Assembly: GCA_964618805.1 (NCBI GenBank)
Contig: CAZUBM010000013.1
Location: 1 to 54,835 of the forward strand
Length of the DNA: 54,835 bases
DNA from: an uncultured Nitrososphaerota archaeon
GTDB lineage: Archaea > Korarchaeota > Korarchaeia > Korarchaeales > Korarchaeaceae
Direction of reading: 5' to 3'
Shown: in pieces, positions 1 through 54,835 of the stretch
Numbering within the stretch: the stretch's first letter is position 1
How the letters are laid out: each line of letters begins with the position of its first letter
Notes under the pieces: model-generated
What the model saw: only the letters and a program-made list of their open reading frames with translations
The model's database searches: none
Told to the model about the DNA's origin: nothing
Position numbers and translations under genes: made by a program

Positions 1-455
1 TCGATGTCAGAATATCCATGTCCTTTTCCTAGTCTTCCTCCTTCCGGAGAGACGGCCACTGAGCCCATCACTTTAAGGTTAATAGCGAGCAGCCTCCATG
101 GTCCAACCAATTTCCCGTATTCGAAAGCACCTCTTATTGTGGAAGCTCTCGAATAAGCAGAGGAAGGAATCTTCCTTGGATCCAAGAGGAGGAATCCTTT
201 CTTAAGTCGAGGTGTAGCCATAACCAAAATCTTCCCATCTTTAAGGGCGAATTCTCTTACTGGCCTTTGTGGTGAATCTGGATTGCAAAAAATGACTTCC
301 GCCTGCTTATATTCTTCAAGCTGTCTTAGTTTTGCTGCTGCCATCTCAGCTCCAACGAAGTTTGGAATTCTTCCCTTAATTGGCTTTGGGAATCTGGCAA
401 CGCCTCTCTCTTCAAGTAATTTCCAAATCTGCTCCCGTATCTCAGATTTTTTCAT
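1..455 (-). CDS. 5-formyltetrahydrofolate cyclo-ligase family protein (MTHFSD-like), runs off window edge
   Basis: Not in ORF track; manual translation MKKSEIREQIWKLLEERGVARFPKPIKGRIPNFVGAE...NPDSPQ...TPRL...GGRLGKGHGYSDIE shows family motifs. Confidence 0.85.
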   Translation of the reverse strand, partial: MKKSEIREQIWKLLEERGVARFPKPIKGRIPNFVGAEMAAAKLRQLEEYKQAEVIFCNPDSPQRPVREFALKDGKILVMATPRLKKGFLLLDPRKIPSSAYSRASTIRGAFEYGKLVGPWRLLAINLKVMGSVAVSPEGGRLGKGHGYSDI

Positions 456-527
456 GTTATTCAATTAATTAATGTAACAAGCTAAAGAACCTTTATCTCT
501 TTGCAATGTCAGTCTTGCTGACTGAGT

Positions 528-1225
528 ATGAGGCTTGGGTTGATTGTCCCCTCTTCAAATACGACTATGGAAGCTGAGTTTTGGAGAATGGCTCTTGGAT
601 GGGCAACAGTACACACCGCAAGGATGAGGCTCAAAAGAATAACAGTGGATGAGTTAGAAGAGATGGAGCAGCAGATGTTAGAAGCAGCCTTACGTCCGGC
701 GGATGCAAATGTAGATGTAATAGGATATGGCTGCACTTCAGGAAGTCTCTTCAGGGGAAAAGATCATGATGTGGAGATAGAGAGAAAAATAAAGGAGAAA
801 ACTGGAGTCCCTGCCATAGCCACAGCAAGGGCCGTTATCAAGGCTTTGAAGGAACTTCAGATAGAGAAAGTGTGCGTAGCTACCCCATACACTAAGGAGA
901 TAAACGATCTTGAGAGAAGGTTCATCGAGGAAAACGGGATAAAAGTCCTGAGAATAAAGGGCTGGGCATGGTCGATAACATTAAGGTAGGGAGCATGGAT
1001 CCAAGATCGGCCTATGAACTAGCAAAGGAAGTTTACGTTCCAAGAACCCAGGGAATTTTCATCAGCTGCACAAACTTTAGGACAATTGAGGTTATAGCCT
1101 CGCTTGAAAGAGAACTAGGAGTACCCGTAATATCAAGCAACACAGCAACTTTCTGGTACATGATGAGGAAGATGGGAGTCAAAAGAAGACTAGAAGGTCT
1201 TGGAAGCTTGTTGAGAAATCATTAA
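528..1225 (+). pseudogene. Maleate cis-trans isomerase / arylmalonate decarboxylase (Asp/Glu racemase family), single frameshift
   Basis: GLIVPSSNTT, YGCTSGS, ISCTNF and SSN motifs split over ORFs 528..989 and 968..1225; one missing base in AAAGGG (~956-961) would restore RIKGLGMVDN; could be a sequencing error. Confidence 0.8.
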
Positions 1226-1310
1226 GTTATATTAACGTTTGATAATAGTGGTATCTGTCCCTCATTGCCTTTAATAAGTTCAGATCGGATATCGATGGTA
1301 GCTGAGTAAG

Positions 1311-1882
1311 ATGGAACTTATTAATGCTATAAGGGAGAGGAGAAGCATAAGAAGGTTCTTAGATAAACCCGTTCCCAAAGATCTTCTTGAGAAAATTCTA
1401 AGGGAGTGTACTTGGGCCTCATCATCCATGAACACTCAGCCATGGTATTTCTATGTGGTTACTGGAGAGACTAGAGAGAAAATCGTTGAAATTTGCAACT
1501 CTTCTTTCAATTTCCTAGAAGAGAGACTAAGAGAACTCTTTTCCGATAGACACGTTGAATTTGTAAGATAGTTCTTCTCCACATTAGGCGGGGCTCCAAT
1601 GATATTAGCAGTATACACTGACTGATTGAAAGAGCCCCTATATCAGATAGGGGCAATAGAAAGTTGCTCAGCAGCTATACAGAACTTTTTGCTCTGGCTT
1701 ACGCAGAAGGCTTGGGGACTTGCTGAATGACAGGTCCTTTGTGGGTATCAAAAGAAATAAACGAATTCTTTGGCGTTGAAGACAAGGAACTTGTCACTTT
1801 GATAGCTGTGGGGTACCCAGAAAAGATTCCAAGGCCTCCTCCTAGAAAAGAACCATTCATAAAGTGGATAGATTCCCTCTAA
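1311..1882 (+). pseudogene. Nitroreductase family, multiply disrupted
   Basis: RRSIRRF and SSMNTQPW N-terminus; homology continues past TAG 1569, TGA ~1623, a frameshift ~1695 and TGA at the conserved Trp (GLGTC*MTG) to IAVGYP...PPRK and TAA 1880-1882. Confidence 0.85.
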
Positions 1883-1883
1883 G

Positions 1884-3932
1884 CTACTCTGCGGTTAATT
1901 GGCTTTGGCTATGAAGTTTATGGTCCACACGAAGAATCATGTCTAACATCTGCCTTAAGGGTTCTACAGACCTTCTAAGCCAAGAAGCGTACCTCTCGGC
2001 AGAATAACCCATGAATCCAAAGTCAACAGGATAAGGGATCTGGGACTCTATGTACCTTACCTTCTCTGAAATAGGAGTGAGCCTCTTGGCAGCTAAAACA
2101 TGTGATACTCCCTTGCAATACTCTTCAATTGGCTTAGATATCCTTCTTTCGATAACCAGCTCGTTTTTCTCTATAAGCCCAGAATAAAGCTCAGTTTCGC
2201 GCTTCTCTACTAACTTTAAGGCCTTTATTAGGGCCTCTTTAAGCTCCTCTTCACTTGTTGTCTGTGATAGCATCGAAAGACATTTCTCCATCGTCCTCTT
2301 AATCAGGATAGGGGCATCTCTCCTACAGAGTTCTAAGCCTTTGGCTTTAATCCCTCTTTCTCTTAACCTACCGAGGTATCTGGAAGGAACTCCCGAAACA
2401 CCAGAAACATCGCTGAAGAAAGCGATCCAGGTGTAATCGGCTTCCACCTTGAGGCTGTATCCGATCTCCTCTTCCATAGTTCTGATAAGTTTTTGGACAT
2501 TTTCTCGGTCCTTTGAGCCAACTTGGACGAAAAGAGAGTCTACGAGGGCATGAAGCACTTTAAACCCCATTTCTTCAGCTATTCGAATCGATTTGAACAT
2601 TATATCTCTTGCAAGAGCAGTTACGCATTCATACGCCTCTATACTCCCGAATCTCGCGTTCCTATATCCTAGGTAACCAAAGCAGGCGACAAGGATCCAT
2701 TTAATTGCTTTTTGGGCTGAGTCATACCTTTTAGTCTCATCTGGTGGAGCAGATCTGGCCAATGCCTTCAACTTAGCTCTTCTCTCAACTAGCTTGCCCA
2801 CCACCTCAGCTACAAGCCCCCTGTGTCTGAGGCAAATCATGTGTCCTACTTCTGGAACCTCTAACTTGGGACCTGAACAGTCAGGATCATTGACTGTCTC
2901 TGGGCTTATGTTGTTTTTTGCCATTATCGAAGGGAACAACGAGTTGAAGTCGATTTGGACAACATTCCAGTAGACTCCTGGCTTAGGAGTTAGAACAACT
3001 CCTCCTCTATCTGCCCTTAAAAGCTCGCTGGGACTCTTCCAGCCTTCGATCGTTACCCTTACTTCCGGTACCAAATATCTCCATTCAAGAGCTTTAAATG
3101 CCTCAATACTCGTGAGAACCTTCCCTATTGATGTAGAAACTGCTATCCTCAGGGGAATTGCAGATAACCTGCTCCACTCGATAAGTCCAAGCAGGTCCAC
3201 ATCTAAAGGAGGAGGCTTGTCTAGAACCACGAGCTTCGTGGCATCTACGGCTGCTTTGAAACCAGGTACCTCTTCCATTAACCTTCCCCAACCCCTTCCC
3301 TCGAAAATCAGCAAGTGTGGACTAAGATCCACCAGCAGATCAATAACTTCCTGTATTCTGCTTACAGGAATGGTTCTTGACCAGCCATCTGATTCCAAGA
3401 CAATCCTATCAATGGCATGCCAAGATGGCTTGTTTGGTCTTCCAGCCCAACCTTCAAATCTTAGCCACAGAGGTTGAAGTTCAGGCAGAGAGTACTCAAG
3501 GGAATCTGGCTCCTCCAATAGTTTAACTGCACTTTTTTCTATACAAATGTACGATGAAGCTGTAATTCCTAGGCTTTTCAATGCCCTCTGGATCCTTGAG
3601 GGGAATAGGTTCCATATTTCTGCTACTCCGCTTTCCTTGAGGTGTTTGAGAACTCTCTTTGACTCAGAGGGCTTAATTTCAGCGACTAGGACTCTGGCTT
3701 CCTTTTTATAGCGAGGAGGAAGGTACCACCTTTCAACATTTAGTCTCTTAACTCCATTAGCCTGATCGAGCATATTTATCAGTTCTTCTAGGCCAAATCC
3801 GTTCTTCGGGGTTAGATACAGCCTTTCAGACCAAGGTATCTGAGCTTTAATGATTTCACTGGAGTCAGAGATAAGCTTCACCGAGATCAAGTCCCTTGTC
3901 AGCTCTGCGTCCAGGAGCCATCCTTCTAGCAT
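1884..3932 (-). CDS. polB2: Family B DNA polymerase, PolB2 (Dpo2) subfamily
   Basis: DFNSLFPSIM, KWILVACFGYLGY, and HALVDSLFV in place of YGDTDS; degenerate exonuclease domain; neighbouring iRadA and arCOG07300. Confidence 0.88.
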   Translation of the reverse strand: MLEGWLLDAELTRDLISVKLISDSSEIIKAQIPWSERLYLTPKNGFGLEELINMLDQANGVKRLNVERWYLPPRYKKEARVLVAEIKPSESKRVLKHLKESGVAEIWNLFPSRIQRALKSLGITASSYICIEKSAVKLLEEPDSLEYSLPELQPLWLRFEGWAGRPNKPSWHAIDRIVLESDGWSRTIPVSRIQEVIDLLVDLSPHLLIFEGRGWGRLMEEVPGFKAAVDATKLVVLDKPPPLDVDLLGLIEWSRLSAIPLRIAVSTSIGKVLTSIEAFKALEWRYLVPEVRVTIEGWKSPSELLRADRGGVVLTPKPGVYWNVVQIDFNSLFPSIMAKNNISPETVNDPDCSGPKLEVPEVGHMICLRHRGLVAEVVGKLVERRAKLKALARSAPPDETKRYDSAQKAIKWILVACFGYLGYRNARFGSIEAYECVTALARDIMFKSIRIAEEMGFKVLHALVDSLFVQVGSKDRENVQKLIRTMEEEIGYSLKVEADYTWIAFFSDVSGVSGVPSRYLGRLRERGIKAKGLELCRRDAPILIKRTMEKCLSMLSQTTSEEELKEALIKALKLVEKRETELYSGLIEKNELVIERRISKPIEEYCKGVSHVLAAKRLTPISEKVRYIESQIPYPVDFGFMGYSAERYASWLRRSVEPLRQMLDMILRVDHKLHSQSQLTAE

Positions 3933-4089
3933 AATCAAACCTCAACATGAGGTATTTTGTACTTAGTAGTATATAGTGGACACTAGAGTAACTTAAAAAG
4001 TCTTTATGGAAAACTTTTCTCTAATATCTCTGTAGCTACAAAAAGTTCCTCAACCTTTTTCAACGGTAATCGCTAGCTCACTCTGAGTT

Positions 4090-4776
4090 ATGTTAGCCCG
4101 GGTGACATGCCAGGAAGTGGCCTTATCTACTAGAATAGGAGCACTAGATAATTTACTTGGAGGGGGTATAGAAGAAAATTCACTTACAGAATTCTACTCT
4201 CCGGACAATGAACTTTTATCACTCTTATGCCATCGGCTTGCGGTCCTATCAGCAGAAAGGGGGAAAACGCTCTTGCTCTATATTCAGGAGTTTGGCGGGC
4301 TGGATCCATATCTCCTAAAAACAATGGCTGAAAGACTGTCTGTCTCTTGGAATTTAGTAGATAGCAACCTTAAGATCGCTAGAGCGTTTAAGTTTGAGGA
4401 TGCTTTAGAACTGGTTAATTCTGCAGTTAAAGAGAATTCTGAATTCCTCTTAGTATTTGATCCTTACTTGCACGTTGAATTCTGCGATTTGCAGAGTGCT
4501 TCAAGGCTTACTTGGCTCATGAAGTTGCCTTCCGCTGATAGAACTGTAATTCTATTCAATAGGCCCATAGAGGATAGGTTTTCTCCCTTGGGTGGGAACT
4601 ATCATGCCCATTCTGTGCACATACTAGTAAGGTTGGACCCTGTAGGTGGAAGAGGAACCGTTAAGATCAGGCTAGTAAAGCACCCCTCACTTCCTCCTGC
4701 CTCAGCTCTGATAAAGAAGAGAGAACTGGAGGGTTTGAAATGGGAAGGTCAGCACCTACTCTCCGAATGGCTTTAA
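4090..4776 (+). CDS. Inactivated RadA/RecA-fold protein (iRadA) associated with PolB2
   Basis: STRIGALDNLLGGGIE..LTEFY start, Walker A replaced by SPDNELLS, PLGGN..AH and RLVKHP RadA-like C-terminus. Confidence 0.8.
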   Translation: MLARVTCQEVALSTRIGALDNLLGGGIEENSLTEFYSPDNELLSLLCHRLAVLSAERGKTLLLYIQEFGGLDPYLLKTMAERLSVSWNLVDSNLKIARAFKFEDALELVNSAVKENSEFLLVFDPYLHVEFCDLQSASRLTWLMKLPSADRTVILFNRPIEDRFSPLGGNYHAHSVHILVRLDPVGGRGTVKIRLVKHPSLPPASALIKKRELEGLKWEGQHLLSEWL

Positions 4777-4997
4777 GGCGAGAGATTGAGAGAATTGAGA
4801 AGATAGCTAGAGTTGAGAGAGATTCACATACTAAAAAAGCTCTCAAGGAACTAATAGCTTCTGCTAACAAGTTGTTGGACGCGTATTCAGTTGATCCTCC
4901 GGCTGATGCAAGGGAGGTTTTGATGATGAGCGCCATAGTAGAGCTGTTTGTTAGGCTGGAAGAACTCAAGTCCAGGTTAAATCGGGACACGCCTTGA
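4740..4997 (+). CDS. Small helical protein of arCOG07300 type (PolB2 operon)
   Basis: MGRSAPTLR N-terminus typical of the family; overlaps the iRadA 3' end. Confidence 0.7.
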   Translation: MGRSAPTLRMALRREIERIEKIARVERDSHTKKALKELIASANKLLDAYSVDPPADAREVLMMSAIVELFVRLEELKSRLNRDTP

Positions 4998-5073
4998 ACT
5001 TCTAAAGCTCGCTTTCCCAAGCAATTCTAAGAAGGAAGTCAAGTGCAGATTTCAGCCGAGAAAGTCTAAGGAA

Positions 5074-5136
5074 GGGTCGCCTTAATGCCCACTTCCTCAT
5101 CCCCTAAGTCGGTGCCGGGAGTATAGGCTCATCCCC
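5074..5136 (-). ncRNA. Candidate C/D box or kink-turn sRNA (degenerate)
   Basis: GC-rich intergenic block: GGGATGA-16nt-CCGA-5nt-GGGATGA-16nt-GCGA with GGG/CCC ends; CAAAAACATTAAG promoter-like motif ~25 nt upstream. Confidence 0.4.
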
Positions 5137-5207
5137 ATTGGATAGTATAATATCTCTTCTCTTAATGTTTTTGGGCTAAAAAATACTTGATGCATTAGAA
5201 CCGGGAA

Positions 5208-7034
5208 CTAGCTCTTTAACTTCCTGCAAATAAAAAGTATGAAGAGCAGTAAGATAGAAGCACTTATGGGATTTAATAGGACAAGCAAGACCTTCTCAAG
5301 TCCAAGCTCCTCCGGAGAGAAGCTTTCAGCTATAACAAGTTCTATAACTTCGGACCTTATCATTTCTATGTCAACATCCTCAACCCATCTTGCTCTTAAC
5401 TCGTATTTACCTTCGATTATAGGGATCCATTCATATCTGTAGCACCCATAGTCGTCCGTACTAGTCACACCGAGTATCTTCCATCTATCAGACCCTTTGG
5501 TTCTGTAATCGATGAAGATTATTCCAACAACGGGAGGCTCCAATACTCCGAATATCCTAACAGGTTTTCCCGTTTGCTCCCAATACTTGTCCAAATTGCA
5601 TGATAATTGAACTTTTTTGATAGGAAAGCCCCACTTTCTGAATTCTCTGCTGAGATCTTCACCAGCAGCGACGCTAAGAAGGTAGACAAAAGCATTAATT
5701 CTACGATCGTTAGAAATTCTTGGGAAGACGGTATATCGATCAACAAGCTTGAAATATCTAGTGAAGAGTTCCCATCCATATTTCTCCTTTAACTTAACCA
5801 TCATTCCGGTGAGGACCTCTACATTGATTTCTGAGAAGTTTGAACCACTGATTTCGTATCTCTCTAAGGCTCTTAAGGCCTTGTTAACTTCTCTTTTATA
5901 TATCTCATTAAATCCAAGTTTTTCAAGCAGATATAGCTTAGCTATTTCTGCAAGCATCTCTGAGAAGTCTCCATAAAGAAAATCATAGCTTCCCAGGAAG
6001 ACATGACCTAATTCATGAAAAAGAATACAAATTAGCTCCTCTGGATCTCCCCCAACCTCAGGAAGCGTCCATACATCGATAAATGTGGGATTGCCTGCTA
6101 AACCGGATACTGGCATCCCTAGTCTCCAGTATATGTCCTTCGTAAAGTCTAATACTATCCTGTTTCCCTCATAGGGAAGCCTTCTAGCAAATTTTATCAT
6201 TAGAGAATATACATCGTCCAAAAAAGGAACTATTGAGGGAATTGATTGGTTTGCAAACGGTGGATACAATACAGCAAAGTGTTCCGTATCTGCTCTCATA
6301 GCATAAGCTGTTGATCTCCAAAGCTGACCCTTAGTAGCCCAGTAGAGCGCATTCTTGACAAACCCTTTTCTAAACCAAGGTCCGACCCCATAAAGCCCGC
6401 AGATTATAACTCTACCTTTCCTAATTTCCCTAACCAGAACAACAGGTCTTCCTCCAGCCTCCATTATAACATCAAAATTTCGAAGATCCGAGCCTCCTGT
6501 AAATACCACCTGAGCTACAGGAGTAGCGTCATATAGGATGTTTGGGCTGTTAAGTAGCTGGTGATCGGACACGAAGCAGACCTCAAAATCTTCAGGAGAA
6601 GAAATTTCTATGTCAAAGAACACTATTTTTTCACCAGATGTGAAGTCCAGAAAGGCTCCTCCGCTTTCAAGCCACTCTAGAAGTCTCCAATTATTTGATA
6701 TGATCCACTCTTTCACATCATCGTGTCCGACTCCATAATCGAATATTATAGCCGAGAAGTCAAAAGGATCAACTTCATTAAGTTCTTCAGGCAAGACTGC
6801 GCGATATTTTATTGAGAGAACCATTAAGTTAGCTGGCATGGATAATCTGTCTTTATATACTATCAGAACAGGTCTTCTAACATCTATTCCATAAGCCTGG
6901 CCAAATGTTGTAGAGAGGGAAAAGCAAGCAAGCTCTATTACCCCACTGTTTAGTAGCATAAAAGTAAGGAGACTTGCCAGTATCCTTGCAGATCTCAAGC
7001 CATGAATAAGTGCATAAAAAGCCATTATAATCAT
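5208..7034 (-). CDS. Secreted, C-terminally anchored zinc metallopeptidase, M60-like
   Basis: Hydrophobic N-terminus; HELGH-x12-E(MLAE) gluzincin motif; LSVAAGEDLS..F.KWG M60-like tail; Ig-like segment; C-terminal TM plus basic residues. Confidence 0.65.
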   Translation of the reverse strand: MIIMAFYALIHGLRSARILASLLTFMLLNSGVIELACFSLSTTFGQAYGIDVRRPVLIVYKDRLSMPANLMVLSIKYRAVLPEELNEVDPFDFSAIIFDYGVGHDDVKEWIISNNWRLLEWLESGGAFLDFTSGEKIVFFDIEISSPEDFEVCFVSDHQLLNSPNILYDATPVAQVVFTGGSDLRNFDVIMEAGGRPVVLVREIRKGRVIICGLYGVGPWFRKGFVKNALYWATKGQLWRSTAYAMRADTEHFAVLYPPFANQSIPSIVPFLDDVYSLMIKFARRLPYEGNRIVLDFTKDIYWRLGMPVSGLAGNPTFIDVWTLPEVGGDPEELICILFHELGHVFLGSYDFLYGDFSEMLAEIAKLYLLEKLGFNEIYKREVNKALRALERYEISGSNFSEINVEVLTGMMVKLKEKYGWELFTRYFKLVDRYTVFPRISNDRRINAFVYLLSVAAGEDLSREFRKWGFPIKKVQLSCNLDKYWEQTGKPVRIFGVLEPPVVGIIFIDYRTKGSDRWKILGVTSTDDYGCYRYEWIPIIEGKYELRARWVEDVDIEMIRSEVIELVIAESFSPEELGLEKVLLVLLNPISASILLLFILFICRKLKS

Positions 7035-7147
7035 AATTATCCATATGTCAAGATCTCCTAACAGAGATTCCTTTTAGGTGAAAAGAAACCTCCTCTTCAC
7101 ACCATATCTTTTTTTAGATGTAGGAGCCAGTTGTTAAGGGAGTATAG

Positions 7148-8251
7148 ATGGCCAAAATAACGATATCTGTAATAAAAGCCGATATAGGGAGTTTGGCTGG
7201 GCATCATGTTGTTCCAGATCAATTGTTGGAGGTCGCGAGAACCTCATTAACGGAGGCCAAGAGAAAAAGGAATATTGTAGACTTTTACGTGACTTCAGTA
7301 GGAGACGATCTACAACTTATCATGACGCACAAGAAGGGAGAGAATTCTCCAGATATACACGGTCTTGCCTGGGAGATCTTTAAAAAAGCAACAGAAGTCG
7401 CAAAAGAGCTTGGGCTCTATGGTGCTGGCCAAGATCTCCTTTCTGATGCCTTTTCTGGTAACCTTAGGGGAATGGGACCAGGGTTTGCTGAGATAGAGAT
7501 AGAAGAAAGACCTTCAGAGCCCTTTGTCGTTTTCATGGCCGATAAAACGGAACCAGGCGCTTTCAACCTTCCAATGTTCAAGATATTTGCCGATCCATTC
7601 AATACAGCAGGTCTAGTTATTTCACCGAGGCTTCACGAAGGCTTTATCTTTGAAATTCTGGATGTCCGTGAAGGAAAAGCGGTTGAATTATCGAGTCCCG
7701 AGGAAATGTACGATATCCTTGCCCTAATAGGAACTCCTGGAAGGTATATCGTGAGGAGAGTCTATACTAAAAGGGAGAAGGAAGTTGCAGCAGCCGTCAG
7801 CACTACCAGGCTAAGCCTGATAGCCGGAAGGTATGTAGGTAAAGACGATCCGGTTGCCATTGTAAGGGCCCAAAGTAAATTCCCTGCATTAGGAGAAATC
7901 TTAGAGCCCTTTGCAATGTCCCATTTGGTTGCAGGTTGGATGAGAGGATCGCATCATGGTCCTTTGATGCCTGTCTCGGTTAAAGATGCGAGACCAAGCA
8001 GATTTGATGGACCTCCAAGGGTTGTAGGGCTAGGATTCAATGTTAAAAACGGTAAGTTGATAGGGCCAAGTGATTTGCTTGCAGATGTTTCTTTTGATAG
8101 AGCAAGAGCGATTGCAAATGAAATCGCTGACTATCTTAGAAAGCATGGTCCATTCATGCCTCACAGGCTAGGGCCTGATGAGATGGAGTATACCACACTC
8201 CCAGATGTTTTGGAAAAGCTAAAGGACAGATTCAAGAAAATTGAAGCATGA
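7148..8251 (+). CDS. fbp: Bifunctional fructose-1,6-bisphosphate aldolase/phosphatase (class V)
   Basis: SVIKADIG, GDD, LYGAGQDLL, GNLRGMGPG, DKTEPGAFN, YVGKDDP, GWMRGSH, EMEYT. Confidence 0.97.
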   Translation: MAKITISVIKADIGSLAGHHVVPDQLLEVARTSLTEAKRKRNIVDFYVTSVGDDLQLIMTHKKGENSPDIHGLAWEIFKKATEVAKELGLYGAGQDLLSDAFSGNLRGMGPGFAEIEIEERPSEPFVVFMADKTEPGAFNLPMFKIFADPFNTAGLVISPRLHEGFIFEILDVREGKAVELSSPEEMYDILALIGTPGRYIVRRVYTKREKEVAAAVSTTRLSLIAGRYVGKDDPVAIVRAQSKFPALGEILEPFAMSHLVAGWMRGSHHGPLMPVSVKDARPSRFDGPPRVVGLGFNVKNGKLIGPSDLLADVSFDRARAIANEIADYLRKHGPFMPHRLGPDEMEYTTLPDVLEKLKDRFKKIEA

Positions 8252-8328
8252 AACTCTAGAAAAACTATTAGCTACCTTCCTCACTCTTCTTTACCTCCTG
8301 ACAGGAAGGTAAGCTTGCTCGTAAAAAG

Positions 8329-10050
8329 CTAGAATTCAATTTTGAACTTTGATATATGACCTAACACATCCGAAAGAGTTCTAGCTTTTAAAACATCTGT
8401 CATGAGCCTCGTAGCTTCCTCCCTGCTTATGGACCGTATTATTTTCTTAGCCCTTGGAATTAAGGAAGGGCTCATACTAAACTCATCTAGACCCATTCCT
8501 ACAAGCAAAGGAATGGCCTTGGGGTCGGATGCCATCTCTCCGCACATTCCAACCTCTTTTCCAGCTCTATGGGCTTCATCTATTATCTTATGAATTATTC
8601 TCAGCATCGCCGGATGAAATGGATTATAAAGTCCTGAGACACTTGCATTCCCTCTATCAGCGGCCATTACGTACTGAGTTAAGTCATTTGTTCCTATACT
8701 AAAGAAATCAACTTCTTCAGCAAGGACATCGACACTTAGGGCTGATGCAGGAGTTTCAATCATAGTACCTACCTTAATCTCTTTAAATGGTATTCCTTCA
8801 GATTCTAATTCATCCATCGTTTCTTTCAACAATTCCTTAGCTCTAATGATTTCCTCTATCGTCGTAACCATCGGAAACATCACCATGAAGTTACTCTTTC
8901 TTCTAGCCCTCAAGATCGCCTTTAACTGAACCTTCATGATGCTAGGTTTGTCTAATGTAAGCCTAATACCTCTCCATCCTAAAAAGGGGTTTGCCTCCTC
9001 AGGCATCCTCATGTAAGGAAGGGGCTTATCACATCCTACGTCTAAGGTCCTTACGATGATGGGTTTATCCTCCATCAGCTCCCCTATTTTGAGGAAAATT
9101 TCAAAGAGCTCTTCTTCTGTAGGCATGCTATCCCTGTCAGTATACATGAACTCCGTTCTAAGCAAGCCTATGCCCTCAGCTCCATAACGAATGGCCTCTT
9201 TTACATCTTCTAGGTTTCCAACATTCGCAAATACTTTGAACCTTGCTCCATCTGTGGTGATAGCTGGAAGCATCGCCTCTTTCGCTAGCTCTGCAAACAA
9301 GACTTCTTCCTTTTCCTTCCTTTTCTGATATTTTGATATCACATCATCTGTGGGATTGAGCAGTACTAATCCTTCATCTCCATCTACTATAATCAGTTCT
9401 CCACTCTTCACCTTTGTTGAAAAGTCTCCAGTGCCTACAACTGCTGGAATCTTAAGTGTTCTTGCAACTATTGCAACATGAGAAGTTGGGCCTCCCTTAT
9501 CTGTCACAAAAGCAAGTACCATCCTCTTATCCAGAGCGGCTATATCGCTGGGAAGGAGTTCATCAGCTACTATAACGGATTTAACAGTGAGCTTCTCTCT
9601 CTTCCTTTCCTTACCAATAAGAAAGCTTATGACGAGTTCTTTAACATCCTTAACGTCCATGACTCTTTCTCTCATATACTCGCTCTCCATGCTCCTAAAT
9701 AGGGAAATAACACGTTCTAGCACCTTTTCAACTGCAAACTCTGCACAGACTCTTTCCGTAGAGATCATCTCCTCAACAGGTTTGATGAAAGAGGATTCGT
9801 CTTCAAGCATCATGAGATGAGCCTCGTAAATCTCTGCTTCCTTTTCTCCTACTTCTCTCCTAACTCTATCTACCAGATCTGTTAGGTATTCCTTTGCTTT
9901 TTCCAAGCTTTGGTGAAATCTTCTTATCTCAGCTTCAACAAGATCGGGAGAGATTTCTTTTTTAACAATCTCCCTTCTTTCTCTCTTGAATAAGTAAGCT
10001 CTTCCTACAGCTATCCCTGGAGATGCAGCTATCCCTCTAAACTTCTCCAC
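8329..10050 (-). CDS. ptsI: PTS enzyme I (PEP-protein phosphotransferase)
   Basis: GIAASPGIAVG, GGPTSHVAI (phospho-His), GIGLLRTEF, EANPFLGWRGIR, SIGTNDLTQY, MCGEMA; 573 aa. Confidence 0.97.
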   Translation of the reverse strand: MEKFRGIAASPGIAVGRAYLFKRERREIVKKEISPDLVEAEIRRFHQSLEKAKEYLTDLVDRVRREVGEKEAEIYEAHLMMLEDESSFIKPVEEMISTERVCAEFAVEKVLERVISLFRSMESEYMRERVMDVKDVKELVISFLIGKERKREKLTVKSVIVADELLPSDIAALDKRMVLAFVTDKGGPTSHVAIVARTLKIPAVVGTGDFSTKVKSGELIIVDGDEGLVLLNPTDDVISKYQKRKEKEEVLFAELAKEAMLPAITTDGARFKVFANVGNLEDVKEAIRYGAEGIGLLRTEFMYTDRDSMPTEEELFEIFLKIGELMEDKPIIVRTLDVGCDKPLPYMRMPEEANPFLGWRGIRLTLDKPSIMKVQLKAILRARRKSNFMVMFPMVTTIEEIIRAKELLKETMDELESEGIPFKEIKVGTMIETPASALSVDVLAEEVDFFSIGTNDLTQYVMAADRGNASVSGLYNPFHPAMLRIIHKIIDEAHRAGKEVGMCGEMASDPKAIPLLVGMGLDEFSMSPSLIPRAKKIIRSISREEATRLMTDVLKARTLSDVLGHISKFKIEF

Positions 10051-10325
10051 TACTCTTCCTCCCCAAACTTGTTTTTCACTAAAGAAACGAGCGTATTAAC
10101 AGCTTCCTCAGCATCGGGTCCTTCTGCAGTGATCGTTATGATGTGGCCGCACTCTGCTCCTAGAGATAAAATACCGAGAATACTCTTAGCATCGGCCTCA
10201 TTTCCATCTTTTTTAACTTTAATTTGAGATTTAAACTTCTTGGCAGTTTGAACAAATAGAGATGCTGGTCTAGCATGTAAGCCTACCTTGTTCAAGAGTT
10301 TTACGCTTGCTTTTACCCTTGCCAT
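10050..10325 (-). CDS. ptsH: Phosphocarrier protein HPr
   Basis: GLHARPAS (His15) and DAKSILGILSLG (Ser46); likely start ATG 10325 after AGGGG; stop overlaps the ptsI start. Confidence 0.95.
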   Translation of the reverse strand: MARVKASVKLLNKVGLHARPASLFVQTAKKFKSQIKVKKDGNEADAKSILGILSLGAECGHIITITAEGPDAEEAVNTLVSLVKNKFGEEE

Positions 10326-10521
10326 ATTTAACCCCTTAGATGCCACTGCCTGAATCTGGAATTTTCTAATTAGCATTCTGCTTTTATCTTTACCCTGGAT
10401 CGTTTTATGAGTGTAAAGTACCATAGATCATACCTTAACAAATCAATATAACATCAAATGAACCTCTGTATTATCTAAACATTATATTTAGTAAAGACTT
10501 CACGGTATAGAAGGGATAGGC

Positions 10522-11187
10522 ATGAAAGTAGAACTTTCAGCTTCTATCCTCTCAGCTGACTTCTCTAAATTAGGCGAAGAGGTGAAAAAAGTAGAGAAAG
10601 CCGGAGTGGACAGAATTCATTTCGATATAATGGATGGAAACTTTGTTCCAAACCTTAGCATGGGAGTACCTATCATAAAGTCTTTGAGAAGAGTTTCATC
10701 CATCCCATTTGATGTGCATCTTATGGTACTTTCTCCAGAGAGGTTTGCGAAGATTTTCGCTAATGCTGGAGCAGACCTTATTTATTTCCATGTGGAGTCA
10801 TGCAAAAGACCTCTTCAACTCATTTCTGATTTGAAGAGCGCTGACAAAGGCGTAGGTGTAGCCCTTAACCCCTCAACTCCGTTAGATGCAATAAGTTATC
10901 TGATAGATTATGTAGATGAAATCCTAATTATGACCGTTGAACCTGGATTTGGGGGACAGAAATTCATTAGAGGAATGCTTAGGAAAATCCACGAGCTAAG
11001 GGAGAGGATTGATGAGAGGGGGCTTTCGATTAAAATTGCTGTGGATGGTGGAATTAATAGGAGCACAGCTCCTCTAGCCATTAGCTCAGGAGCATCTGTT
11101 CTAATTTGTGGTTCTGCTATTTTTTGTGAAAAAGACATTTTTATGGCTGTAAAACAACTTAAGAACTCCTTCGTGCAAAAAATATAA
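10522..11187 (+). CDS. rpe: Ribulose-phosphate 3-epimerase (Rpe/SgcE family)
   Basis: SILSADF, HFDIMDGNFVPN, DVHLM, MTVEPGFGGQ, VDGGIN. Confidence 0.95.
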   Translation: MKVELSASILSADFSKLGEEVKKVEKAGVDRIHFDIMDGNFVPNLSMGVPIIKSLRRVSSIPFDVHLMVLSPERFAKIFANAGADLIYFHVESCKRPLQLISDLKSADKGVGVALNPSTPLDAISYLIDYVDEILIMTVEPGFGGQKFIRGMLRKIHELRERIDERGLSIKIAVDGGINRSTAPLAISSGASVLICGSAIFCEKDIFMAVKQLKNSFVQKI

Positions 11188-11221
11188 AACAAAGTCCCTT
11201 CAGCTATTTTAGGGAGATACC

Positions 11222-12250
11222 TTGGCGAAGATTGAGCAAGAAATTGAGGAAATACGCAAGGTAGAACCTATTGAACTCGAAAGATTGAGATTAGATGAGA
11301 ACAAGCTGATCAGGATGCTAAGGAAGATGATGGAGATAAGAGCATTTGAAGAAAAAGTTGAGCACTTATACATATATGAGGCAGCCTTACAAGGAGCAGC
11401 CCATCTTTACTTTGGAGAGGAAGCGATAGCGGTAGGAGTATGCTCTGCTATAGGAAATGAAGGATACATATTCAGTACACATAGAGGTCATGGGCATGCT
11501 CTTGCGATAGGAATTCCTGCGAAGGAAGTAATGGCAGAATTATTTGGAAAAGTCACAGGAGTTTGTAAGGGTCTTGGAGGCTCAATGCATGTTTGTATAG
11601 ACCCTGAGAAGAAGGCTATGTGGGCTTCTGCGATAGTTGGAAGCAGCGTCCCTATAGCCGTGGGTGCTGGGTTAGCCATCAAATACATGGGTAAAAACGA
11701 AGTTTCAGTAGCCCTCTTTAGCGATGGAGCTACAAATACTGGTGCTTGGCATGAATCCATGAACCTTGCCTCATTCTGGAAATTACCTGTGATATTTGCT
11801 TGCGAAAATAACCAGTATGCCATCTCAATGCCAGCTAGAAAATCGGTAACCTGCGGCAGAGTGGCATATAGAGCAATCAGTTATGGGATTCCAGGAATGA
11901 TAGTTGACGGAAATGATGTTCTCTCTGTGTATAAGGCAACTTTAAAGGCTAAGAATAGAGCAAAGAAGGGCGAAGGCCCCACTTTAATAGAGTTCATTAC
12001 CTACAGAATGAAAGGCCACGGCGTTTACGATAAGGCGGAATATAGACCAAAAGAAGAATCAAGAAAATGGAAAGAATTTGATCCAATATTAAGGTTTTCC
12101 AAGTACCTGATAAAGTTAGGAACTACCACAGAAGAAGATATCAAGAAAATGAAAGAAGAGATCAGAGCAGAGATAGATGATGCTGTTGAATTCTCCAAAA
12201 GAAGCGATTATCCTCCTTTTGAGTTGCTTGAAGAGGTGACATACAAATGA
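11222..12250 (+). CDS. TPP-dependent acetoin/2-oxoacid dehydrogenase E1 alpha
   Basis: HLYFGEEA, STHRGHGH, GGSMH, TPP motif SDGA...ENN, TYRMKGH. Confidence 0.9.
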   Translation: MAKIEQEIEEIRKVEPIELERLRLDENKLIRMLRKMMEIRAFEEKVEHLYIYEAALQGAAHLYFGEEAIAVGVCSAIGNEGYIFSTHRGHGHALAIGIPAKEVMAELFGKVTGVCKGLGGSMHVCIDPEKKAMWASAIVGSSVPIAVGAGLAIKYMGKNEVSVALFSDGATNTGAWHESMNLASFWKLPVIFACENNQYAISMPARKSVTCGRVAYRAISYGIPGMIVDGNDVLSVYKATLKAKNRAKKGEGPTLIEFITYRMKGHGVYDKAEYRPKEESRKWKEFDPILRFSKYLIKLGTTTEEDIKKMKEEIRAEIDDAVEFSKRSDYPPFELLEEVTYK

Positions 12251-13218
12251 GAGAAATAACATATGCTGAAGCCATAAGAGAGGCCCTTAGGCAAGAAATG
12301 CACAGAGATTCTAGAGTATTTATCCTAGGAGAGGATATAGGGGCTTATGGAGGTGCTTTTAAGGTCACTAAAGGAATGTTAGAAGAATTTGGGCCAGAAA
12401 GGGTGAGAGATACTCCAATTTCAGAAGCAGCGATAGTTGGAGCTGCGATAGGAGCTGCTCTATTAGGTTTAAGGCCAATAGCCGAGATCATGTATATGGA
12501 CTTCCTTCCAATAGGAACTGAGCAATTGGTAGTACAAGCAGCTAATATGACATTAACTTCCGGTGGTAAGTTAAAGGTTCCTATCGTTGTAAGAACCCAA
12601 TATAGTCTAGGAAGGGCTCACGCATCCCAGCATTCTGAGTTTTACCCAGTATGGTACATGAATGTACCAGGTCTAAAGGTGGCCCTACCTTCAACTCCCT
12701 ATGATGCCAAAGGGATGTTGATAAGTGCTATAAGAGATGAGAACCCTGTTCTATTCATAGAGTCTGCCCTTCTATATAGAATAAAAGGACCTGTCCCAGA
12801 GGAACCCTATGAAGTACCCTTAGGGACTGCTGACATCAAAAAAGAGGGAGACGATGTAACAATAGTAGCAGTCTCTAGAATGGTAATAGAAGCCCTCAAA
12901 GCAGCAGAAGAACTTCAGAAGGAAGGAATAAGTGTTGAAGTTGTTGATCCTAGAACATTAAATCCTCTTGACAGGGATACAATAGTTAATTCGGTTAAGA
13001 AAACTGGAAGAGCTGTAGTAGCTGCTGATGATCACAAAACTGGAGGAGTTACAGCAGAACTTGTAGCAACCATAGTAGAAGGGGCTTTTGATTATTTAGA
13101 TGCACCTATTAAGAGAATAGCATCTCCAGATATTCCTATACCATTTTCTCCTCCATTAGAAAGGAAATACATGAAGTGGAGCAAGGACATAGTAGAAGCT
13201 GTCAAAGAAATAACGTAA
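12247..13218 (+). CDS. TPP-dependent dehydrogenase E1 beta
   Basis: GEDIGAYGG, DTPISEAAIVG, AEIMYMDF, SQHS, DPRTLNPLD. Confidence 0.92.
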   Translation: MREITYAEAIREALRQEMHRDSRVFILGEDIGAYGGAFKVTKGMLEEFGPERVRDTPISEAAIVGAAIGAALLGLRPIAEIMYMDFLPIGTEQLVVQAANMTLTSGGKLKVPIVVRTQYSLGRAHASQHSEFYPVWYMNVPGLKVALPSTPYDAKGMLISAIRDENPVLFIESALLYRIKGPVPEEPYEVPLGTADIKKEGDDVTIVAVSRMVIEALKAAEELQKEGISVEVVDPRTLNPLDRDTIVNSVKKTGRAVVAADDHKTGGVTAELVATIVEGAFDYLDAPIKRIASPDIPIPFSPPLERKYMKWSKDIVEAVKEIT

Positions 13219-13230
13219 GGGTGATTATAA

Positions 13231-14328
13231 TTGAGAAAGGTTATCCTTCCAAGAATAGATCCGGGAATGGAGTCAGGAAAAATTGTTGAATGGCTGAAGA
13301 AAGAAGGAGAAGAAGTAAAAGAAGGCGAAGCTTTAGTTAGAGTTGAGGGAGAAAAGACAATATTTACTGTAGAGGCACCAGAAAGCGGCATATTAGGAAG
13401 AATACTAGCGAGAGAAGGAGAAGAAGTCCCTGTTACAGAACCCATAGCAATAATAACCTCTCCTGGGGAAGAAATAACCGAAGAGGTTATTCCAAAGGAG
13501 AGGATAAGAGCTTCTCCTGCAGCTAAGAGATTGGCGGAAAAATATGGGGTAGATCTCTCGAGAATAAAGGGAACAGGTCCTGGTGGAAGGATTATAAAAG
13601 AAGATATGCTTAGGGCTATTGAAGAGATCAAAGAGAAGAAAGCGGAGATTAAGATAAGAAAAATTATCAAAATAGAAGGAATGAGAAGAACTATAGCAAG
13701 AAGACTTTCAGAAAGTCACAGAACCATTCCTGCCGTGGCAATAGTAATGGAAGTTGATATGAGTAAAGCTCTTGACCTGAAGAGAAAGTTGAAAGAAAAA
13801 CATCAGAACGTTTCTATAACTGCTATAATTGTTAAGGCAACTGCGAAAGCATTAGAGCAAGACCTAATGTTTAACTCATCTGTAAAAGAGGATAAGATAG
13901 TAGTGTATGATGAAATAAACATTGGAGTAGCAGTAAGCCTGCCAGACGGTCTGGTTGTGCCTGTGATTAGAAATGCTAATAAGAAAACACTAATGGAGAT
14001 AAGCAGAGAAATTGAGACTCTTTCGAATAAAGCCAGAAAAGAGGGATTATCGCCTGAAGATGTAGCAGGAGGAACTTTCACAGTATCTAATCTTGGAACT
14101 AAAGATGTTGAGTTTTTCACTCCAATAATAAATCCTCCGCAGGCAGCCATACTTGGAGTAGGAACTATCTCAAGTAAGCCCATATCAATTGAAGGAAAAG
14201 TGGAGATAAGACCTATGATGTACATTTCCCTAGTCTTTGATCATAGAGTTGCAGATGGAGTTCCAGCCTCAGAATTTCTTAGAAAAATAAAGAAGAACCT
14301 AGAGAACCCACAAATCCTATTAGAGTAA
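13231..14328 (+). CDS. Dihydrolipoamide acyltransferase E2
   Basis: Lipoyl domain (VEGEKT), subunit-binding domain RASPAAKRLA..GTGPGGRI, catalytic DHRVADG. Confidence 0.92.
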   Translation: MRKVILPRIDPGMESGKIVEWLKKEGEEVKEGEALVRVEGEKTIFTVEAPESGILGRILAREGEEVPVTEPIAIITSPGEEITEEVIPKERIRASPAAKRLAEKYGVDLSRIKGTGPGGRIIKEDMLRAIEEIKEKKAEIKIRKIIKIEGMRRTIARRLSESHRTIPAVAIVMEVDMSKALDLKRKLKEKHQNVSITAIIVKATAKALEQDLMFNSSVKEDKIVVYDEINIGVAVSLPDGLVVPVIRNANKKTLMEISREIETLSNKARKEGLSPEDVAGGTFTVSNLGTKDVEFFTPIINPPQAAILGVGTISSKPISIEGKVEIRPMMYISLVFDHRVADGVPASEFLRKIKKNLENPQILLE

Positions 14329-14329
14329 A

Positions 14330-14749
14330 TTAACCTGTAAGAGAGATATGAAATCTCTTGGTTAATGGTATCCTTATTCCAGGGAGGAAGAAGAGCTTAG
14401 CCTCATAATACGCTCTAAGTATAAGATCCATATCATGAACCGGTTTTATGTCTAAGATTACACTTTGATTCCTAGAACTTCGTGCTTTAACAAATCCAAA
14501 AACGATTATGAAGTTTCCTAGGTTTTCTCCAGAATCTGAAGAGTATATACTTATCCTAGCTGAAACATAGAGGGGATAGAAACCATTGTTTTTGAACGAA
14601 AAAGTAAAATTAACCCCTCTCGCATCTTGATGAACTTCTCTTGCTTCTACTATCTGAAGATTTGAGTGCGCACTATATACAGAGGAAATCCAGATTATGA
14701 CTAAAAAAAGGATAGCTAAGAAAAAGAAAGCCTTCTTTGGAATTCTCAT
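14330..14749 (-). CDS. Hypothetical membrane-anchored protein, downstream of EIIC
   Basis: N-terminal TM followed by a beta-rich domain; 40 bp after the EIIC stop. Confidence 0.6.
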   Translation of the reverse strand: MRIPKKAFFFLAILFLVIIWISSVYSAHSNLQIVEAREVHQDARGVNFTFSFKNNGFYPLYVSARISIYSSDSGENLGNFIIVFGFVKARSSRNQSVILDIKPVHDMDLILRAYYEAKLFFLPGIRIPLTKRFHISLTG

Positions 14750-14789
14750 AATGTTTCTCCCCTAAAAAAAGAAAGAAAAGGGGGTTTTC

Positions 14790-16067
14790 TTACTTCTTAC
14801 CGAAGAGATAGTAGAAGGGAAGGAAGAGAACAAATGTTAAGGGATTCGTCCCGTCACAGATGCTTGAAATGTAAGTAGCGCCTTTGGCGGCTTCTGGTAT
14901 GGTGAAACCTGCGGCAACTGCTGCATCAGTGAAATATGGGGCTAAGAAACCTCCTATGTACATAGCCGGAATCAAAACAATCGCTCCTATTATGAAGGCA
15001 TGAACCACGTTACCTCTTACGATGGGGACGAGCATGCAGACCATGAATGGAAGGACTGCAAGATCTGCTAGTGGAAGGAACCTGTTTCCAGGTAAGATGA
15101 ATGCCCAAAGGAGGGTTACTGGTACTAACAAAAGAGCGGCAGCTATGGCCGTTGGGTGTCCTATAGCTATGGCAGAATCAAGGCCTATATACATCTCTCT
15201 GCCACCGTATCTTTCCTCCAAGATCTTCTTTCCTGCCTCGGATATTGGTACCAACCCTTCCATAAGTATAGCAACTACTTTTGGCATTAAGTACATTACG
15301 GCAGCTAAGGTAACCCCTGTCTTTAGAATTCCAGCTAAATCACTTCCTGCTGCTATAGCAAGCGCTAGACCTATGATTAAACCTAAAACCATGGGCTCCC
15401 CTAAGACACCGAACTTTTCTCTTATAGCCTCAGGATCAGCTTTTAAGTCTCTTAAAGCAGGTATAGCATCAATTACTTTCTTTATTGGGATTCCTATTGG
15501 AACATAAGCTGCAGAGAATCCATGAGGAAGGGATATTCCAGGAATGTTAAGCATTTCTTGCACTCCTTTTGCTGTCCAATCTCCAAGTTTGAATACTATG
15601 ATAGAATTAATTATGGCAGCGATAACACCTAAAGGAACACTACCTGTAGCCATTGTGACAAGGGATCCCGTAAAGGCGAAATGCCAATAATTCCAGAAAT
15701 CGATGTCAAGTGTCTTAGTTAGCTTCAGTGCTAGCATTATTATATTAACTATAAAACAGACTGGTATTGTTAATCCACCGACAATTGTCCCAAAAGCAAT
15801 AGCGGCAGCAGAGGGCCAGCCCACATCTATAACCGTGAGTTCGATTCCAGTTCTTTTAACCATTGCCTGAGCTACATCCGTCATCGTTCCCCAGAGCAGC
15901 CCTATAACTAGATTAATGCCCACAAAGCCGCATGCTATCGTCAAAGCAGCCCTAAAAGCTCTTCCCTTTGGGACTTTGAATGCAAGTGCGACGAAGAAGA
16001 GGATTATAGGTATAACAACAGTGGCTCCGAGGTTGAGGAACCATTGAATTGCTTCTACTATTCCCAT
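14790..16067 (-). CDS. PTS EIIC, galactitol (GatC/SgcC) family
   Basis: IDVGWP, TLDIDFWNYWH, IGLDSA, LPGNRFLPLADL; multi-TM; start after GGTGA. Confidence 0.93.
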   Translation of the reverse strand: MGIVEAIQWFLNLGATVVIPIILFFVALAFKVPKGRAFRAALTIACGFVGINLVIGLLWGTMTDVAQAMVKRTGIELTVIDVGWPSAAAIAFGTIVGGLTIPVCFIVNIIMLALKLTKTLDIDFWNYWHFAFTGSLVTMATGSVPLGVIAAIINSIIVFKLGDWTAKGVQEMLNIPGISLPHGFSAAYVPIGIPIKKVIDAIPALRDLKADPEAIREKFGVLGEPMVLGLIIGLALAIAAGSDLAGILKTGVTLAAVMYLMPKVVAILMEGLVPISEAGKKILEERYGGREMYIGLDSAIAIGHPTAIAAALLLVPVTLLWAFILPGNRFLPLADLAVLPFMVCMLVPIVRGNVVHAFIIGAIVLIPAMYIGGFLAPYFTDAAVAAGFTIPEAAKGATYISSICDGTNPLTFVLFLPFYYLFGKK

Positions 16068-16223
16068 ATATTTCACCTATAACAAGTGACTAGTTAACTT
16101 TAGGACTTCGTCTTTTTCTTAATAAAGCTTAGCTATTTTTCAACCAAAAAATATCGTAGAACTCTTGTCAGCCACTTCAAGCTCTACCTAAAGAAAGTTT
16201 GATCCACCACCGAATCAAAAAAG

Positions 16224-16538
16224 TCACTTCTTAACTCCAGTAATCTCGAGTATCTTATCTATAGTCTCTTTCTCTCCAATTCCTGTTAAGAATGGAACTC
16301 CATTCACTACTGGTACTCCCTTGGCAGCTCCTTCAGAGACAGGAGTAGTAGCCACGATTACATGAGGCTGAAATACTATTACTTTACCTGAAACTTCAGA
16401 TGCTTTACACTGAACGACGGTTAGGGGGACACCTAATTTCTTAAAGACCTCTTTGAGTTTGGTTGCCACAACCGTAGCGGTTGCAATAGCAGTACCACAA
16501 GCAACCAAAATCCTAATCGATTCTACAGCGCGAGCCAT
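16224..16538 (-). CDS. PTS EIIB, galactitol (GatB/SgcB) family
   Basis: ILVACGTAIATAT phospho-Cys loop; GVPFLTGIG. Confidence 0.9.
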   Translation of the reverse strand: MARAVESIRILVACGTAIATATVVATKLKEVFKKLGVPLTVVQCKASEVSGKVIVFQPHVIVATTPVSEGAAKGVPVVNGVPFLTGIGEKETIDKILEITGVKK

Positions 16539-16846
16539 AAGAATTCACCTTCCTCATTGGACTCTTAAAACATGTCGGTTAAACATAAAATAATTGCCTT
16601 ACAAAAGCAAAATATGATATTGCATGACTAACAAAACTCCTCGTCCATAAATATAACGAACTAATCTTCCTACTAAAATGATATGATGCAGCCCTTAGTT
16701 TCTGAGAAAGATAAAAAGATTGCCTTATTAAAAATCCTAATGGCAATAAATCGTTCAAGAAAGGATCACCTTTTCCTTGAGTTTATCATAACGCAATTTT
16801 GGCTTAATCCAAATCTATAAATCTTAGAAAGTAAGAAAGAAGAGAT

Positions 16847-17290
16847 ATGTCAGAACTTCCAGAGAATTTAAAATTTAAGATAGAAGCTAGATGGGATAAG
16901 AAAACTGGAGCTAATATTAGATTTGAGAGCGATAGATCTCTAATAATAGATACTCCTACTGAATTTGGTGGACGTGGAACAGCTTTATGCCCCGATGAGC
17001 TCTTCTTAACTTCTATAGCTGGATGTGTTCTCACAACATTTCTTTGGTTCACAAGAAAGAGAGGAGTTAAGATAAATGATATGCGGCTAGATGCTGAGTC
17101 TGAAATAGAATTAATTAAAGGAGCATATTCATTTAAGGCGATAAGGATTACAATTGAGATATCTGCTCCAGAGGAATATGCTGATAAGGCCAAAACGTGT
17201 TTAGATCTAGCAATTAGGTATTGTCACATATCTAGAGGCATCGAGCATTGTATTCCGATAGATGTAACTGGTAAGGTGATAGTTAGCTAG
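16847..17290 (+). CDS. OsmC/Ohr family protein
   Basis: DTPTEFGG..CPDELFLTSIAGC and RYCHIS with the conserved Cys pair. Confidence 0.88.
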   Translation: MSELPENLKFKIEARWDKKTGANIRFESDRSLIIDTPTEFGGRGTALCPDELFLTSIAGCVLTTFLWFTRKRGVKINDMRLDAESEIELIKGAYSFKAIRITIEISAPEEYADKAKTCLDLAIRYCHISRGIEHCIPIDVTGKVIVS

Positions 17291-17647
17291 CTATTTTCCA
17301 GGAGGAACTGCTTTTGCTGGAATTACGCAAATAAATGTAAGATCTTCTTCTCCTTTCTGTCTAAAAGAGTGCTTAGTATTGGGAGGTATAAATATGAAGG
17401 TCCCTGGTTTAATTTCATACTCTTTCCCATCTAATGTAACAAGGCCGCTGCCTGATAATACAACAACCCCGTGTTCCCAATCATGCGAATCTGGAGGAGA
17501 GAGACCTCCTTTTTCTATCCTAAAGAGTCTAATGGCAAAATTTAAGGATCCATGCCTAGGCGATATCAACCACTTTCTGTATACTCCAATTGCATTGCTT
17601 ACAACCTCTTCTTCTACTTTATCGATGCTCCCTATGAAAGCTTTCAT
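17291..17647 (-). CDS. Cupin domain protein
   Basis: SHDWEH..VLSGSG and IFIPPNTKHSF motifs; first metal His appears to be Asp. Confidence 0.85.
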   Translation of the reverse strand: MKAFIGSIDKVEEEVVSNAIGVYRKWLISPRHGSLNFAIRLFRIEKGGLSPPDSHDWEHGVVVLSGSGLVTLDGKEYEIKPGTFIFIPPNTKHSFRQKGEEDLTFICVIPAKAVPPGK

Positions 17648-17791
17648 AGGATAATTTTTGGAGTATACATAAAGAAAAGTTTTGATAAAGGAGTAATTTT
17701 GTTTTAGATGCAGTACATTCTCAACCTGATCTCTATCTACCGTTCTTTAGAACCTTTATAAGAATGATGCAAGCGAAGTTCTAGAAATCAA

Positions 17792-18247
17792 ATGGATGAT
17801 ATGGAGATAATAGTGGTAATGAGCCTTGAAGCGGACAGTTCGAAAGAGATAATAAAAGAGTTAGGCTCAATTCTCTTGAAGAGAGGATTTGTTAAACCCA
17901 CCTTTATCTCAGCTACAATTGAACGTGAGAAGAGCGTACCTACAGGCCTCGAATTAATGGGCGGGACAAATGTTGCTTTACCTCACGCAGGAGTAGAACA
18001 TGTAATAAAACCAGCTTTAGCTATGGCAAAATTGAGAAAAGAAGTAAAATTTAGGAAAATGGACGATCCTGATACCGAGATTCCAGTAAAATTAGTCTTC
18101 ATGCCGGCTATCAAAGATCCTCACTCTTATATAATTACCCTTCAGAAACTAGTTGATGTTTTCAAAAATCCTGAGTTGATAAGAGAGATCATGGAAAGTG
18201 ACGATCCAGAAGAAATAAGGAAATTGCTAGCATCTCACTTGGCTTAA
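17792..18247 (+). CDS. PTS EIIA, Gat/Fru/Ntr fold
   Basis: IEREKSVPTGL, VALPHA (phospho-His), VKFRKM. Confidence 0.9.
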   Translation: MDDMEIIVVMSLEADSSKEIIKELGSILLKRGFVKPTFISATIEREKSVPTGLELMGGTNVALPHAGVEHVIKPALAMAKLRKEVKFRKMDDPDTEIPVKLVFMPAIKDPHSYIITLQKLVDVFKNPELIREIMESDDPEEIRKLLASHLA

Positions 18248-18681
18248 ATCTATGAAATTTTTCTTTTTATCGGGGGAGATTGCTGAGAACGATTTTACTT
18301 ATCTTTAAGATACTCACCTGAAGATTGGGTCTACAAGCTTATTGTGGACCTTTACGGGCCCTACAAATATTTGATCTCGGAATAAATATGTAAGACTTGA
18401 TAAAAACCCAAATAACCGTTATAATCGTTTATCATTAAGCGTAGGACTATATCAATCCCAATAGTGCCTTTAGGATCTTTCTATACTGTGAAAATAAAAT
18501 AGAACCTCTATGTATCCCGATTGCTAATGCCTGTTTAATTACCTATTATACTAAGGTACTTGCCATACTACCTTGTAAGAACATTTATTCCGGTAGAAGT
18601 CTTTCTCATTTTTAAGAAAGATGTTGATGTAAAATTCTCTAAAACTCTATAATACTCGCACTTACTTTAGATAGCATTTTA

Positions 18682-18712
18682 GTATAAGGCTTTTAAGGCC
18701 AAAGCCTTATAC
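18682..18712. repeat. Perfect 12-bp inverted repeat with 7-nt spacer
   Basis: GTATAAGGCTTT-TAAGGCC-AAAGCCTTATAC. Confidence 0.85.
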
Positions 18713-18759
18713 CAGTGTTAGAAGAGGCGTCCAACTAAAAATTAAGATCAAAGTTATGG

Positions 18760-19707
18760 TTAATATACTATATTTTCAAAACCAGAAGTCAAATGAACTA
18801 TCGATGGAAGGAGCGCTTTTGATCTTTTATCTATCTCCCTTCTGTCTAATACCGATATTCCTTTGAATTTTGTTGAGAAAGAGGCAGCAGCTGCTGCAAA
18901 GGCTGATGATACCCTTAGAGTTCTACCTTCGGCTATACAGATAGATAAGACGGCCAGGAAAATATCTCCAGCCCCTACATCGTCTACAACTTTATTAGAT
19001 TTGAACGCGGGCACATAAAGGATCTCACTTCTATCTGCTACGATAGCTCCTCTTTCTCCCATCGTTACAGAGACTATCAGGGCTCCAGCATCTAATAACA
19101 TTCTTATTCCTTCTTTTAGATCGGTTGTGCCAGTGGCTGCAATGCATTCTTCCCTGCTTAAGTGCAATATATCGCACAGGGAACTCGCTTTTAAGGCATC
19201 TTCACTCTTAGAAATTGAAATTTCACCTTTAGAGCTAAATTTTCTCACAAAACCTTGCAAATCAAGGGCAATCATCCCTTTTACCATTCCTCTAATTTCT
19301 CCAACAAGCCTTAAGCTTATTTCGCCTCCTACTGGGCCTAAAAAGACTAAATCATCTTCCATTAAATCTCTGGGAATATCGTGTACGTGTAAAGCAGGTG
19401 CTGATGCTGGCCTTGAGAAAATTCTCCTGGAACCAGATATTTCGATCCTGAATCTTGTGCTAGGTCCTTTAATTCTCTTCACATGAGAGATGTCAACCTT
19501 TAGCGAAGAAAGTCTTTGGAGGAAATTCATTGGCATGTCATCTCCGACAACAGATATGACTCTGGCCTTCCAATCCATTGAAATAGCGGCCACCGAACCA
19601 TAAGCAACTGAACCACCTAGCCTCTCCCTGAGCCTTCTACCTTCATAATATATCTCATCGATTACCAAATGACCTAGTCCGGAAAATCTTTTGTTTTTAA
19701 CCTTCAT
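18760..19707 (-). CDS. PfkB family carbohydrate kinase
   Basis: GHLVID, GGSVAY, VTMGERGA, DDVGAGDIF; start ATG after GGTGA. Confidence 0.9.
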   Translation of the reverse strand: MKVKNKRFSGLGHLVIDEIYYEGRRLRERLGGSVAYGSVAAISMDWKARVISVVGDDMPMNFLQRLSSLKVDISHVKRIKGPSTRFRIEISGSRRIFSRPASAPALHVHDIPRDLMEDDLVFLGPVGGEISLRLVGEIRGMVKGMIALDLQGFVRKFSSKGEISISKSEDALKASSLCDILHLSREECIAATGTTDLKEGIRMLLDAGALIVSVTMGERGAIVADRSEILYVPAFKSNKVVDDVGAGDIFLAVLSICIAEGRTLRVSSAFAAAAASFSTKFKGISVLDRREIDKRSKALLPSIVHLTSGFENIVY

Positions 19708-19832
19708 CAAATCACCTGACAATATTATCAAGGAAGCCAAAACACATAGATCCTCAGTTTACAAATGAAGGATTACTTATGAAAGAAGTTCTTTTATTAA
19801 GAAGGGAATAGCACGTTTGATAAAAATTACTC

Positions 19833-20768
19833 TCACAGAATGTCCTTTAGGTCAGGCCATCTCCTGATAAGTTTGTTCAATGTTGGGAGAAACCTTGCGC
19901 CTTCTCCTTCGCATTTATACCCTGCGAGGGCATTTCCTAATTTACAAGCATCTAGAGGGCCAAGACCTCTGGAAATCCCTAGCAAGAAACCAGCATTAAA
20001 TGCGTCCCCAGCACCGGTCGTATCCAGGACCTTTACCTTCATGGCTGGAACTAGCCTGATCCCTTCCTCCCATACGACCAAACATCCATCCTTACCCGCT
20101 TTAACTACTAATATTTCAGCACCTAATACACTTCTAAGATTTTCAAGCTCTTTATTTCCATACCCCCGACATAAGGATTTCGCTTCCATCTCGTTTGATA
20201 AACAATAAGTTATCAGCCCGCTCAGCTTGAGAACTTTCTCCATTCCCTGAAATGCAATCCCTTCAATGTCAAGTGAGGTGGGAACTCCCGAATTCTTTGC
20301 AGTTCTAAGAATGGAAATAGCATGAGGGAACTCTTCAGGATCCATCAATGAGTAGCCAGATACATGGACAAGTGAAGCCTCAGAGGCTGCCTTTAGAACC
20401 TCCTTTGTAGCTTGAAACTTTTTGTTTGCACCTCTGCTTCCTAAGATAGTTCTTTCTCCCTCTTTATCTACGAAAATTAGCATAAAACCAGTCTTGTTAT
20501 CCTCCTTCACCTGAATTAGGCTGGAGTCAACGCCTTCCCTTTTAATCTCTTCAAGAACAAAATCTCCCCAAGGGTCTCTTCCTACAGCTCCAGCAAGTTT
20601 GACTTCTGCATTTAATCTTGCCAGAGCAACTGCGATGTTTGCGCCAACCCCACCACCACTTATCTTTACTTTTTCTGTTACAGCTATGCTCCCTCTTTTA
20701 GGATACGTCTCTCCATACATGAGAATATCAACATCTATATCCCCTAGAACTAAGAAGAACCCGCTCAG
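19833..20768 (-). CDS. PfkB family kinase (ribokinase-like), probable CTG start
   Basis: LVLGDIDVD upstream of the first ATG, GGGVGANIA, GERT, DTTGAGDAFNAG. Confidence 0.9.
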   Translation of the reverse strand: MSGFFLVLGDIDVDILMYGETYPKRGSIAVTEKVKISGGGVGANIAVALARLNAEVKLAGAVGRDPWGDFVLEEIKREGVDSSLIQVKEDNKTGFMLIFVDKEGERTILGSRGANKKFQATKEVLKAASEASLVHVSGYSLMDPEEFPHAISILRTAKNSGVPTSLDIEGIAFQGMEKVLKLSGLITYCLSNEMEAKSLCRGYGNKELENLRSVLGAEILVVKAGKDGCLVVWEEGIRLVPAMKVKVLDTTGAGDAFNAGFLLGISRGLGPLDACKLGNALAGYKCEGEGARFLPTLNKLIRRWPDLKDIL

Positions 20769-20772
20769 AAAT

Positions 20773-21594
20773 CTATTCCTCCCTTCTTATCCTTTTGACT
20801 TCTTCCATTAGCCTCTTTACTCTTTCTAGTTCTACTGGATTCTGTGTAATACCGCCTACCTTAAAATACGTGCCAACGATTGCTCCATCAGCATATTTGA
20901 AGAAGTCTCTAACGTTTGATGGGTTGACTCCACTCCCAACGAGCAGAGGCTTTCCAGGTAAGAATTCCCTAACCCTTTTAACCTTCTCAACGCTCGGAGC
21001 CTTACCTGTCATGGTTCCAGTCACTATGAGGGCATCAGCCATGTAAAAGTCAAGCCATTCAGCATGCTTCTCCAAATCTATGCCTGGGAACATGACAGCG
21101 TGCTTTTTTGTTACATCTGCGAATAGCTTTATGTCATCTGCCTGCAAGAACTTCCTCATTCTAAGCATCTTTGCACCCACACCGTGATCGAACTCTCCAG
21201 TGTCCCATACTAATGCACCAGCCATCAAACACACCCTTATGAACTTTGCTCCTGAAGCGACAGCGATGGCAAGCTCACCCCTCCATCCATTGTGTATTAT
21301 GTTCACGCCAACTGGAACTGAAGATTCTTTAACAATTTCTCTAGTTGCTACGGCCATTGCAGCTACTTCCTCTGGAGGGATATTTTCTCCGACAAAATAA
21401 GGGAGGTCCCACATGTTCTCAACAATAAGACCATCAACCCCTCCTTCCTGCAATAATCTTGCGTCCTTAAGGGCGAACTCTATTATGGAGTCAATGCTCT
21501 CCCCTTCATAAGCTACTGATCCCGGTAGAGGCGGCAAGTGTACCATACCAATGATGGCTTTTTCAACCCCGAAGAGTTCTGAAACGGACTTCAT
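20773..21594 (-). CDS. BtpA/SgcQ family TIM-barrel protein
   Basis: IIGMVHLPPLPGS, ENMWDLPY, GVN, KKHA, VTGTMTG, GSGV, IVGT; start MKSV. Confidence 0.92.
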   Translation of the reverse strand: MKSVSELFGVEKAIIGMVHLPPLPGSVAYEGESIDSIIEFALKDARLLQEGGVDGLIVENMWDLPYFVGENIPPEEVAAMAVATREIVKESSVPVGVNIIHNGWRGELAIAVASGAKFIRVCLMAGALVWDTGEFDHGVGAKMLRMRKFLQADDIKLFADVTKKHAVMFPGIDLEKHAEWLDFYMADALIVTGTMTGKAPSVEKVKRVREFLPGKPLLVGSGVNPSNVRDFFKYADGAIVGTYFKVGGITQNPVELERVKRLMEEVKRIRREE

Positions 21595-21774
21595 CTTCCT
21601 TGCGTAAAACCTACGAGCCCATTCAACTTCGAATTCCAAAGTCCAACCCCTCAGCATTCCTCAATTACAGCTGAAAAAGTTTAGGTTCTTGTCGTTCCGA
21701 TGTTTTAACGATAAGGAGCCTAATTTCGGAAATTGGACATCGGATTTTTATTAAGGATCTTTAGAGCATGGCTG

Positions 21775-22677
21775 ATGAAGTTCGGTGTTATGCTCCCCCA
21801 CAGGTGGGTTTATGCATCCAAAGAGAGCATAGTGGAGTTTGCTAAGCTAGCCGAGGAGCTGGGCTTTACCTCCATCTGGGTCACTGATCACATAATTGTC
21901 CCAGCAGATAGGACAGAGAGAGGCCACATCTTCTACGAGCCACTGATAACACTAGCCTGCGTTGGAGTTCAGACGAGTTTGGATTTAGGAACGTGCGTCC
22001 TCATGCTTCCTGCAAGAAATCCAATTCTTTTGGCCAAACAGGCAGCAACTTTGGACCTTCTCAGCCAAGGAAGGCTTATCCTTGGTGTGGGAGCTGGGTG
22101 GATTAGAGAAGAGATCGAAGCCATGGGTTCGAGTTTTAAATTAAGAGGGAGAATGGAGGACGAGGCAATAGAACTTTTGAAAACGTTATGGAGTAAAAAG
22201 GGCCCGATAAACTTTAATGGGATGTTCTGGAAGTTTGAGAACATGATATTTGAGCCAAAGCCTAGCAGAAAGATACCTATATGGGTTGGAGGGAAGAAGA
22301 AACCCTCAATCATAAGGGCTGCAAAGCTGGGTAATGGATGGATTCCGTGGGCCATATCCCCTGAAGAACTTGAGAATGGGGTAAGGCTCATCGAAAAAAT
22401 ATCGAGGAAAAAGATAGAGGTAGCGATTGTGACGCCTGTAAACATGGTTAGAGGATCACCAAACACATATGGTGGATCTTTAGGAGAAAGACATTGGTTT
22501 CTAGCTGGATCCACTGAGGAGGTGTTGAGAGGAGTTGAAAGGCTTGTTGAAGCGGGATGCGACTATCTTATATGCTCATTCAGGGATGTGAGGCTTTTCA
22601 GGGATGATGATACCTCGGTTATGGTCAAGCAGGCTAAGGCATTCTCTAGAGGCATCATGCCATCGTTTACCAGTTAG
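21775..22677 (+). CDS. LLM-class (luciferase-like) oxidoreductase, probably F420-dependent
   Basis: MKFGV, WVTDHI, RNPILLAKQAATLDLLSQGRLILGVGAGW, IWVGG. Confidence 0.85.
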   Translation: MKFGVMLPHRWVYASKESIVEFAKLAEELGFTSIWVTDHIIVPADRTERGHIFYEPLITLACVGVQTSLDLGTCVLMLPARNPILLAKQAATLDLLSQGRLILGVGAGWIREEIEAMGSSFKLRGRMEDEAIELLKTLWSKKGPINFNGMFWKFENMIFEPKPSRKIPIWVGGKKKPSIIRAAKLGNGWIPWAISPEELENGVRLIEKISRKKIEVAIVTPVNMVRGSPNTYGGSLGERHWFLAGSTEEVLRGVERLVEAGCDYLICSFRDVRLFRDDDTSVMVKQAKAFSRGIMPSFTS

Positions 22678-22718
22678 CATCAGGTAAAGATTATTTCTTC
22701 GCTCATAAAAGTCGCTTG

Positions 22719-24065
22719 ATGTGCGACATTTTGGTGAAAAACGCTTACGTAGTTACGATGGACCGTGTAGGTAGAGTGATTCAGGACGGGGCCATAGCGA
22801 TAGAAGGGAGCAGGATCTTAGATGTCGGTCCATCTGAAGAGATCGTAGCATCATATGATGCAAGGGAGGAGATAGATGCTCGCGATATGATTGCTCTGCC
22901 AGGGTTCATCAATGCCCACACCCACATAGCAATGTGCGTTATCGCAGGAATGGGCAGTGAGCTAAAGGACAGGCTTTATAGGGTTTATTGGCCTATGGAG
23001 AAAGCTTGGACACCGGAAGATTGTTACAAAGCATCTCTCATGGGAGCAACAGAAGCTCTTCTCTTTGGAAGTACATGTATTGTTGATCATTACTTCTTTA
23101 TGGAGGAAATAGCTAAAGCAACGACAGAGTTAGGTATAAGGGGCGTCTTAGGACATACAATCATGACAGAGGATGGCCCTTGGGTTGGAAGAGAAGAGTT
23201 TGAGGAAGGGGTAAGATTTGTCAAGAGATGGAAAGGGAAACACCCTCTTGTGATCCCCTGTCTCGCGCCTCATGCTCCTGATACGGTAAGTCCAGAATGG
23301 CTAGCTGAGCTTAGAGAAATATCGATAGAGCAGGCTGTAAGGATCCATATGCACCTCTCTCAATCCATGAGGGAGGTGAGGAAGGTCAAAGGACCCTGGG
23401 GGCGAGGTGCCAGAAGTCCAGTTGACCTCCTCTACAAACTTAATATTTTAGGGCCAAATCTAATTGCGGCTCATTGCATCTATGTAGATGAACATGACCT
23501 AGAACTACTCTCTAAAACTCACACAAATGTTGTGTACTGTCCATCAACTTATGCCTTAGGAGGTAGCTATTCAAGAGCTTCTGATATGATAAGGCTGGGG
23601 ATAAGGGTATTAATAGGAACTGACGCAAGGCCAGCAGACATGATAAGTGAGCTGAGAGCAGCTGCTATGACTCAAAGACAGCTTACCGGAGACCCTCATT
23701 CCTTAAAGGCTAATAAGCTGCTTAGAATGGCAACAATAGATGCAGCTAAGGCACTTGGCCTTGAGGAAAAGCTCGGTTCTATAGAGAAGGGAAAGCTTGC
23801 AGATATAGTTCTAGTTAGCATGAAGAAGCCTCATATGAATCCGAGATTTGACCCTCTTGCTAATTTAGTCTATAATGCTTTAGGATCAGATGTAGATACA
23901 GTAATAGTTGACGGGAAGATTGTAGTTAGGAAAGGATCGCTCGTAAAACATGATATGGAATCCGTTATTAATTTAGGAAGAGAAGCGGCAAGATCTCTCA
24001 TTTTTAGAGCTACAGAGATCGATCCAAATCTAAAACAATTGATCAAAGGACTTCGATCCCCTTAA
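22719..24065 (+). CDS. Amidohydrolase, MTA/SAH/chlorohydrolase-like deaminase family
   Basis: PGFINAHTH, HMHLSQS, AHC, GTD, GSIEKGKLAD. Confidence 0.88.
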   Translation: MCDILVKNAYVVTMDRVGRVIQDGAIAIEGSRILDVGPSEEIVASYDAREEIDARDMIALPGFINAHTHIAMCVIAGMGSELKDRLYRVYWPMEKAWTPEDCYKASLMGATEALLFGSTCIVDHYFFMEEIAKATTELGIRGVLGHTIMTEDGPWVGREEFEEGVRFVKRWKGKHPLVIPCLAPHAPDTVSPEWLAELREISIEQAVRIHMHLSQSMREVRKVKGPWGRGARSPVDLLYKLNILGPNLIAAHCIYVDEHDLELLSKTHTNVVYCPSTYALGGSYSRASDMIRLGIRVLIGTDARPADMISELRAAAMTQRQLTGDPHSLKANKLLRMATIDAAKALGLEEKLGSIEKGKLADIVLVSMKKPHMNPRFDPLANLVYNALGSDVDTVIVDGKIVVRKGSLVKHDMESVINLGREAARSLIFRATEIDPNLKQLIKGLRSP

Positions 24066-24077
24066 ATCTTTTAAATT

Positions 24078-25424
24078 TCAGATTCTTCGAGGGATTCTAT
24101 CCAAGAATGTCTTGAAACCACTCCTTTCCAAGAGATTCTCAAATATGCACTGAGTTCTATTTATAATCTCTTCCTCGTCCAAAGTTAGAACATTTCTATC
24201 CTTCATAACTATCTTACCATCGATTATCACAGTATCAACATCGTTTCCGTTGGCAGAATACACAATCAACGATGGTACATTATGCAACGGAATCATATGA
24301 GGTTTGTCCCTTCTAACAAGCACTATGTCAGCCTTCTTCCCAACTTCTATGCTTCCAACCTCTTTTTCTATGCCCAGTGCTATGGCTCCTCTTACTGTCG
24401 CCATTTCAAGTACATCCCAAGCGGATATAGCTCTAGGATCTTGCTCAGCCAAAGGCTGTAGTAAAGTTGCAAACTTCATTTCCTCCAAAAGGTCAAGATT
24501 GTTATTACTCCCAGCCCCATCGGTGCCTATCGATACATTGATTCCTTTTCTGATCATTTTAGCAACAGGAGAAATTCCATGCCCTCCTTTCATCTTGCAG
24601 ATAGGATTATGGTTCACTTTAACACTTCCTCTTTTTAGAAGGTCGATTTCCTCTTCATCAGCAAAAACCACGTGAGCTGCAAGTAAATATGGACTAAGAA
24701 ATCCAATTTTGTTAAGCAGCCTTATTGGAGTGGTTCCATACCTTTGTTTGATTATTTCTAGCTCTGATCTGGATTCAGAGAGGTAAATATGAATCCTTAG
24801 GCCTGTTTCCTCAGCTGACCCCTTTACTTCATTTAGGAGTTCTTGACTGCACGCATATACAGAGTGTGGGCCAAGCATGCATGTTATTCTACCATTTAAC
24901 GCCCCATTGTATCGTTTAGCAAATTTTAAGCTCCCTTCGAGCGTAGTATCAAGCCCTTCCGGACCTCCTTCTTCGATAATGGCTTGAGCTAAAGCTGCTC
25001 TCATGCTAGATCCCTGAATTGCATCGATTACTGCTTCCATAAAGAAATAATGGTCAGCGAAGCAGGTGGTCCCGCTCTTGATCATCTCTAGGCAGCCTAA
25101 CAGGGATCCCCAATAAACATCATCTCTAGTAAGGTTAGATTCTATAGACCAAGCCCGCTCAAGCCACTCGATTCCAGAGATGTTGTCCATGACACCCCTA
25201 AACAAAGTCATGGCCAAGTGAGTGTGGGTATTGATGAGTCCAGGAATGACTATGTGCTTTGAAGCATCGATTTCGACATCTGCTGAATATTCCTTGCTAA
25301 TAGTTTCATCAGGACCTACAGCAATGATCTTTCCCTCCTCTACAACAATTGACCCCTTCTCCAGCACTTTTCGGTCTTCTGTAATTGGAACTATAATTCC
25401 TCGTCTGATGATTATGTCAGACAT
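24078..25424 (-). CDS. Amidohydrolase, MTA/SAH deaminase family
   Basis: PGLINTHTH, GPHSVY, HIYLSES, AAHV, GTDGAGSNN; start MSDII. Confidence 0.88.
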   Translation of the reverse strand: MSDIIIRRGIIVPITEDRKVLEKGSIVVEEGKIIAVGPDETISKEYSADVEIDASKHIVIPGLINTHTHLAMTLFRGVMDNISGIEWLERAWSIESNLTRDDVYWGSLLGCLEMIKSGTTCFADHYFFMEAVIDAIQGSSMRAALAQAIIEEGGPEGLDTTLEGSLKFAKRYNGALNGRITCMLGPHSVYACSQELLNEVKGSAEETGLRIHIYLSESRSELEIIKQRYGTTPIRLLNKIGFLSPYLLAAHVVFADEEEIDLLKRGSVKVNHNPICKMKGGHGISPVAKMIRKGINVSIGTDGAGSNNNLDLLEEMKFATLLQPLAEQDPRAISAWDVLEMATVRGAIALGIEKEVGSIEVGKKADIVLVRRDKPHMIPLHNVPSLIVYSANGNDVDTVIIDGKIVMKDRNVLTLDEEEIINRTQCIFENLLERSGFKTFLDRIPRRI

Positions 25425-25563
25425 CTCAGGCCACTCTGATATTTCCTCTAAAAAGCTTGTTTCTAGATGCTGCTCAAAGAGTAGCTTACATTTCTGATTT
25501 CTACATAACCTTATGATCAAAGTATTGCCTTCATTTATTCTAACACGCTATTAGATACTTTTG

Positions 25564-26820
25564 CTACTTCTGAATTTCTTCTAGGGATCTACCCATAGTT
25601 TCTATCCCAAGAAGAGCGACAGTTGCAGCAGATAGAATGTGAGCAGCAGCGAAAATTATGAACGCGAAAGCATAGCTATTTGTAAGATCGAGTATAAGTC
25701 CTACGAGATAGGGACCAATTATGCCTCCTACTCTACCAAATGAATTAGCCCATCCTGAACCTGAAGCCCTTATTGGCGTAGGATAAAGCTCCGGAGTATA
25801 TGCATATGTTATTCCCCAAGCTCCTAAATTGAAGAAAGAGATTACTATTGCGCCTAACAGGGCTTGAATGTTTGTTCTAGAAAACCAATAAAGCAGGCTT
25901 CCAAGACCTGCTAACGCCATGTAGATAGACAAACTCTTCTTCCTGCCGATTTTTTCAATAAGATAAGCGCCACTCCAATAACCAGGAATCTGAGCAAGAG
26001 TTATTATAAAGGAGTACTGAAGTGTCTTAATGAGAGAGAGCCCTCTTGCATAGAGAATTTGAGGGAACCAGAGGAAAATGCCCCAATATGCTAGCACTAT
26101 ACAGAACCAGTGGATCCACAGCATTGTGGTTCTTTTAAGATATTTTCCGGAAAAGAGATCAGTAAGTTTGATTCTCTTCCTCTTTCCAACCTTTAGCTCT
26201 ACTTTTGCGATCTTAGCTAGCACTTCAGCTTCTTTCTCTTTTCCTTTTATCAGTAAGTACCTGGGGGACTCTGGAAGAAAGAATATTAGTAAAGACGCCA
26301 AGAAAGGAAGAATCCCTGCCAAGAAAACAGGTCTCCATCCGAGCGATGGAGCAATTATTTTTCCTAAATAGGATGCAAGCAACCAGCCGAATGCCCAACC
26401 AGATTCGAGTAGAGCTACGGATCTACCCCTTATTCTCCTCGGAGAGAATTCCGAAAGAAAAGTACTTGCTGCTACCATATATCCTGTAGCCCCCATGCCA
26501 GCAAAGAATCTAAGAATTGCCATGTCAATCCAGCTTCTTGATACTGAACATAAGGCCGTAGCAGCTGCTAAAATCGAAAGGGAGAATATGGAAGAGGGCC
26601 TTCTACCCAAAACATCCGCTACTCTTCCAACTAAAAAAGCCCCAATTAACATTCCGATCAGAAACGAGTTGAGTAAGATGCCAGTCTGAGTTCCTTTAAG
26701 TTCCCATTCGCTTTTAATTAACGGAAGAGCAAAGGAAATGAGTCCTGAGTTGGATGCTACGAAAGTCCAACCTAATCCCAAGATCAAAAGAATTCTTGTG
26801 TTAAATGGAATTTTCACCAT
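25564..26820 (-). CDS. MFS transporter (SV2/NiaP/aromatic acid type)
   Basis: GRVADVLGRR, PESPRYL, YTPELYPT, ETMGRSLEEI. Confidence 0.9.
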   Translation of the reverse strand: MVKIPFNTRILLILGLGWTFVASNSGLISFALPLIKSEWELKGTQTGILLNSFLIGMLIGAFLVGRVADVLGRRPSSIFSLSILAAATALCSVSRSWIDMAILRFFAGMGATGYMVAASTFLSEFSPRRIRGRSVALLESGWAFGWLLASYLGKIIAPSLGWRPVFLAGILPFLASLLIFFLPESPRYLLIKGKEKEAEVLAKIAKVELKVGKRKRIKLTDLFSGKYLKRTTMLWIHWFCIVLAYWGIFLWFPQILYARGLSLIKTLQYSFIITLAQIPGYWSGAYLIEKIGRKKSLSIYMALAGLGSLLYWFSRTNIQALLGAIVISFFNLGAWGITYAYTPELYPTPIRASGSGWANSFGRVGGIIGPYLVGLILDLTNSYAFAFIIFAAAHILSAATVALLGIETMGRSLEEIQK

Positions 26821-26995
26821 GCTTTCACCACTCTTATAAAAGGGATCTTCAATTAAAATCTACTTATCTTCTTTTTCTTACCATTAGAAGGTAGTCCAGT
26901 GATAATTGTGATAATGGTCCTATATCAATAAGCTCCGCCAATTCTTCTATTATGGATGACTGGGTGTAATGTTTTTACCAAAAAGATATTTCCTG

Positions 26996-27688
26996 TTAAT
27001 CCCTAGACGCTTTTAAAACCCCTTCAGCCAACTCCATTAGCTTTTTTCTTGGATCTGGGTGTTTTGCTACCGCAGAAGCAAGAAGAACACCATCTGTTTC
27101 AAGTTCGATTGCTTTTCTAACATCCTCTCCACTTGAGATGCCAGCACCGCATAATATTCTTACATCCGGTGCAAATGATCTGACCAATTTGACAGTTTCG
27201 GTGATCGTTTCCGGCTTTGCCTTAGATACCGAAATACCAGTTCCAATGAGTTCTGGAGGCTCCATCGCAACAGATGTTGGCTTAAGCATGGCAACTGAAA
27301 GGCTTTCTCTTGGTGTAGCTGCACAAATTATGGAAATTAAACCTTCTTCCACGAGCTTTTGGTTTATCCACGCAATATCACTTAGTCTTAACCTCTTTTC
27401 ACTGTGATTTATTATGCTTCCAATTATCTTATATTGCTTAAGCTGTAAGGGGCTGATATATCCTGTAAATGCCCCATATGGAACTGAATCTACGTGCTGA
27501 ACAAAAACGGGGATCTCTAACTCTCTTGCCAATATAGCAGCATCTAGCGCATTAGGCGCAACTCCTATAAGAACACCTTTCTCTTTCCAAACTAATTCAG
27601 CAGCTCTTCCTATTTCAAGCGCTCTTTTACCTACTGACTGCTCATATAATTTCAGGTTCACTAAGATTCTGGGTAGCCTATCTTTCAT
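26996..27688 (-). CDS. tpiA: Archaeal-type triosephosphate isomerase
   Basis: VNLKLY, QHVD, NHSE, EPPELIGTG, CGAGI, GVLLAS; likely start MKDRL. Confidence 0.95.
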   Translation of the reverse strand: MKDRLPRILVNLKLYEQSVGKRALEIGRAAELVWKEKGVLIGVAPNALDAAILARELEIPVFVQHVDSVPYGAFTGYISPLQLKQYKIIGSIINHSEKRLRLSDIAWINQKLVEEGLISIICAATPRESLSVAMLKPTSVAMEPPELIGTGISVSKAKPETITETVKLVRSFAPDVRILCGAGISSGEDVRKAIELETDGVLLASAVAKHPDPRKKLMELAEGVLKASRD

Positions 27689-27889
27689 TTCAATCAATTT
27701 CGTGGATCCATAATAAAAGAATTTCTTGGTGAGGCTCAATACAAGTCTCTTCCATAAGAGATATGTTACCAGTGGACTTTCGAAGATCCTATATATCTCT
27801 CGATTAATTTTGTGGAAGATGAGCAAGTGTTTTCTGCTCGTAAAAGTATGGATTTTTGAATAAATGTTTCCATAGAACTTGGGATATCT

Positions 27890-28294
27890 TTGGTTAAACG
27901 CCTCTCAATCATAGACTCCGACCTATGCGTAGGCTGTGCCTCTTGTATGCTAGCTTGTACTAGGAGATTCGCTGAAGTTGGCTATGGTAAATCAGCAATA
28001 CATGTCAGAAGCGCAGGAGGTATGGAGAAGGGATTTGTCGTGATAGTTTGTAGGGCTTGTTTGGAACCTCCTTGTGCTAAGGTATGTCCAGAGGACGCTC
28101 TCGTACCAAGACAAGGAGGAGGTGTTACTTTAAGACCAGAGAAATGCATAGCTTGTGGTTATTGCGTTGAGGCATGTCCATTTGGAGCTATCTTTTGGGA
28201 CGAAGAGACAAATAAACCCATTATCTGTATTTACTGCGGTTATTGCGTAAACTACTGCCCATATAACGTAATAGCTCTTGAGGAGGTGAGATGA
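27890..28294 (+). CDS. 4x[4Fe-4S] small subunit of an AOR-family enzyme
   Basis: Four Cys clusters (CVGCASC..C, CRAC..PPC..VCP, CIACGYC..CP, CIYCGYC..CP). Confidence 0.9.
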   Translation: MVKRLSIIDSDLCVGCASCMLACTRRFAEVGYGKSAIHVRSAGGMEKGFVVIVCRACLEPPCAKVCPEDALVPRQGGGVTLRPEKCIACGYCVEACPFGAIFWDEETNKPIICIYCGYCVNYCPYNVIALEEVR

Positions 28295-30055
28295 ATGTAC
28301 GAGCCAAAGCCCTTCTCGAAAGTTCTCTACATAGATCTCAACAAAAGAACGAGCTGGGTTGAGGAAAGGGATGACCTAGTGGAGGAATGGCTGGGAGGCA
28401 TTGGACTCGGCATTCAGCTCTTAAAGGAGGAAAATGTAACATCTGTTGATCCCCTAGGACCAGACAATCCAATAATCCTTGCTGTAGGACCCTTTAACGC
28501 AGCATATCCTCTTGGATCTAAGACTGTTGCCCTTTTCAAGAGTCCTTTAACGGGGAACTTGGGCGAATCATATGCTGGTGGAAGGAGCAGCGTTTCTATC
28601 AAGCTTGCTGGTTATACCGCAATTGTAATTAGAGGAGCGAGCGAAACCCCCATATATCTAGCTATTCACGAAGACAAGGTTTACTTTAGGGATGCAAGCG
28701 CTTTATGGGGTATGTCAAGCAGCTTTACGGTTGGAAGAGTAATAGCTGAAAGAGAGCCGAATGCTGGCTACAGAAGCATCCTTAGAATAGGACCTGCAGG
28801 CGAAAGGTTGGTCAGATATGCCTCTGTAATGGTGGAGTCTTTCAGACATTTCGGAAGGCTTGGCTTAGGGGCTGTGTTTGGTTCTAAGAAGCTAAAAGCA
28901 GTTGTAATTTCAGGCAGAAAAGCATTAAGAGTTGAAGATAAAGTAGCATACAGGAAGATCTATGACGAGATCTTTGATAAGGCTGTCAGATCCGGTCTCA
29001 TGAAGAAGTATCATGAGCTTGGAACCTCAATGAATGTGCTCCCTTTAAATGAGTTGGGTGCTCTACCAACTATGAACCTTAGATCGGGCAGATTTGAACA
29101 CGCTGAAAACATAAGCGGAGAAGAAATGGCTTCAAAGGTCCTAGCTAGGAGAATTGCATGTTCTGGATGTCCAGTTGCATGTATTCACATCGCAGCTTTG
29201 AGGGAACCCTATCCACATGAGCCTTATTTCTACAAGACCACATTTATCTCATACGACTACGAGCTAGTATATGCCCTAGGCAGTATGCTGGGAATAGGAA
29301 GCAAGGAGGGGTTCTTGAAGCTTCTTCATGTTGTCGAATCCCTTGGGCTGGATGCAATAAGCACTGGAGTTTGCTTGGCTTGGGCTACGGAAGCTCTTGA
29401 GAAGGGAATAATTTCTGAGGAAGAAACTCTTCTGAGGCTGAAGTGGGGAGACTATGAGTCATACATTAAGGCTGTTAGAATGATCGTCAAACAGCCAAAC
29501 GAATTCTATAGAGAGTTAGCCTCAGGGGTTAATAATGCATCTAAGCATTTTGGAGGAGAGGATTTTGCACTATCCTTTGGTGGGAACGAAATGCCAGGAT
29601 ATCACACGGGGCCGGCGGCTCCTCTCGGTTTTCTCATAGGAGGAAGACACAGTCACCTTGATAACGCTGGCTACTCCATAGATCAAAAATCTGGAGAACT
29701 ACCCTCTCCAGAGGATCTGGTAGAGAGATTAGTCAAGGAGGAGAGTTGGAGGATGGTTCTTAACAGCCTAGTAGTATGCTTATTTGCAAGAAGAATATAC
29801 GATGTTGACACAGTATCCGAAGCATTAGAACCTTTAGGCATACCAATACCGCCAGAGGAACTTCTTAGACTCGGAGAAGATATCTACAGACAGAGATATT
29901 CCCTTAAGATTCAGATGGGATTCGATCCAACGGATCTGATGCCTCCAAAGAGGATATTCGATGTCCCAACATTTCATGGAAAGCTCGACAAGAGATATTT
30001 TAAGAACGCTCTAGAGTACTTCGTAAGCACTCTCAAGGATCGAGGAATCCTTTAA
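28295..30055 (+). CDS. Tungsten aldehyde:ferredoxin oxidoreductase family large subunit (GOR-like)
   Basis: KSPLTG, GRLGLGAVFGSKKLKA, CSGCPVAC, DYE, LGLDAIS, DNAGY, LVVC. Confidence 0.9.
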   Translation: MYEPKPFSKVLYIDLNKRTSWVEERDDLVEEWLGGIGLGIQLLKEENVTSVDPLGPDNPIILAVGPFNAAYPLGSKTVALFKSPLTGNLGESYAGGRSSVSIKLAGYTAIVIRGASETPIYLAIHEDKVYFRDASALWGMSSSFTVGRVIAEREPNAGYRSILRIGPAGERLVRYASVMVESFRHFGRLGLGAVFGSKKLKAVVISGRKALRVEDKVAYRKIYDEIFDKAVRSGLMKKYHELGTSMNVLPLNELGALPTMNLRSGRFEHAENISGEEMASKVLARRIACSGCPVACIHIAALREPYPHEPYFYKTTFISYDYELVYALGSMLGIGSKEGFLKLLHVVESLGLDAISTGVCLAWATEALEKGIISEEETLLRLKWGDYESYIKAVRMIVKQPNEFYRELASGVNNASKHFGGEDFALSFGGNEMPGYHTGPAAPLGFLIGGRHSHLDNAGYSIDQKSGELPSPEDLVERLVKEESWRMVLNSLVVCLFARRIYDVDTVSEALEPLGIPIPPEELLRLGEDIYRQRYSLKIQMGFDPTDLMPPKRIFDVPTFHGKLDKRYFKNALEYFVSTLKDRGIL

Positions 30056-30113
30056 ATTCCGAAAATAATTCAAAGACGCAGTTAGTTTTTCTTCTAAAGA
30101 AAGGCGGTACGGG

Positions 30114-30593
30114 ATGTCTGCACCCATCTTGTGGATAGGAATAGACGACCTAGATGGTAAGGATTCTGAAGACACCGGAGCTATAGCTAAAAAGATAGCG
30201 CATCAGTTAAGTTTGCTAGGATATAAGGTTGAAACGTTCAGACTCCAGCTTCCCAAGCTAAGCGAGATAGAGTTTGATGACGATAACGTGGCATATGCCC
30301 TTAAGGTAAGGATGGACCCAGGAAGGGCCATGGACTTCGTTGGAGAAATCGCTATGGATCTTTCATCAGATGAGAGCAATCCAGGCTTGGCTATAGTTAT
30401 GGATAGAGCCTTTTCCATAGCTGTAAAACTTGCAAAGGCATCTTTAATCTCTAAAATTCCAAAAGAGCTTGTTTTAGAGGTGTCAGAACAAACAGGGATC
30501 CAGTTGCTTGAATTAGGTGGAAGCGGAGACGGAATAGTTGGTGCCTTTAGCGCAGCTGTGTTAGCATCCATAGGAATTGCCGAGAGGTTTTAG
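30114..30593 (+). CDS. Stand-alone TiaS N-terminal-like domain protein
   Basis: WIGIDDLD, SNPGLA and GGSGDGIVGA motifs; 159 aa only. Confidence 0.6.
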   Translation: MSAPILWIGIDDLDGKDSEDTGAIAKKIAHQLSLLGYKVETFRLQLPKLSEIEFDDDNVAYALKVRMDPGRAMDFVGEIAMDLSSDESNPGLAIVMDRAFSIAVKLAKASLISKIPKELVLEVSEQTGIQLLELGGSGDGIVGAFSAAVLASIGIAERF

Positions 30594-30619
30594 GATTCTA
30601 AATCTATATGTAGTCTGAT

Positions 30620-31150
30620 TCATATCGTTTTCATGAATTTCCATGCTAGCAAGTCTGATTCTAGGGATGCAGCAGCAGAAACTACATTTGGTAGAAGCCA
30701 CAGAACCCCTCTGCCAGTCGGAACATGTAACGCAACGCAAATGTGCCCAACGACTTTCTTGCTCGACTTTCCTTCATGTAGCGGGAGACAGTATATTATA
30801 ACGTTCCCTTTGGAACCAAGCTTCCTTTCCATGCCATCTTCATGGATCATAACCTTTAGATAATGAACATCTCCAAGAGTAGGCAAGAATTCAATCATTT
30901 CTCCACCAACTATTAATATTAGCATCCTTAGAGCGTCAGCCATCCCTTCAAGGAGATCTACTAGGACCTCTAAGCCATTTCTCTCTAGAACTTCCCCCAT
31001 CCATTTAAGTATATTTTCTTTTGAGCTCTCCTTTTCCTCGAGGAGATATCTTATAATATCCTCTATTTTCCTTACCCTGGCCTCAATTGTCTCGTCCGAC
31101 TTCTGCCCTCCTTTTCTATCTTCATTGTTTTCCACTTCTTCCCTCACCAA
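30620..31150 (-). CDS. Hypothetical protein
   Basis: 176-aa ORF with plausible composition; no recognisable motif. Confidence 0.6.
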   Translation of the reverse strand: MVREEVENNEDRKGGQKSDETIEARVRKIEDIIRYLLEEKESSKENILKWMGEVLERNGLEVLVDLLEGMADALRMLILIVGGEMIEFLPTLGDVHYLKVMIHEDGMERKLGSKGNVIIYCLPLHEGKSSKKVVGHICVALHVPTGRGVLWLLPNVVSAAASLESDLLAWKFMKTI

Positions 31151-31348
31151 GAGAATCAGGTCTTTATTATCATGAAGAGAGGGAAAAACTATTAACTTAA
31201 TCTATTTCATCAGATGAAAGCCAACTTAGTCATAGCAGGTATATCTTGTCCATGAATTGTAGATCTGAAAACATCACAAATAAATAGGTAAAGGGGAATG
31301 GTCAATAAACGATTCTAATAATGATTCAAGGAGATCTAAGGTGATCAA

Positions 31349-34084
31349 ATGAATTCAATGGATAGCAAAAGTCTAAGTAACGTGAAATGGCATGCAATAG
31401 ACAAAGAAGAAGCCCTAAAACTGCTTGGTTCATCTAGAGAAGGGTTAAGCAAGGAAGAAGCCAGAAGAAGGCTTCAAATATACGGATACAATGAGATAAA
31501 GGAGAAAAAGAAGAAAACAACTTTTAACATATTCATAGATCAGTTTAAGAGCTTCTTAGTCGCGATACTTCTTTTTGCCATTCTCTTCTCAATGGTCATG
31601 AAAGATTACATCGATGCCGGCGCAATAGCTACAATATTGTTGCTCAATGCTGTCTTAGGAACCTTTCAAGAGTACAGGGCTGAGAAATCCCTTGAGGCAT
31701 TAAAGAGGTTAGCAGCTCCCAAAGCAAAGGTTATAAGAGAAGGCTTAGAGATCGTAGTTCCTGCTAGAGAATTAGTTCCTGGAGACATTGTAGTCCTTAG
31801 AGTGGGGGACAAAGTTCCAGCAGACTGTAGACTCATAGAGTCATATAACTTGAGGACTGATGAAGCTATCCTTACGGGAGAATCCGTTCCTGTAGAGAAG
31901 GATCCATCTATTATTCTTGAAGAAGAAACAACTCTTCCGGAAAGGAGGAACATGGTCTTCTCTTCCACTACAATTTCGTACGGGCATGGACTTGGTGTAG
32001 TTGTAGCGACCGGTATGGATACAGAAGTCGGTAAGATAGCTGAAATGCTAAAAGAGGAGGAAGAGAGGGCAACTCCTCTTCAAGAGCGTTTGGACAGGTT
32101 TGGAAAGAAACTAGGGCTTTTCATACTTTTACTGTGTGCGATAGTTGCTGTATCTGAAATAATCGAATATGGAGGATTGCATAGCCTTAGAGTGTTTGAG
32201 AATGCTATCCTTACATCAATAAGCTTAGCAGTTTCTGCCGTTCCTGAGGGTCTACCGGCCGTTGTCACTGTAACTTTGGCTTTAGGGATGAGGAGAATGG
32301 CTAAAAGAAATGCCATAGTGAGGAGGCTTTCAGCTGTAGAAACCCTAGGAAGCGCGACCGTAATATGCAGCGATAAGACTGGGACCATTACAAGGAACGA
32401 AATGACGGCAAGGGAGATTTGGCTTTATGGTAGAGAAATATTTGTCACAGGAGAAGGATATATACCAAGAGGAAAATTTGTCATAAAAGAAGGGAGTTCT
32501 TCGCATGAGACATCTCCAAAAGACATTCCAGACCTTAAAATGCTTCTAAAGGCAGGAATCCTTTGCAACGATGCTTCTTTAGTTTGTACGAGAGAGGAAA
32601 TTCATACAAGCGGTGATCCAACGGAATTGGCTCTTATAGTTCTCGGTGCAAAGGGAGGGTTGGATAAAAGGCTCTTAGAGAAGGAAGAGCCGAGGGTGGA
32701 TGAGGTTCCCTTTGATTCAGCTAGAAAAATGATGACAACTATACATAAGAATCCTGAGGGCCTGATTGGCTACTCAAAAGGGGCTCCAGAGGCTATACTG
32801 AAAGTATGCAATAAGATCCTCATAGATGGAGAAATTAGGGAGTTAAACGATGAGATTAGGAACGAGATCCTTTCAAAAGTTGAAGATATGGCTGAAAGGG
32901 CTATGAGAGTCCTAGCCTTAGCATACAAGGTGTTAGAAGGGGATTATGAAAGGGAAGAAATTGAGAAGAACATGGTATTTTTAGGTCTTGTAGGAATGAT
33001 AGACCCTCCCAGAGCAGAGGTAAAAGAAGCAGTAAAGCTAGCAAGAAAGGCTGGTCTCAAGGTTATAATGGTAACAGGCGATCACAAACTGACTGCCAAG
33101 GCCATAGCAAGAGAGGTGGGGATAATTGATGAGAAGGAAAATCCACTAATCATTACAAGTGAGGAGCTGGAAAAAATGAGTGACGAGGAACTTGATGAAA
33201 TAATCGATAAGGTAACCGTCTTTGCGAGAGTATCACCAAAACACAAGATTAGAATAGTTGACTCCCTAAAAAGAAAGAATCATGTTGTGGCTATGACCGG
33301 AGACGGTGTAAATGATGCTCCTTCCGTAAAGAGAGCTGATATAGGGATAGCTATGGGAATTAGAGGCTCGGATGTGACCAAAGAGGCAGCAGATATGGTG
33401 CTAGCGGATGATAACTTTGCAACGATCGTAGCAGCGATCGAAGAGGGCAGAACGATATACGAAAACATCAGAAAATTCATAAGGCTCTTACTTTCGGCGA
33501 ATTGGGATGAAATAGGTGTTGTGTTTGTAGCTGCAATAGCAAAACTTCCAGTTCCACTCCTTCCAGTTCAGATCTTGTGGATAAACCTTGTTACTGATGG
33601 ATTGCCAGCTCTAGCTTTGGGAATGGATCCTCCAGACCCAGATGTGATGAAAAAGCCTCCTAGAAATCCCAAGGAAGAAATTTATCATGGAATGTTCGAA
33701 TTCATCTTGATTGCTGCTATTATTGCAGCAATAGCGTCCCTACTCCCCTTTTACTATGTGTATAAGATTACAGGAGATGTTTCTATTGCAAGAACTGTTG
33801 CATTTACTATTGCTGTATTTTTCGAGATGTTCCTCTCATTCAACTGCAGGTCTCCAGATCATTATGTGTTCGCTTCGAAGGAGAGACTTTTAGCAAACAA
33901 ACCCTTATTCTTAGCAGTAATTGCCTCATTTCTACTACAACTAGCAGTCATCTATGTCCCATTCCTGCGAGTTGTCTTCGAAACTGCTAGCTTAGGTCTA
34001 AGGGAATGGGCAATAGTTCTATTAGCTTCTTCGGGAGGACTTTTCCTCTATCCAAAGCTATTTAAGCGAAAACACCATGTTTGA
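31349..34084 (+). CDS. P-type IIA (Ca2+-transporting-like) ATPase
   Basis: TGES, VPEGLP, DKTGT, KGAPE, TGD, GDGVND, WINLVTDG. Confidence 0.95.
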   Translation: MNSMDSKSLSNVKWHAIDKEEALKLLGSSREGLSKEEARRRLQIYGYNEIKEKKKKTTFNIFIDQFKSFLVAILLFAILFSMVMKDYIDAGAIATILLLNAVLGTFQEYRAEKSLEALKRLAAPKAKVIREGLEIVVPARELVPGDIVVLRVGDKVPADCRLIESYNLRTDEAILTGESVPVEKDPSIILEEETTLPERRNMVFSSTTISYGHGLGVVVATGMDTEVGKIAEMLKEEEERATPLQERLDRFGKKLGLFILLLCAIVAVSEIIEYGGLHSLRVFENAILTSISLAVSAVPEGLPAVVTVTLALGMRRMAKRNAIVRRLSAVETLGSATVICSDKTGTITRNEMTAREIWLYGREIFVTGEGYIPRGKFVIKEGSSSHETSPKDIPDLKMLLKAGILCNDASLVCTREEIHTSGDPTELALIVLGAKGGLDKRLLEKEEPRVDEVPFDSARKMMTTIHKNPEGLIGYSKGAPEAILKVCNKILIDGEIRELNDEIRNEILSKVEDMAERAMRVLALAYKVLEGDYEREEIEKNMVFLGLVGMIDPPRAEVKEAVKLARKAGLKVIMVTGDHKLTAKAIAREVGIIDEKENPLIITSEELEKMSDEELDEIIDKVTVFARVSPKHKIRIVDSLKRKNHVVAMTGDGVNDAPSVKRADIGIAMGIRGSDVTKEAADMVLADDNFATIVAAIEEGRTIYENIRKFIRLLLSANWDEIGVVFVAAIAKLPVPLLPVQILWINLVTDGLPALALGMDPPDPDVMKKPPRNPKEEIYHGMFEFILIAAIIAAIASLLPFYYVYKITGDVSIARTVAFTIAVFFEMFLSFNCRSPDHYVFASKERLLANKPLFLAVIASFLLQLAVIYVPFLRVVFETASLGLREWAIVLLASSGGLFLYPKLFKRKHHV

Positions 34085-34172
34085 ATGAGAATAACACAGA
34101 TCTCAACTCAAAACAGCAACCTTCTTAAGCTTACGCCTCTTCAAATGGATAAAATTCCTGCCTACGTTGTCC

Positions 34173-34613
34173 TTAAGCCTTTTTCATCCAACCTATTCTA
34201 GCCCCCGAAATCGAATCGATTTCTGAGGAATAGGGCTTTATGTCGAGCAGTGGCGTTCCATCGAGAGCATCAAGCCCTCTTACCCTTAGGATGTTCTTCC
34301 TTCTTTCAATAAGTTCAACGACCGCAAAACCAATTGGATTTGGCCTATTTGGGGATCTTGTCGCAAAAACTCCATGAACCTTATCATCGTGAGGGGTAAG
34401 AGTTTGTAGTACCCTTCTGTCAGCTCTATCGAGCCAGTAAAGAACTATGAGATGGGAACATGTTTCTACGTCTTTTAATCCATCCTCATATTCCTTGAAG
34501 ATCTCTATTACGCAGATATCCTTAGAAAACCTTCCTTGGCGTGGTGCCTCTTTTCGGTTTTTGTATGGGGTATGTATCACTCCAATTGGCTTTACTTCCA
34601 ATTTAATACCCAA
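34173..34613 (-). CDS. tsaA: TrmO/TsaA family SAM-binding tRNA methyltransferase
   Basis: PIGVIHTPY, PRQG, GVFATRSPNRPNPIG, GLDALDGTPLLDIKPY. Confidence 0.9.
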   Translation of the reverse strand: MGIKLEVKPIGVIHTPYKNRKEAPRQGRFSKDICVIEIFKEYEDGLKDVETCSHLIVLYWLDRADRRVLQTLTPHDDKVHGVFATRSPNRPNPIGFAVVELIERRKNILRVRGLDALDGTPLLDIKPYSSEIDSISGARIGWMKKA

Positions 34614-34697
34614 TTCGAACCTTAGCCTTTGCTAAAAAAGAATTTACCTAGCATGTTCTGTACTGCTATAATTGCCCATACCTCTCTACGAAGAGAA

Positions 34698-34985
34698 CTA
34701 GATTCTGAATTTTTCCATCTCCCCAAACCTGTTTTTCACTAGAGACACAAGCTCATCGATTGCTTCCTCAGCATCGGGTCCTTCTGCAGTGATCGTTATG
34801 ATGTGGCCGCACTCTGCTCTTAAGGACAGGACTCCGTAAAGGTTTTTAGCATCTGCTTTATTCTCGTCTCTCTTAACGTCAATATGGGATTTGAACTTCC
34901 TCGCAGCTTGAACAAATAAAGACGCTGCTCTATCGCTTAAACCTAGCTTATTAGAGAGTTTTACGGTAATTCTTACTTTTGCCAC
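34698..34985 (-). CDS. HPr paralog lacking His15 and Ser46
   Basis: GLSDRAAS in place of GLHARPAS; AKNLYGV in place of AKSILGI; otherwise close to 10050..10325. Confidence 0.85.
   Translation of the reverse strand: MAKVRITVKLSNKLGLSDRAASLFVQAARKFKSHIDVKRDENKADAKNLYGVLSLRAECGHIITITAEGPDAEEAIDELVSLVKNRFGEMEKFRI
34762..34819. repeat. 58-bp exact direct repeat of 10102..10159 (within both HPr genes)
   Basis: GCTTCCTCAGCATCGGGTCC...GCCGCACTCTGCTC identical in both copies. Confidence 0.95.
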
Positions 34986-35281
34986 CTCTTATCCCCTTCA
35001 AAGCCCATATTAGGAATATTTTCTTCTATTTAACATTCCACTTTCTATTGCTATTATTTTATCACACGAATATCAGTGCACTTTCTGACTCTAGGCCTAG
35101 CAGCCTTCATGGAATGTGAGTCTTTAGCTTCTGGATATAACAAATAGGGCATTGGTCTAATAGAATCTACAGGGGTTCTGGCTTGGAAATAAGGTTGAAT
35201 TACAACCGATCAAGGATAATTTAACATCAATATCCTCAGATAGGAGATAACATTTTATCTTACCTCTTTAGAATTAAAAAT

Positions 35282-35339
35282 GGCCTGTGATGAAAATTCC
35301 TTTAACGGATTAGTGAAGAATGACGGGCGGACTGAGGCC
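35282..35339 (+). ncRNA. Box C/D sRNA, double guide to 16S rRNA (predicted Am915 and Cm1402, E. coli numbering)
   Basis: GGCCT stem, C GTGATGA, guide AAATTCCTTTAA, D' CGGA, C' GTGAAGA, guide ATGACGGGCGGA, D CTGA, AGGCC stem, T-run; guides complement the conserved 16S TTAAAGGAATT and CCGCCCGTCA. Confidence 0.93.
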
Positions 35340-35344
35340 TTTTA

Positions 35345-36142
35345 TTAGAGCCCTTTGATCGTATACTTCAGAGCTACATCCCAGAATAGCTTTTTCTCTT
35401 TCCCTAAAAGGTATAGAGCCCTACCAAATACCAATTTGGTGAATCCATAAAGAAACATATCGCGCTTTAGCCCACTAAAGTCAAGATTATTAGCCCAACT
35501 ATCCGACTCCGGCAAACACCACTCAAACAAATTTGCTGCAAGATCGAGCATCTCTTCGCTTCCAGCAAATATGGGTGAGTTAGCATCTATCGAAGTCTTA
35601 ATCTCCAACTTCGGCTGACCGACTTCGATAGTACAAAGGAGACCATCACTTGTCTCAGCAAACCAACTTCTATATGCTATGGACTCGGCCCCCTCAAAGC
35701 CACAAACAATAATCTCTCCAGAATCCAAGGTTAAGGCATTTATTTTAGCTAGAATAATGTCATCTAAGGCAACATCTAACTCTCCGAGGGCAGCTATGCT
35801 TAATATTTCTTTTGAATTGCGAGAAAGACCTGATAATCCATGATATACAAGATCTGCCATTTCTTCGGATATAGAATTAATTTCGAGTTTCATCTCCTTG
35901 AAGCTTTCTTTAAGAACTAAAGGGAAGTTAAGAGAGCCTCTATAGATGAGACCTGTCTTCTCTAATTCTCTGATCGAGTCTATTTCCTTCATTTCCTCTA
36001 CAAGTTTCCACTTCCCTTTTTCTACTTCTCTCTCAATTTTTAGAAGGGCCTCTTGAACATGTTGATCATGTAACAAGCTATCGATGTCGATCGGGATCTC
36101 TCCAAAGGTTGCTATGATAAATACGATACTCAAAAACACCAC
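35345..36142 (-). CDS. Hypothetical protein
   Basis: 265-aa ORF, no recognised motif. Confidence 0.65.
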   Translation of the reverse strand: MVFLSIVFIIATFGEIPIDIDSLLHDQHVQEALLKIEREVEKGKWKLVEEMKEIDSIRELEKTGLIYRGSLNFPLVLKESFKEMKLEINSISEEMADLVYHGLSGLSRNSKEILSIAALGELDVALDDIILAKINALTLDSGEIIVCGFEGAESIAYRSWFAETSDGLLCTIEVGQPKLEIKTSIDANSPIFAGSEEMLDLAANLFEWCLPESDSWANNLDFSGLKRDMFLYGFTKLVFGRALYLLGKEKKLFWDVALKYTIKGL

Positions 36143-36561
36143 CCAGGCTTTGACTCAAACGGCCTGAAAATAATGTTAAGTCTTTTCTCAGAAGTCTTTA
36201 CGGGCGTTGCTTAAATATTTAAACCGAGAACATTCGCTAACGCAAAACAAGTCTTTACTACATGTCTTCTAAAGAGGAAGTGAAGGTAGAAATGATAGTC
36301 TGAACAAACAGGCCTTGCTATTATGTCTCTAGGATCAGGAATGGATCAAAGATAAGGTCTTCATCCCATTAAATGAAGGTAATACGCTAAAAAGTATTCA
36401 TGCACCTCAAAGAGCTGTAAGATAAGGCCAGATTGATAACATAAACGTCTCCATCTCTCACTTTGACAAAGTTCTTTAACTCCAGCTGCTAACAGGATAT
36501 GGTCATTCAAAGTGTGCTAATTATATAAAGCACAATTAGACGATCCTTTGGGAAAAATAAG

Positions 36562-37578
36562 ATGAAGGAAAGGGCTATTCTTGCACGAGACCTTAAGAAA
36601 ACATACATTACCTACCTAAGAAAAGGACTGCTAAAAAGAAAAAGACAAGAGGTTCATGCACTCAAAGGGATTTCTTTCGCAGTATGGAAGGGTGAAGTAT
36701 TCGGCCTTCTTGGCCCTAATGGCGCAGGAAAGACCACGACCGTGAAGATACTTAGTACGCTTCTCCTTCCAGATGAAGGAGAGGCTATGATAATGGGTCA
36801 TGATGTTGTAAATGAGGCAAAAAAGGTCAGAGAACTTATAGGAGTCTCACTCACAGTAGAGAAGGGCTTCTTTTGGAAGCTCACAGGAAGGGAGAACTTG
36901 ACTTACTTCGGCATGCTTCATGGAATGGACGGAAAAGAGCTTAAAGAAAGGGTCAAGGAGGTCCTGGATCTTGTCGGCCTGACCGGTTTAGGGGCTGCTG
37001 ACAAGCTATACGAGGAGTACTCTCTCGGTATGAAAGCAAGGTTAAGCATAGCAAGAGCTATGATAACGGATCCTGAGGTATTGATACTAGATGAGCCTAC
37101 TCTTGGCCTTGATCCACCATCTGCTAGAACGCTTAGGGAGCTTCTTGTGAGGCTTGCTCACCACGAGGGAAAAACCGTTTTGGTGACGACTCATAACATG
37201 TTTGAGGCGGAAATAGTTTGTGACAGAGTGGCTATAATAAACGAGGGGAAGATAATTGCCCTTGATACAGTCGAAGGCCTTAAGAGGCACTTGGCTGATA
37301 GAGTATCGCTAGAAGTAATCGTTGTTCCTCCTGCCGGAGTTCAAGTTACTTCCTTAGTCAAAGCTATTAGAGGTGCTACAGGTGTTCCTTCTGAGGCATT
37401 CCCCGAGAATGGACTAGTGAGGCTTAAGGTCGTTCAAACTCCGGATAAAGTAGAAGAAACTACTTCAAAGATACTAGGTCTTCTTCATGAGAGAGGATGC
37501 AAAGTGAGAAGGGTAGAGATAAAAGAACCAAGTCTTGAGGACGTTTTCATCCAGCTTACTGGAAGGACAGGATTTTGA
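36562..37578 (+). CDS. ABC-2 exporter ATP-binding subunit
   Basis: GPNGAGKTT, YSLGM, ILDEPT, TTH, PSLEDVF. Confidence 0.95.
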   Translation: MKERAILARDLKKTYITYLRKGLLKRKRQEVHALKGISFAVWKGEVFGLLGPNGAGKTTTVKILSTLLLPDEGEAMIMGHDVVNEAKKVRELIGVSLTVEKGFFWKLTGRENLTYFGMLHGMDGKELKERVKEVLDLVGLTGLGAADKLYEEYSLGMKARLSIARAMITDPEVLILDEPTLGLDPPSARTLRELLVRLAHHEGKTVLVTTHNMFEAEIVCDRVAIINEGKIIALDTVEGLKRHLADRVSLEVIVVPPAGVQVTSLVKAIRGATGVPSEAFPENGLVRLKVVQTPDKVEETTSKILGLLHERGCKVRRVEIKEPSLEDVFIQLTGRTGF

Positions 37579-37589
37579 GATGATGCGTT

Positions 37590-38402
37590 ATGGGCCTTAA
37601 GACCCTGCTAAAGTCTGGCATTCTGCTAGATTTATATTTCTTCAAGAACAACCGCTCAGCATCTATATCTAGGCTCATCTGGCCATATCTTACGCTAGGA
37701 CTTATAATGGGCATGGGAATTTTGTTTGGCAACACTCAGTCGTTCAGACAGAATGTTCAGGCGCCCGTTAATCCTTTGACTTACTTTGTTGCCTCAACAC
37801 TTGCAGCTATGGTTTCTCTTGACGTGATGTGGGGAGTAGGAGGAAGCGTGCTTTTTCACAGGTGGATAGGAACCTTACCGTACATACTTCTTTCTCCAAA
37901 TAGGACATCGATAACCTTAGTCCTAACTTACGTGCCGAGATACCTCCTCTCAGCAGGGATACAGCTAGCCGAATTCACCCCTCTGATTCTCATGGTAGAG
38001 GGAGTTACAGGTGGGACTGTGAAGCTGTGCATCATAGCATTGGCCTTGACCATAGGAATGCTTCCATTACTTGGATTTTCAGCTCTTTTTGCATCTTTCC
38101 TCCTTTCTATTAAGGAAGAGACAAACGTTTTGGGATGGCTTAACCCCCTTATTCTTCTATTTTCAGGAGCGTTCTATCCGGCTTATCTCCTTCCTAGATG
38201 GGCAAGGCTCATATCTATAGTACTTCCATCAACCTACACGATAGAGCTAGCAAGGCTCTCTGCCATTATAGGTTCTCCTGTATCGAGAAGGATCACTTTA
38301 CTTATTGGAGTCCTTGCGGCCATGTCAGTCATATATAACTCTGCCTCTGGTCTTGTTATACAGATAGGAGAGAGGAAAGCCATGAAAGAGGGAGCGATAT
38401 GA
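37590..38402 (+). CDS. ABC-2 type permease
   Basis: Six TMs, GTLPYILLSP, FSGAFYP..LP.W. Confidence 0.85.
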   Translation: MGLKTLLKSGILLDLYFFKNNRSASISRLIWPYLTLGLIMGMGILFGNTQSFRQNVQAPVNPLTYFVASTLAAMVSLDVMWGVGGSVLFHRWIGTLPYILLSPNRTSITLVLTYVPRYLLSAGIQLAEFTPLILMVEGVTGGTVKLCIIALALTIGMLPLLGFSALFASFLLSIKEETNVLGWLNPLILLFSGAFYPAYLLPRWARLISIVLPSTYTIELARLSAIIGSPVSRRITLLIGVLAAMSVIYNSASGLVIQIGERKAMKEGAI

Positions 38403-39199
38403 GCGTTAAGGCCTTTGTTAGGGCTAAGGCCGTTCTTTGGCTCCACACAATTAGACTTTGGCGCTTCAGATGGTCCTTCCTAAATTGGATACTCTCGGAT
38501 GCTGCTTGGATATTTCTATTTGTGCTTGGGGCTCTCCTTTTTGTACCAAGAGAACAACTAAGCATGGCTGTAAAAGGAGCATTCTGGACAATAGTGGCTT
38601 GGAGCGTGATCTCAAATTTCTCTTCCCTTATAGGAAGTTGGATGAACTTCTTCATATCAATAGGGATGGTGGAGGAGCACTTAGTTAGAGGATTTTCACC
38701 CTTTAAAGCCCTTCTTGGCAGGCTAATAACTGGCTCTTCGATAACGATTGCATCGCTGCTCTTCATGGCGATGCTAGTTGGAGGAGCATTTCACGTGGAT
38801 CTTTTATCGGCAGATAGGACCTGGCTTCTGGTCCTAGGATTAGGTCTTCTAGCCGTTGAAGGAATATCCTATGGGTTTACAGTAGCAGCTATTTCAATGA
38901 GAACTAGCGTGCCCAATAACCTACTGGAGATACTGAACTTGGGAATAATAGGGCTTCTAATGGTTCCAGTTCAAGCGATTCCACGAAGTGCAAGGTTGGC
39001 CTATCTTTGCATTCCATACGTTGCTCCTTTACACCTAATGAAAGTAGCAACCTCTTCGGCACTTCCAATGTTGTTAGAAAAGGCGGTTTTGATTTCAGCG
39101 CTGGAAGCAACAGCGATGTTCTTTGTAGCCCTATTTGTCATGAGATTCGTGGAGGTATGGATAAAGAGGAATGGAGTAAAGGCGATCGGTTTCTGGTAA
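38399..39199 (+). CDS. ABC-2 type permease
   Basis: Six TMs, ATGA overlap with the preceding permease. Confidence 0.8.
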   Translation: MSVKAFVRAKAVLWLHTIRLWRFRWSFLNWILSDAAWIFLFVLGALLFVPREQLSMAVKGAFWTIVAWSVISNFSSLIGSWMNFFISIGMVEEHLVRGFSPFKALLGRLITGSSITIASLLFMAMLVGGAFHVDLLSADRTWLLVLGLGLLAVEGISYGFTVAAISMRTSVPNNLLEILNLGIIGLLMVPVQAIPRSARLAYLCIPYVAPLHLMKVATSSALPMLLEKAVLISALEATAMFFVALFVMRFVEVWIKRNGVKAIGFW

Positions 39200-39315
39200 T
39201 CGTCATAACTTCTAGCGTTTTAGAGAAATAGAAGAGCAGAGAAAATCCTTTTTCAATAAGCTTAGCCAATTAGTTTCAGAGTTAATTAGACCAAGGATGA
39301 CTGAAAGTGAGACAT

Positions 39316-40035
39316 ATGAAAATAATTGTTGATAAGAGGGAAGATCTCTCCAAGAGATGGGCTGAGAAAATCAGAGAAATGGGTGTTGAGGTAGAAGTTT
39401 CATGGCTTGAAGCCGGTGATTTCCTGGTAAGAAGTAAGGATCAAATTCTTCTCGTTGAAAGGAAAGGCGTTTCTGATCTCGTGAACAGCGTGATATCTAA
39501 GAGATTGTTTGATCAACTCGACTTGCTTGCTCATCAAGAGGTTCCTTTCTCCCTTATGATCACAGGAGACCCAAAAGAGCTTTCTAGAAGATTCAAATCA
39601 ATGGGAAGAGATCCAAAATTGGTCTGGAACATTTTTCTTGGCATTCAAAACGAACTAGCTTTGTCTGGAGTGCCGACTATAGTCGTCCCCGATGAGACCT
39701 TGGTACCTAGGACCCTCTATCTTCTTGCTAAAAAGATGGAAACGGGAGTTAGACCAAGTTTAAGAGTAGTAAAGAGGAGTAGAACTCTTGCAGACGAACA
39801 AGTGGAGGTTTTAGGAACAATACGGGGTCTAGGGATTATGAAAGCAAGAGCCATAATCGAAAGGTTCAAAACCCTGAGGAGGGTGGCAAATGCAAATCTA
39901 GCGGAATTAGCTAAGGTGAAGGGGATAGGAAACAGGATAGCAAAGCATATAGTAGAAGTTTTTACTACTCCATATGAGGAGGCAAAGGGAATTAAAGTCG
40001 GCAGGAAAAAGAGCTTGCTTTATTGGGAGGAGTGA
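39316..40035 (+). CDS. xpf: Short crenarchaeal-type XPF/ERCC4 endonuclease with HhH2 domain
   Basis: IVDKRE, GDF, VERK..D, two HhH motifs, PIP-like tail KKSLLYW. Confidence 0.88.
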   Translation: MKIIVDKREDLSKRWAEKIREMGVEVEVSWLEAGDFLVRSKDQILLVERKGVSDLVNSVISKRLFDQLDLLAHQEVPFSLMITGDPKELSRRFKSMGRDPKLVWNIFLGIQNELALSGVPTIVVPDETLVPRTLYLLAKKMETGVRPSLRVVKRSRTLADEQVEVLGTIRGLGIMKARAIIERFKTLRRVANANLAELAKVKGIGNRIAKHIVEVFTTPYEEAKGIKVGRKKSLLYWEE

Positions 40036-40041
40036 ATAAGT

Positions 40042-40857
40042 TCATAAGAATAGCTCACTTAGTGTTTTTAGTATGAAATTTGGCTTAATCTCAGATCTTT
40101 CTGCTTCCTCTTTACTTGTTACTCCGGTTAGGATAAGTACGGATTTAATTCCAGCATTGTGAGCTCCTTCTATGTCCGTGTCGATTCGATCCCCTATAAC
40201 GAGCACATCTTCTCTCTTTAAATCCATCTTTCTAAGAGCTATCTCAAAAATGTACGAGCTAGGCTTCCCAACTACAATATCTGGTTTCTTACCTGCAGCA
40301 GTTGCTATCGCTGCAATCATCGAACCAGCTCCTGGTAATAACCCTTTCTCGCTAGGGAAAGTTTTGTCGGCGTTCGCTGCTATGAAAAGAGCTCCTTCCC
40401 TTATAGCTCTCATAGCGGTTGCAATTTTCCAATAATTAAACCCTCTGTCCATACCAACTACAACAAAGTCACATCCTCTCTTCCAGCACTCCTCTCTTGT
40501 GATAACTTCTATTTTCTGCTCCCTCAGCTCCTTAACGAGGCCCTTTTCACCAACAACATAGGCCCTTCCTCCGCCATATCTTTCCTTTAGCAATAGAGCC
40601 GTCGTATAACCGCTGTTCAAAATCTCATCCGTGTCAACCTTGAGACCAAGGTCTCTGAGCCTTTTTTCGTACTCTCTCCTGGTTTTTGTTGAATTGTTTG
40701 TAACAAAAATTGTCTTCAATCCAAGATCTCTTAGTCTTCTAGTGGCTTCTACGGCTTCTGGAATTGATTTTTCTCCTACCCAAATTACTCCATCGAGATC
40801 CAATATGAACCCCGAATAAGTTTTAAACTGGGGCCTAAGTCCTTCCAAAGACATCAC
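40042..40857 (-). CDS. HAD-IIA (NagD-like) sugar/nucleotide phosphatase
   Basis: DLDGV, TNNS, GKP, GDRIDTDI. Confidence 0.93.
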   Translation of the reverse strand: MMSLEGLRPQFKTYSGFILDLDGVIWVGEKSIPEAVEATRRLRDLGLKTIFVTNNSTKTRREYEKRLRDLGLKVDTDEILNSGYTTALLLKERYGGGRAYVVGEKGLVKELREQKIEVITREECWKRGCDFVVVGMDRGFNYWKIATAMRAIREGALFIAANADKTFPSEKGLLPGAGSMIAAIATAAGKKPDIVVGKPSSYIFEIALRKMDLKREDVLVIGDRIDTDIEGAHNAGIKSVLILTGVTSKEEAERSEIKPNFILKTLSELFL

Positions 40858-40935
40858 TTCCGCCTTTTGTTTTCAGAGTTTTTTGTAGTAGAGGAAAGAA
40901 CTATTAATGTGATAAGTTTATACATAGTGGTGAAC

Positions 40936-41337
40936 ATGAGAGGAATTCAAGATTTGCGAGATAAGCTTGCTCAGATCCAACTAGTTGCCTCCATAACTGG
41001 GGAGCCAGCATCTAGGCTTTACGAAGAGGTTATTCATGAATTGACAACCGTAGGCTTCATTCCCTCTAAAAGAGCAGAGGGTCATGCATTCTTCCCATGT
41101 GAAAATGCTGACGTTCTTGGTTTGCCTCATATAAGGCTTGGACACTTTGGAACCATGATATCCCTATGGATAAGGGGTCCCTATGATCTAAACAGGGAGA
41201 AGGCAGAGATGGCTGGACTAACTGCAGAGGAGCTATATGAAAGGATCCTGATAGGAGCTAGAAGAGCGGCAGAGGTATTTGAGAGATTTAGAGGGACCGC
41301 TTCCTCGGTCCTCGTATCGCTCCCATTAGATGTTTAG
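40936..41337 (+). CDS. Hypothetical protein
   Basis: Likely start MRGIQ after GGTGA; no recognised motif. Confidence 0.65.
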   Translation: MRGIQDLRDKLAQIQLVASITGEPASRLYEEVIHELTTVGFIPSKRAEGHAFFPCENADVLGLPHIRLGHFGTMISLWIRGPYDLNREKAEMAGLTAEELYERILIGARRAAEVFERFRGTASSVLVSLPLDV

Positions 41338-42083
41338 GATCTCTCCTCCAACATCCTTATGGCTTCGAGCGCAACCCTTGTTTCCAGTTCTATTGCTTTC
41401 TGGACCCTAGGATCTAGCTCCCCTTTCTTTTCCCCCTTCTTAAATTCTCCTTTCTTAGTCCCCTTGATTAAATTTCCATCTACAGCTAAGATGGCTCCTG
41501 CCCTCAACCCTTTGATCTGTGACAAGACGAATATGACTGATGCTTCCATTTCAACAGAGAGAACTCCTAGATAGCTCCACAATTTTACGGTTTCTTGATC
41601 TTCAACATAGAAAGCGTCTCCAGTCAGTATCACTCCAGACCTTACCTCTACATCGAGATTATTTGCAGCCTTTAAAAGGGAGTTGACGACTTCGGCACTT
41701 GCTACTGCCGGGTACTCTGGGGGAACATAAGCTCTAGTAGTCCCATCTGCCCTTACCGCGGCTGTTGCAACTATGATGTTCCCTATGTCGATATCTGGCT
41801 GCATTGCTCCGGTTGTCCCTACCCTGATGAAACACTTAGCGCCTATCTTAGCTAGTTCCTCAACAGCAATTGCAGCAGCGGGACAACCTATTCCAGTCGA
41901 AGTGACGGAAACGGGAATCCCTTTATAGGTCCCTGTGAAGGTCACGTATTGTCTATATTCAGCCACAAGCCTGTATTCATCGAAGAACTTCGCTATCTTC
42001 TCGGCCCGTTTAGGATCTCCAGGTAGAAGAACGTATCTAGCTACATCTCCTGGACCGCACATTATGTGAGGCTGAATGCCCAT
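41334..42083 (-). CDS. udp: Uridine/nucleoside phosphorylase (PNP/UDP family)
   Basis: QPHI, PGDPKR, STGIGCP, IRVGTTG, VEME. Confidence 0.9.
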   Translation of the reverse strand: MGIQPHIMCGPGDVARYVLLPGDPKRAEKIAKFFDEYRLVAEYRQYVTFTGTYKGIPVSVTSTGIGCPAAAIAVEELAKIGAKCFIRVGTTGAMQPDIDIGNIIVATAAVRADGTTRAYVPPEYPAVASAEVVNSLLKAANNLDVEVRSGVILTGDAFYVEDQETVKLWSYLGVLSVEMEASVIFVLSQIKGLRAGAILAVDGNLIKGTKKGEFKKGEKKGELDPRVQKAIELETRVALEAIRMLEERS

Positions 42084-42170
42084 ATATTCCCAAAAAGGAC
42101 TCGATTAACTTAAAGTTATCAAAAGAACTGTTCACATGAATAGAAGATGATATTTAGGTATTTTTTGGCA

Positions 42171-43484
42171 TCATCCTTCAACGAGCTGCTCTTCCGTTAA
42201 TAAGTTGCTAAACTTGCCATATAATAACCAGACAAAGAGTGTAAACAACCACATCGTGAAGTCAACGCCTGACTCTATGAGTATGAGGCTATGGGACGCT
42301 GCCAAGAGATATCCAATTATCGAGCACCAATAACTTGGGTTATTTTTTAGGATTTTGTATCCAATTCCTAACATCAGCCCAAAGTAGATCATAATAAGAA
42401 CAATACCAAACAAACCGAAGTCAAGGAAAGCGGCTCCAATCAAAGTGGATGTGATGCTTTGATTATAACCATATACCATCAATCCAATAACTATCCTTGA
42501 TCTGGGTGGACTAAAGGAAGCTAAGCCATGTGTTAACCCAAAGGGATATGCAATTTCTAATATCCTATCAAGAGTATTTAGCGTGAATCCCGCCCTATAA
42601 AAAAGTGTCTCTATTGGATTTAATATCCATTGAGACGGGACTTTCATGTATCCCACCACAACGATCACTGCCGCTAATAGGATTAATGATAAGAGCATTG
42701 CTTTTCGGCTTAGAAGATCTCGGTACCAATAGGCCATTGTAAGGGTTAAAAGTATGCCCATCGGCTCAAATCTGAAACCCAATAAGCTAAATAACAATAA
42801 TCCAATTAAAGCAAGCGAAATGGAGAACTTATTGTTTTTTTCGCAGGATACAATTATAGAGAAACCATAAATGAAAGACATATAGGAAAAAGCCCTAACT
42901 ATTGATAGGTTAGCTCTTTCTCTCAACCTTTCGCTTAGGAGAGGGAACCCTCCCAAAAAAATAAAATAGAAGATAAGAATGCTGATGCTAACTAGAACTA
43001 GTGCGATAGGAATCTTCTTTGGAACTTCCCTCGAGTGAATATTCAATCCATAATTTAGTATCATAGAAAAAACAATCCCGATCAGAACTCCTATAAAGAG
43101 GCTATGGTAAAGCTTCAAGATTGCAAAGGAGACAAACAAGAATATAAGAACAAGTATCGTCAACTGAAAGCGAAAATCAGCAATGAACTTTAGTGGAATC
43201 TTCTCACAGAGTCTTACACTCATAATAAACAAAAAAAGACTAAAAATAATTGCTAATGGAGTCCTGATAGAGGGAAAATCCAACAGATCCAATAAATAAC
43301 TAATAAACGCGAGAGAAAGGAACAAGAGAAATGCCAAGGGAATTATTAAAAGAGGGGAGAAGAGGTCTCTTTCTGGTATTTTAAAGCAGACGATGGGTTT
43401 ACTACTCAGACCACCACATTTTTTCCCTTCCTCAAGGAAAGATGAGATATCTTTATCACTGTCTAAATCTTTTTGATCTCCCAT
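42171..43484 (-). CDS. Archaeal oligosaccharide repeat-unit polymerase (Wzy-like) membrane protein
   Basis: ~11 TMs; GFR, YRAGFTL..LD, SITSTLIG..FLDFG, IESG motifs. Confidence 0.65.
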   Translation of the reverse strand: MGDQKDLDSDKDISSFLEEGKKCGGLSSKPIVCFKIPERDLFSPLLIIPLAFLLFLSLAFISYLLDLLDFPSIRTPLAIIFSLFLFIMSVRLCEKIPLKFIADFRFQLTILVLIFLFVSFAILKLYHSLFIGVLIGIVFSMILNYGLNIHSREVPKKIPIALVLVSISILIFYFIFLGGFPLLSERLRERANLSIVRAFSYMSFIYGFSIIVSCEKNNKFSISLALIGLLLFSLLGFRFEPMGILLTLTMAYWYRDLLSRKAMLLSLILLAAVIVVVGYMKVPSQWILNPIETLFYRAGFTLNTLDRILEIAYPFGLTHGLASFSPPRSRIVIGLMVYGYNQSITSTLIGAAFLDFGLFGIVLIMIYFGLMLGIGYKILKNNPSYWCSIIGYLLAASHSLILIESGVDFTMWLFTLFVWLLYGKFSNLLTEEQLVEG

Positions 43485-43829
43485 CGAAATTCTCTACTCC
43501 CACGATCGTTCTCTAGTGATTTTAAAATGTTTTTCTTACACAAATATGCTACGCATCTTAGATAACGGAAACCCTCAAAATAGTGGTTTTTCTATAAGTT
43601 CTTCCTTGGAATTTAACATTGAGTGAAATCTGAAATGCAAGAAAATCGATCTCATTGGCTGATTAAACAAAATAATGGTAGAACATGTCTCTAAAAAGCC
43701 ATTTCCCCTGAAAACTCTCAAACTTTCCCCAAAAGTTCTAAAGGGGTTTCTTTTGAAAAAAGGTTTGTCAAGCGCCCTCTATCATCATTTCATAAGATTT
43801 ATGGATAAGCGGGGTCCAAATTCTGTGTT

Positions 43830-44207
43830 ATGATAAGTAAAAGAGTTGCCTTTGAAAAAATTCTTAACGAATTCATAAGTGGATTGCCAGAGGTTTCTGG
43901 CATAGCTATATTGACGAGAGATGGCCTTCCAGTAGCAAGCAAGTTTAGGGCAGAAGCACCAGAAGAAGAAGTTGTTGGAGCAATGAGCGCCTCTATGCTG
44001 GCTATAGGTGAAAGGGTGGCCATGGAGTTCGGACATGGAGGAGTAGAGAAGGTTCTTGTGACTGGGGAGAAAGGATATGCCATGCTTATGGGAGCCGGCC
44101 CAGACGTCATGGTAGTAGCGATTTTGCCTAAAGATGCTAAAATAGGCCTTGTCATGCTTGAACTCAGAAGAGCGTCGGAGAAAATAGCAAAAATAGTATC
44201 AGAATAA
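43830..44207 (+). CDS. Roadblock/LC7 (MglB-like) protein
   Basis: TRDGLPVAS, VGAMSA, GEKGY, KIGLV. Confidence 0.92.
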   Translation: MISKRVAFEKILNEFISGLPEVSGIAILTRDGLPVASKFRAEAPEEEVVGAMSASMLAIGERVAMEFGHGGVEKVLVTGEKGYAMLMGAGPDVMVVAILPKDAKIGLVMLELRRASEKIAKIVSE

Positions 44208-44323
44208 GCTGAGACGACATAAGTCCGTAAGTCATTTTTAATGTATAAGCTGAGCTTTAATGAGTTTTTACAATTGTAAAAATTTTTTATCTCTATTTGA
44301 TATCCCCCGATTCTGGATGAAAA

Positions 44324-46078
44324 ATGACAACAAACAGCTGGCAGAGATTCAGAGAGAGCTATTTTTTCCTCACTTTGCTGGCATTTATTGTTGGAATAAT
44401 ATCTGGCTTTGGTGCTATAATTTTTAGGTGGCTTATCGGCTTTTTTATGAAGGTTTTCTATGAAATTGGCCCTAAGATATTTAGCTTCATGGGAAAAAGC
44501 TACTATCTTATAGCTCCAGCTCTTGGAGGCCTGTTAATAGGTCCAATAATTCATCATGGAGCATCTGAGACCAGAGGACATGGAGTACCTGAAATCATGG
44601 AAGCAGTATGGACAAGAGGTGGGAGAATTAGAGCAAGAGTTGCGATAATAAAGCCACTGGTTTCGGCCATATGCATTGGATCAGGAGGATCTGCTGGAAG
44701 AGAAGGACCTATAGCTCAGATAGGTGCTTCCTTTGGTTCCATATTGGGCCAGCATCTTGGTATATCTCCTCAAAGGCTTAGGGTGTTAGTGGCCTGTGGG
44801 GCTGGTGCCGGTATAGCTGCAACGTTCAACGCTCCTATAGCTGGGATATTCTTTGCCATGGAGATAATTCTAGCAGAATTCAGGACTAGGTCTTTTATAC
44901 CGTCTGTTATTGCAACGGTAACTGCAACATCAATTGCAAGGCGATTCCTTGGCGACTATCCAGCTCTAGGACCTCTAAGTTACTCCCTTAAGAGCTACAG
45001 TGAGTTAATCTTCTACTTAGGACTGGGAATCCTTGCTGGAATAACCGGAATAATAGAAATAGATGCCCTATACAGGTTTGAAGATCTTTTCGAGAGGATA
45101 AAGACACTTCCTCCATACATAGTACCAGCCGTAGGAGGAATTATACTAGGAAGCCTGGGTTTAATCTTTCCACAAGTTCTAGGAGTTGGCTATGGAGAGA
45201 ATCTAATCTTCCCGCTAACCAATGGACTGGTTGCTGCAATAAGTCAGAGGCTAGAATTTAAACTAATGTTGGTGCTTATATTCGCCAAAATTTTGGCCAC
45301 TTCAATAACCTTAGGCTCAGGAGGTTCTGGAGGAGTCTTTGCACCATCCTTGTTCGTTGGAGGTATGCTAGGAGGAACTTATGGCTACATAGTGAGCTCC
45401 CTTTTCCCTGACATAACTGCTGGCTATGGAGCATACGCTCTCGTTGGGATGGCTGCTCTCTTTGCAGGAGTCAGTAGGGCAACTTTGACTAGCATAATTA
45501 TCCTCTTTGAAATGACAAGGGACTATGACATAATCCTACCCCTCCTGCTTTCATGCGTCATTAGCGATATGATTGTGGTATTCTCTGGCAGAAACATCTA
45601 CATACAAAAGCTCCTCAAAAAAGGAATAAAGGCAAAGCCAGAGAGACCACCCGATGCCCTTGACTTGACGCTTATAAGGGATGTAATGAGGAAGGGCAAG
45701 GAGATCGCTGTCATCAAAAAGGGAATGAAGGTAAAGGAGGCATATGAATTAATGGATAGGACAGGATTTCATGGCTTTCCCGTTCTTGATGATAAAGGAA
45801 GGCTTGTAGGGCTTATAACTCATAATGAGATAAATGATGCCATGACATCGGGCCTGTGGGATGCAAATGTTGAGAAAATAATGATAAGAGAGCCGTTAAC
45901 ACTCTATCCAGATGAGACGTTAAGAGAAGCTTTGCTAAGAATTGGCATAAAAAGGGCAAGCCACTTCCCAGTTGTTGACAGAAAGGATAAGAGAAAATTA
46001 GTTGGTTTCGTTACCATGAAGGACATAATCTCAGCATATGTTGAGAAGACTAAGGAAATAGAGTGGTTCCCAGCTTAG
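44324..46078 (+). CDS. CLC chloride channel/antiporter with CBS pair
   Basis: GHGVPE, GSAGREGP, FNAPIAG, GGVFAP, two C-terminal CBS domains. Confidence 0.95.
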   Translation: MTTNSWQRFRESYFFLTLLAFIVGIISGFGAIIFRWLIGFFMKVFYEIGPKIFSFMGKSYYLIAPALGGLLIGPIIHHGASETRGHGVPEIMEAVWTRGGRIRARVAIIKPLVSAICIGSGGSAGREGPIAQIGASFGSILGQHLGISPQRLRVLVACGAGAGIAATFNAPIAGIFFAMEIILAEFRTRSFIPSVIATVTATSIARRFLGDYPALGPLSYSLKSYSELIFYLGLGILAGITGIIEIDALYRFEDLFERIKTLPPYIVPAVGGIILGSLGLIFPQVLGVGYGENLIFPLTNGLVAAISQRLEFKLMLVLIFAKILATSITLGSGGSGGVFAPSLFVGGMLGGTYGYIVSSLFPDITAGYGAYALVGMAALFAGVSRATLTSIIILFEMTRDYDIILPLLLSCVISDMIVVFSGRNIYIQKLLKKGIKAKPERPPDALDLTLIRDVMRKGKEIAVIKKGMKVKEAYELMDRTGFHGFPVLDDKGRLVGLITHNEINDAMTSGLWDANVEKIMIREPLTLYPDETLREALLRIGIKRASHFPVVDRKDKRKLVGFVTMKDIISAYVEKTKEIEWFPA

Positions 46079-46089
46079 CCGCCTTAAAA

Positions 46090-46609
46090 TCAAGATTCTT
46101 TAAGCTTAGATTGCCCTTGATCCATTAACAAGCTGATGACCGGTATCCTTACACTCGATGCAACCCTTTCACAAACGGCTTTCAAAGCTAATCTCCTTGA
46201 TTTTCTTCTCTTTTTCCTAAGCAAAACAACTAAATCACAATCTCCTTCAGTTATCTCTTCTACTATGGCATCTGCTGCATCTCTGACAACAGCAACCTTT
46301 ACTCCTGTTTTTATTTTTCTTTCCTAAGTTCGGCTGTAATCCTGGTTAGCCAGAATCTAGACTCAGCTATCTGATTATCAAACTGCTCTAAACCAAGTGA
46401 AGAGGCTGCTGGAGACTCAATAACGTGGAACAAAGTGAATTCATCCTCCTCTAGCTGAAACAAATGCTATGGGAGATGCCCTAGCGGAATAAAGGGCAAC
46501 CAATCCAAGGGCTATGTAAACATCTGCTTCAACATCAGCGTATCCCATTGCAAATGAGCCCAGCTATCCAACTTCTCTTTTTTAGACAGACCTCCTCTTC
46601 TTCTTTCAT
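46090..46609 (-). pseudogene. APC amino-acid permease-USP fusion remnant with large internal deletion
   Basis: MKEEEEVCLKREVG*LGSFAMGYADV..YIALGLVA (APC TM1) joined to a USP-like tail FTLFHVIE...DAADAIVEE..CDLVVL...RIPVI; internal stop and frameshifts. Confidence 0.7.
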
Positions 46610-46767
46610 TTGATTCCCTCTCTGTTCGCTTACCTTGGTGAGAAATACTTTAATGGTTTCCCTAGCTTAGCAATGAAGCCTTATTAGAAAAGAAAAACAG
46701 GGTGTGGTTAAAGAAATGAATCGCTTAAAAGGATTGAATTCTTGATGCGGAAGGTGAAAGAGAGAAT

Positions 46768-47952
46768 TTGAGTTCCAAAGTAAGAAGATCTTTTGTAGCC
46801 ATCTCCATAGCTGGTTTCTTTGCCGTATTAAGCTCAACCATGTCCAAATCTCCAACTCTTCCCCTTTTTGCCGAAAGTTTAGGCATACATCCAGCTGAAA
46901 TAGGATTCATAGCCTCCACATCTACGTTTGTCGGGATCTTTACGAATGTAGCAGCAGGATCCCTTTCAGATAGATATGGAAGGAAGGCGTTGTTAAGGGC
47001 AGGTGGGCCAGTTTTTGCCACTGCTCCGCTTTTTTATTTATTCGTGCGAAACTCTTTCCGACTGGCTGCTGTAAGAGCATATCACGGCCTTGCTACAGCA
47101 ATTTTTGTCCCAGTTTCATTGGCGTTCATAGCTGATATTTTTCCTGAGAGGAAAGGCGAGATGATGGGTCTCTTCTCATCTGCTATGATGGCTGGAAGGA
47201 TGACAGCACCTCTCTTGGCTGGGACCATCATACTAAAGTATGGATTTAGAGAGACGTTCGAGACATGCTGGTTGGCCGGAATAATCGCCTTTTCAATAAT
47301 CTTTTCCCTTAATAGTTCAAGTCTACGTCAAAAATCCGAGATTAAGACACTATCTTTCATAGAAGGGCGAGTACTGCTAGTTGCCTCTTTTGAGGCCATT
47401 ACTTACTTCATCATGCAAGCTATCGAAACATTTCTTCCACTTTATGCGGGCATGTTGGAAGTCTCCGCGTCAGAAGTGGGTTTTCTATTTACAATTCAGA
47501 TATTAGTCATGACTTTCTTCAAACCAGTTGCAGGTAAATTGTCTGATAGAATTGGCAGGGCTCCTTCCATAATCTTTGGGCTGATAACCACTGCTGTAAG
47601 CGTGCTGGGATTGAGCTTCTCCAGCGGAGCCTATTCAATGATGCTCTCGCTCATATGCCTGTCAGTTGGGGTATCCTTTGTTTCCTCGTCTACAAAGCCG
47701 TTGGCTTCGGAGATTATGGGTCCAAAGGTACATGGTACGGCGCTAGGAACTACTGAGACTATAAAAGACGTTGGACAGGCTTTTGGACCGGTAATAATGG
47801 GAATGCTAGTTAAATTCATGGGTTACGAACGATCTTTCTTTACCTTGGCAGTACTACCATTGTTGTTCACACTACTACTTCTGGCCTTGAAAGAAGAACT
47901 CATTATCTCCCAAAATAATAAGAAAGGATTTATTGACTCTCTCCAGCAATAG
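46768..47952 (+). CDS. MFS transporter
   Basis: GSLSDRYGRK and GKLSDRIGR motif A repeats; 12 TMs. Confidence 0.9.
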   Translation: MSSKVRRSFVAISIAGFFAVLSSTMSKSPTLPLFAESLGIHPAEIGFIASTSTFVGIFTNVAAGSLSDRYGRKALLRAGGPVFATAPLFYLFVRNSFRLAAVRAYHGLATAIFVPVSLAFIADIFPERKGEMMGLFSSAMMAGRMTAPLLAGTIILKYGFRETFETCWLAGIIAFSIIFSLNSSSLRQKSEIKTLSFIEGRVLLVASFEAITYFIMQAIETFLPLYAGMLEVSASEVGFLFTIQILVMTFFKPVAGKLSDRIGRAPSIIFGLITTAVSVLGLSFSSGAYSMMLSLICLSVGVSFVSSSTKPLASEIMGPKVHGTALGTTETIKDVGQAFGPVIMGMLVKFMGYERSFFTLAVLPLLFTLLLLALKEELIISQNNKKGFIDSLQQ

Positions 47953-48039
47953 GCCATTTCTATGAATTATGCAAACCTATAACTCGATCCCTGCCTTTCA
48001 GAAATGTTCTACAAACTGAAATTGTATGCATGTTGATGA

Positions 48040-48878
48040 CTAGGGAAGAGGGACAGGGATATCCGAGCCTAAAAGATCTGCTAACTTTCTCCTAAGGTCA
48101 TTTAGGTCCTTAGCTTCGACCATTTCTATTCCAAATGATCTTAAAATATTCTTTGTCTCCTTAGAAAAATTTCTGAGTTGAAGCAAGAACAAACCGCCTT
48201 TCTCCTTCTTTTGGCAATCTAGAGATATCAATAACTTTTGTGATGAATGGAGCAACCCGCTCTGGCAATAGAGTCCCTTCTCCACCATATACATCCACCA
48301 AATACTCCTTTCCATCCTTTATGGCTCTAATTGAGAAGGTATGAACAATTCCTGATCTTCCCTTGATTGCAGGCTTGCTTGTCACACTGAAGCCTCTGCT
48401 TTCCAGCTCCTCTGAGAACATTGAGGGCTTAGCTACAAGCCTAGAAAGCTCATCTAGAACTTCTGGATTCAGCCTATAGGAGTAGAGGTTATTTCTCCGT
48501 GCTTCTCTCTCGCGGAATCTATGTCCTTACTTTATACAAATGTATACCATTTCTGTCTCAAAGAAACTCCCACAAGATTTGCATCTGAATACATTTTCAA
48601 TTAACCTATACTCCTCTTCAAATGATTTAAGGGTCTTTCCACAGCTCGGACATTTTAGACTACCATCTGGCTGGAGGAACTCCTCCTCAAAGGCTACATA
48701 GCCACAGCCATAGTGCTCAATGACTTTTTCCTTCTGAATATTAGAAGAGCCACAATACGGGCATGCCTGTTGGGTTACATGTAAAGGAGATTCGCACTTC
48801 GGACAGACTATGTACTCCCCGGCCTTCTTTCTAAGCAAGATCCCCTGATTCGCAAGCTCTTCTAATATGGTTTTCTGC
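48040..48878 (-). pseudogene. TackOD1-like multi-zinc-ribbon protein with restriction-endonuclease-like C-terminal domain, disrupted
   Basis: CPKC, CPYC, EHYGCGY, CPSC, CKSC; in-frame TAA at 48527 then YSYRL...IKGRSGIVHTF; frameshift ~48175; N-terminus missing. Confidence 0.7.
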
Positions 48879-48968
48879 TAATGACTTTGCTTCGATTCAC
48901 CCTCACAGCATCAAGTGAGTAGATCTTTTAGGAAGTTTTAATTAACAGACGAGCGTCGATACTTGAAT

Positions 48969-50552
48969 ATGAAAAAGGAGACCGAAGAAGGCAAGGTTGA
49001 GTATAAGCTTAGGCTAAATGCACAGACAGAGGAGAGACTGCAAAAACTAGCAACCCAGCTAGCCTATAGACTAGGAGAGGGGGGAGGGGAAGCGTTCTAT
49101 GAGCTCGGGGTTTCAGATGATGGAGAACCGCTTGGTCTGACGGAAGAGGAGGCAAAAGAATCGTTTAAGGTCATGGAGCAGATAACAAAAACAGTAGGAG
49201 CATCCTTCATAGTTATTAGAAAAGAGAAGGCAAAAAGAGGCTATGTATACGAGCTTCTTGTAAGGAAGACAGTTGATTATCCACCTATACAGATATCCGT
49301 AGCCCTTCTCGGAAATGTGGATGCAGGAAAATCTACACTTAAGGGGGTACTAATATATGGAACTCTTGATGATGGCGATGGTAAAGCAATGAGTTTGGTG
49401 GCTAAATACCTACACGAGTTGAAGTTTAGAAGATCTTCGTCCGTCTCAGTTCATGTATTAGGTTTCAACGAAATGGGAGAATCCATCAATGACTCCCTTA
49501 GAACCTATGACGAGGCCAAGGTGTACTTGGAAGGATCTAAAATAGTTACTCTGATAGACCTTGCTGGTCATGAGAGGTATTTGAAAACGACGATGAGAGG
49601 GGTTCTTGGACATCTCCCTGACTACACCTGCATGGTAGTTGGAGCCAACGCAGGTCCAATAGGAACGTTTAGAGAACACTTAGGAATGACCGTTGCTTTG
49701 GGAATACCTTGTTTCGTTGTTGTCACGAAAGTGGATATGACTCCTCAAGAAGTGCTAGAGAAAAACTTAGATAAGGTAATACGTCTTCTAAAGCTGCCAG
49801 GAATTAACAAAATACCCTTCATCATAAGGAGCAAGAATGACGCAGCTATTGCAGCAAGGCACATGCCTCATGGGAGGGTTGCTCCCATATTCCTTATCTC
49901 AAATGTCACTGGTCAGGGCTTGCGGGAGCTCAAAGCATTTCTCAACATGCTTCCACCAAAGATAGATTGGCATGAGAAAGCTAAAGGAAAGTTTCTGTGC
50001 TACATCGATGAGAAATTCGATGTATCTGGAGTAGGGCTTGTGGTGGCCGGTTTGGTTGAGGAGGGTGCGGTTAAGAGTGGAGACCGGGTGCTTCTAGGAC
50101 CCTTTGATGATGGATCCTTCAGAACTGTAAGGGTTAAGTCAATAGAGGTGAACAGAGTCCGAGTTGAAAGGGCTGAAGCAGGTCAGATCGCAGCTTACGC
50201 AATTACAAACGCTAAGTATGAGGAAATAAGAAGAGGAATGGTATTGCTTGATCTTGATGCCACGCCTGTAGCTGTAAGAAAGTTCAGGGCCCATATAAGG
50301 GTCTTGCATCACCCTACAACCATAAAAGTTGGATATGAGCCAGTTATTCAGATGAAGACGATAAGACAAGCCGCAAGACTTGTAAATACCACGAAGAAAT
50401 TCCTGAGAAGTGGAGACACCGATATGGTTGAGTTTTACTTTATCCTAAGGCCTGAGTTTGTGAGAACTGGTGATGTCTTCTTTTTCAGAGAAGGTAGAAC
50501 GAAGGGGATAGGCACTGTCGTTGGGATAAGCGGCTCGACCACGGCGCAATAA
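48969..50552 (+). CDS. Translational GTPase of the GTPBP1/GP-1 family (aGTPBP)
   Basis: ETEEGKVEYK N-domain, GNVDAGKSTL, DLAGHERY, TKVD, EF-Tu-like domains II/III, FREGRTKG. Confidence 0.92.
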   Translation: MKKETEEGKVEYKLRLNAQTEERLQKLATQLAYRLGEGGGEAFYELGVSDDGEPLGLTEEEAKESFKVMEQITKTVGASFIVIRKEKAKRGYVYELLVRKTVDYPPIQISVALLGNVDAGKSTLKGVLIYGTLDDGDGKAMSLVAKYLHELKFRRSSSVSVHVLGFNEMGESINDSLRTYDEAKVYLEGSKIVTLIDLAGHERYLKTTMRGVLGHLPDYTCMVVGANAGPIGTFREHLGMTVALGIPCFVVVTKVDMTPQEVLEKNLDKVIRLLKLPGINKIPFIIRSKNDAAIAARHMPHGRVAPIFLISNVTGQGLRELKAFLNMLPPKIDWHEKAKGKFLCYIDEKFDVSGVGLVVAGLVEEGAVKSGDRVLLGPFDDGSFRTVRVKSIEVNRVRVERAEAGQIAAYAITNAKYEEIRRGMVLLDLDATPVAVRKFRAHIRVLHHPTTIKVGYEPVIQMKTIRQAARLVNTTKKFLRSGDTDMVEFYFILRPEFVRTGDVFFFREGRTKGIGTVVGISGSTTAQ

Positions 50553-50554
50553 AA

Positions 50555-50793
50555 ATGGTAGTACACGAGATCGATCCAGAAGCAGAGGTTTTCCTTTTTT
50601 CCTTTTCGGTTCGATTGTAAAGAGAAGGCATATACTCAAGCGACATAGTGCTTGTAATCACAAAGTCTCCTCCTAGCAAAATTCAATCGGAACTTTGGAA
50701 GGCTGGAATAAAGGAGTCGTTCGAGATACACGTGTATACCCAGAAAGAGTTCTCTTTTACAAAAGAAGAGCGAAACTTGTGAAGATGTGGATA
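50555..50793 (+). pseudogene. Minimal nucleotidyltransferase (MNT) remnant
   Basis: Across frames: VHEIDPEAEVFL/FGSIVKR.../SDI.VLVITK...FEIHVYT..EF/YKRR; several frameshifts. Confidence 0.65.
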
Positions 50794-50892
50794 GGGAACA
50801 CTAGTAAAGATAACTTGGCTCTGCTTCCATCAGCTTCTGTTCCATCTCTTTGCACATTTGTTACCCTCTTTTCTCACTGGTTCATTGCACCT

Positions 50893-50920
50893 ATTTCATG
50901 AAATTCATATATGAATTTCA
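50893..50920. promoter_or_regulatory. Perfect 22-bp palindrome with overlapping 12-bp palindrome, candidate operator
   Basis: TGAAATTCATATATGAATTTCA (50899-50920) and ATTTCATGAAAT (50893-50904). Confidence 0.5.
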
Positions 50921-51068
50921 AACTTTCTATACACCTAGTATCAATTTTCGTGCAACTCGCTAGAACGCTTCTGAACATGGCAAAGTATTTACTTTTTTCT
51001 TTATTTAATCATATTGGCGAGAGGAAGGAAATTTATAATAAACTGAATTGAAAATCTTCTAGATTAAG

Positions 51069-52200
51069 GTGCGCAAGCTTCTTGCTATTCTTGTCCTTTT
51101 GATCTCATTATTCTATGGACTTTCTCCTGCCTTCGACAGAAATAGGTGCGTTTTCTTTACCTGGATAGACGATCGACCTCTTGCTTCCTATGTGCCTCAA
51201 ACAAGCTAGCAAGTGATCGAGGCATTCTACCTAGCTTCCAAGTGGGCTGGGGTCGATGTCTGGTTCGATGATGTTAAGGTATTTTACATACAGGAAGGCA
51301 ACGAAGAAAGATTTGTAATGTTAAATTTGGAGCCTTACTTCAATGGAAGGCATAGAGAGTACTTAAAAGATTTCTTCGATGAGGAGATTGTTTGTATTAG
51401 AGGTATTCCATTTCAAATTAAACTTTCCGGATTAAATATCATAAGAACAGTTGTGCAAGGAAAACAAAGCATAAGATCGATGTAAATAGAGAAGGGGTGA
51501 AGAACATATATCTCATAGGCTTTGGAACTTATATAGCTAGAAATTTTGGTCATAAGAACCTCTATTGTGATAATATAAACCATTTCTCAATCTCGATTGT
51601 TTATCAGAACGGTAATGTATATGAAACCTTTCCGATCGATGTTGTCCTCAATAGAAAGGAATGGTCTGATATTCTAAGGGCTGAGGGAAGTGTAGTGAAG
51701 TTCCCAGCATTACCTGTAGCATACATCCATCTCTATAGAATACCAATAGAAAGTTCAGAAGCCATGGATAGTATCATAATCAATGATAAATATACAAAGG
51801 AGGAATGTGGAGCAATATACAAGAACAAACTCCCTCATCTTACGAGTCACCAGCATTTAGATCACCTTACTTAGCTCCTTTTGTTGCGATCCCAATTTTC
51901 GTTCTAGTCCTTAAGTTCGTCATATGTACCATAAATAAGCGTGAAAAAGAGATAAAGGGACGAAAAAGAACGGACAAGGGACAGGAAGAACTAGAGATCC
52001 TAGTAAGTAAGGCTGTTCGTGTGGGTATAATTGACGAGAATACCGCTCATAGATTAAAATTATTGAGAAACGAAAGCAAGACAAAGGCTAAGTTTATACT
52101 AAGGGCAATGATCGATGTAATGTCAAGGGAGATTTCAAGTCAAGCAAAGGAAAGGATCATATCAGAGCTTAGGAAGGAACTCTACAAGGAAACTAAATAA
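51069..52200 (+). pseudogene. Fragmented secreted, membrane-anchored surface protein
   Basis: Signal peptide MRKLLAILVLLISLFYG in frame with the 51213 ORF through a TAG; frameshifts ~51472 and ~51815; C-terminal TM plus cytoplasmic tail. Confidence 0.65.
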
Positions 52201-52253
52201 GAACTCCTTTCTTCTCCTTTCATTTCTACATCTTTTTACCTTTCTCTACAACT

Positions 52254-53033
52254 TTAAGTGTACATTAATGATCTTAGCTTATTCCTAAGCTCTTTCATGA
52301 TCTTTTCTTTTGCTCTCTCTGGCATCTCTGCTGATTGAATTCTCAACATTGCTTCTAATATATCCTCAGCTTCAAGTCTATCGTCTCTCTTTAATAAGAG
52401 AAGACCATTAACTTCGCTTTCATTTATAATGCTCTTTTGAGCTGCCTCTCTGGTTAAATCTTCGAGTTTATCGATTTGAGGTTTTGGAGGTTTTATTTCC
52501 TCTTCCAATCGATGAACTCTGTTCCTTTTTACCAATAGATATACAAGAGGAGGTACTAGGGAAATAGGGATAAGATAAACAAAAAATAAAGAACTTCTCT
52601 TGGGCGGTGGAGTAGGAGTTGGAGTAGGAGAAGAAGTAGATGTTGGAGGTTGAGAGGAAATATTAATTGGCTTCATTAATGGGTAACGATCCACATTATC
52701 GTCGTCAGCACGGTTTATTGCAGTATTGATTAAAATATATGGTGTATCACCTATTCCGTCACTACCTGTTTCATTTTGATGCGGCCCACGATAATAATCC
52801 GTACCATTATAATCACTCCAGTAATTCCCACCAGATGGATAGCCATCATCCCATGTGTTAATAGAAGGCGACCAAGGGTATTTCCAAAAAGAGGGGGATA
52901 TAAAATTATTGTGCCAGATTTTGTTGTTTGAAGAAGAAGAGAGGGATATGCCCCAATAATAGTTTAGAATTTTTGTGTTTTTTATGGTTACATTATTTAC
53001 AGCTTCTATACAGATTTTTGGAATCTTGTTCTT
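52254..53033 (-). pseudogene. N-terminally truncated NosD/CASH (parallel beta-helix) surface protein
   Basis: Frame open from 53033 with no start codon: GISLSSSSNNKIWHNNF...NTWDDGYPSGGNYWSDY...SDGIGDTPY...DRYPLM, PT-rich linker, TM, cytoplasmic tail. Confidence 0.8.
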
Positions 53034-53538
53034 TTAGCGGTCTGATAGATATTTTCTGTATTTGTTAAATATAGGGTTAGCGCAAGCTTGGATATGTCGC
53101 TAGCGCGCGCTTGCTAAGTTCTCCAAATCCCCTTATTATGGCCTCATTCAAAGACAAGAAAGATTCTTCTAACCTTCTCTCTATGCTGCGGTAGTCCTTC
53201 TGCAATCCTTCTATAACCTTAAGCTCCTTGTTGAAGTCCTCCCTAAGCTTAACTAGTCCTTCTGCAAGTTAATCTCTGCGATCGATCTTTCTATCTTGAG
53301 TTGCATATCTTCCAAGTAATCGCTCAAAACCCATTCTCCTTCGCCTTTTTGTAAAGACTTACACTTAGCTGCTCTTACGGATTTCAAGAAATCTTTATCA
53401 GGATTCAATGACTTTATCTGCCAAATCACAATCTCTTCTGGAATTCTTGGAAGGTGTAGATTATTGTTAGGTAACTACACTGTACAATACAACTGTTGCT
53501 AACAAATTTTATATTTGATCATTTAAAACACACGATAT

Positions 53539-53751
53539 ATGAAAACTATAACAATAAGTGATGAAGTATATGCAAAGCTCTCTCTCCTCAAGGGTAAGAA
53601 AAGCTTTTCAGAGCTAATTAACGAGCTCATAGAGCGCAACGTGGATAGAAGAATTGAGAAGATACTTGAACTAGCTGGAGAGGGAGAGAACGGGGTAGCT
53701 GAGCTTGAGAAGGTGGTTAAGGAGGTAAGAGGGAGCTTTAGGATAAGATAG
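53539..53751 (+). CDS. vapB: VapB-type antitoxin
   Basis: MKTITISDEVY..L..LKGKKSFSELI; immediately upstream of a PIN gene. Confidence 0.88.
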   Translation: MKTITISDEVYAKLSLLKGKKSFSELINELIERNVDRRIEKILELAGEGENGVAELEKVVKEVRGSFRIR

Positions 53752-53766
53752 GGAGGGAGGAAGGAC

Positions 53767-54189
53767 TTGAGGCTAATCTTAGATACTTCCTTTTTGATAG
53801 AGTTAAGAAAAAGGAATAAGGTAGCGTTCCAAACATTAGAGAGGGAAAAAGAAGGCGCAACAGACGTTTCAATCTCAGTTCTAACTCTTTATGAACTCTT
53901 AGTGGGGGCCGAATTCCTTTGGATGAAGAGAAGAGATCCGATCGAGAGATTTTGGGTGGAAAGGCTCCTCAGATGGGTCTCAGTTTTGAGTTTGGATGAA
54001 CAAGTGGTTAAGAGGGCCTCCAAGCTGAGAGCTAGGGCTATGCTTGAAGGAAAAGGATTTCCTGACTTGGATCTCTTAATAGCCCTGTCACAAGCTCCAG
54101 CTAAACTGCTAACTGCAGACGAGGATCACATGAAAATGAAAGAATACCTAGAGGAGGAGGGGGTAGAGGTAATCTCTATCGCATCATGA
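53767..54189 (+). CDS. vapC: VapC PIN-domain toxin
   Basis: LILDTSFLI, TLYEL, DLLIA, LLTADED. Confidence 0.9.
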   Translation: MRLILDTSFLIELRKRNKVAFQTLEREKEGATDVSISVLTLYELLVGAEFLWMKRRDPIERFWVERLLRWVSVLSLDEQVVKRASKLRARAMLEGKGFPDLDLLIALSQAPAKLLTADEDHMKMKEYLEEEGVEVISIAS

Positions 54190-54521
54190 TCTCCTTTTAA
54201 TCTCTTCAACCTCTTAAAGAGGATGCTTCCTGCTAACCTCCCAAGACTTCCTCCAAGTCTTGGGACTTCAATAATTACTCACCATTGATGCCAGTCTCAT
54301 CGTAAGCCTAAGAATTCTGGACAAAGCGGACTAAATTTTTGTTGGTTATCTGACCTCAGCTAAAAGATGGATTCTGGTAAATCTGTGAATCTCTTAGGGT
54401 ACTATTGTATAGGTTTTCTATCCATGTAAACATCCTTTCAAGAAAATCAGAATGAGACTAAGGCTGTTAGAATATCGAAAGAAGAAACTATCATAAGAAT
54501 GAAAGCAAGTGGCTTTAGAAG

Positions 54522-54835
54522 CTAAACTTCCTTTCCTATTATCAATTCCACTCTTTGCTCTTTTGCGAGTCTCCTGAGTTCCCTGGCTATTGGTCTTGAA
54601 GCTGTTAGCGCTATCAGAAACTTCATGGGCTCTCTTCCGAATTTCTTGGTAGCTAGTTTTGCCTTTCTCTCTAGCTTGTCCAGCTCCTTAAGAGAATCTA
54701 TGTGAGCTGTGGCTTCTCCAACTATGAGAGGATCATCAAAGAACAGATTTATCTCCTCTCCATCAACCACTTCTCTCCTTAATTCCCCTTTGGATGGGAG
54801 TCTCTTCTCTGCTCTAAGCCTAGTTGATAGGAAAA
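54522..54835 (-). CDS. PD-(D/E)XK-like / paREP-type protein, C-terminal part (frame open to window edge)
   Basis: EEINLF...IVGEAT..ID...DKLERK pattern seen in archaeal coiled-coil nuclease-like families. Confidence 0.5.
   Translation of the reverse strand, partial: FLSTRLRAEKRLPSKGELRREVVDGEEINLFFDDPLIVGEATAHIDSLKELDKLERKAKLATKKFGREPMKFLIALTASRPIARELRRLAKEQRVELIIGKEV

Follow-up and report, generated by a model that had tools for sequence, protein, structure and literature searches.

A galactitol-family phosphotransferase system with a linked ribulose-phosphate epimerase in an archaeal lineage from hydrothermal vents

The window analysed here, a stretch of 54,835 nucleotides from the genome of an uncultured archaeon, encodes a complete PEP-dependent relay running from Enzyme I (EI) through HPr and EIIA to EIIB, together with a Gat-family EIIC permease. 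Sequence comparison indicates that the block carrying this phosphotransferase system (PTS) is inherited within two genera of the lineage. The explanation favoured here, to which a probability of about 0.55 is given, combines a PTS for a pentulose-type substrate, a link through ribulose-phosphate 3-epimerase (Rpe), one of two possible roles for the neighbouring E1/E2 proteins, and a separate BtpA-PfkB module. The genome carrying the window (G000) is a metagenome-assembled genome (MAG), 93.7% complete with 3.4% estimated contamination. Its genus is called g1 (including G002 and G004), the sister genus g2 and the family f1.

PTS components and the phospho-relay

Five genes of the window encode the PTS:

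8329-10050, minus strand: EI (PEP-protein phosphotransferase), 573 aa; TIGR01417, 619 bits against a cut-off of 341.7
10050-10424, minus strand: HPr phosphocarrier, ORF of 124 aa; PF00381, 108.8 bits; TIGR01003, 97.4 against 47.9
14790-16076, minus strand: EIIC permease, Gat family; PF03611, 284.9 bits; TIGR00827, 454.7, below the cut-off of 542.2
16224-16538, minus strand: EIIB, GatB/SgcB type; PF02302, 42.6 bits; NF007643, 58.3, below 95
17792-18247, plus strand: EIIA, EIIA-2/GatA type; PF00359, 109.3 bits; NF007236, 68.3, below 139

A preliminary description had named these components, along with Rpe and a BtpA protein, and Pfam and NCBIfam models confirm all of them at these places, with the phospho-acceptor motifs present. 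EI comprises three Pfam domains (PEP-utilisers_N, mobile and C) and contains GGPTSH; its orthologues are 57% identical in g2 and 73% in G002. HPr carries GLHARPA and KSILG. Its g2 homologues align with the final ~92 residues only, and translation probably begins at an internal Met near 10325, for a protein of about 91 aa. In computed alignments, VACGT of EIIB matches the Cys that GatB and SgcB of E. coli share, and ALPHAG of EIIA the His of GatA and SgcA; the phospho-acceptor residue within each motif is assigned as is usual for PTS proteins.

Host and integrity of the contig

The contig comes from an archaeon and is no chimera. Among its genes are PolB, a short XPF, FBP aldolase/phosphatase, AFOR and a TIM of archaeal type, and proteins of its relatives bear the name Candidatus Korarchaeota in NCBI. 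The DNA of the window is present in hydrothermal-vent metagenomes; no RNA run was found to hold the stretch. Contamination by bacterial DNA, or a chimera within the metagenome bin, might be suspected from the bacterial nature of the nearest homologues from cultured organisms and from the contamination estimate of the MAG. This suspicion is refuted as far as the data go. The G+C content of the block (0.37-0.42) agrees with that of the remaining window, and independent Logan contigs bridge the region: one (6609-9705) connects the archaeal FBP aldolase/phosphatase with EI, and another, from 10130 to 23000, spans HPr to beyond BtpA with zero differences. In G004, a single contig holds an M60 peptidase, FBP aldolase/phosphatase, E1alpha, E1beta, E2 and OsmC. 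The block is common to other genomes of the lineage, archaeal MAGs carrying it on contigs of 42-164 kb, and a vent metagenome from a second study contains pieces 95-99% similar across the region. The earlier claim that a non-halophilic archaeon, here one from a hydrothermal vent, has a complete PTS of the Gat family is upheld.

The conserved block

Between and beside the PTS genes lie seven further genes:

10522-11187, plus strand: Rpe, canonical type; TIGR01163 equivalog, 261.1 against 212.6
11222-12250, plus strand: E1alpha (TPP-dependent), 2-oxoacid/acetoin-dehydrogenase type; PF00676, 285.8 bits; TIGR03182, 349.5, below 393.85
12247-13218, plus strand: E1beta; Transket_pyr and Transketolase_C; NF006667, 377.8 against 321
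13231-14328, plus strand: E2 dihydrolipoyl acyltransferase; PF00364 (lipoyl), PF02817 (E3-binding), PF00198 (catalytic)
14330-14749, minus strand: membrane-anchored protein of 139 aa with a hydrophobic N-terminus, downstream of EIIC; no family match
16847-17290, plus strand: OsmC/Ohr-family protein; PF02566, 60.2 bits
17291-17647, minus strand: small single-domain cupin, TM1459-like; Cupin_2, 67.3 bits

All of these except Rpe had been omitted from the preliminary description, although they lie inside its interval and are members of the conserved unit. Rpe opens the row Rpe-E1alpha-E1beta-E2, in which E1alpha and E1beta overlap by 4 bases. The best solved relative of E1alpha is human PDH E1alpha, and its SDG...ENN stretch is presumably the TPP-binding motif. 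E2 shows lipoyl-type GEKT and catalytic DHRVADG motifs. The cupin, whose best solved relative is Thermotoga TM1459, probably binds a metal. The 139-aa protein has zero matches in Pfam and NCBIfam; it is kept after EIIC at 63% identity in g1 and 38-42% in g2. Elsewhere G000 encodes a further E1 paralogue, which is fused, a lipoate ligase of LplA type and, as E3 candidates, three Pyr_redox_dim proteins.

Three g2 loci share the order cupin, OsmC, EIIA, EIIB, EIIC, 139-aa protein, E2, E1beta, E1alpha, Rpe, HPr, EI, with the cupin at 52-60% identity; a fourth stops at EIIC, and one g2 locus is flanked by housekeeping genes. EIIC-GAT occurs in G000, in all four other g1 genomes and in four of five g2 genomes (0/21 in g3), and the EI N-domain in seven of the 32 genomes of the phylum with at least 80% completeness. 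E1beta orthologues (79-87% identity) were found in six other g1 and g2 genomes and in none of the 21 g3 genomes. Rpe is likewise linked to the PTS in relatives: strong matches in f1 are confined to g1 and g2, all those with a visible neighbourhood lie at a PTS cluster, the six genomes with the canonical type are also those with the full type-1 EIIC, and the 21 g3 genomes gave no real match. Exceptions to the full block also occur. G002 and G004 retain E1/E2, OsmC and (in G002) HPr/EI at this locus, which there lacks type-1 EIIB, EIIC, cupin and Rpe, with OsmC directly adjoining E2, so that E1/E2 is not strictly tied to the type-1 EII genes. In G036, where EI and HPr accompany an EIIC, no E1beta orthologue was found.

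Origin of the system

By sequence relationship, the PTS was acquired from bacteria, and the systems that resemble it most are found in thermophilic Bacillota and Chloroflexota. EIIC shares 57-58% identity with proteins of Thermoanaerobacter(ium), Fervidicola and Chloroflexi, and EI 47-50% with those of Thermovenabulum, Fervidicola and Tepidanaerobacter. In the EIIC tree (81 rows), the archaeal clade branches within thermophilic Bacillota and Chloroflexota, and its sister consists of six metagenome proteins, one cluster of which is named Bathyarchaeota. The statement that archaeal PTSs are described mainly from haloarchaea and Thermofilum holds within the literature searched; at NCBI, proteins labelled as PTS components are already on record for Korarchaeota, Bathyarchaeota, Conexivisphaerales, Odinarchaeota and Asgard MAGs. 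The E1alpha tree does not make the archaeal PTS-linked clade the sister of the PTS-linked E1alpha of Thermoanaerobacter; among named proteins, other archaeal E1 sequences stand nearest to it, so that the tree does not show co-transfer of the E1/E2 genes with the PTS.

Substrate and proposed pathway

Uptake of a pentulose- or pentitol-like sugar is the most likely function. The PTS would import and phosphorylate a small carbohydrate, more probably a pentulose, or else some sugar or polyol converted to a pentulose 5-phosphate, than galactitol. The co-inherited Rpe would then interconvert xylulose-5-P and ribulose-5-P, a step that could connect the PTS product to ribose-5-P/PRPP and to the RuBisCO-type pentose route of the genome, which has three RuBisCO_large matches. 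The conserved block has no substrate-defining enzyme (polyol-phosphate dehydrogenase, aldolase or sugar-phosphate kinase), and the substrate class is thus one that we infer. Searches of G000 gave a single 25-bit Transketolase_N match, inside another E1 gene, no XFP_N match for a phosphoketolase and no other real Rpe, although in an incomplete MAG genes not found may just be unassembled.

Two more speculative variants concern the E1/E2 proteins. The Rpe-E1alpha-E1beta-E2 row, with OsmC, may oxidise the pyruvate released from PEP by EI to acetyl-CoA. Alternatively, it might cleave the ketose phosphate itself by a TPP- and lipoyl-dependent C2 transfer, yielding glyceraldehyde-3-P and an acyl-CoA by analogy with QncN/QncL and NapB/NapD. 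According to two published accounts, QncN/QncL/QncM and NapB/NapD form a glycolicacyl thioester from a ketose phosphate, for example xylulose-5-P (PMC6335953, PMC7570522).

Alternative explanations

Beyond EIIA lies a further group of genes, of which the two kinases had not been mentioned in the preliminary description:

18760-19740, minus strand: PfkB kinase (Pfam)
19833-20720, minus strand: PfkB kinase (Pfam)
20773-21657, minus strand: BtpA/SgcQ-family protein; TIGR00259, 241.4 against 153.4

These genes bear on two unlikely readings of the locus. The preliminary description saw one archaeal sgc-type pathway, in which BtpA equals SgcQ and Rpe equals SgcE, acting with the Gat-family EII on a polyol or pentose. 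The same Pfam families as in E. coli sgc do occur within 13 kb, EIIC is 40.6% identical to SgcC and BtpA 33.8% to SgcQ, and in G002 and G004 the BtpA-PfkB module also adjoins the E1/E2 and EI region (in G002 as BtpA-PfkB-PfkB, with 86%, 66% and 56% identity). Against it, BtpA and the two PfkB genes form their own same-strand row, separated from the PTS by a 512-bp gap and the divergent EIIA. In g2, which has the whole PTS block, neither BtpA nor PfkB lies in the flanking 8-10 kb of two loci, and the genus has only a paralogous BtpA (42-44% identity), encoded on other contigs. One BtpA-PfkB pair is present in G036, and another in G041, a genome in which no EI was found. The Rpe, 27.8% identical to SgcE, is the canonical equivalog rather than SgcE-like, and tblastn of the window gave no SgcX or SgcR match. 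BtpA and the two kinases are a neighbouring module of their own, outside the PTS, with a probable role in salvage of nucleosides or pentose phosphates. Of the preliminary description, the complete archaeal PTS and its link to Rpe are supported, and the sgc-type cluster is mostly not. Slightly less probable still is a galactitol/tagatose PTS with the PfkB kinases as tagatose-6-P kinases. GatA, GatB and GatC are the best NCBIfam matches, relatives are publicly named 'PTS galactitol transporter subunit IIC' and both kinases lie within 3 kb; yet all three Gat scores fall below their cut-offs (first list), the PfkB scores lie far under the tagatose and 1-PFK cut-offs, the g2 loci have no PfkB genes, tblastn of the window found no GatD, GatY or GatZ homologue, and EIIC stands far from the enterobacterial groups in its tree, outside any characterised galactitol clade.

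A possible, though doubtful, alternative separates the E1/E2 proteins from sugar metabolism: PTS and Rpe would form the sugar pathway, with the product leaving via Ru5P to R5P/PRPP and the RuBisCO route, and E1/E2 with OsmC would be a general pyruvate- or acetoin-type dehydrogenase adjoining EI/HPr by chance. The resemblance of E1alpha, E1beta and E2 to ordinary PDH- or acetoin-type proteins, E3-binding domain included, argues for it and counts against the explanation favoured here; the RuBisCO homologues, the E1alpha tree and the loci of G002 and G004 agree with it as well. That Rpe leads the row of E1alpha, E1beta and E2, followed by a gap of 35 bp and then by overlapping or tight junctions, speaks against chance, as does the restriction of such E1beta orthologues to g1 and g2, the genera with EI. 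Two further points weigh the same way: the fused E1 paralogue in G000 could serve general metabolism, and the pairing of a Gat-type PTS with E1alpha/E1beta recurs elsewhere in different gene orders.

Comparison with known systems

The pairing of PTS and E1 genes is seen in two other settings. In Thermoanaerobacter sp. A7A and one Thermoanaerobacteraceae MAG, a sigma54/LevR-type activator is followed by EIIA, EIIB, EIIC, cupin, E1alpha, E1beta and E2, the cupin homologue between EIIC and E1alpha being 37-39% identical. E1/E2 comes directly after EIIC in only two of six Thermoanaerobacteraceae loci, and three others have a class II aldolase and a TIM-like gene in its place. Within the genus itself, and telling against the sgc-type reading of the window, an sgc-like cluster lies at another locus in three sister species (EIIA, EIIC, SgcE-like epimerase, a 38% SgcX homologue, a 44% SgcQ homologue and EIIB); such a cluster of SgcA/B/C/E/Q/X homologues was not found in G000, and it uses an EIIC, an epimerase and a BtpA different from those of the window (47%, 32% and 39% identical). 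The second setting is that of three near-identical, probably archaeal metagenome contigs; the Atlas clusters closest to their PRPP synthetase are archaeal. The contigs carry EIIC and EIIB, then PRPP synthetase, EIIA, E1alpha, E1beta, a lipoyl protein of 82 aa and Rpe, then HPr and EI, so that E1alpha, E1beta and the lipoyl protein stand between EIIA and Rpe on one strand.

PTS genes and phosphorelay

All open reading frames between 5208 and 24065 of the window were scanned with Pfam and NCBIfam models. Every gene named in the preliminary description (EI, HPr, EIIA, EIIB, EIIC, Rpe, and BtpA) was recovered by these scans. Its list of parts was nevertheless incomplete, as it left out E1alpha, E1beta, E2, a 139-aa protein, OsmC, a cupin, and two PfkB kinases.

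Table. Genes of the PTS region of the window, with coordinates, strand, and assignment
8329-10050, minus strand, EI; three Pfam domains (N-terminal, mobile His, PEP-binding), TIGR01417 619 bits against 341.7
10050-10424, minus strand, HPr; PF00381 108.8 bits, TIGR01003 above cut-off
10522-11187, plus strand, Rpe; passes the curated NCBIfam cut-off
11222-14328, directly behind Rpe, genes of a 2-oxoacid-dehydrogenase-type complex (E1alpha, E1beta, E2)
14790-16076, minus strand, EIIC of the Gat family; PF03611, 392 of 394 model positions matched
16224-16538, minus strand, EIIB; PF02302, Cys aligned to E. coli GatB/SgcB
16847-17290, among the PTS genes, OsmC/Ohr-family gene
Among the PTS genes, 139-aa protein with a hydrophobic N-terminus
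Among the PTS genes, TM1459-like cupin
17792-18247, plus strand, EIIA; PF00359, His aligned to E. coli GatA/SgcA
Between EIIA and BtpA, two PfkB kinases
20773-21657, minus strand, BtpA; passes the curated NCBIfam cut-off

Motif inspection located the active-site His motif GGPTSH in EI, and both the His-15-type motif GLHARPA and the Ser-46-type motif KSILG in HPr. Together with alignment to E. coli GatA, GatB, SgcA, and SgcB, it places a His or Cys at the expected positions in all five PTS proteins, as had been described, and at the level of sequence the phosphorelay and permease are complete. Since relatives match only the last ~92 residues of the HPr ORF, an internal Met near 10325 is its probable start. 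A regulatory-only (PtsN-like) or dihydroxyacetone-kinase phosphorelay was set aside; EIIC and EIIB are intact.

Archaeal host and contig integrity

The assignment of this PTS to an archaeon holds, since archaeal flanks, even G+C, independent contigs, and a sister-species contig agree on an archaeal, non-chimeric sequence. The rest of the window has an archaeal gene content: TrmO, AFOR with ferredoxin, FBP aldolase/phosphatase, a short XPF with HhH, and a family-B polymerase closest to archaeal clusters of the Atlas. G+C is even throughout. As contig 13, the window belongs to a MAG of 2.18 Mb (93.7% complete, 3.4% contamination). Its named relatives are MAGs labelled 'Thermoproteota archaeon' and 'uncultured Nitrososphaerota archaeon', and the EIIC and EI protein clusters of the sister genus g2 include members with the NCBI name Candidatus Korarchaeota archaeon.

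DNA of the window was found in hydrothermal-vent metagenomes of two studies, and no RNA run was listed as containing it. In the probable source sample, an independently assembled contig (6609-9705) joins FBP aldolase/phosphatase to EI, and a second spans 10130-23000 with zero differences; the vent metagenome of the second study contains 95-99% similar pieces across the region. In the sister species G004, the M60 peptidase, FBP aldolase/phosphatase, E1alpha, E1beta, E2, and OsmC genes lie on a single contig. These independent contigs and the sister-species contig make chimerism or contamination very unlikely. The Logan contigs of the source sample stop at about 9705-10131, in the EI N-terminus and HPr, where short variant contigs with 2-3 differences overlap; the break suggests co-existing strains differing there, rather than a join.

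Beside FBP aldolase/phosphatase, the window encodes a 608-aa protein (5208-7034) with a weak match to peptidase M60 (enhancin-like, 28.2 bits), which is 67% identical in G004. The window holds no tRNA, and no Rfam family at gathering score.

A conserved block in two genera

At three g2 loci with enough flanking sequence, the genes follow the order cupin, OsmC, EIIA, EIIB, EIIC, 139-aa protein, E2, E1beta, E1alpha, Rpe, HPr, and EI; a fourth locus stops at EIIC. In L016, the sole g2 locus whose flanks were scanned, genes for a THUMP methyltransferase and a SAM synthetase lie on either side of the block, and neither BtpA nor PfkB genes were found in the g2 PTS loci. All twelve genes recur in the window, where the OsmC-cupin-EIIA segment is locally rearranged. 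EIIC-GAT was found in the window's genome (G000) and in all four other genomes of its genus g1, in four of five g2 genomes, in none of 21 genomes of g3, the largest genus of the family f1, and in one of two genomes of a second family of the order. Orthologues of the PTS-linked type of E1beta were found in six other g1/g2 genomes at 79-87% identity and in 0/21 g3 genomes. Across the phylum, the EI N-domain was detected in 7 of 32 genomes at least 80% complete. In this deep-branching, vent-dwelling archaeal lineage, two genera stably inherit a complete Gat-family PTS.

The distribution of Rpe follows that of the PTS. The genomes with canonical Rpe (238-250 bits) are the same six that have a full EIIC of the window's kind (type 1), and an SgcE-like epimerase (129-164 bits) goes with the cluster of type-2 EIIC, which sister species carry at another locus. 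Rpe is not a housekeeping gene in family f1; strong PF00834 matches are confined there to g1 and g2 and each one whose neighborhood could be seen lies in a PTS cluster; Rpe-family matches in g3 reach only 18-21 bits.

In the g1 genome G002, a 191-aa EIIA-like protein and a LarA-family (lactate-racemase-type) protein (locus L061 on G002:C9, 9876-11857) fill the place of type-1 EIIB, EIIC, and cupin, between a PfkB kinase and OsmC. This locus appears to be a hotspot for cassette exchange.

Origin of EIIC and EI

Among named organisms, the closest EIICs belong to thermophilic Bacillota (Thermoanaerobacter, Thermoanaerobacterium, Fervidicola, and Thermosediminibacter) and Chloroflexota, at 57-58% identity. 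In a maximum-likelihood tree of 81 rows, the six type-1 archaeal EIICs form one clade (support 100), sister (support 100) to six metagenome proteins of 59-64% identity, one cluster of which is named Candidatus Bathyarchaeota. Both groups are nested within bacterial sequences. The type-2 EIIC and the EIIC of the relative G036 branch apart from the type-1 clade, and the order therefore has at least three EIIC lineages. Among the metagenome-contig matches listed, an alignment scan found no close member of the Bathyarchaeota-type EIIC clade, the best being 50% identical.

The named relatives of EI are MAG proteins from Korarchaeota (57%), Odinarchaeota (50%), and Asgard (47%), together with thermophilic Bacillota (47-50%). 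In public records, PTS proteins are scattered over MAGs of Bathyarchaeota, Conexivisphaerales, Odinarchaeota, and Asgard archaea.

Relation to the galactitol and sgc systems

Like E. coli GatABC (TC 4.A.5), the window has separate EIIA, EIIB, and EIIC proteins (PF00359, PF02302, and PF03611), whose active-site His and Cys align. GatC, GatB, and GatA models are the best matches of the window proteins, all below their cut-offs (454.7 against 542.2, 58.3 against 95, and 68.3 against 139). No match to GatD, GatY, or GatZ was found in the window by tblastn with E. coli queries, and no Pfam family of galactitol-1-phosphate dehydrogenase or tagatose-bisphosphate aldolase within 5208-24065. Given the missed cut-offs and the missing GatD, GatY, and GatZ, a galactitol PTS with a gat pathway is very unlikely. 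The EII genes of the window, in contrast to those of the gat operon, have Rpe, a cupin, and E1/E2 as partners.

The preliminary description had read the window as an sgc-type cluster. The likeness is real insofar as E. coli sgc (sgcR, sgcE, sgcA, sgcQ, sgcC, sgcB, and sgcX) and the window both combine EIIA, EIIB, EIIC-GAT, Rpe, and BtpA families, here within 13 kb. Identities to the E. coli K-12 proteins are low, however: 40.6% between EIIC and SgcC, 33.8% between BtpA and SgcQ, and 27.8% between Rpe and SgcE. With 261.1 bits against a cut-off of 212.6, the window Rpe matches the canonical rpe equivalog rather than the SgcE type, and tblastn found no window match to SgcX (M42 peptidase-like) or SgcR (DeoR). 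Unlike in E. coli, BtpA sits in another transcription unit (BtpA-PfkB-PfkB), and it is unlinked in g2, whose sole BtpA, a 42-44% paralogue, lies on contigs apart from that of the PTS. On these grounds the sgc reading is not supported for the window.

A second cluster, which is sgc-like, lies at another locus in the sister species G001, G002, and G004. In G002 (L062, G002:C3, 7198-12672) it comprises EIIA, EIIC, an SgcE-like epimerase, an M42 SgcX homologue, BtpA, and EIIB. This EIIC is 47% identical to the window EIIC and 37% to SgcC; the SgcX homologue (PF05343) is 38% identical to SgcX, and the BtpA 44% to SgcQ. Shorter pieces of the cluster occur in G001 (L065, G001:C82) and G004 (L008, G004:C190), and its BtpA and epimerase are present in G003. 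In the EIIC tree, the type-2 proteins may tentatively be grouped with E. coli SgcC (SH-aLRT 86, long branches). As G000 yielded only one EIIC and one BtpA match, the archaeal sgc-like cluster of the genus is not the one in the window. A RuBisCO large-subunit gene (285 bits) lies ~3 kb beyond the sgc-like cluster of G002, past MFS and ABC permease genes.

BtpA and PfkB

BtpA-family genes, of several paralogue types, were found in 23 of the 61 phylum genomes searched. The row BtpA-PfkB-PfkB is kept in G002 (86%, 66%, and 56% identity), BtpA-PfkB stands at a contig end in G004, and such pairs occur also in G036 and in G041, a genome in which no EI was found. The G036 pair (L068, G036:C14, 4820-11766) lies with nucleoside phosphorylase, phosphogluco/pentomutase, FBP aldolase/phosphatase, and TIM genes. 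In the window, BtpA-PfkB is located beside two amidohydrolases of the MTA/5'-deoxyadenosine-deaminase type (18760-25520), and a PNP-family gene (41334-42083) is found 20 kb away. These contexts suggest a role for BtpA in nucleoside or pentose-phosphate salvage. The expectation that the locus could help to assign functions to SgcQ/BtpA and SgcE thus survives through the sister sgc-like cluster and the contexts of BtpA-PfkB with nucleoside phosphorylase, not through the genes of the window.

Divergent from BtpA, the window encodes an F420-dependent LLM-class oxidoreductase (21733-22677; TIGR03619, 205.5 against 166.9). It is absent at the corresponding site of G002, where BtpA faces an amidohydrolase gene directly.

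The E1/E2 complex and its possible tie to the PTS

Pfam domains cover the whole set: a TPP-binding E1alpha, an E1beta, and an E2 that has the lipoyl-Lys, subunit-binding, and catalytic elements. E2 contains the motifs GEKT (lipoyl-Lys) and DHRVADG (catalytic), and the SDG...ENN stretch of E1alpha is presumably the TPP motif. E1alpha (349.5 against 393.85) and E2 (310.8 against 445) score below the cut-offs of pyruvate dehydrogenase equivalog models, and E1beta scores above that of its subfamily model (377.8 against 321). Family scans found no E3 dihydrolipoamide dehydrogenase in the window; three Pyr_redox_dim proteins on other contigs of G000 are possible E3 proteins, and one lipoate-ligase-type gene lies elsewhere in the genome.

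An OsmC/Ohr-family gene is part of the g2 block and adjoins E2 in G002 (L061, 11895-12353) and G004 (L064, 5707-6147), even without EII genes. In line with work on Ohr/OsmC, the OsmC beside E2 may be a lipoyl-dependent peroxidase with the lipoyl arm as reductant.

Bacterial operons contain a related set of genes. In Thermoanaerobacter sp. A7A (L023) and a Thermoanaerobacteraceae MAG (L022), a sigma54/LevR-type activator is followed by EIIA, EIIB, EIIC, cupin, E1alpha, E1beta, and E2, with identities to the window of 57% for EIIC, 37-39% for the TM1459-like cupin, 47% for E1alpha, 53% for E1beta, and 40% for E2. Unlike the window, this operon is one co-directional unit with the LevR-type activator and lacks Rpe, OsmC, EI, and HPr. 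No similarity was detected between the 139-aa protein of the window and the 115-aa zinc-ribbon-like protein 3' of E2 in Thermoanaerobacter. The literature search found no experimental work on the Thermoanaerobacter PTS-E1 operon, and a genomics paper merely tabulates a 'galactitol' PTS.

A Gat-type PTS with E1 and Rpe was also found on three near-identical metagenome contigs (L086, L088, and L089; 39% G+C; e.g., L086, 599-10084). Their order is EIIC and EIIB and, on the other strand, a row of PRPP synthetase, EIIA, E1alpha, E1beta, an 82-aa lipoyl protein, and Rpe; HPr and EI follow this row, and after them comes a free-standing E2 catalytic-domain gene. The PRPP synthetase has archaeal clusters as its nearest in the Atlas, which is a lead only, and the contigs probably represent a third lineage, a Thermoproteota-type archaeon. 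By an unplanned co-occurrence count, E1alpha/E1beta lie near EIIC in five of the best 80 metagenome loci listed; three are these contigs, L083 has a weak transketolase-like match, and L079, situated after a separate regulator, was judged unrelated. E1/E2-type TPP-lipoyl enzymes recur beside a Gat-type PTS in different gene orders, in two archaeal settings together with Rpe.

Other observations count against a specific link between the PTS and E1/E2. The archaeal PTS-linked E1alpha clade is not sister to that of Thermoanaerobacter, its nearest named relatives being other archaeal E1 proteins. G002 and G004 retain E1/E2 and OsmC without type-1 EII, cupin, and Rpe genes, and in three Thermoanaerobacterium loci EIIC is followed not by E1/E2 but by a class II aldolase and a TIM-like gene.

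Separately, G000 encodes a second E1 paralogue, a fused frame of ~692 aa (G000:C6:83246-85210) with 47% identity to both E1alpha and E1beta. In the E1alpha tree it joins the Thermoanaerobacter E1alpha and a protein from Bathyarchaeota.

Proposed pathway

The substrate would be a small carbohydrate, phosphorylated to an ester that either is or turns into a pentulose 5-phosphate. Since the block has no conserved polyol-phosphate dehydrogenase, a ketose or aldose is preferred over a polyol. Speculatively, the cupin could be an isomerase. Rpe would link xylulose-5-phosphate and ribulose-5-phosphate to ribose-5-phosphate/PRPP and a RuBisCO-type route. G000 has three RuBisCO-large homologues, at C33:7085-7969, C8:181-1026, and C8:11360-12187, with scores of 290, 191, and 106 bits; one or more of them are probably form III, and the weaker-scoring ones may be RuBisCO-like proteins. 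No real transketolase match was found in G000, the sole one (25 bits) lying inside the second, fused E1 gene, and there was none for phosphoketolase. Within family f1, only two g2 genomes and genus g5 give Transketolase_N matches of 78-90 bits.

Two readings of E1/E2 can be put forward. The complex may be an ordinary pyruvate complex, which would use the pyruvate released by EI. Alternatively, it may be a TPP-lipoyl system that cleaves a ketose phosphate, with QncN/QncL/QncM and NapB/NapD as precedent; to our knowledge, ketose-phosphate chemistry of this kind is so far known only from antibiotic biosynthesis (QncN/QncL and NapB/NapD). In such a cleavage, Rpe would give xylulose-5-phosphate, E1 would take the C1-C2 unit on TPP, and the unit would be passed oxidatively to the lipoyl arm of E2, yielding glyceraldehyde-3-phosphate and glycolyl-CoA or a related acyl-CoA. 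That Rpe, E1alpha, E1beta, and E2 form a pentose-phosphate cleavage route needing neither transketolase nor phosphoketolase is an unlikely proposal, roughly one chance in five, yet worth testing because the linkage recurs and transketolase is missing. If it is true, archaea without the classical non-oxidative pentose phosphate pathway could channel a C5 sugar imported by the PTS into both glycolysis and substrate-level ATP formation, and an E1/E2 acting on a sugar phosphate would represent a new catabolic route for pentose phosphates.

Comparison with known systems

Sugar uptake by the PTS is a hallmark of bacteria, and we know of experimental studies of archaeal PTSs only in haloarchaea. A literature search on archaeal, Korarchaeota, and Bathyarchaeota PTSs and on SgcQ/BtpA function found no description of a system of the window's type; matches for BtpA mainly concerned the unrelated Brucella BtpA. 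The terms 'PTS' and 'phosphotransferase' do not occur in the main texts of two Korarchaeota genomics papers (PMC12787533, PMC10667645). Within the literature searched, a PTS is an unusual find for a non-halophilic archaeon; the proteins are already named in public records.

[quoted passage not shown] Their likeness to E1alpha, E1beta, and E2 of the window lies in the domain set: a TPP-binding subunit, a subunit with pyrimidine-binding and transketolase-C domains, and lipoyl and acyltransferase domains. They differ in that, in actinomycetes, they load an acyl carrier protein that serves nonribosomal peptide synthesis. Unlike in the Qnc/Nap setting, neither an ACP nor an NRPS is present here.

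The pentitol (D-arabitol/xylitol) PTS operons of Listeria monocytogenes, attributed to Kentache et al. in 2016, reportedly combine Gat-family EII with Rpe and a transketolase-fold TPP enzyme. They differ in having polyol-phosphate dehydrogenases and a true transketolase, neither of which is found in the archaeal conserved block. The PTS of Haloferax volcanii, attributed to Pickl et al. in 2012, is reportedly a fructose system of the Fru family with 1-phosphofructokinase and class II aldolase, and a PTS has reportedly been noted in Thermofilum pendens by Anderson et al. in 2008. Like these, the window carries a bacterial-type PTS gained by an archaeon, with EI, HPr, and a sugar-specific EII. 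Its HPr scores 75.4 with the haloarchaeal HPr model, below the cut-off of 140, and in contrast to Haloferax its EII is of the Gat family, with Rpe and E1/E2 as partners. What is new here is a Gat-family PTS in a lineage-conserved partnership with Rpe, a cupin, and E1/E2.

Follow-up and report, generated by a model that had tools for sequence, protein, structure and literature searches.

An rpe-E1α-E1β-E2 operon beside a Gat/Sgc-type PTS in an uncultured archaeon: a possible role in ketose-phosphate cleavage

Introduction

Why should a gene for ribulose-phosphate 3-epimerase head an operon coding for E1 and E2 components of a TPP-dependent dehydrogenase complex, and why should this operon lie next to a sugar PTS? 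The question is raised by a stretch of 54,835 nucleotides from an uncultured Nitrososphaerota archaeon, the whole of which is referred to here as the window. The window is archaeal, since PolB, a RadA/Rad51-like protein, XPF, and AFOR are encoded there. A preliminary description of the locus had proposed an oxidative complex acting on sugar phosphates; it had missed the archaeal origin, the flanking Gat/Sgc-type PTS with its BtpA/SgcQ gene, and the lack of a detectable E3.

Results

According to ORF and family calls, rpe, E1α, E1β, and E2 form a single tight operon on the plus strand (positions 10522-14328). The first gene (10522-11187, +) codes for ribulose-phosphate 3-epimerase (Rpe; PF00834, 246 bits; TIGR01163, 261.1 bits, above the cut-off of 212.6), and its product scores 187 on the AlsE model, below the cut-off of 271. 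After a gap of 34 bases follows the gene for the TPP-binding subunit E1α (11222-12250, +; PF00676, 286 bits), which overlaps by 4 bases with that for E1β [12247-13218, +; Transket_pyr (PF02779), 140 bits, and Transketolase_C (PF02780), 139 bits] and, 12 bases further on, the gene for the E2 acyltransferase (13231-14328, +; PF00198, 275 bits; PF02817, 62 bits; PF00364, 55 bits). E2 comprises lipoyl, peripheral subunit-binding (E3-binding), and catalytic domains, and its translation contains EGEK and DHRVADG. Both rpe and the E2 gene give one tblastn match each and are therefore sole genomic copies. ORF coordinates and family scores thus bear out that rpe heads the operon and that ptsH-ptsI diverge from it, ptsH being situated 97 bases upstream of rpe. 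Within the intergenic region of 97 bp (10425-10521), the AT-rich sequence CATTATATTTAG, about 30-40 bases ahead of the rpe ATG, might be a candidate archaeal TATA element.

Enzyme I (EI) of the PTS, with three PEP-utilizer domains, is encoded by ptsI (8329-10050, −; TIGR01417, 619 bits, cut-off 341.7), and HPr by ptsH (10050-10424, −; PF00381, 109 bits; TIGR01003, 97 bits, cut-off 47.9), the true start of which may lie further downstream, because the HPr domain occupies residues 38-117 of the 124-residue ORF. Downstream of the operon, orf139 (14330-14749, −) has a small product, hydrophobic at its N-terminus, for which Pfam and NCBIfam give no match; the position of orf139 downstream of EIIC is conserved in the window's clade, with 38-63% homologs in L006, L007, L099-L101, L089, and L151. 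Genes for a Gat/Sgc-type EIIC (14790-16076, −; PF03611, 285 bits; TIGR00827, 455 bits, below its cut-off of 542), IIB (16224-16538, −; PF02302, 43 bits), and an EIIA-2 type IIA (17792-18247, +; PF00359, 109 bits) complete the PTS. Between IIB and IIA are encoded an OsmC-family protein (16847-17290, +; PF02566, 60 bits) and a small cupin, a possible sugar-phosphate isomerase (17291-17647, −; PF07883, 67 bits), which recurs by tblastn in some bacterial PTS-E1/E2 loci (L162, L168, L187, L193, and L215). Further on lie genes for two PfkB-family sugar or sugar-phosphate kinases (18760-19740 and 19833-20720, both −; PF00294, 88 and 186 bits), neither of which reaches an NCBIfam equivalog, and for a BtpA/SgcQ-family TIM-barrel protein (20773-21657, −; TIGR00259, 241 bits, cut-off 153). 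The nearby TIM (26996-27826, −) and fructose-1,6-bisphosphate aldolase/phosphatase (7148-8251, +; NF041126, 602 bits, cut-off 520) mentioned in the preliminary description are indeed present, as is, by family scan, a ferredoxin and AFOR pair (27890-30055); the aldolase/phosphatase is a neighbor of the putative module.

With an E1α carrying the TPP motif, an E1β carrying the catalytic His, and a three-domain E2, the operon encodes E1 and E2 components of the kind found in α2β2-type 2-oxoacid dehydrogenase complexes. The best PDB matches of the E1 subunits fall among pyruvate and branched-chain 2-oxoacid dehydrogenase complexes, the best solved relatives being human PDH E1α (205 bits) and Geobacillus PDH E1β (295 bits). 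The earlier label "acetoin-dehydrogenase-like" is thus no more than a loose one; JGI labels the E1 family "pyruvate/acetoin dehydrogenase." E1β exceeds the cut-off of NF006667, the NCBI model of the PDH E1β subfamily (377.8 versus 321), whereas E1α (TIGR03182, 349.5 versus 393.85) and E2 (TIGR01349, 310.8 versus 445) stay below the PDH equivalog cut-offs. As a transketolase, E1α reaches no more than 36.5 bits on NF004559 (cut-off 488), and E2 scores 80.7 on the AcoC-type model NF011457 (cut-off 307), with a match confined to its lipoyl end.

Two motif peculiarities that had been taken as a functional clue, SDG in E1α and SQHSE in E1β, are both seen in the translations ("FSDGATNTG" and "ASQHSEF") but say little. 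The TPP motif of E1α is SDG-X26-ENN, S replacing the first G of GDG. SDG, present in 7/7 members of the clade to which the window's E1 belongs and in no other aligned sequence, is a synapomorphy of that clade. It is common to two loci without rpe or EIIC and is missing from the other two PTS-linked clades. In E1β, QHS is invariant, its His aligning with that of ELHSD in Geobacillus E1β, and the next residue varies freely; SQHSE is one of the usual QHS[Q/E/N] forms. No gained Arg, Lys, or His, nor any other substitution marking a phosphate site, was found to be common to the two archaeal PTS-linked E1 sets. The window's E1 shares 76-77% (α) and 86-87% (β) identity with L004 and L005, neither of which has rpe or EIIC at the locus.

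Three E1 lineages, which do not make up a single clade, have E1/E2 next to one EIIC subfamily. In the window's phylum, the window's own arrangement, HPr(−) / Rpe E1α E1β E2 / orf139(−) EIIC(−) IIB IIA, is found again in the sister genus (L099, L100, and L101) as well as in L006 and L007. Desulfurococcaceae-like archaea have a split E2 in the order EIIC(−) / E2cat E1α E1β lipoyl-protein IIB Rpe / IIA HPr EI, which is encountered in four genomes (L079, L137-L139), four full metagenome loci (L174, L180, L191, and L211), and the fragment L179. In a bacterial lineage, assigned to Chloroflexi/Anaerolineae by NCBI names, the order is SorC-regulator / E1α E1β E2 IIA IIB EIIC [HPr EI], such that E1/E2 are the first genes of a PTS operon under a SorC-type sugar-phosphate regulator. 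The conserved linkage predicted in the preliminary description is thus real for PTS in three E1 lineages and for rpe in both archaeal ones. Among metagenome loci fetched by EIIC similarity, E1/E2 lie next to EIIC in 22 of 80; if only the 21 loci with flanks of 5 kb or more on either side are counted, the number is 7. Within 43 genomes of the window's phylum, strong Rpe matches and window-type E1β are limited to genera g1 and g2, and EIIC occurs in these two genera plus one other genome (G007). At L196, an OMPdecase/HPS-family gene and Rpe are located near PTS-E1/E2, and in L050 and L183, the only two such cases among the loci examined, E1/E2 are immediately preceded by a gene for a DRL-type oxidoreductase (PF21135; DXR-II/DLO family according to a portion of PMC3847144). 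These accessory genes would fit a pentulose-phosphate theme.

Phylogenetic analysis places the three PTS-linked sets apart in the E1α+E1β tree, the Desulfurococcaceae-like set being sister (support 100) to PTS-free E1α-E1β-LD-E2 loci, and the AU test rejects joining the window's E1 set with either of the other two (p 2.5e-6 and 7.2e-6). EIICs of nearly all PTS-E1/E2 loci form one clade (94), within which the two archaeal sets group together as sisters (98). At loci of its sister EIIC clade (99), the genes found are instead those for transketolase and for Zn-dependent dehydrogenases of the polyol-phosphate type (L207 and L216).

The window's own genome comprises 2.18 Mb and is 93.7% complete. 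No transketolase, phosphoketolase (XFP), transaldolase, or RpiA was found in it, the sole transketolase-type signal being a weak PF00456 match on a fused E1 of another contig; in line with the earlier claim for the window, no PF00456 or PF09364 match exists among the window ORFs scanned. On contig C6, a fused E1α-β beside a BudC-like SDR looks like a better acetoin candidate than the operon E1. An E3 gene was found neither in the window nor, above cut-off, in the genome, where TIGR01350 reaches at best 177 (protein scan) or 167 (genome search) versus a cut-off of 408.8 and three E3 candidates obtain their highest scores with models of CoA-disulfide reductase or NADH oxidase; at the given completeness, absence of E3 from the genome is unproven. 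LpdA is below cut-off in 7/8 genomes of the window's clade. Four strong POR-type 2-oxoacid:ferredoxin oxidoreductases are encoded in the window's genome, so that pyruvate oxidation is already covered. The same genome encodes type III RuBisCO, HPS, and RpiB. Type III RuBisCO is present in all 12 PTS-E1/E2 genomes examined, and hence pentose phosphates have another known outlet there. No XFP_N match was found in any of these 12 genomes. Transketolase is missing in all four Desulfurococcaceae-like PTS genomes and present in their three PTS-free relatives; two sister-genus genomes have a split transketolase within an aromatic amino acid cluster.

Discussion

Recurrent PTS linkage, the co-travel of rpe, the lack of a detected transketolase, and the presence of transketolase in related PTS clusters support a link of the E1/E2 complex with the catabolism of sugar phosphates and speak against a housekeeping PDH that has strayed into the locus. 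Because the pairing of Rpe, complex, and PTS recurs in unrelated microbes, the imported sugar is probably broken down by the complex via a route not yet described. As to the reaction itself, gene context leads us to favor, tentatively and at somewhat less than an even chance, cleavage by the complex of a ketose phosphate supplied by the PTS, with xylulose-5-phosphate (Xu5P) as the most likely substrate and glyceraldehyde-3-phosphate (GAP) and a C2-acyl-CoA as products.

The operon would then supply the catabolic part of a PTS module. The Gat/Sgc-type PTS next door would import and phosphorylate a pentulose-type sugar or polyol, Rpe would fix the configuration at C3 by converting Ru5P to Xu5P, and the TPP-dependent E1 would attack the C2 carbonyl of the ketose phosphate, as acetoin dehydrogenase or transketolase does with an α-ketol. 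GAP would be released and the C2 unit would stay on TPP, from where it would move to the lipoyl arm of E2 and on to CoA. It might leave as glycolyl-CoA, in an oxidative cycle requiring a re-oxidant for lipoamide, or as acetyl-CoA after a phosphoketolase-like dehydration, which would be redox-neutral and make E3 unnecessary. The oxidative cycle is disfavored, since it needs E3, yet LpdA stays below cut-off in nearly all genomes of the window's clade. Of the oxidative sugar-phosphate complex originally suggested, the recurrent linkage and the undetected transketolase hold up, whereas the oxidative part is weakened by the LpdA scores and by RuBisCO as an alternative sink.

Cleavage of a ketose phosphate is favored by the tight operon beside the PTS and by a linkage to one EIIC subfamily in three separate E1 lineages. 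Also in its favor are a genome without detected transketolase, XFP, transaldolase, and RpiA in which POR-type enzymes cover pyruvate, the lack of transketolase in Desulfurococcaceae-like PTS genomes but not in their PTS-free relatives, transketolase at the matching place in the sister EIIC clade, and the near co-restriction of Rpe, window-type E1β, and EIIC to genera g1 and g2. It is weakened by the split transketolase of two sister-genus genomes and by the finding that, where flanks are long, only about one in three related EIIC loci has E1/E2. Furthermore, as a polyol-phosphate dehydrogenase is not part of the core operon in bacteria, the PTS product itself would have to be the substrate of E1.

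An ordinary 2-oxoacid dehydrogenase complex converting pyruvate (or branched-chain 2-oxoacids) to acyl-CoA is the strongest competitor, although we regard it as rather unlikely. Its location and regulation with the PTS would follow from the fact that PTS uptake and glycolysis of a sugar yield pyruvate, and Rpe would merely link imported pentulose phosphate to the Ru5P/R5P pool, for which HPS, RpiB, and type III RuBisCO offer a role. Several findings, some of which also count against ketose-phosphate cleavage, fit such a PDH: its subunits resemble PDH E1 in solved structures, E1β clears the PDH subfamily cut-off, the catalytic His residues, TPP motif, and DHRxxDG of E2 are intact, PTS-specific active-site changes, including a shared phosphate-site substitution, were not found, and the nearest relatives (L004 and L005) retain the operon without rpe or EIIC. 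Three recruitments from different E1 clades would also be simpler if the needed activity, for example on pyruvate, had pre-existed in all of them. However, although pyruvate is made by every PTS, only one EIIC subfamily shows the linkage, and there it has originated, or been replaced, on three occasions. The genome already has its four oxidoreductases for 2-oxoacids, E1α and E2 miss the PDH equivalog cut-offs, LpdA was not found in the own-genome search, and the bacterial E1/E2 genes lead a PTS operon under a sugar-phosphate regulator.

Acetoin-type cleavage of a phosphorylated 1-deoxy-ketose seems improbable. Here, 1-deoxy-D-xylulose-5-phosphate would give acetyl-CoA and GAP, or phospho-DPD (phosphorylated AI-2) would give acetyl-CoA and 3-phosphoglycerate, the PTS importing either the unphosphorylated 1-deoxy sugar or a methyl-branched polyol for conversion by a DRL-type enzyme. 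The JGI family label agrees with this chemistry, and since both products belong to central metabolism, the minimal bacterial operon of PTS and E1/E2 would be enough. SorC-family regulators include LsrR, the sensor of phospho-AI-2. DRL-family genes stand immediately upstream of E1/E2, but in two of the loci examined only, and Rpe, although present in both archaeal clusters, would have no clear role. To our knowledge, Archaea do not use the MEP pathway. In favor of acetoin-type cleavage, according to an excerpt of PMC3424233, mutations in E. coli aceE (PDH E1) rescue strains without the first step of the isoprenoid pathway; no biochemical precedent was found in the literature searched.

Least probable, and restricted to the window's clade, is a peroxide-detoxifying module in which E1/E2 would load reducing equivalents on the lipoyl arm and the OsmC-family peroxidase would re-oxidize it in place of the missing E3: the OsmC gene adjoins E2 or the PTS in every window-clade locus with sufficient flank (L004, L005, L006, L099-L101, L151, L153, L089, and L091), two Cys of its product, in AGC at residue 60 and in YCH at residue 126, are catalytic candidates, LpdA scores are low, and a portion of PMC5384416 names the protein-bound lipoyl groups of 2-oxoacid dehydrogenase complexes as the biological reductants of Ohr/OsmC, but OsmC was not found in the other two PTS-linked lineages (tblastn with the window's OsmC), the linkage with PTS and Rpe would be left unexplained, and flux would be bounded by peroxide supply. 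Such a role is compatible with any of the other readings.

The window's complex agrees with human and Geobacillus PDH, Thermus BCKDH, and Thermoplasma OADHC in its three Pfam architectures and in having the TPP motif, the catalytic His, and DHRxxDG. It differs from PDH/BCKDH complexes in that E1α and E2 score below cut-off, LpdA was not found, Rpe is part of the operon, a PTS adjoins, and POR-type enzymes are present. Acetoin dehydrogenase splits an α-ketol between C2 and C3, passing the C2 unit to CoA and freeing an aldehyde. The same chemistry is proposed here, and the AcoA/AcoB/AcoC/AcoL system likewise has a heterotetramer-type E1α/E1β and a lipoyl E2, whereas in our case no E3 (AcoL) was found, E2 is not AcoC-type by NF011457, the complex is tied to PTS and Rpe, and the proposed substrate is phosphorylated.

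Gat-family pentitol/hexitol PTS clusters (L207 and L216) combine related EIIC, IIB, and IIA with a TPP enzyme of the transketolase/E1 superfamily and, as at the window locus, have RpiB or Rpe-type genes alongside. They possess polyol-phosphate dehydrogenases and a true transketolase, an enzyme that needs an acceptor aldose and yields no CoA ester, whereas the loci described here combine E1 with a lipoyl E2 and have no Zn-ADH. Another Gat-family PTS cluster with transketolase is the pentitol operon of Listeria. E. coli sgcABCEQX similarly joins Gat-type IIA, IIB, and IIC with an Rpe homolog (SgcE) and a BtpA/SgcQ protein, and the corresponding PF00359, PF02302, PF03611, PF00834, and above-cut-off TIGR00259 matches are all present in the window. 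An M42 peptidase-like SgcX was not found among the window ORFs scanned; the full sgc-type set including an M42 SgcX homolog occurs in a second cluster of a same-genus genome (L102). Unlike the window locus, the E. coli sgc cluster, for which neither substrate nor function is known according to a passage of PMC13343008, has no E1/E2. Finally, phosphoketolase (Xfp) would be a functional analog of the proposed step, as it cleaves Xu5P or F6P with TPP to GAP or E4P and an activated C2 unit, but it does so as a single large protein with phosphate as acceptor and without a lipoyl or CoA step.

Gene context of the rpe-E1-E2 operon

The contig is archaeal, and its genes include archaeal markers, namely a family-B DNA polymerase, a RadA/Rad51-like protein, an XPF/ERCC4 nuclease, an aldehyde:ferredoxin oxidoreductase (AFOR) and a bifunctional fructose bisphosphate (FBP) aldolase/phosphatase. 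It is contig C13 of an assembly of 2.18 Mb that is 93.7% complete. The four genes of the operon (10522-14328, + strand) lie where the preliminary description had placed them: rpe (10522-11187), whose product scores above the NCBI equivalog cut-off (261 versus 212.6), E1α (11222-12250), below the pyruvate dehydrogenase (PDH) equivalog cut-off (349.5 versus 393.9), E1β (12247-13218), above the PDH E1β subfamily cut-off (378 versus 321), and E2 (13231-14328), below the PDH equivalog cut-off (310.8 versus 445). Gaps of 34 and 12 bases separate the genes, except that E1α and E1β overlap by 4 bases. The E2 consists of lipoyl, subunit-binding and catalytic domains, the latter with DHRVADG, and the closest solved structures are human PDH E1α (205 bits) and Geobacillus PDH E1β (295 bits). 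A scan of the operon for bacterial promoters and terminators was set aside as not meaningful for an archaeon.

Divergent from rpe and 97 bases upstream lie ptsH and ptsI. In the ptsH ORF (10050-10424) an N-terminal extension of about 37 residues precedes the HPr domain, which may point to a miscalled start codon, and two further HPr paralogues (34713-34997, - strand, and 9062-9340 of contig C2) share 68% and 66% identity with ptsH. Downstream of the operon, and absent from the preliminary description, follow the small, conserved orf139, Gat/Sgc-type EIIC and IIB, an OsmC-family protein and a small cupin, and further on a PTS IIA, two PfkB kinases, a BtpA/SgcQ protein and an F420-type luciferase-like oxidoreductase (21733-22677). 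Homologues of this oxidoreductase (23-37% identity) occur within a few kb of E1/E2 in L011, L012, L017, L021, L025-L027, L029, L033, L039, L082 and L145, many of them Bathyarchaeia-type loci, and since the family is large this recurrence may be due to chance. Elsewhere in the window, the AFOR gene (27890-30055) comes after a gene for a 134-aa poly-ferredoxin and adjoins a divergently oriented TIM gene; tblastn with this AFOR finds about 13 similar sites in the rest of the genome.

Distribution of PTS-linked E1/E2 loci

The linkage of rpe with E1/E2, on which the preliminary description had built, recurs, in that neighbourhood comparison finds rpe in both archaeal versions of the PTS cluster. 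Scanning genome contigs with E1α yielded 80 loci, of which three have Rpe beside E1 (L006, L007, and L079), two EIIC (L006 and L079), and four EI and/or HPr (L005, L006, L007, and L050), while about 30, labelled Bathyarchaeia or Nitrososphaeria, consist of E1α-E1β-E2 alone. Among 43 genomes sampled from the phylum of the window, EIIC matches are present in 10 (5/5 of its own genus, 4/5 of the sister genus, and one other), strong Rpe matches in 9, and E1β of the window type (79-100% identity) in 7, the latter two confined to these two genera; the other 21 Rpe matches reach at most 25.5 bits on ORFs of 280-448 aa. The full order EI, HPr / Rpe, E1α, E1β, E2 / orf139, EIIC, IIB, IIA is found in three long-contig genomes of the sister genus. 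Two loci with E1α of 77% and 76% identity (L004 and L005) keep E1α-E1β-E2-OsmC without rpe or EIIC, and in L005 HPr-EI still diverges from the operon, after which come IIA, two PfkB genes and BtpA. Another genome of the same genus (G042) has a complete sgc-type cluster elsewhere (L102, contig C3, 34500-54400), comprising IIA, a second type of EIIC, Rpe, an SgcX-like M42 peptidase, BtpA and IIB. A gene for type III RuBisCO lies next to purA, about 3 kb from that cluster and separated from it by MFS and ABC permease genes, and the proximity was taken to be probably coincidental.

A second archaeal arrangement is represented by L079, labelled Desulfurococcaceae, with EIIC on the opposite strand and then the E2 catalytic domain, E1α, E1β, an 80-aa free lipoyl protein, IIB and Rpe. 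An E1α match is present in 74 of the 301 genomes that were sampled from its class, and it reaches at least 65% identity in only four (G043, G213, G093, and G219). All four show the L079 arrangement with IIA after it, and with HPr and EI as well if the contig extends far enough. The next E1α relatives (48-51%) form E1α, E1β, LD, E2 loci without PTS.

A metagenome scan with an EIIC alignment gave a further 80 loci, 22 of them with E1/E2 next to EIIC, and many of those without E1/E2 are short contigs; where flanks of 5 kb or more are available, the adjacency holds for 7 of 21 loci (both sides) and for 15 of 42 (one side). One of the 22 is of the window type (L151), five are Desulfurococcaceae-like (L174, L179, L180, L191, and L211), and 16 belong to a new type that reads, on a single strand, E1α, E1β, (LD), E2, IIA, IIB, EIIC and an ORF of about 140 aa, often with HPr and EI. 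A SorC-family regulator precedes the operon in all five new-type loci annotated in detail, and a RelA/SpoT gene lies near that of L172, so that these loci are bacterial; close homologues of one of their E1α proteins bear the NCBI names Chloroflexi, Anaerolineae, Anaerolineaceae, and Pelolinea MAGs. The ORF of about 140 aa, which has no family match, shares the N-terminal motif MIxAFxxSxxGSxG (L172, 11390-11827; L186, 11452-11862; L168, 11377-11820; L196, 9184-9588; L162, 11894-12307). Its identity with archaeal orf139 was considered and rejected, as the two are not homologous.

Variants of the bacterial locus add an OMPdecase/HPS-family gene and Rpe (L196) or a DRL-family oxidoreductase with a Gat-type PTS (L183), and L050 from Chelativorans combines a glucitol-type PTS, an HPr-EI fusion, a SorC regulator and a HAD phosphatase with a DRL oxidoreductase directly before E1α-E1β-E2. 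In both L050 and L183 the DRL-family (DXR-II-like) genes are immediately upstream of E1α-E1β-E2 and are accompanied by PTS, GutM and SorC regulator genes, an association that may hint at what the uncharacterised DLO branches of the DRL family do.

Phylogeny and motifs of E1 and EIIC

In a tree of concatenated E1α and E1β (65 rows, IQ-TREE quick, LG+G4) the three PTS-linked E1 sets are separate. E1-LD-E2 loci without PTS from related Thermoprotei form the sister group (support 100) of the Desulfurococcaceae-like set. The bacterial set, along with Chelativorans, is nested in a bacterial group, and the set of the window branches beside one Bathyarchaeia locus and the bacterial group that holds the bacterial PTS set. 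Joining the window's set with either of the others is rejected by the AU test (p-AU 2.5e-6 and 7.2e-6), for groups that were named after the tree had been seen and that involve long branches. A tree of 92 EIIC rows groups the two archaeal sets as sisters (support 98) and unites them in a single clade (support 94) with 14 of the 16 EIICs that adjoin bacterial E1/E2. The loci behind the sister of this clade (support 99) carry transketolase, as a split enzyme in L216 and a full-length one in L207; for L217, L218, and L222 it is inferred from matches at the same position. Zn-dependent dehydrogenases, RpiB and PFK are also encoded there. Judged from these trees and gene contents, one PTS subfamily is joined to E1/E2 complexes of three separate origins, and its nearest PTS relatives use transketolase instead. 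This constitutes the strongest argument that the E1/E2 complexes would participate in the catabolism of the substrate of this PTS.

Two motifs that the preliminary description had singled out were compared over 65-97 E1 sequences. SDG in place of GDG is really present in E1α, but it loses its value as a functional signal, as it characterizes the whole E1 clade of the window (7/7 members, counting L004 and L005, whose loci contain neither rpe nor EIIC) and none of the remaining aligned sequences, among them both other PTS-linked clades. SQHSE in E1β does not stand out either: Q-H-S is invariant, its histidine aligning with the catalytic His of Geobacillus E1β, and the next residue varies over the family (Q, E, N, G, S, A). 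Neither motif bears on the substrate. When substitutions common to both archaeal PTS-linked E1 sets relative to their relatives were sought, the sole column shared by both was also found in the PTS-free sister set, and position 86 of E1α (a T/H site) was inconsistent inside the clade of the window.

Metabolic background of the genomes

In the 93.7% complete genome of the window, no transketolase, phosphoketolase (XFP), transaldolase or RpiA was detected, the sole PF00456 match (25 bits) falling on a fused E1αβ. The genome encodes one Rpe, one E2, one EIIC, an RpiB adjoining hexulose-6-phosphate synthase (TIGR03128, 241 versus a cut-off of 200), a type III RuBisCO (TIGR03326, 632 versus 497) and a lipoate-protein ligase-like protein, and it gives four strong (214-247 bits) and two weak POR_N matches. 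As for E3, TIGR01350 (cut-off 408.8) gives the three best candidates 177, 131, and 109 bits, and by sequence they look like CoA-disulfide reductases or NADH oxidases; a CoADR/NOX-like flavoprotein is encoded on contig C10.

The fused E1αβ (668 aa; contig C6, 83219-85225, or L084, 7220-9226) has canonical GDG and AAQHSQ, is followed by an SDR (L084, 9223-9990) that scores 267.4 on the meso-2,3-butanediol dehydrogenase model (cut-off 270), and has no E2 near it on C6. The two look like an acetoin/butanediol pair, which would have to borrow the only E2, that of the window. A third E1α-like stretch (contig C2, 67905-68848, within L234) consists of two pieces of 54% and then 44% identity in different frames and is possibly a frameshifted or decayed copy.

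Fifteen genomes were compared (8 of the clade of the window, 4 with the Desulfurococcaceae-like PTS, and 3 PTS-free relatives), and as they are mutually related the following counts represent few independent events. LpdA exceeds the cut-off in 1 of the 8 (G040), in 3 of the 4 (the fourth scoring 397), and in all three PTS-free relatives. Transketolase is found in none of the four Desulfurococcaceae-like PTS genomes, in contrast to 3/3 PTS-free relatives, and within the clade of the window only in G008 and G009, as a split enzyme in an aromatic amino acid cluster; in G009 (contig C4; L231, 860-4547) it is clustered with DAHP synthase and 3-dehydroquinate synthase, and the N-terminal half of the transketolase bears a fused activator-like segment of the TK0271 family. 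XFP is present in 0/12 PTS genomes, and RuBisCO in 12/12 PTS genomes and 0/3 PTS-free relatives.

Possible function of the complex

The reading that we tentatively favour, at somewhat less than an even chance, is in essence that of the preliminary description: E1/E2 would work on a ketose phosphate derived from the PTS. Action on the PTS product or its epimer is suggested by the specific and repeated pairing with one EIIC subfamily, by the presence of rpe in both archaeal versions, by the lack of the usual pentose-phosphate outlets in the genome of the window, and by the transketolase that fills the matching slot in the sister clusters. Bacteria normally carry a housekeeping rpe. The Rpe of the operon would make xylulose 5-phosphate from the PTS product, the TPP of E1 would attack its C2 with release of glyceraldehyde 3-phosphate, and the lipoyl arm of E2 would carry the C2 unit to CoA. 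This unit might leave as glycolyl-CoA in an oxidative cycle, with re-oxidation by OsmC or another flavoprotein, or else, after a phosphoketolase-like dehydration, as acetyl-CoA in a redox-neutral reaction for which no E3 would be needed; the missing LpdA in the clade of the window would fit the redox-neutral version or an unconventional re-oxidant. That the complex is a "CoA-linked ketolase," i.e., a new kind of pentose-phosphate-cleaving machine converting xylulose 5-phosphate to glyceraldehyde 3-phosphate and a C2 unit on CoA, is unlikely in this specific form.

Four points argue against a ketose phosphate as substrate. The sequences give no sign of a new phosphate site; the E1 of the window has close relatives whose loci contain neither rpe nor EIIC; three recruitments would be simpler if a shared ancestral activity, for example pyruvate oxidation, were what is needed; and RuBisCO, HPS, and RpiB may offer Rpe another role. 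Due to these points an ordinary PDH retains its place as an alternative, though a rather doubtful one, and if it applied the finding would reduce to an unusual operon arrangement. Cleavage of a 1-deoxyketose phosphate, similar to DXP, is suggested by the DRL genes, whose family is treated in PMC3847144, and is quite improbable. In the clade of the window, where lipoamide dehydrogenase is mostly absent, the dihydrolipoyl arm may be re-oxidised by OsmC; the OsmC-family gene (16847-17290), encoding two candidate catalytic Cys, adjoins E2 or PTS throughout this clade, as in L004, L005, L006, L099-L101, L151, L153, L089, and L091. A lipoyl-dependent peroxidase role with OsmC (cf. PMC5384416) would be compatible with any other reading and is the least probable of all.

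Regarding the favoured cleavage of a ketose phosphate, the literature searched contained no account of a PTS-linked E1/E2 complex, nor of a natural conversion of xylulose 5-phosphate to acyl-CoA; works on glycolyl-CoA with xylulose 5-phosphate, judging by their titles and first abstract lines, dealt with synthetic pathways or were reviews. The component families are all known; the conserved combination and the pathway it implies are, on that basis, new. If ketose phosphate is converted to acyl-CoA, pentoses would enter central metabolism by a new way in organisms that have no pentose phosphate pathway, and glycolyl-CoA or acetyl-CoA would have a new natural source that could interest pathway engineers.

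To our knowledge, most archaeal complexes resembling 2-oxoacid dehydrogenases have no known substrate. The sgc-type PTS likewise has no assigned substrate, and a 2026 paper (PMC13343008) states that the E. coli sgc cluster has an unknown function. The repeatedly re-assembled pairing of this PTS subfamily with E1/E2 provides a testable hypothesis for both substrate puzzles. The PTS and BtpA/SgcQ genes of the window, together with Rpe, make up the same gene set as the E. coli sgc cluster, and the TPP attack at C2 proposed for E1 would be the same type of chemistry as that of acetoin dehydrogenase and transketolase; a CoA-linked ketolase, if real, would represent a third pentose-phosphate route beside transketolase and phosphoketolase, in anaerobic archaea and Anaerolineae.
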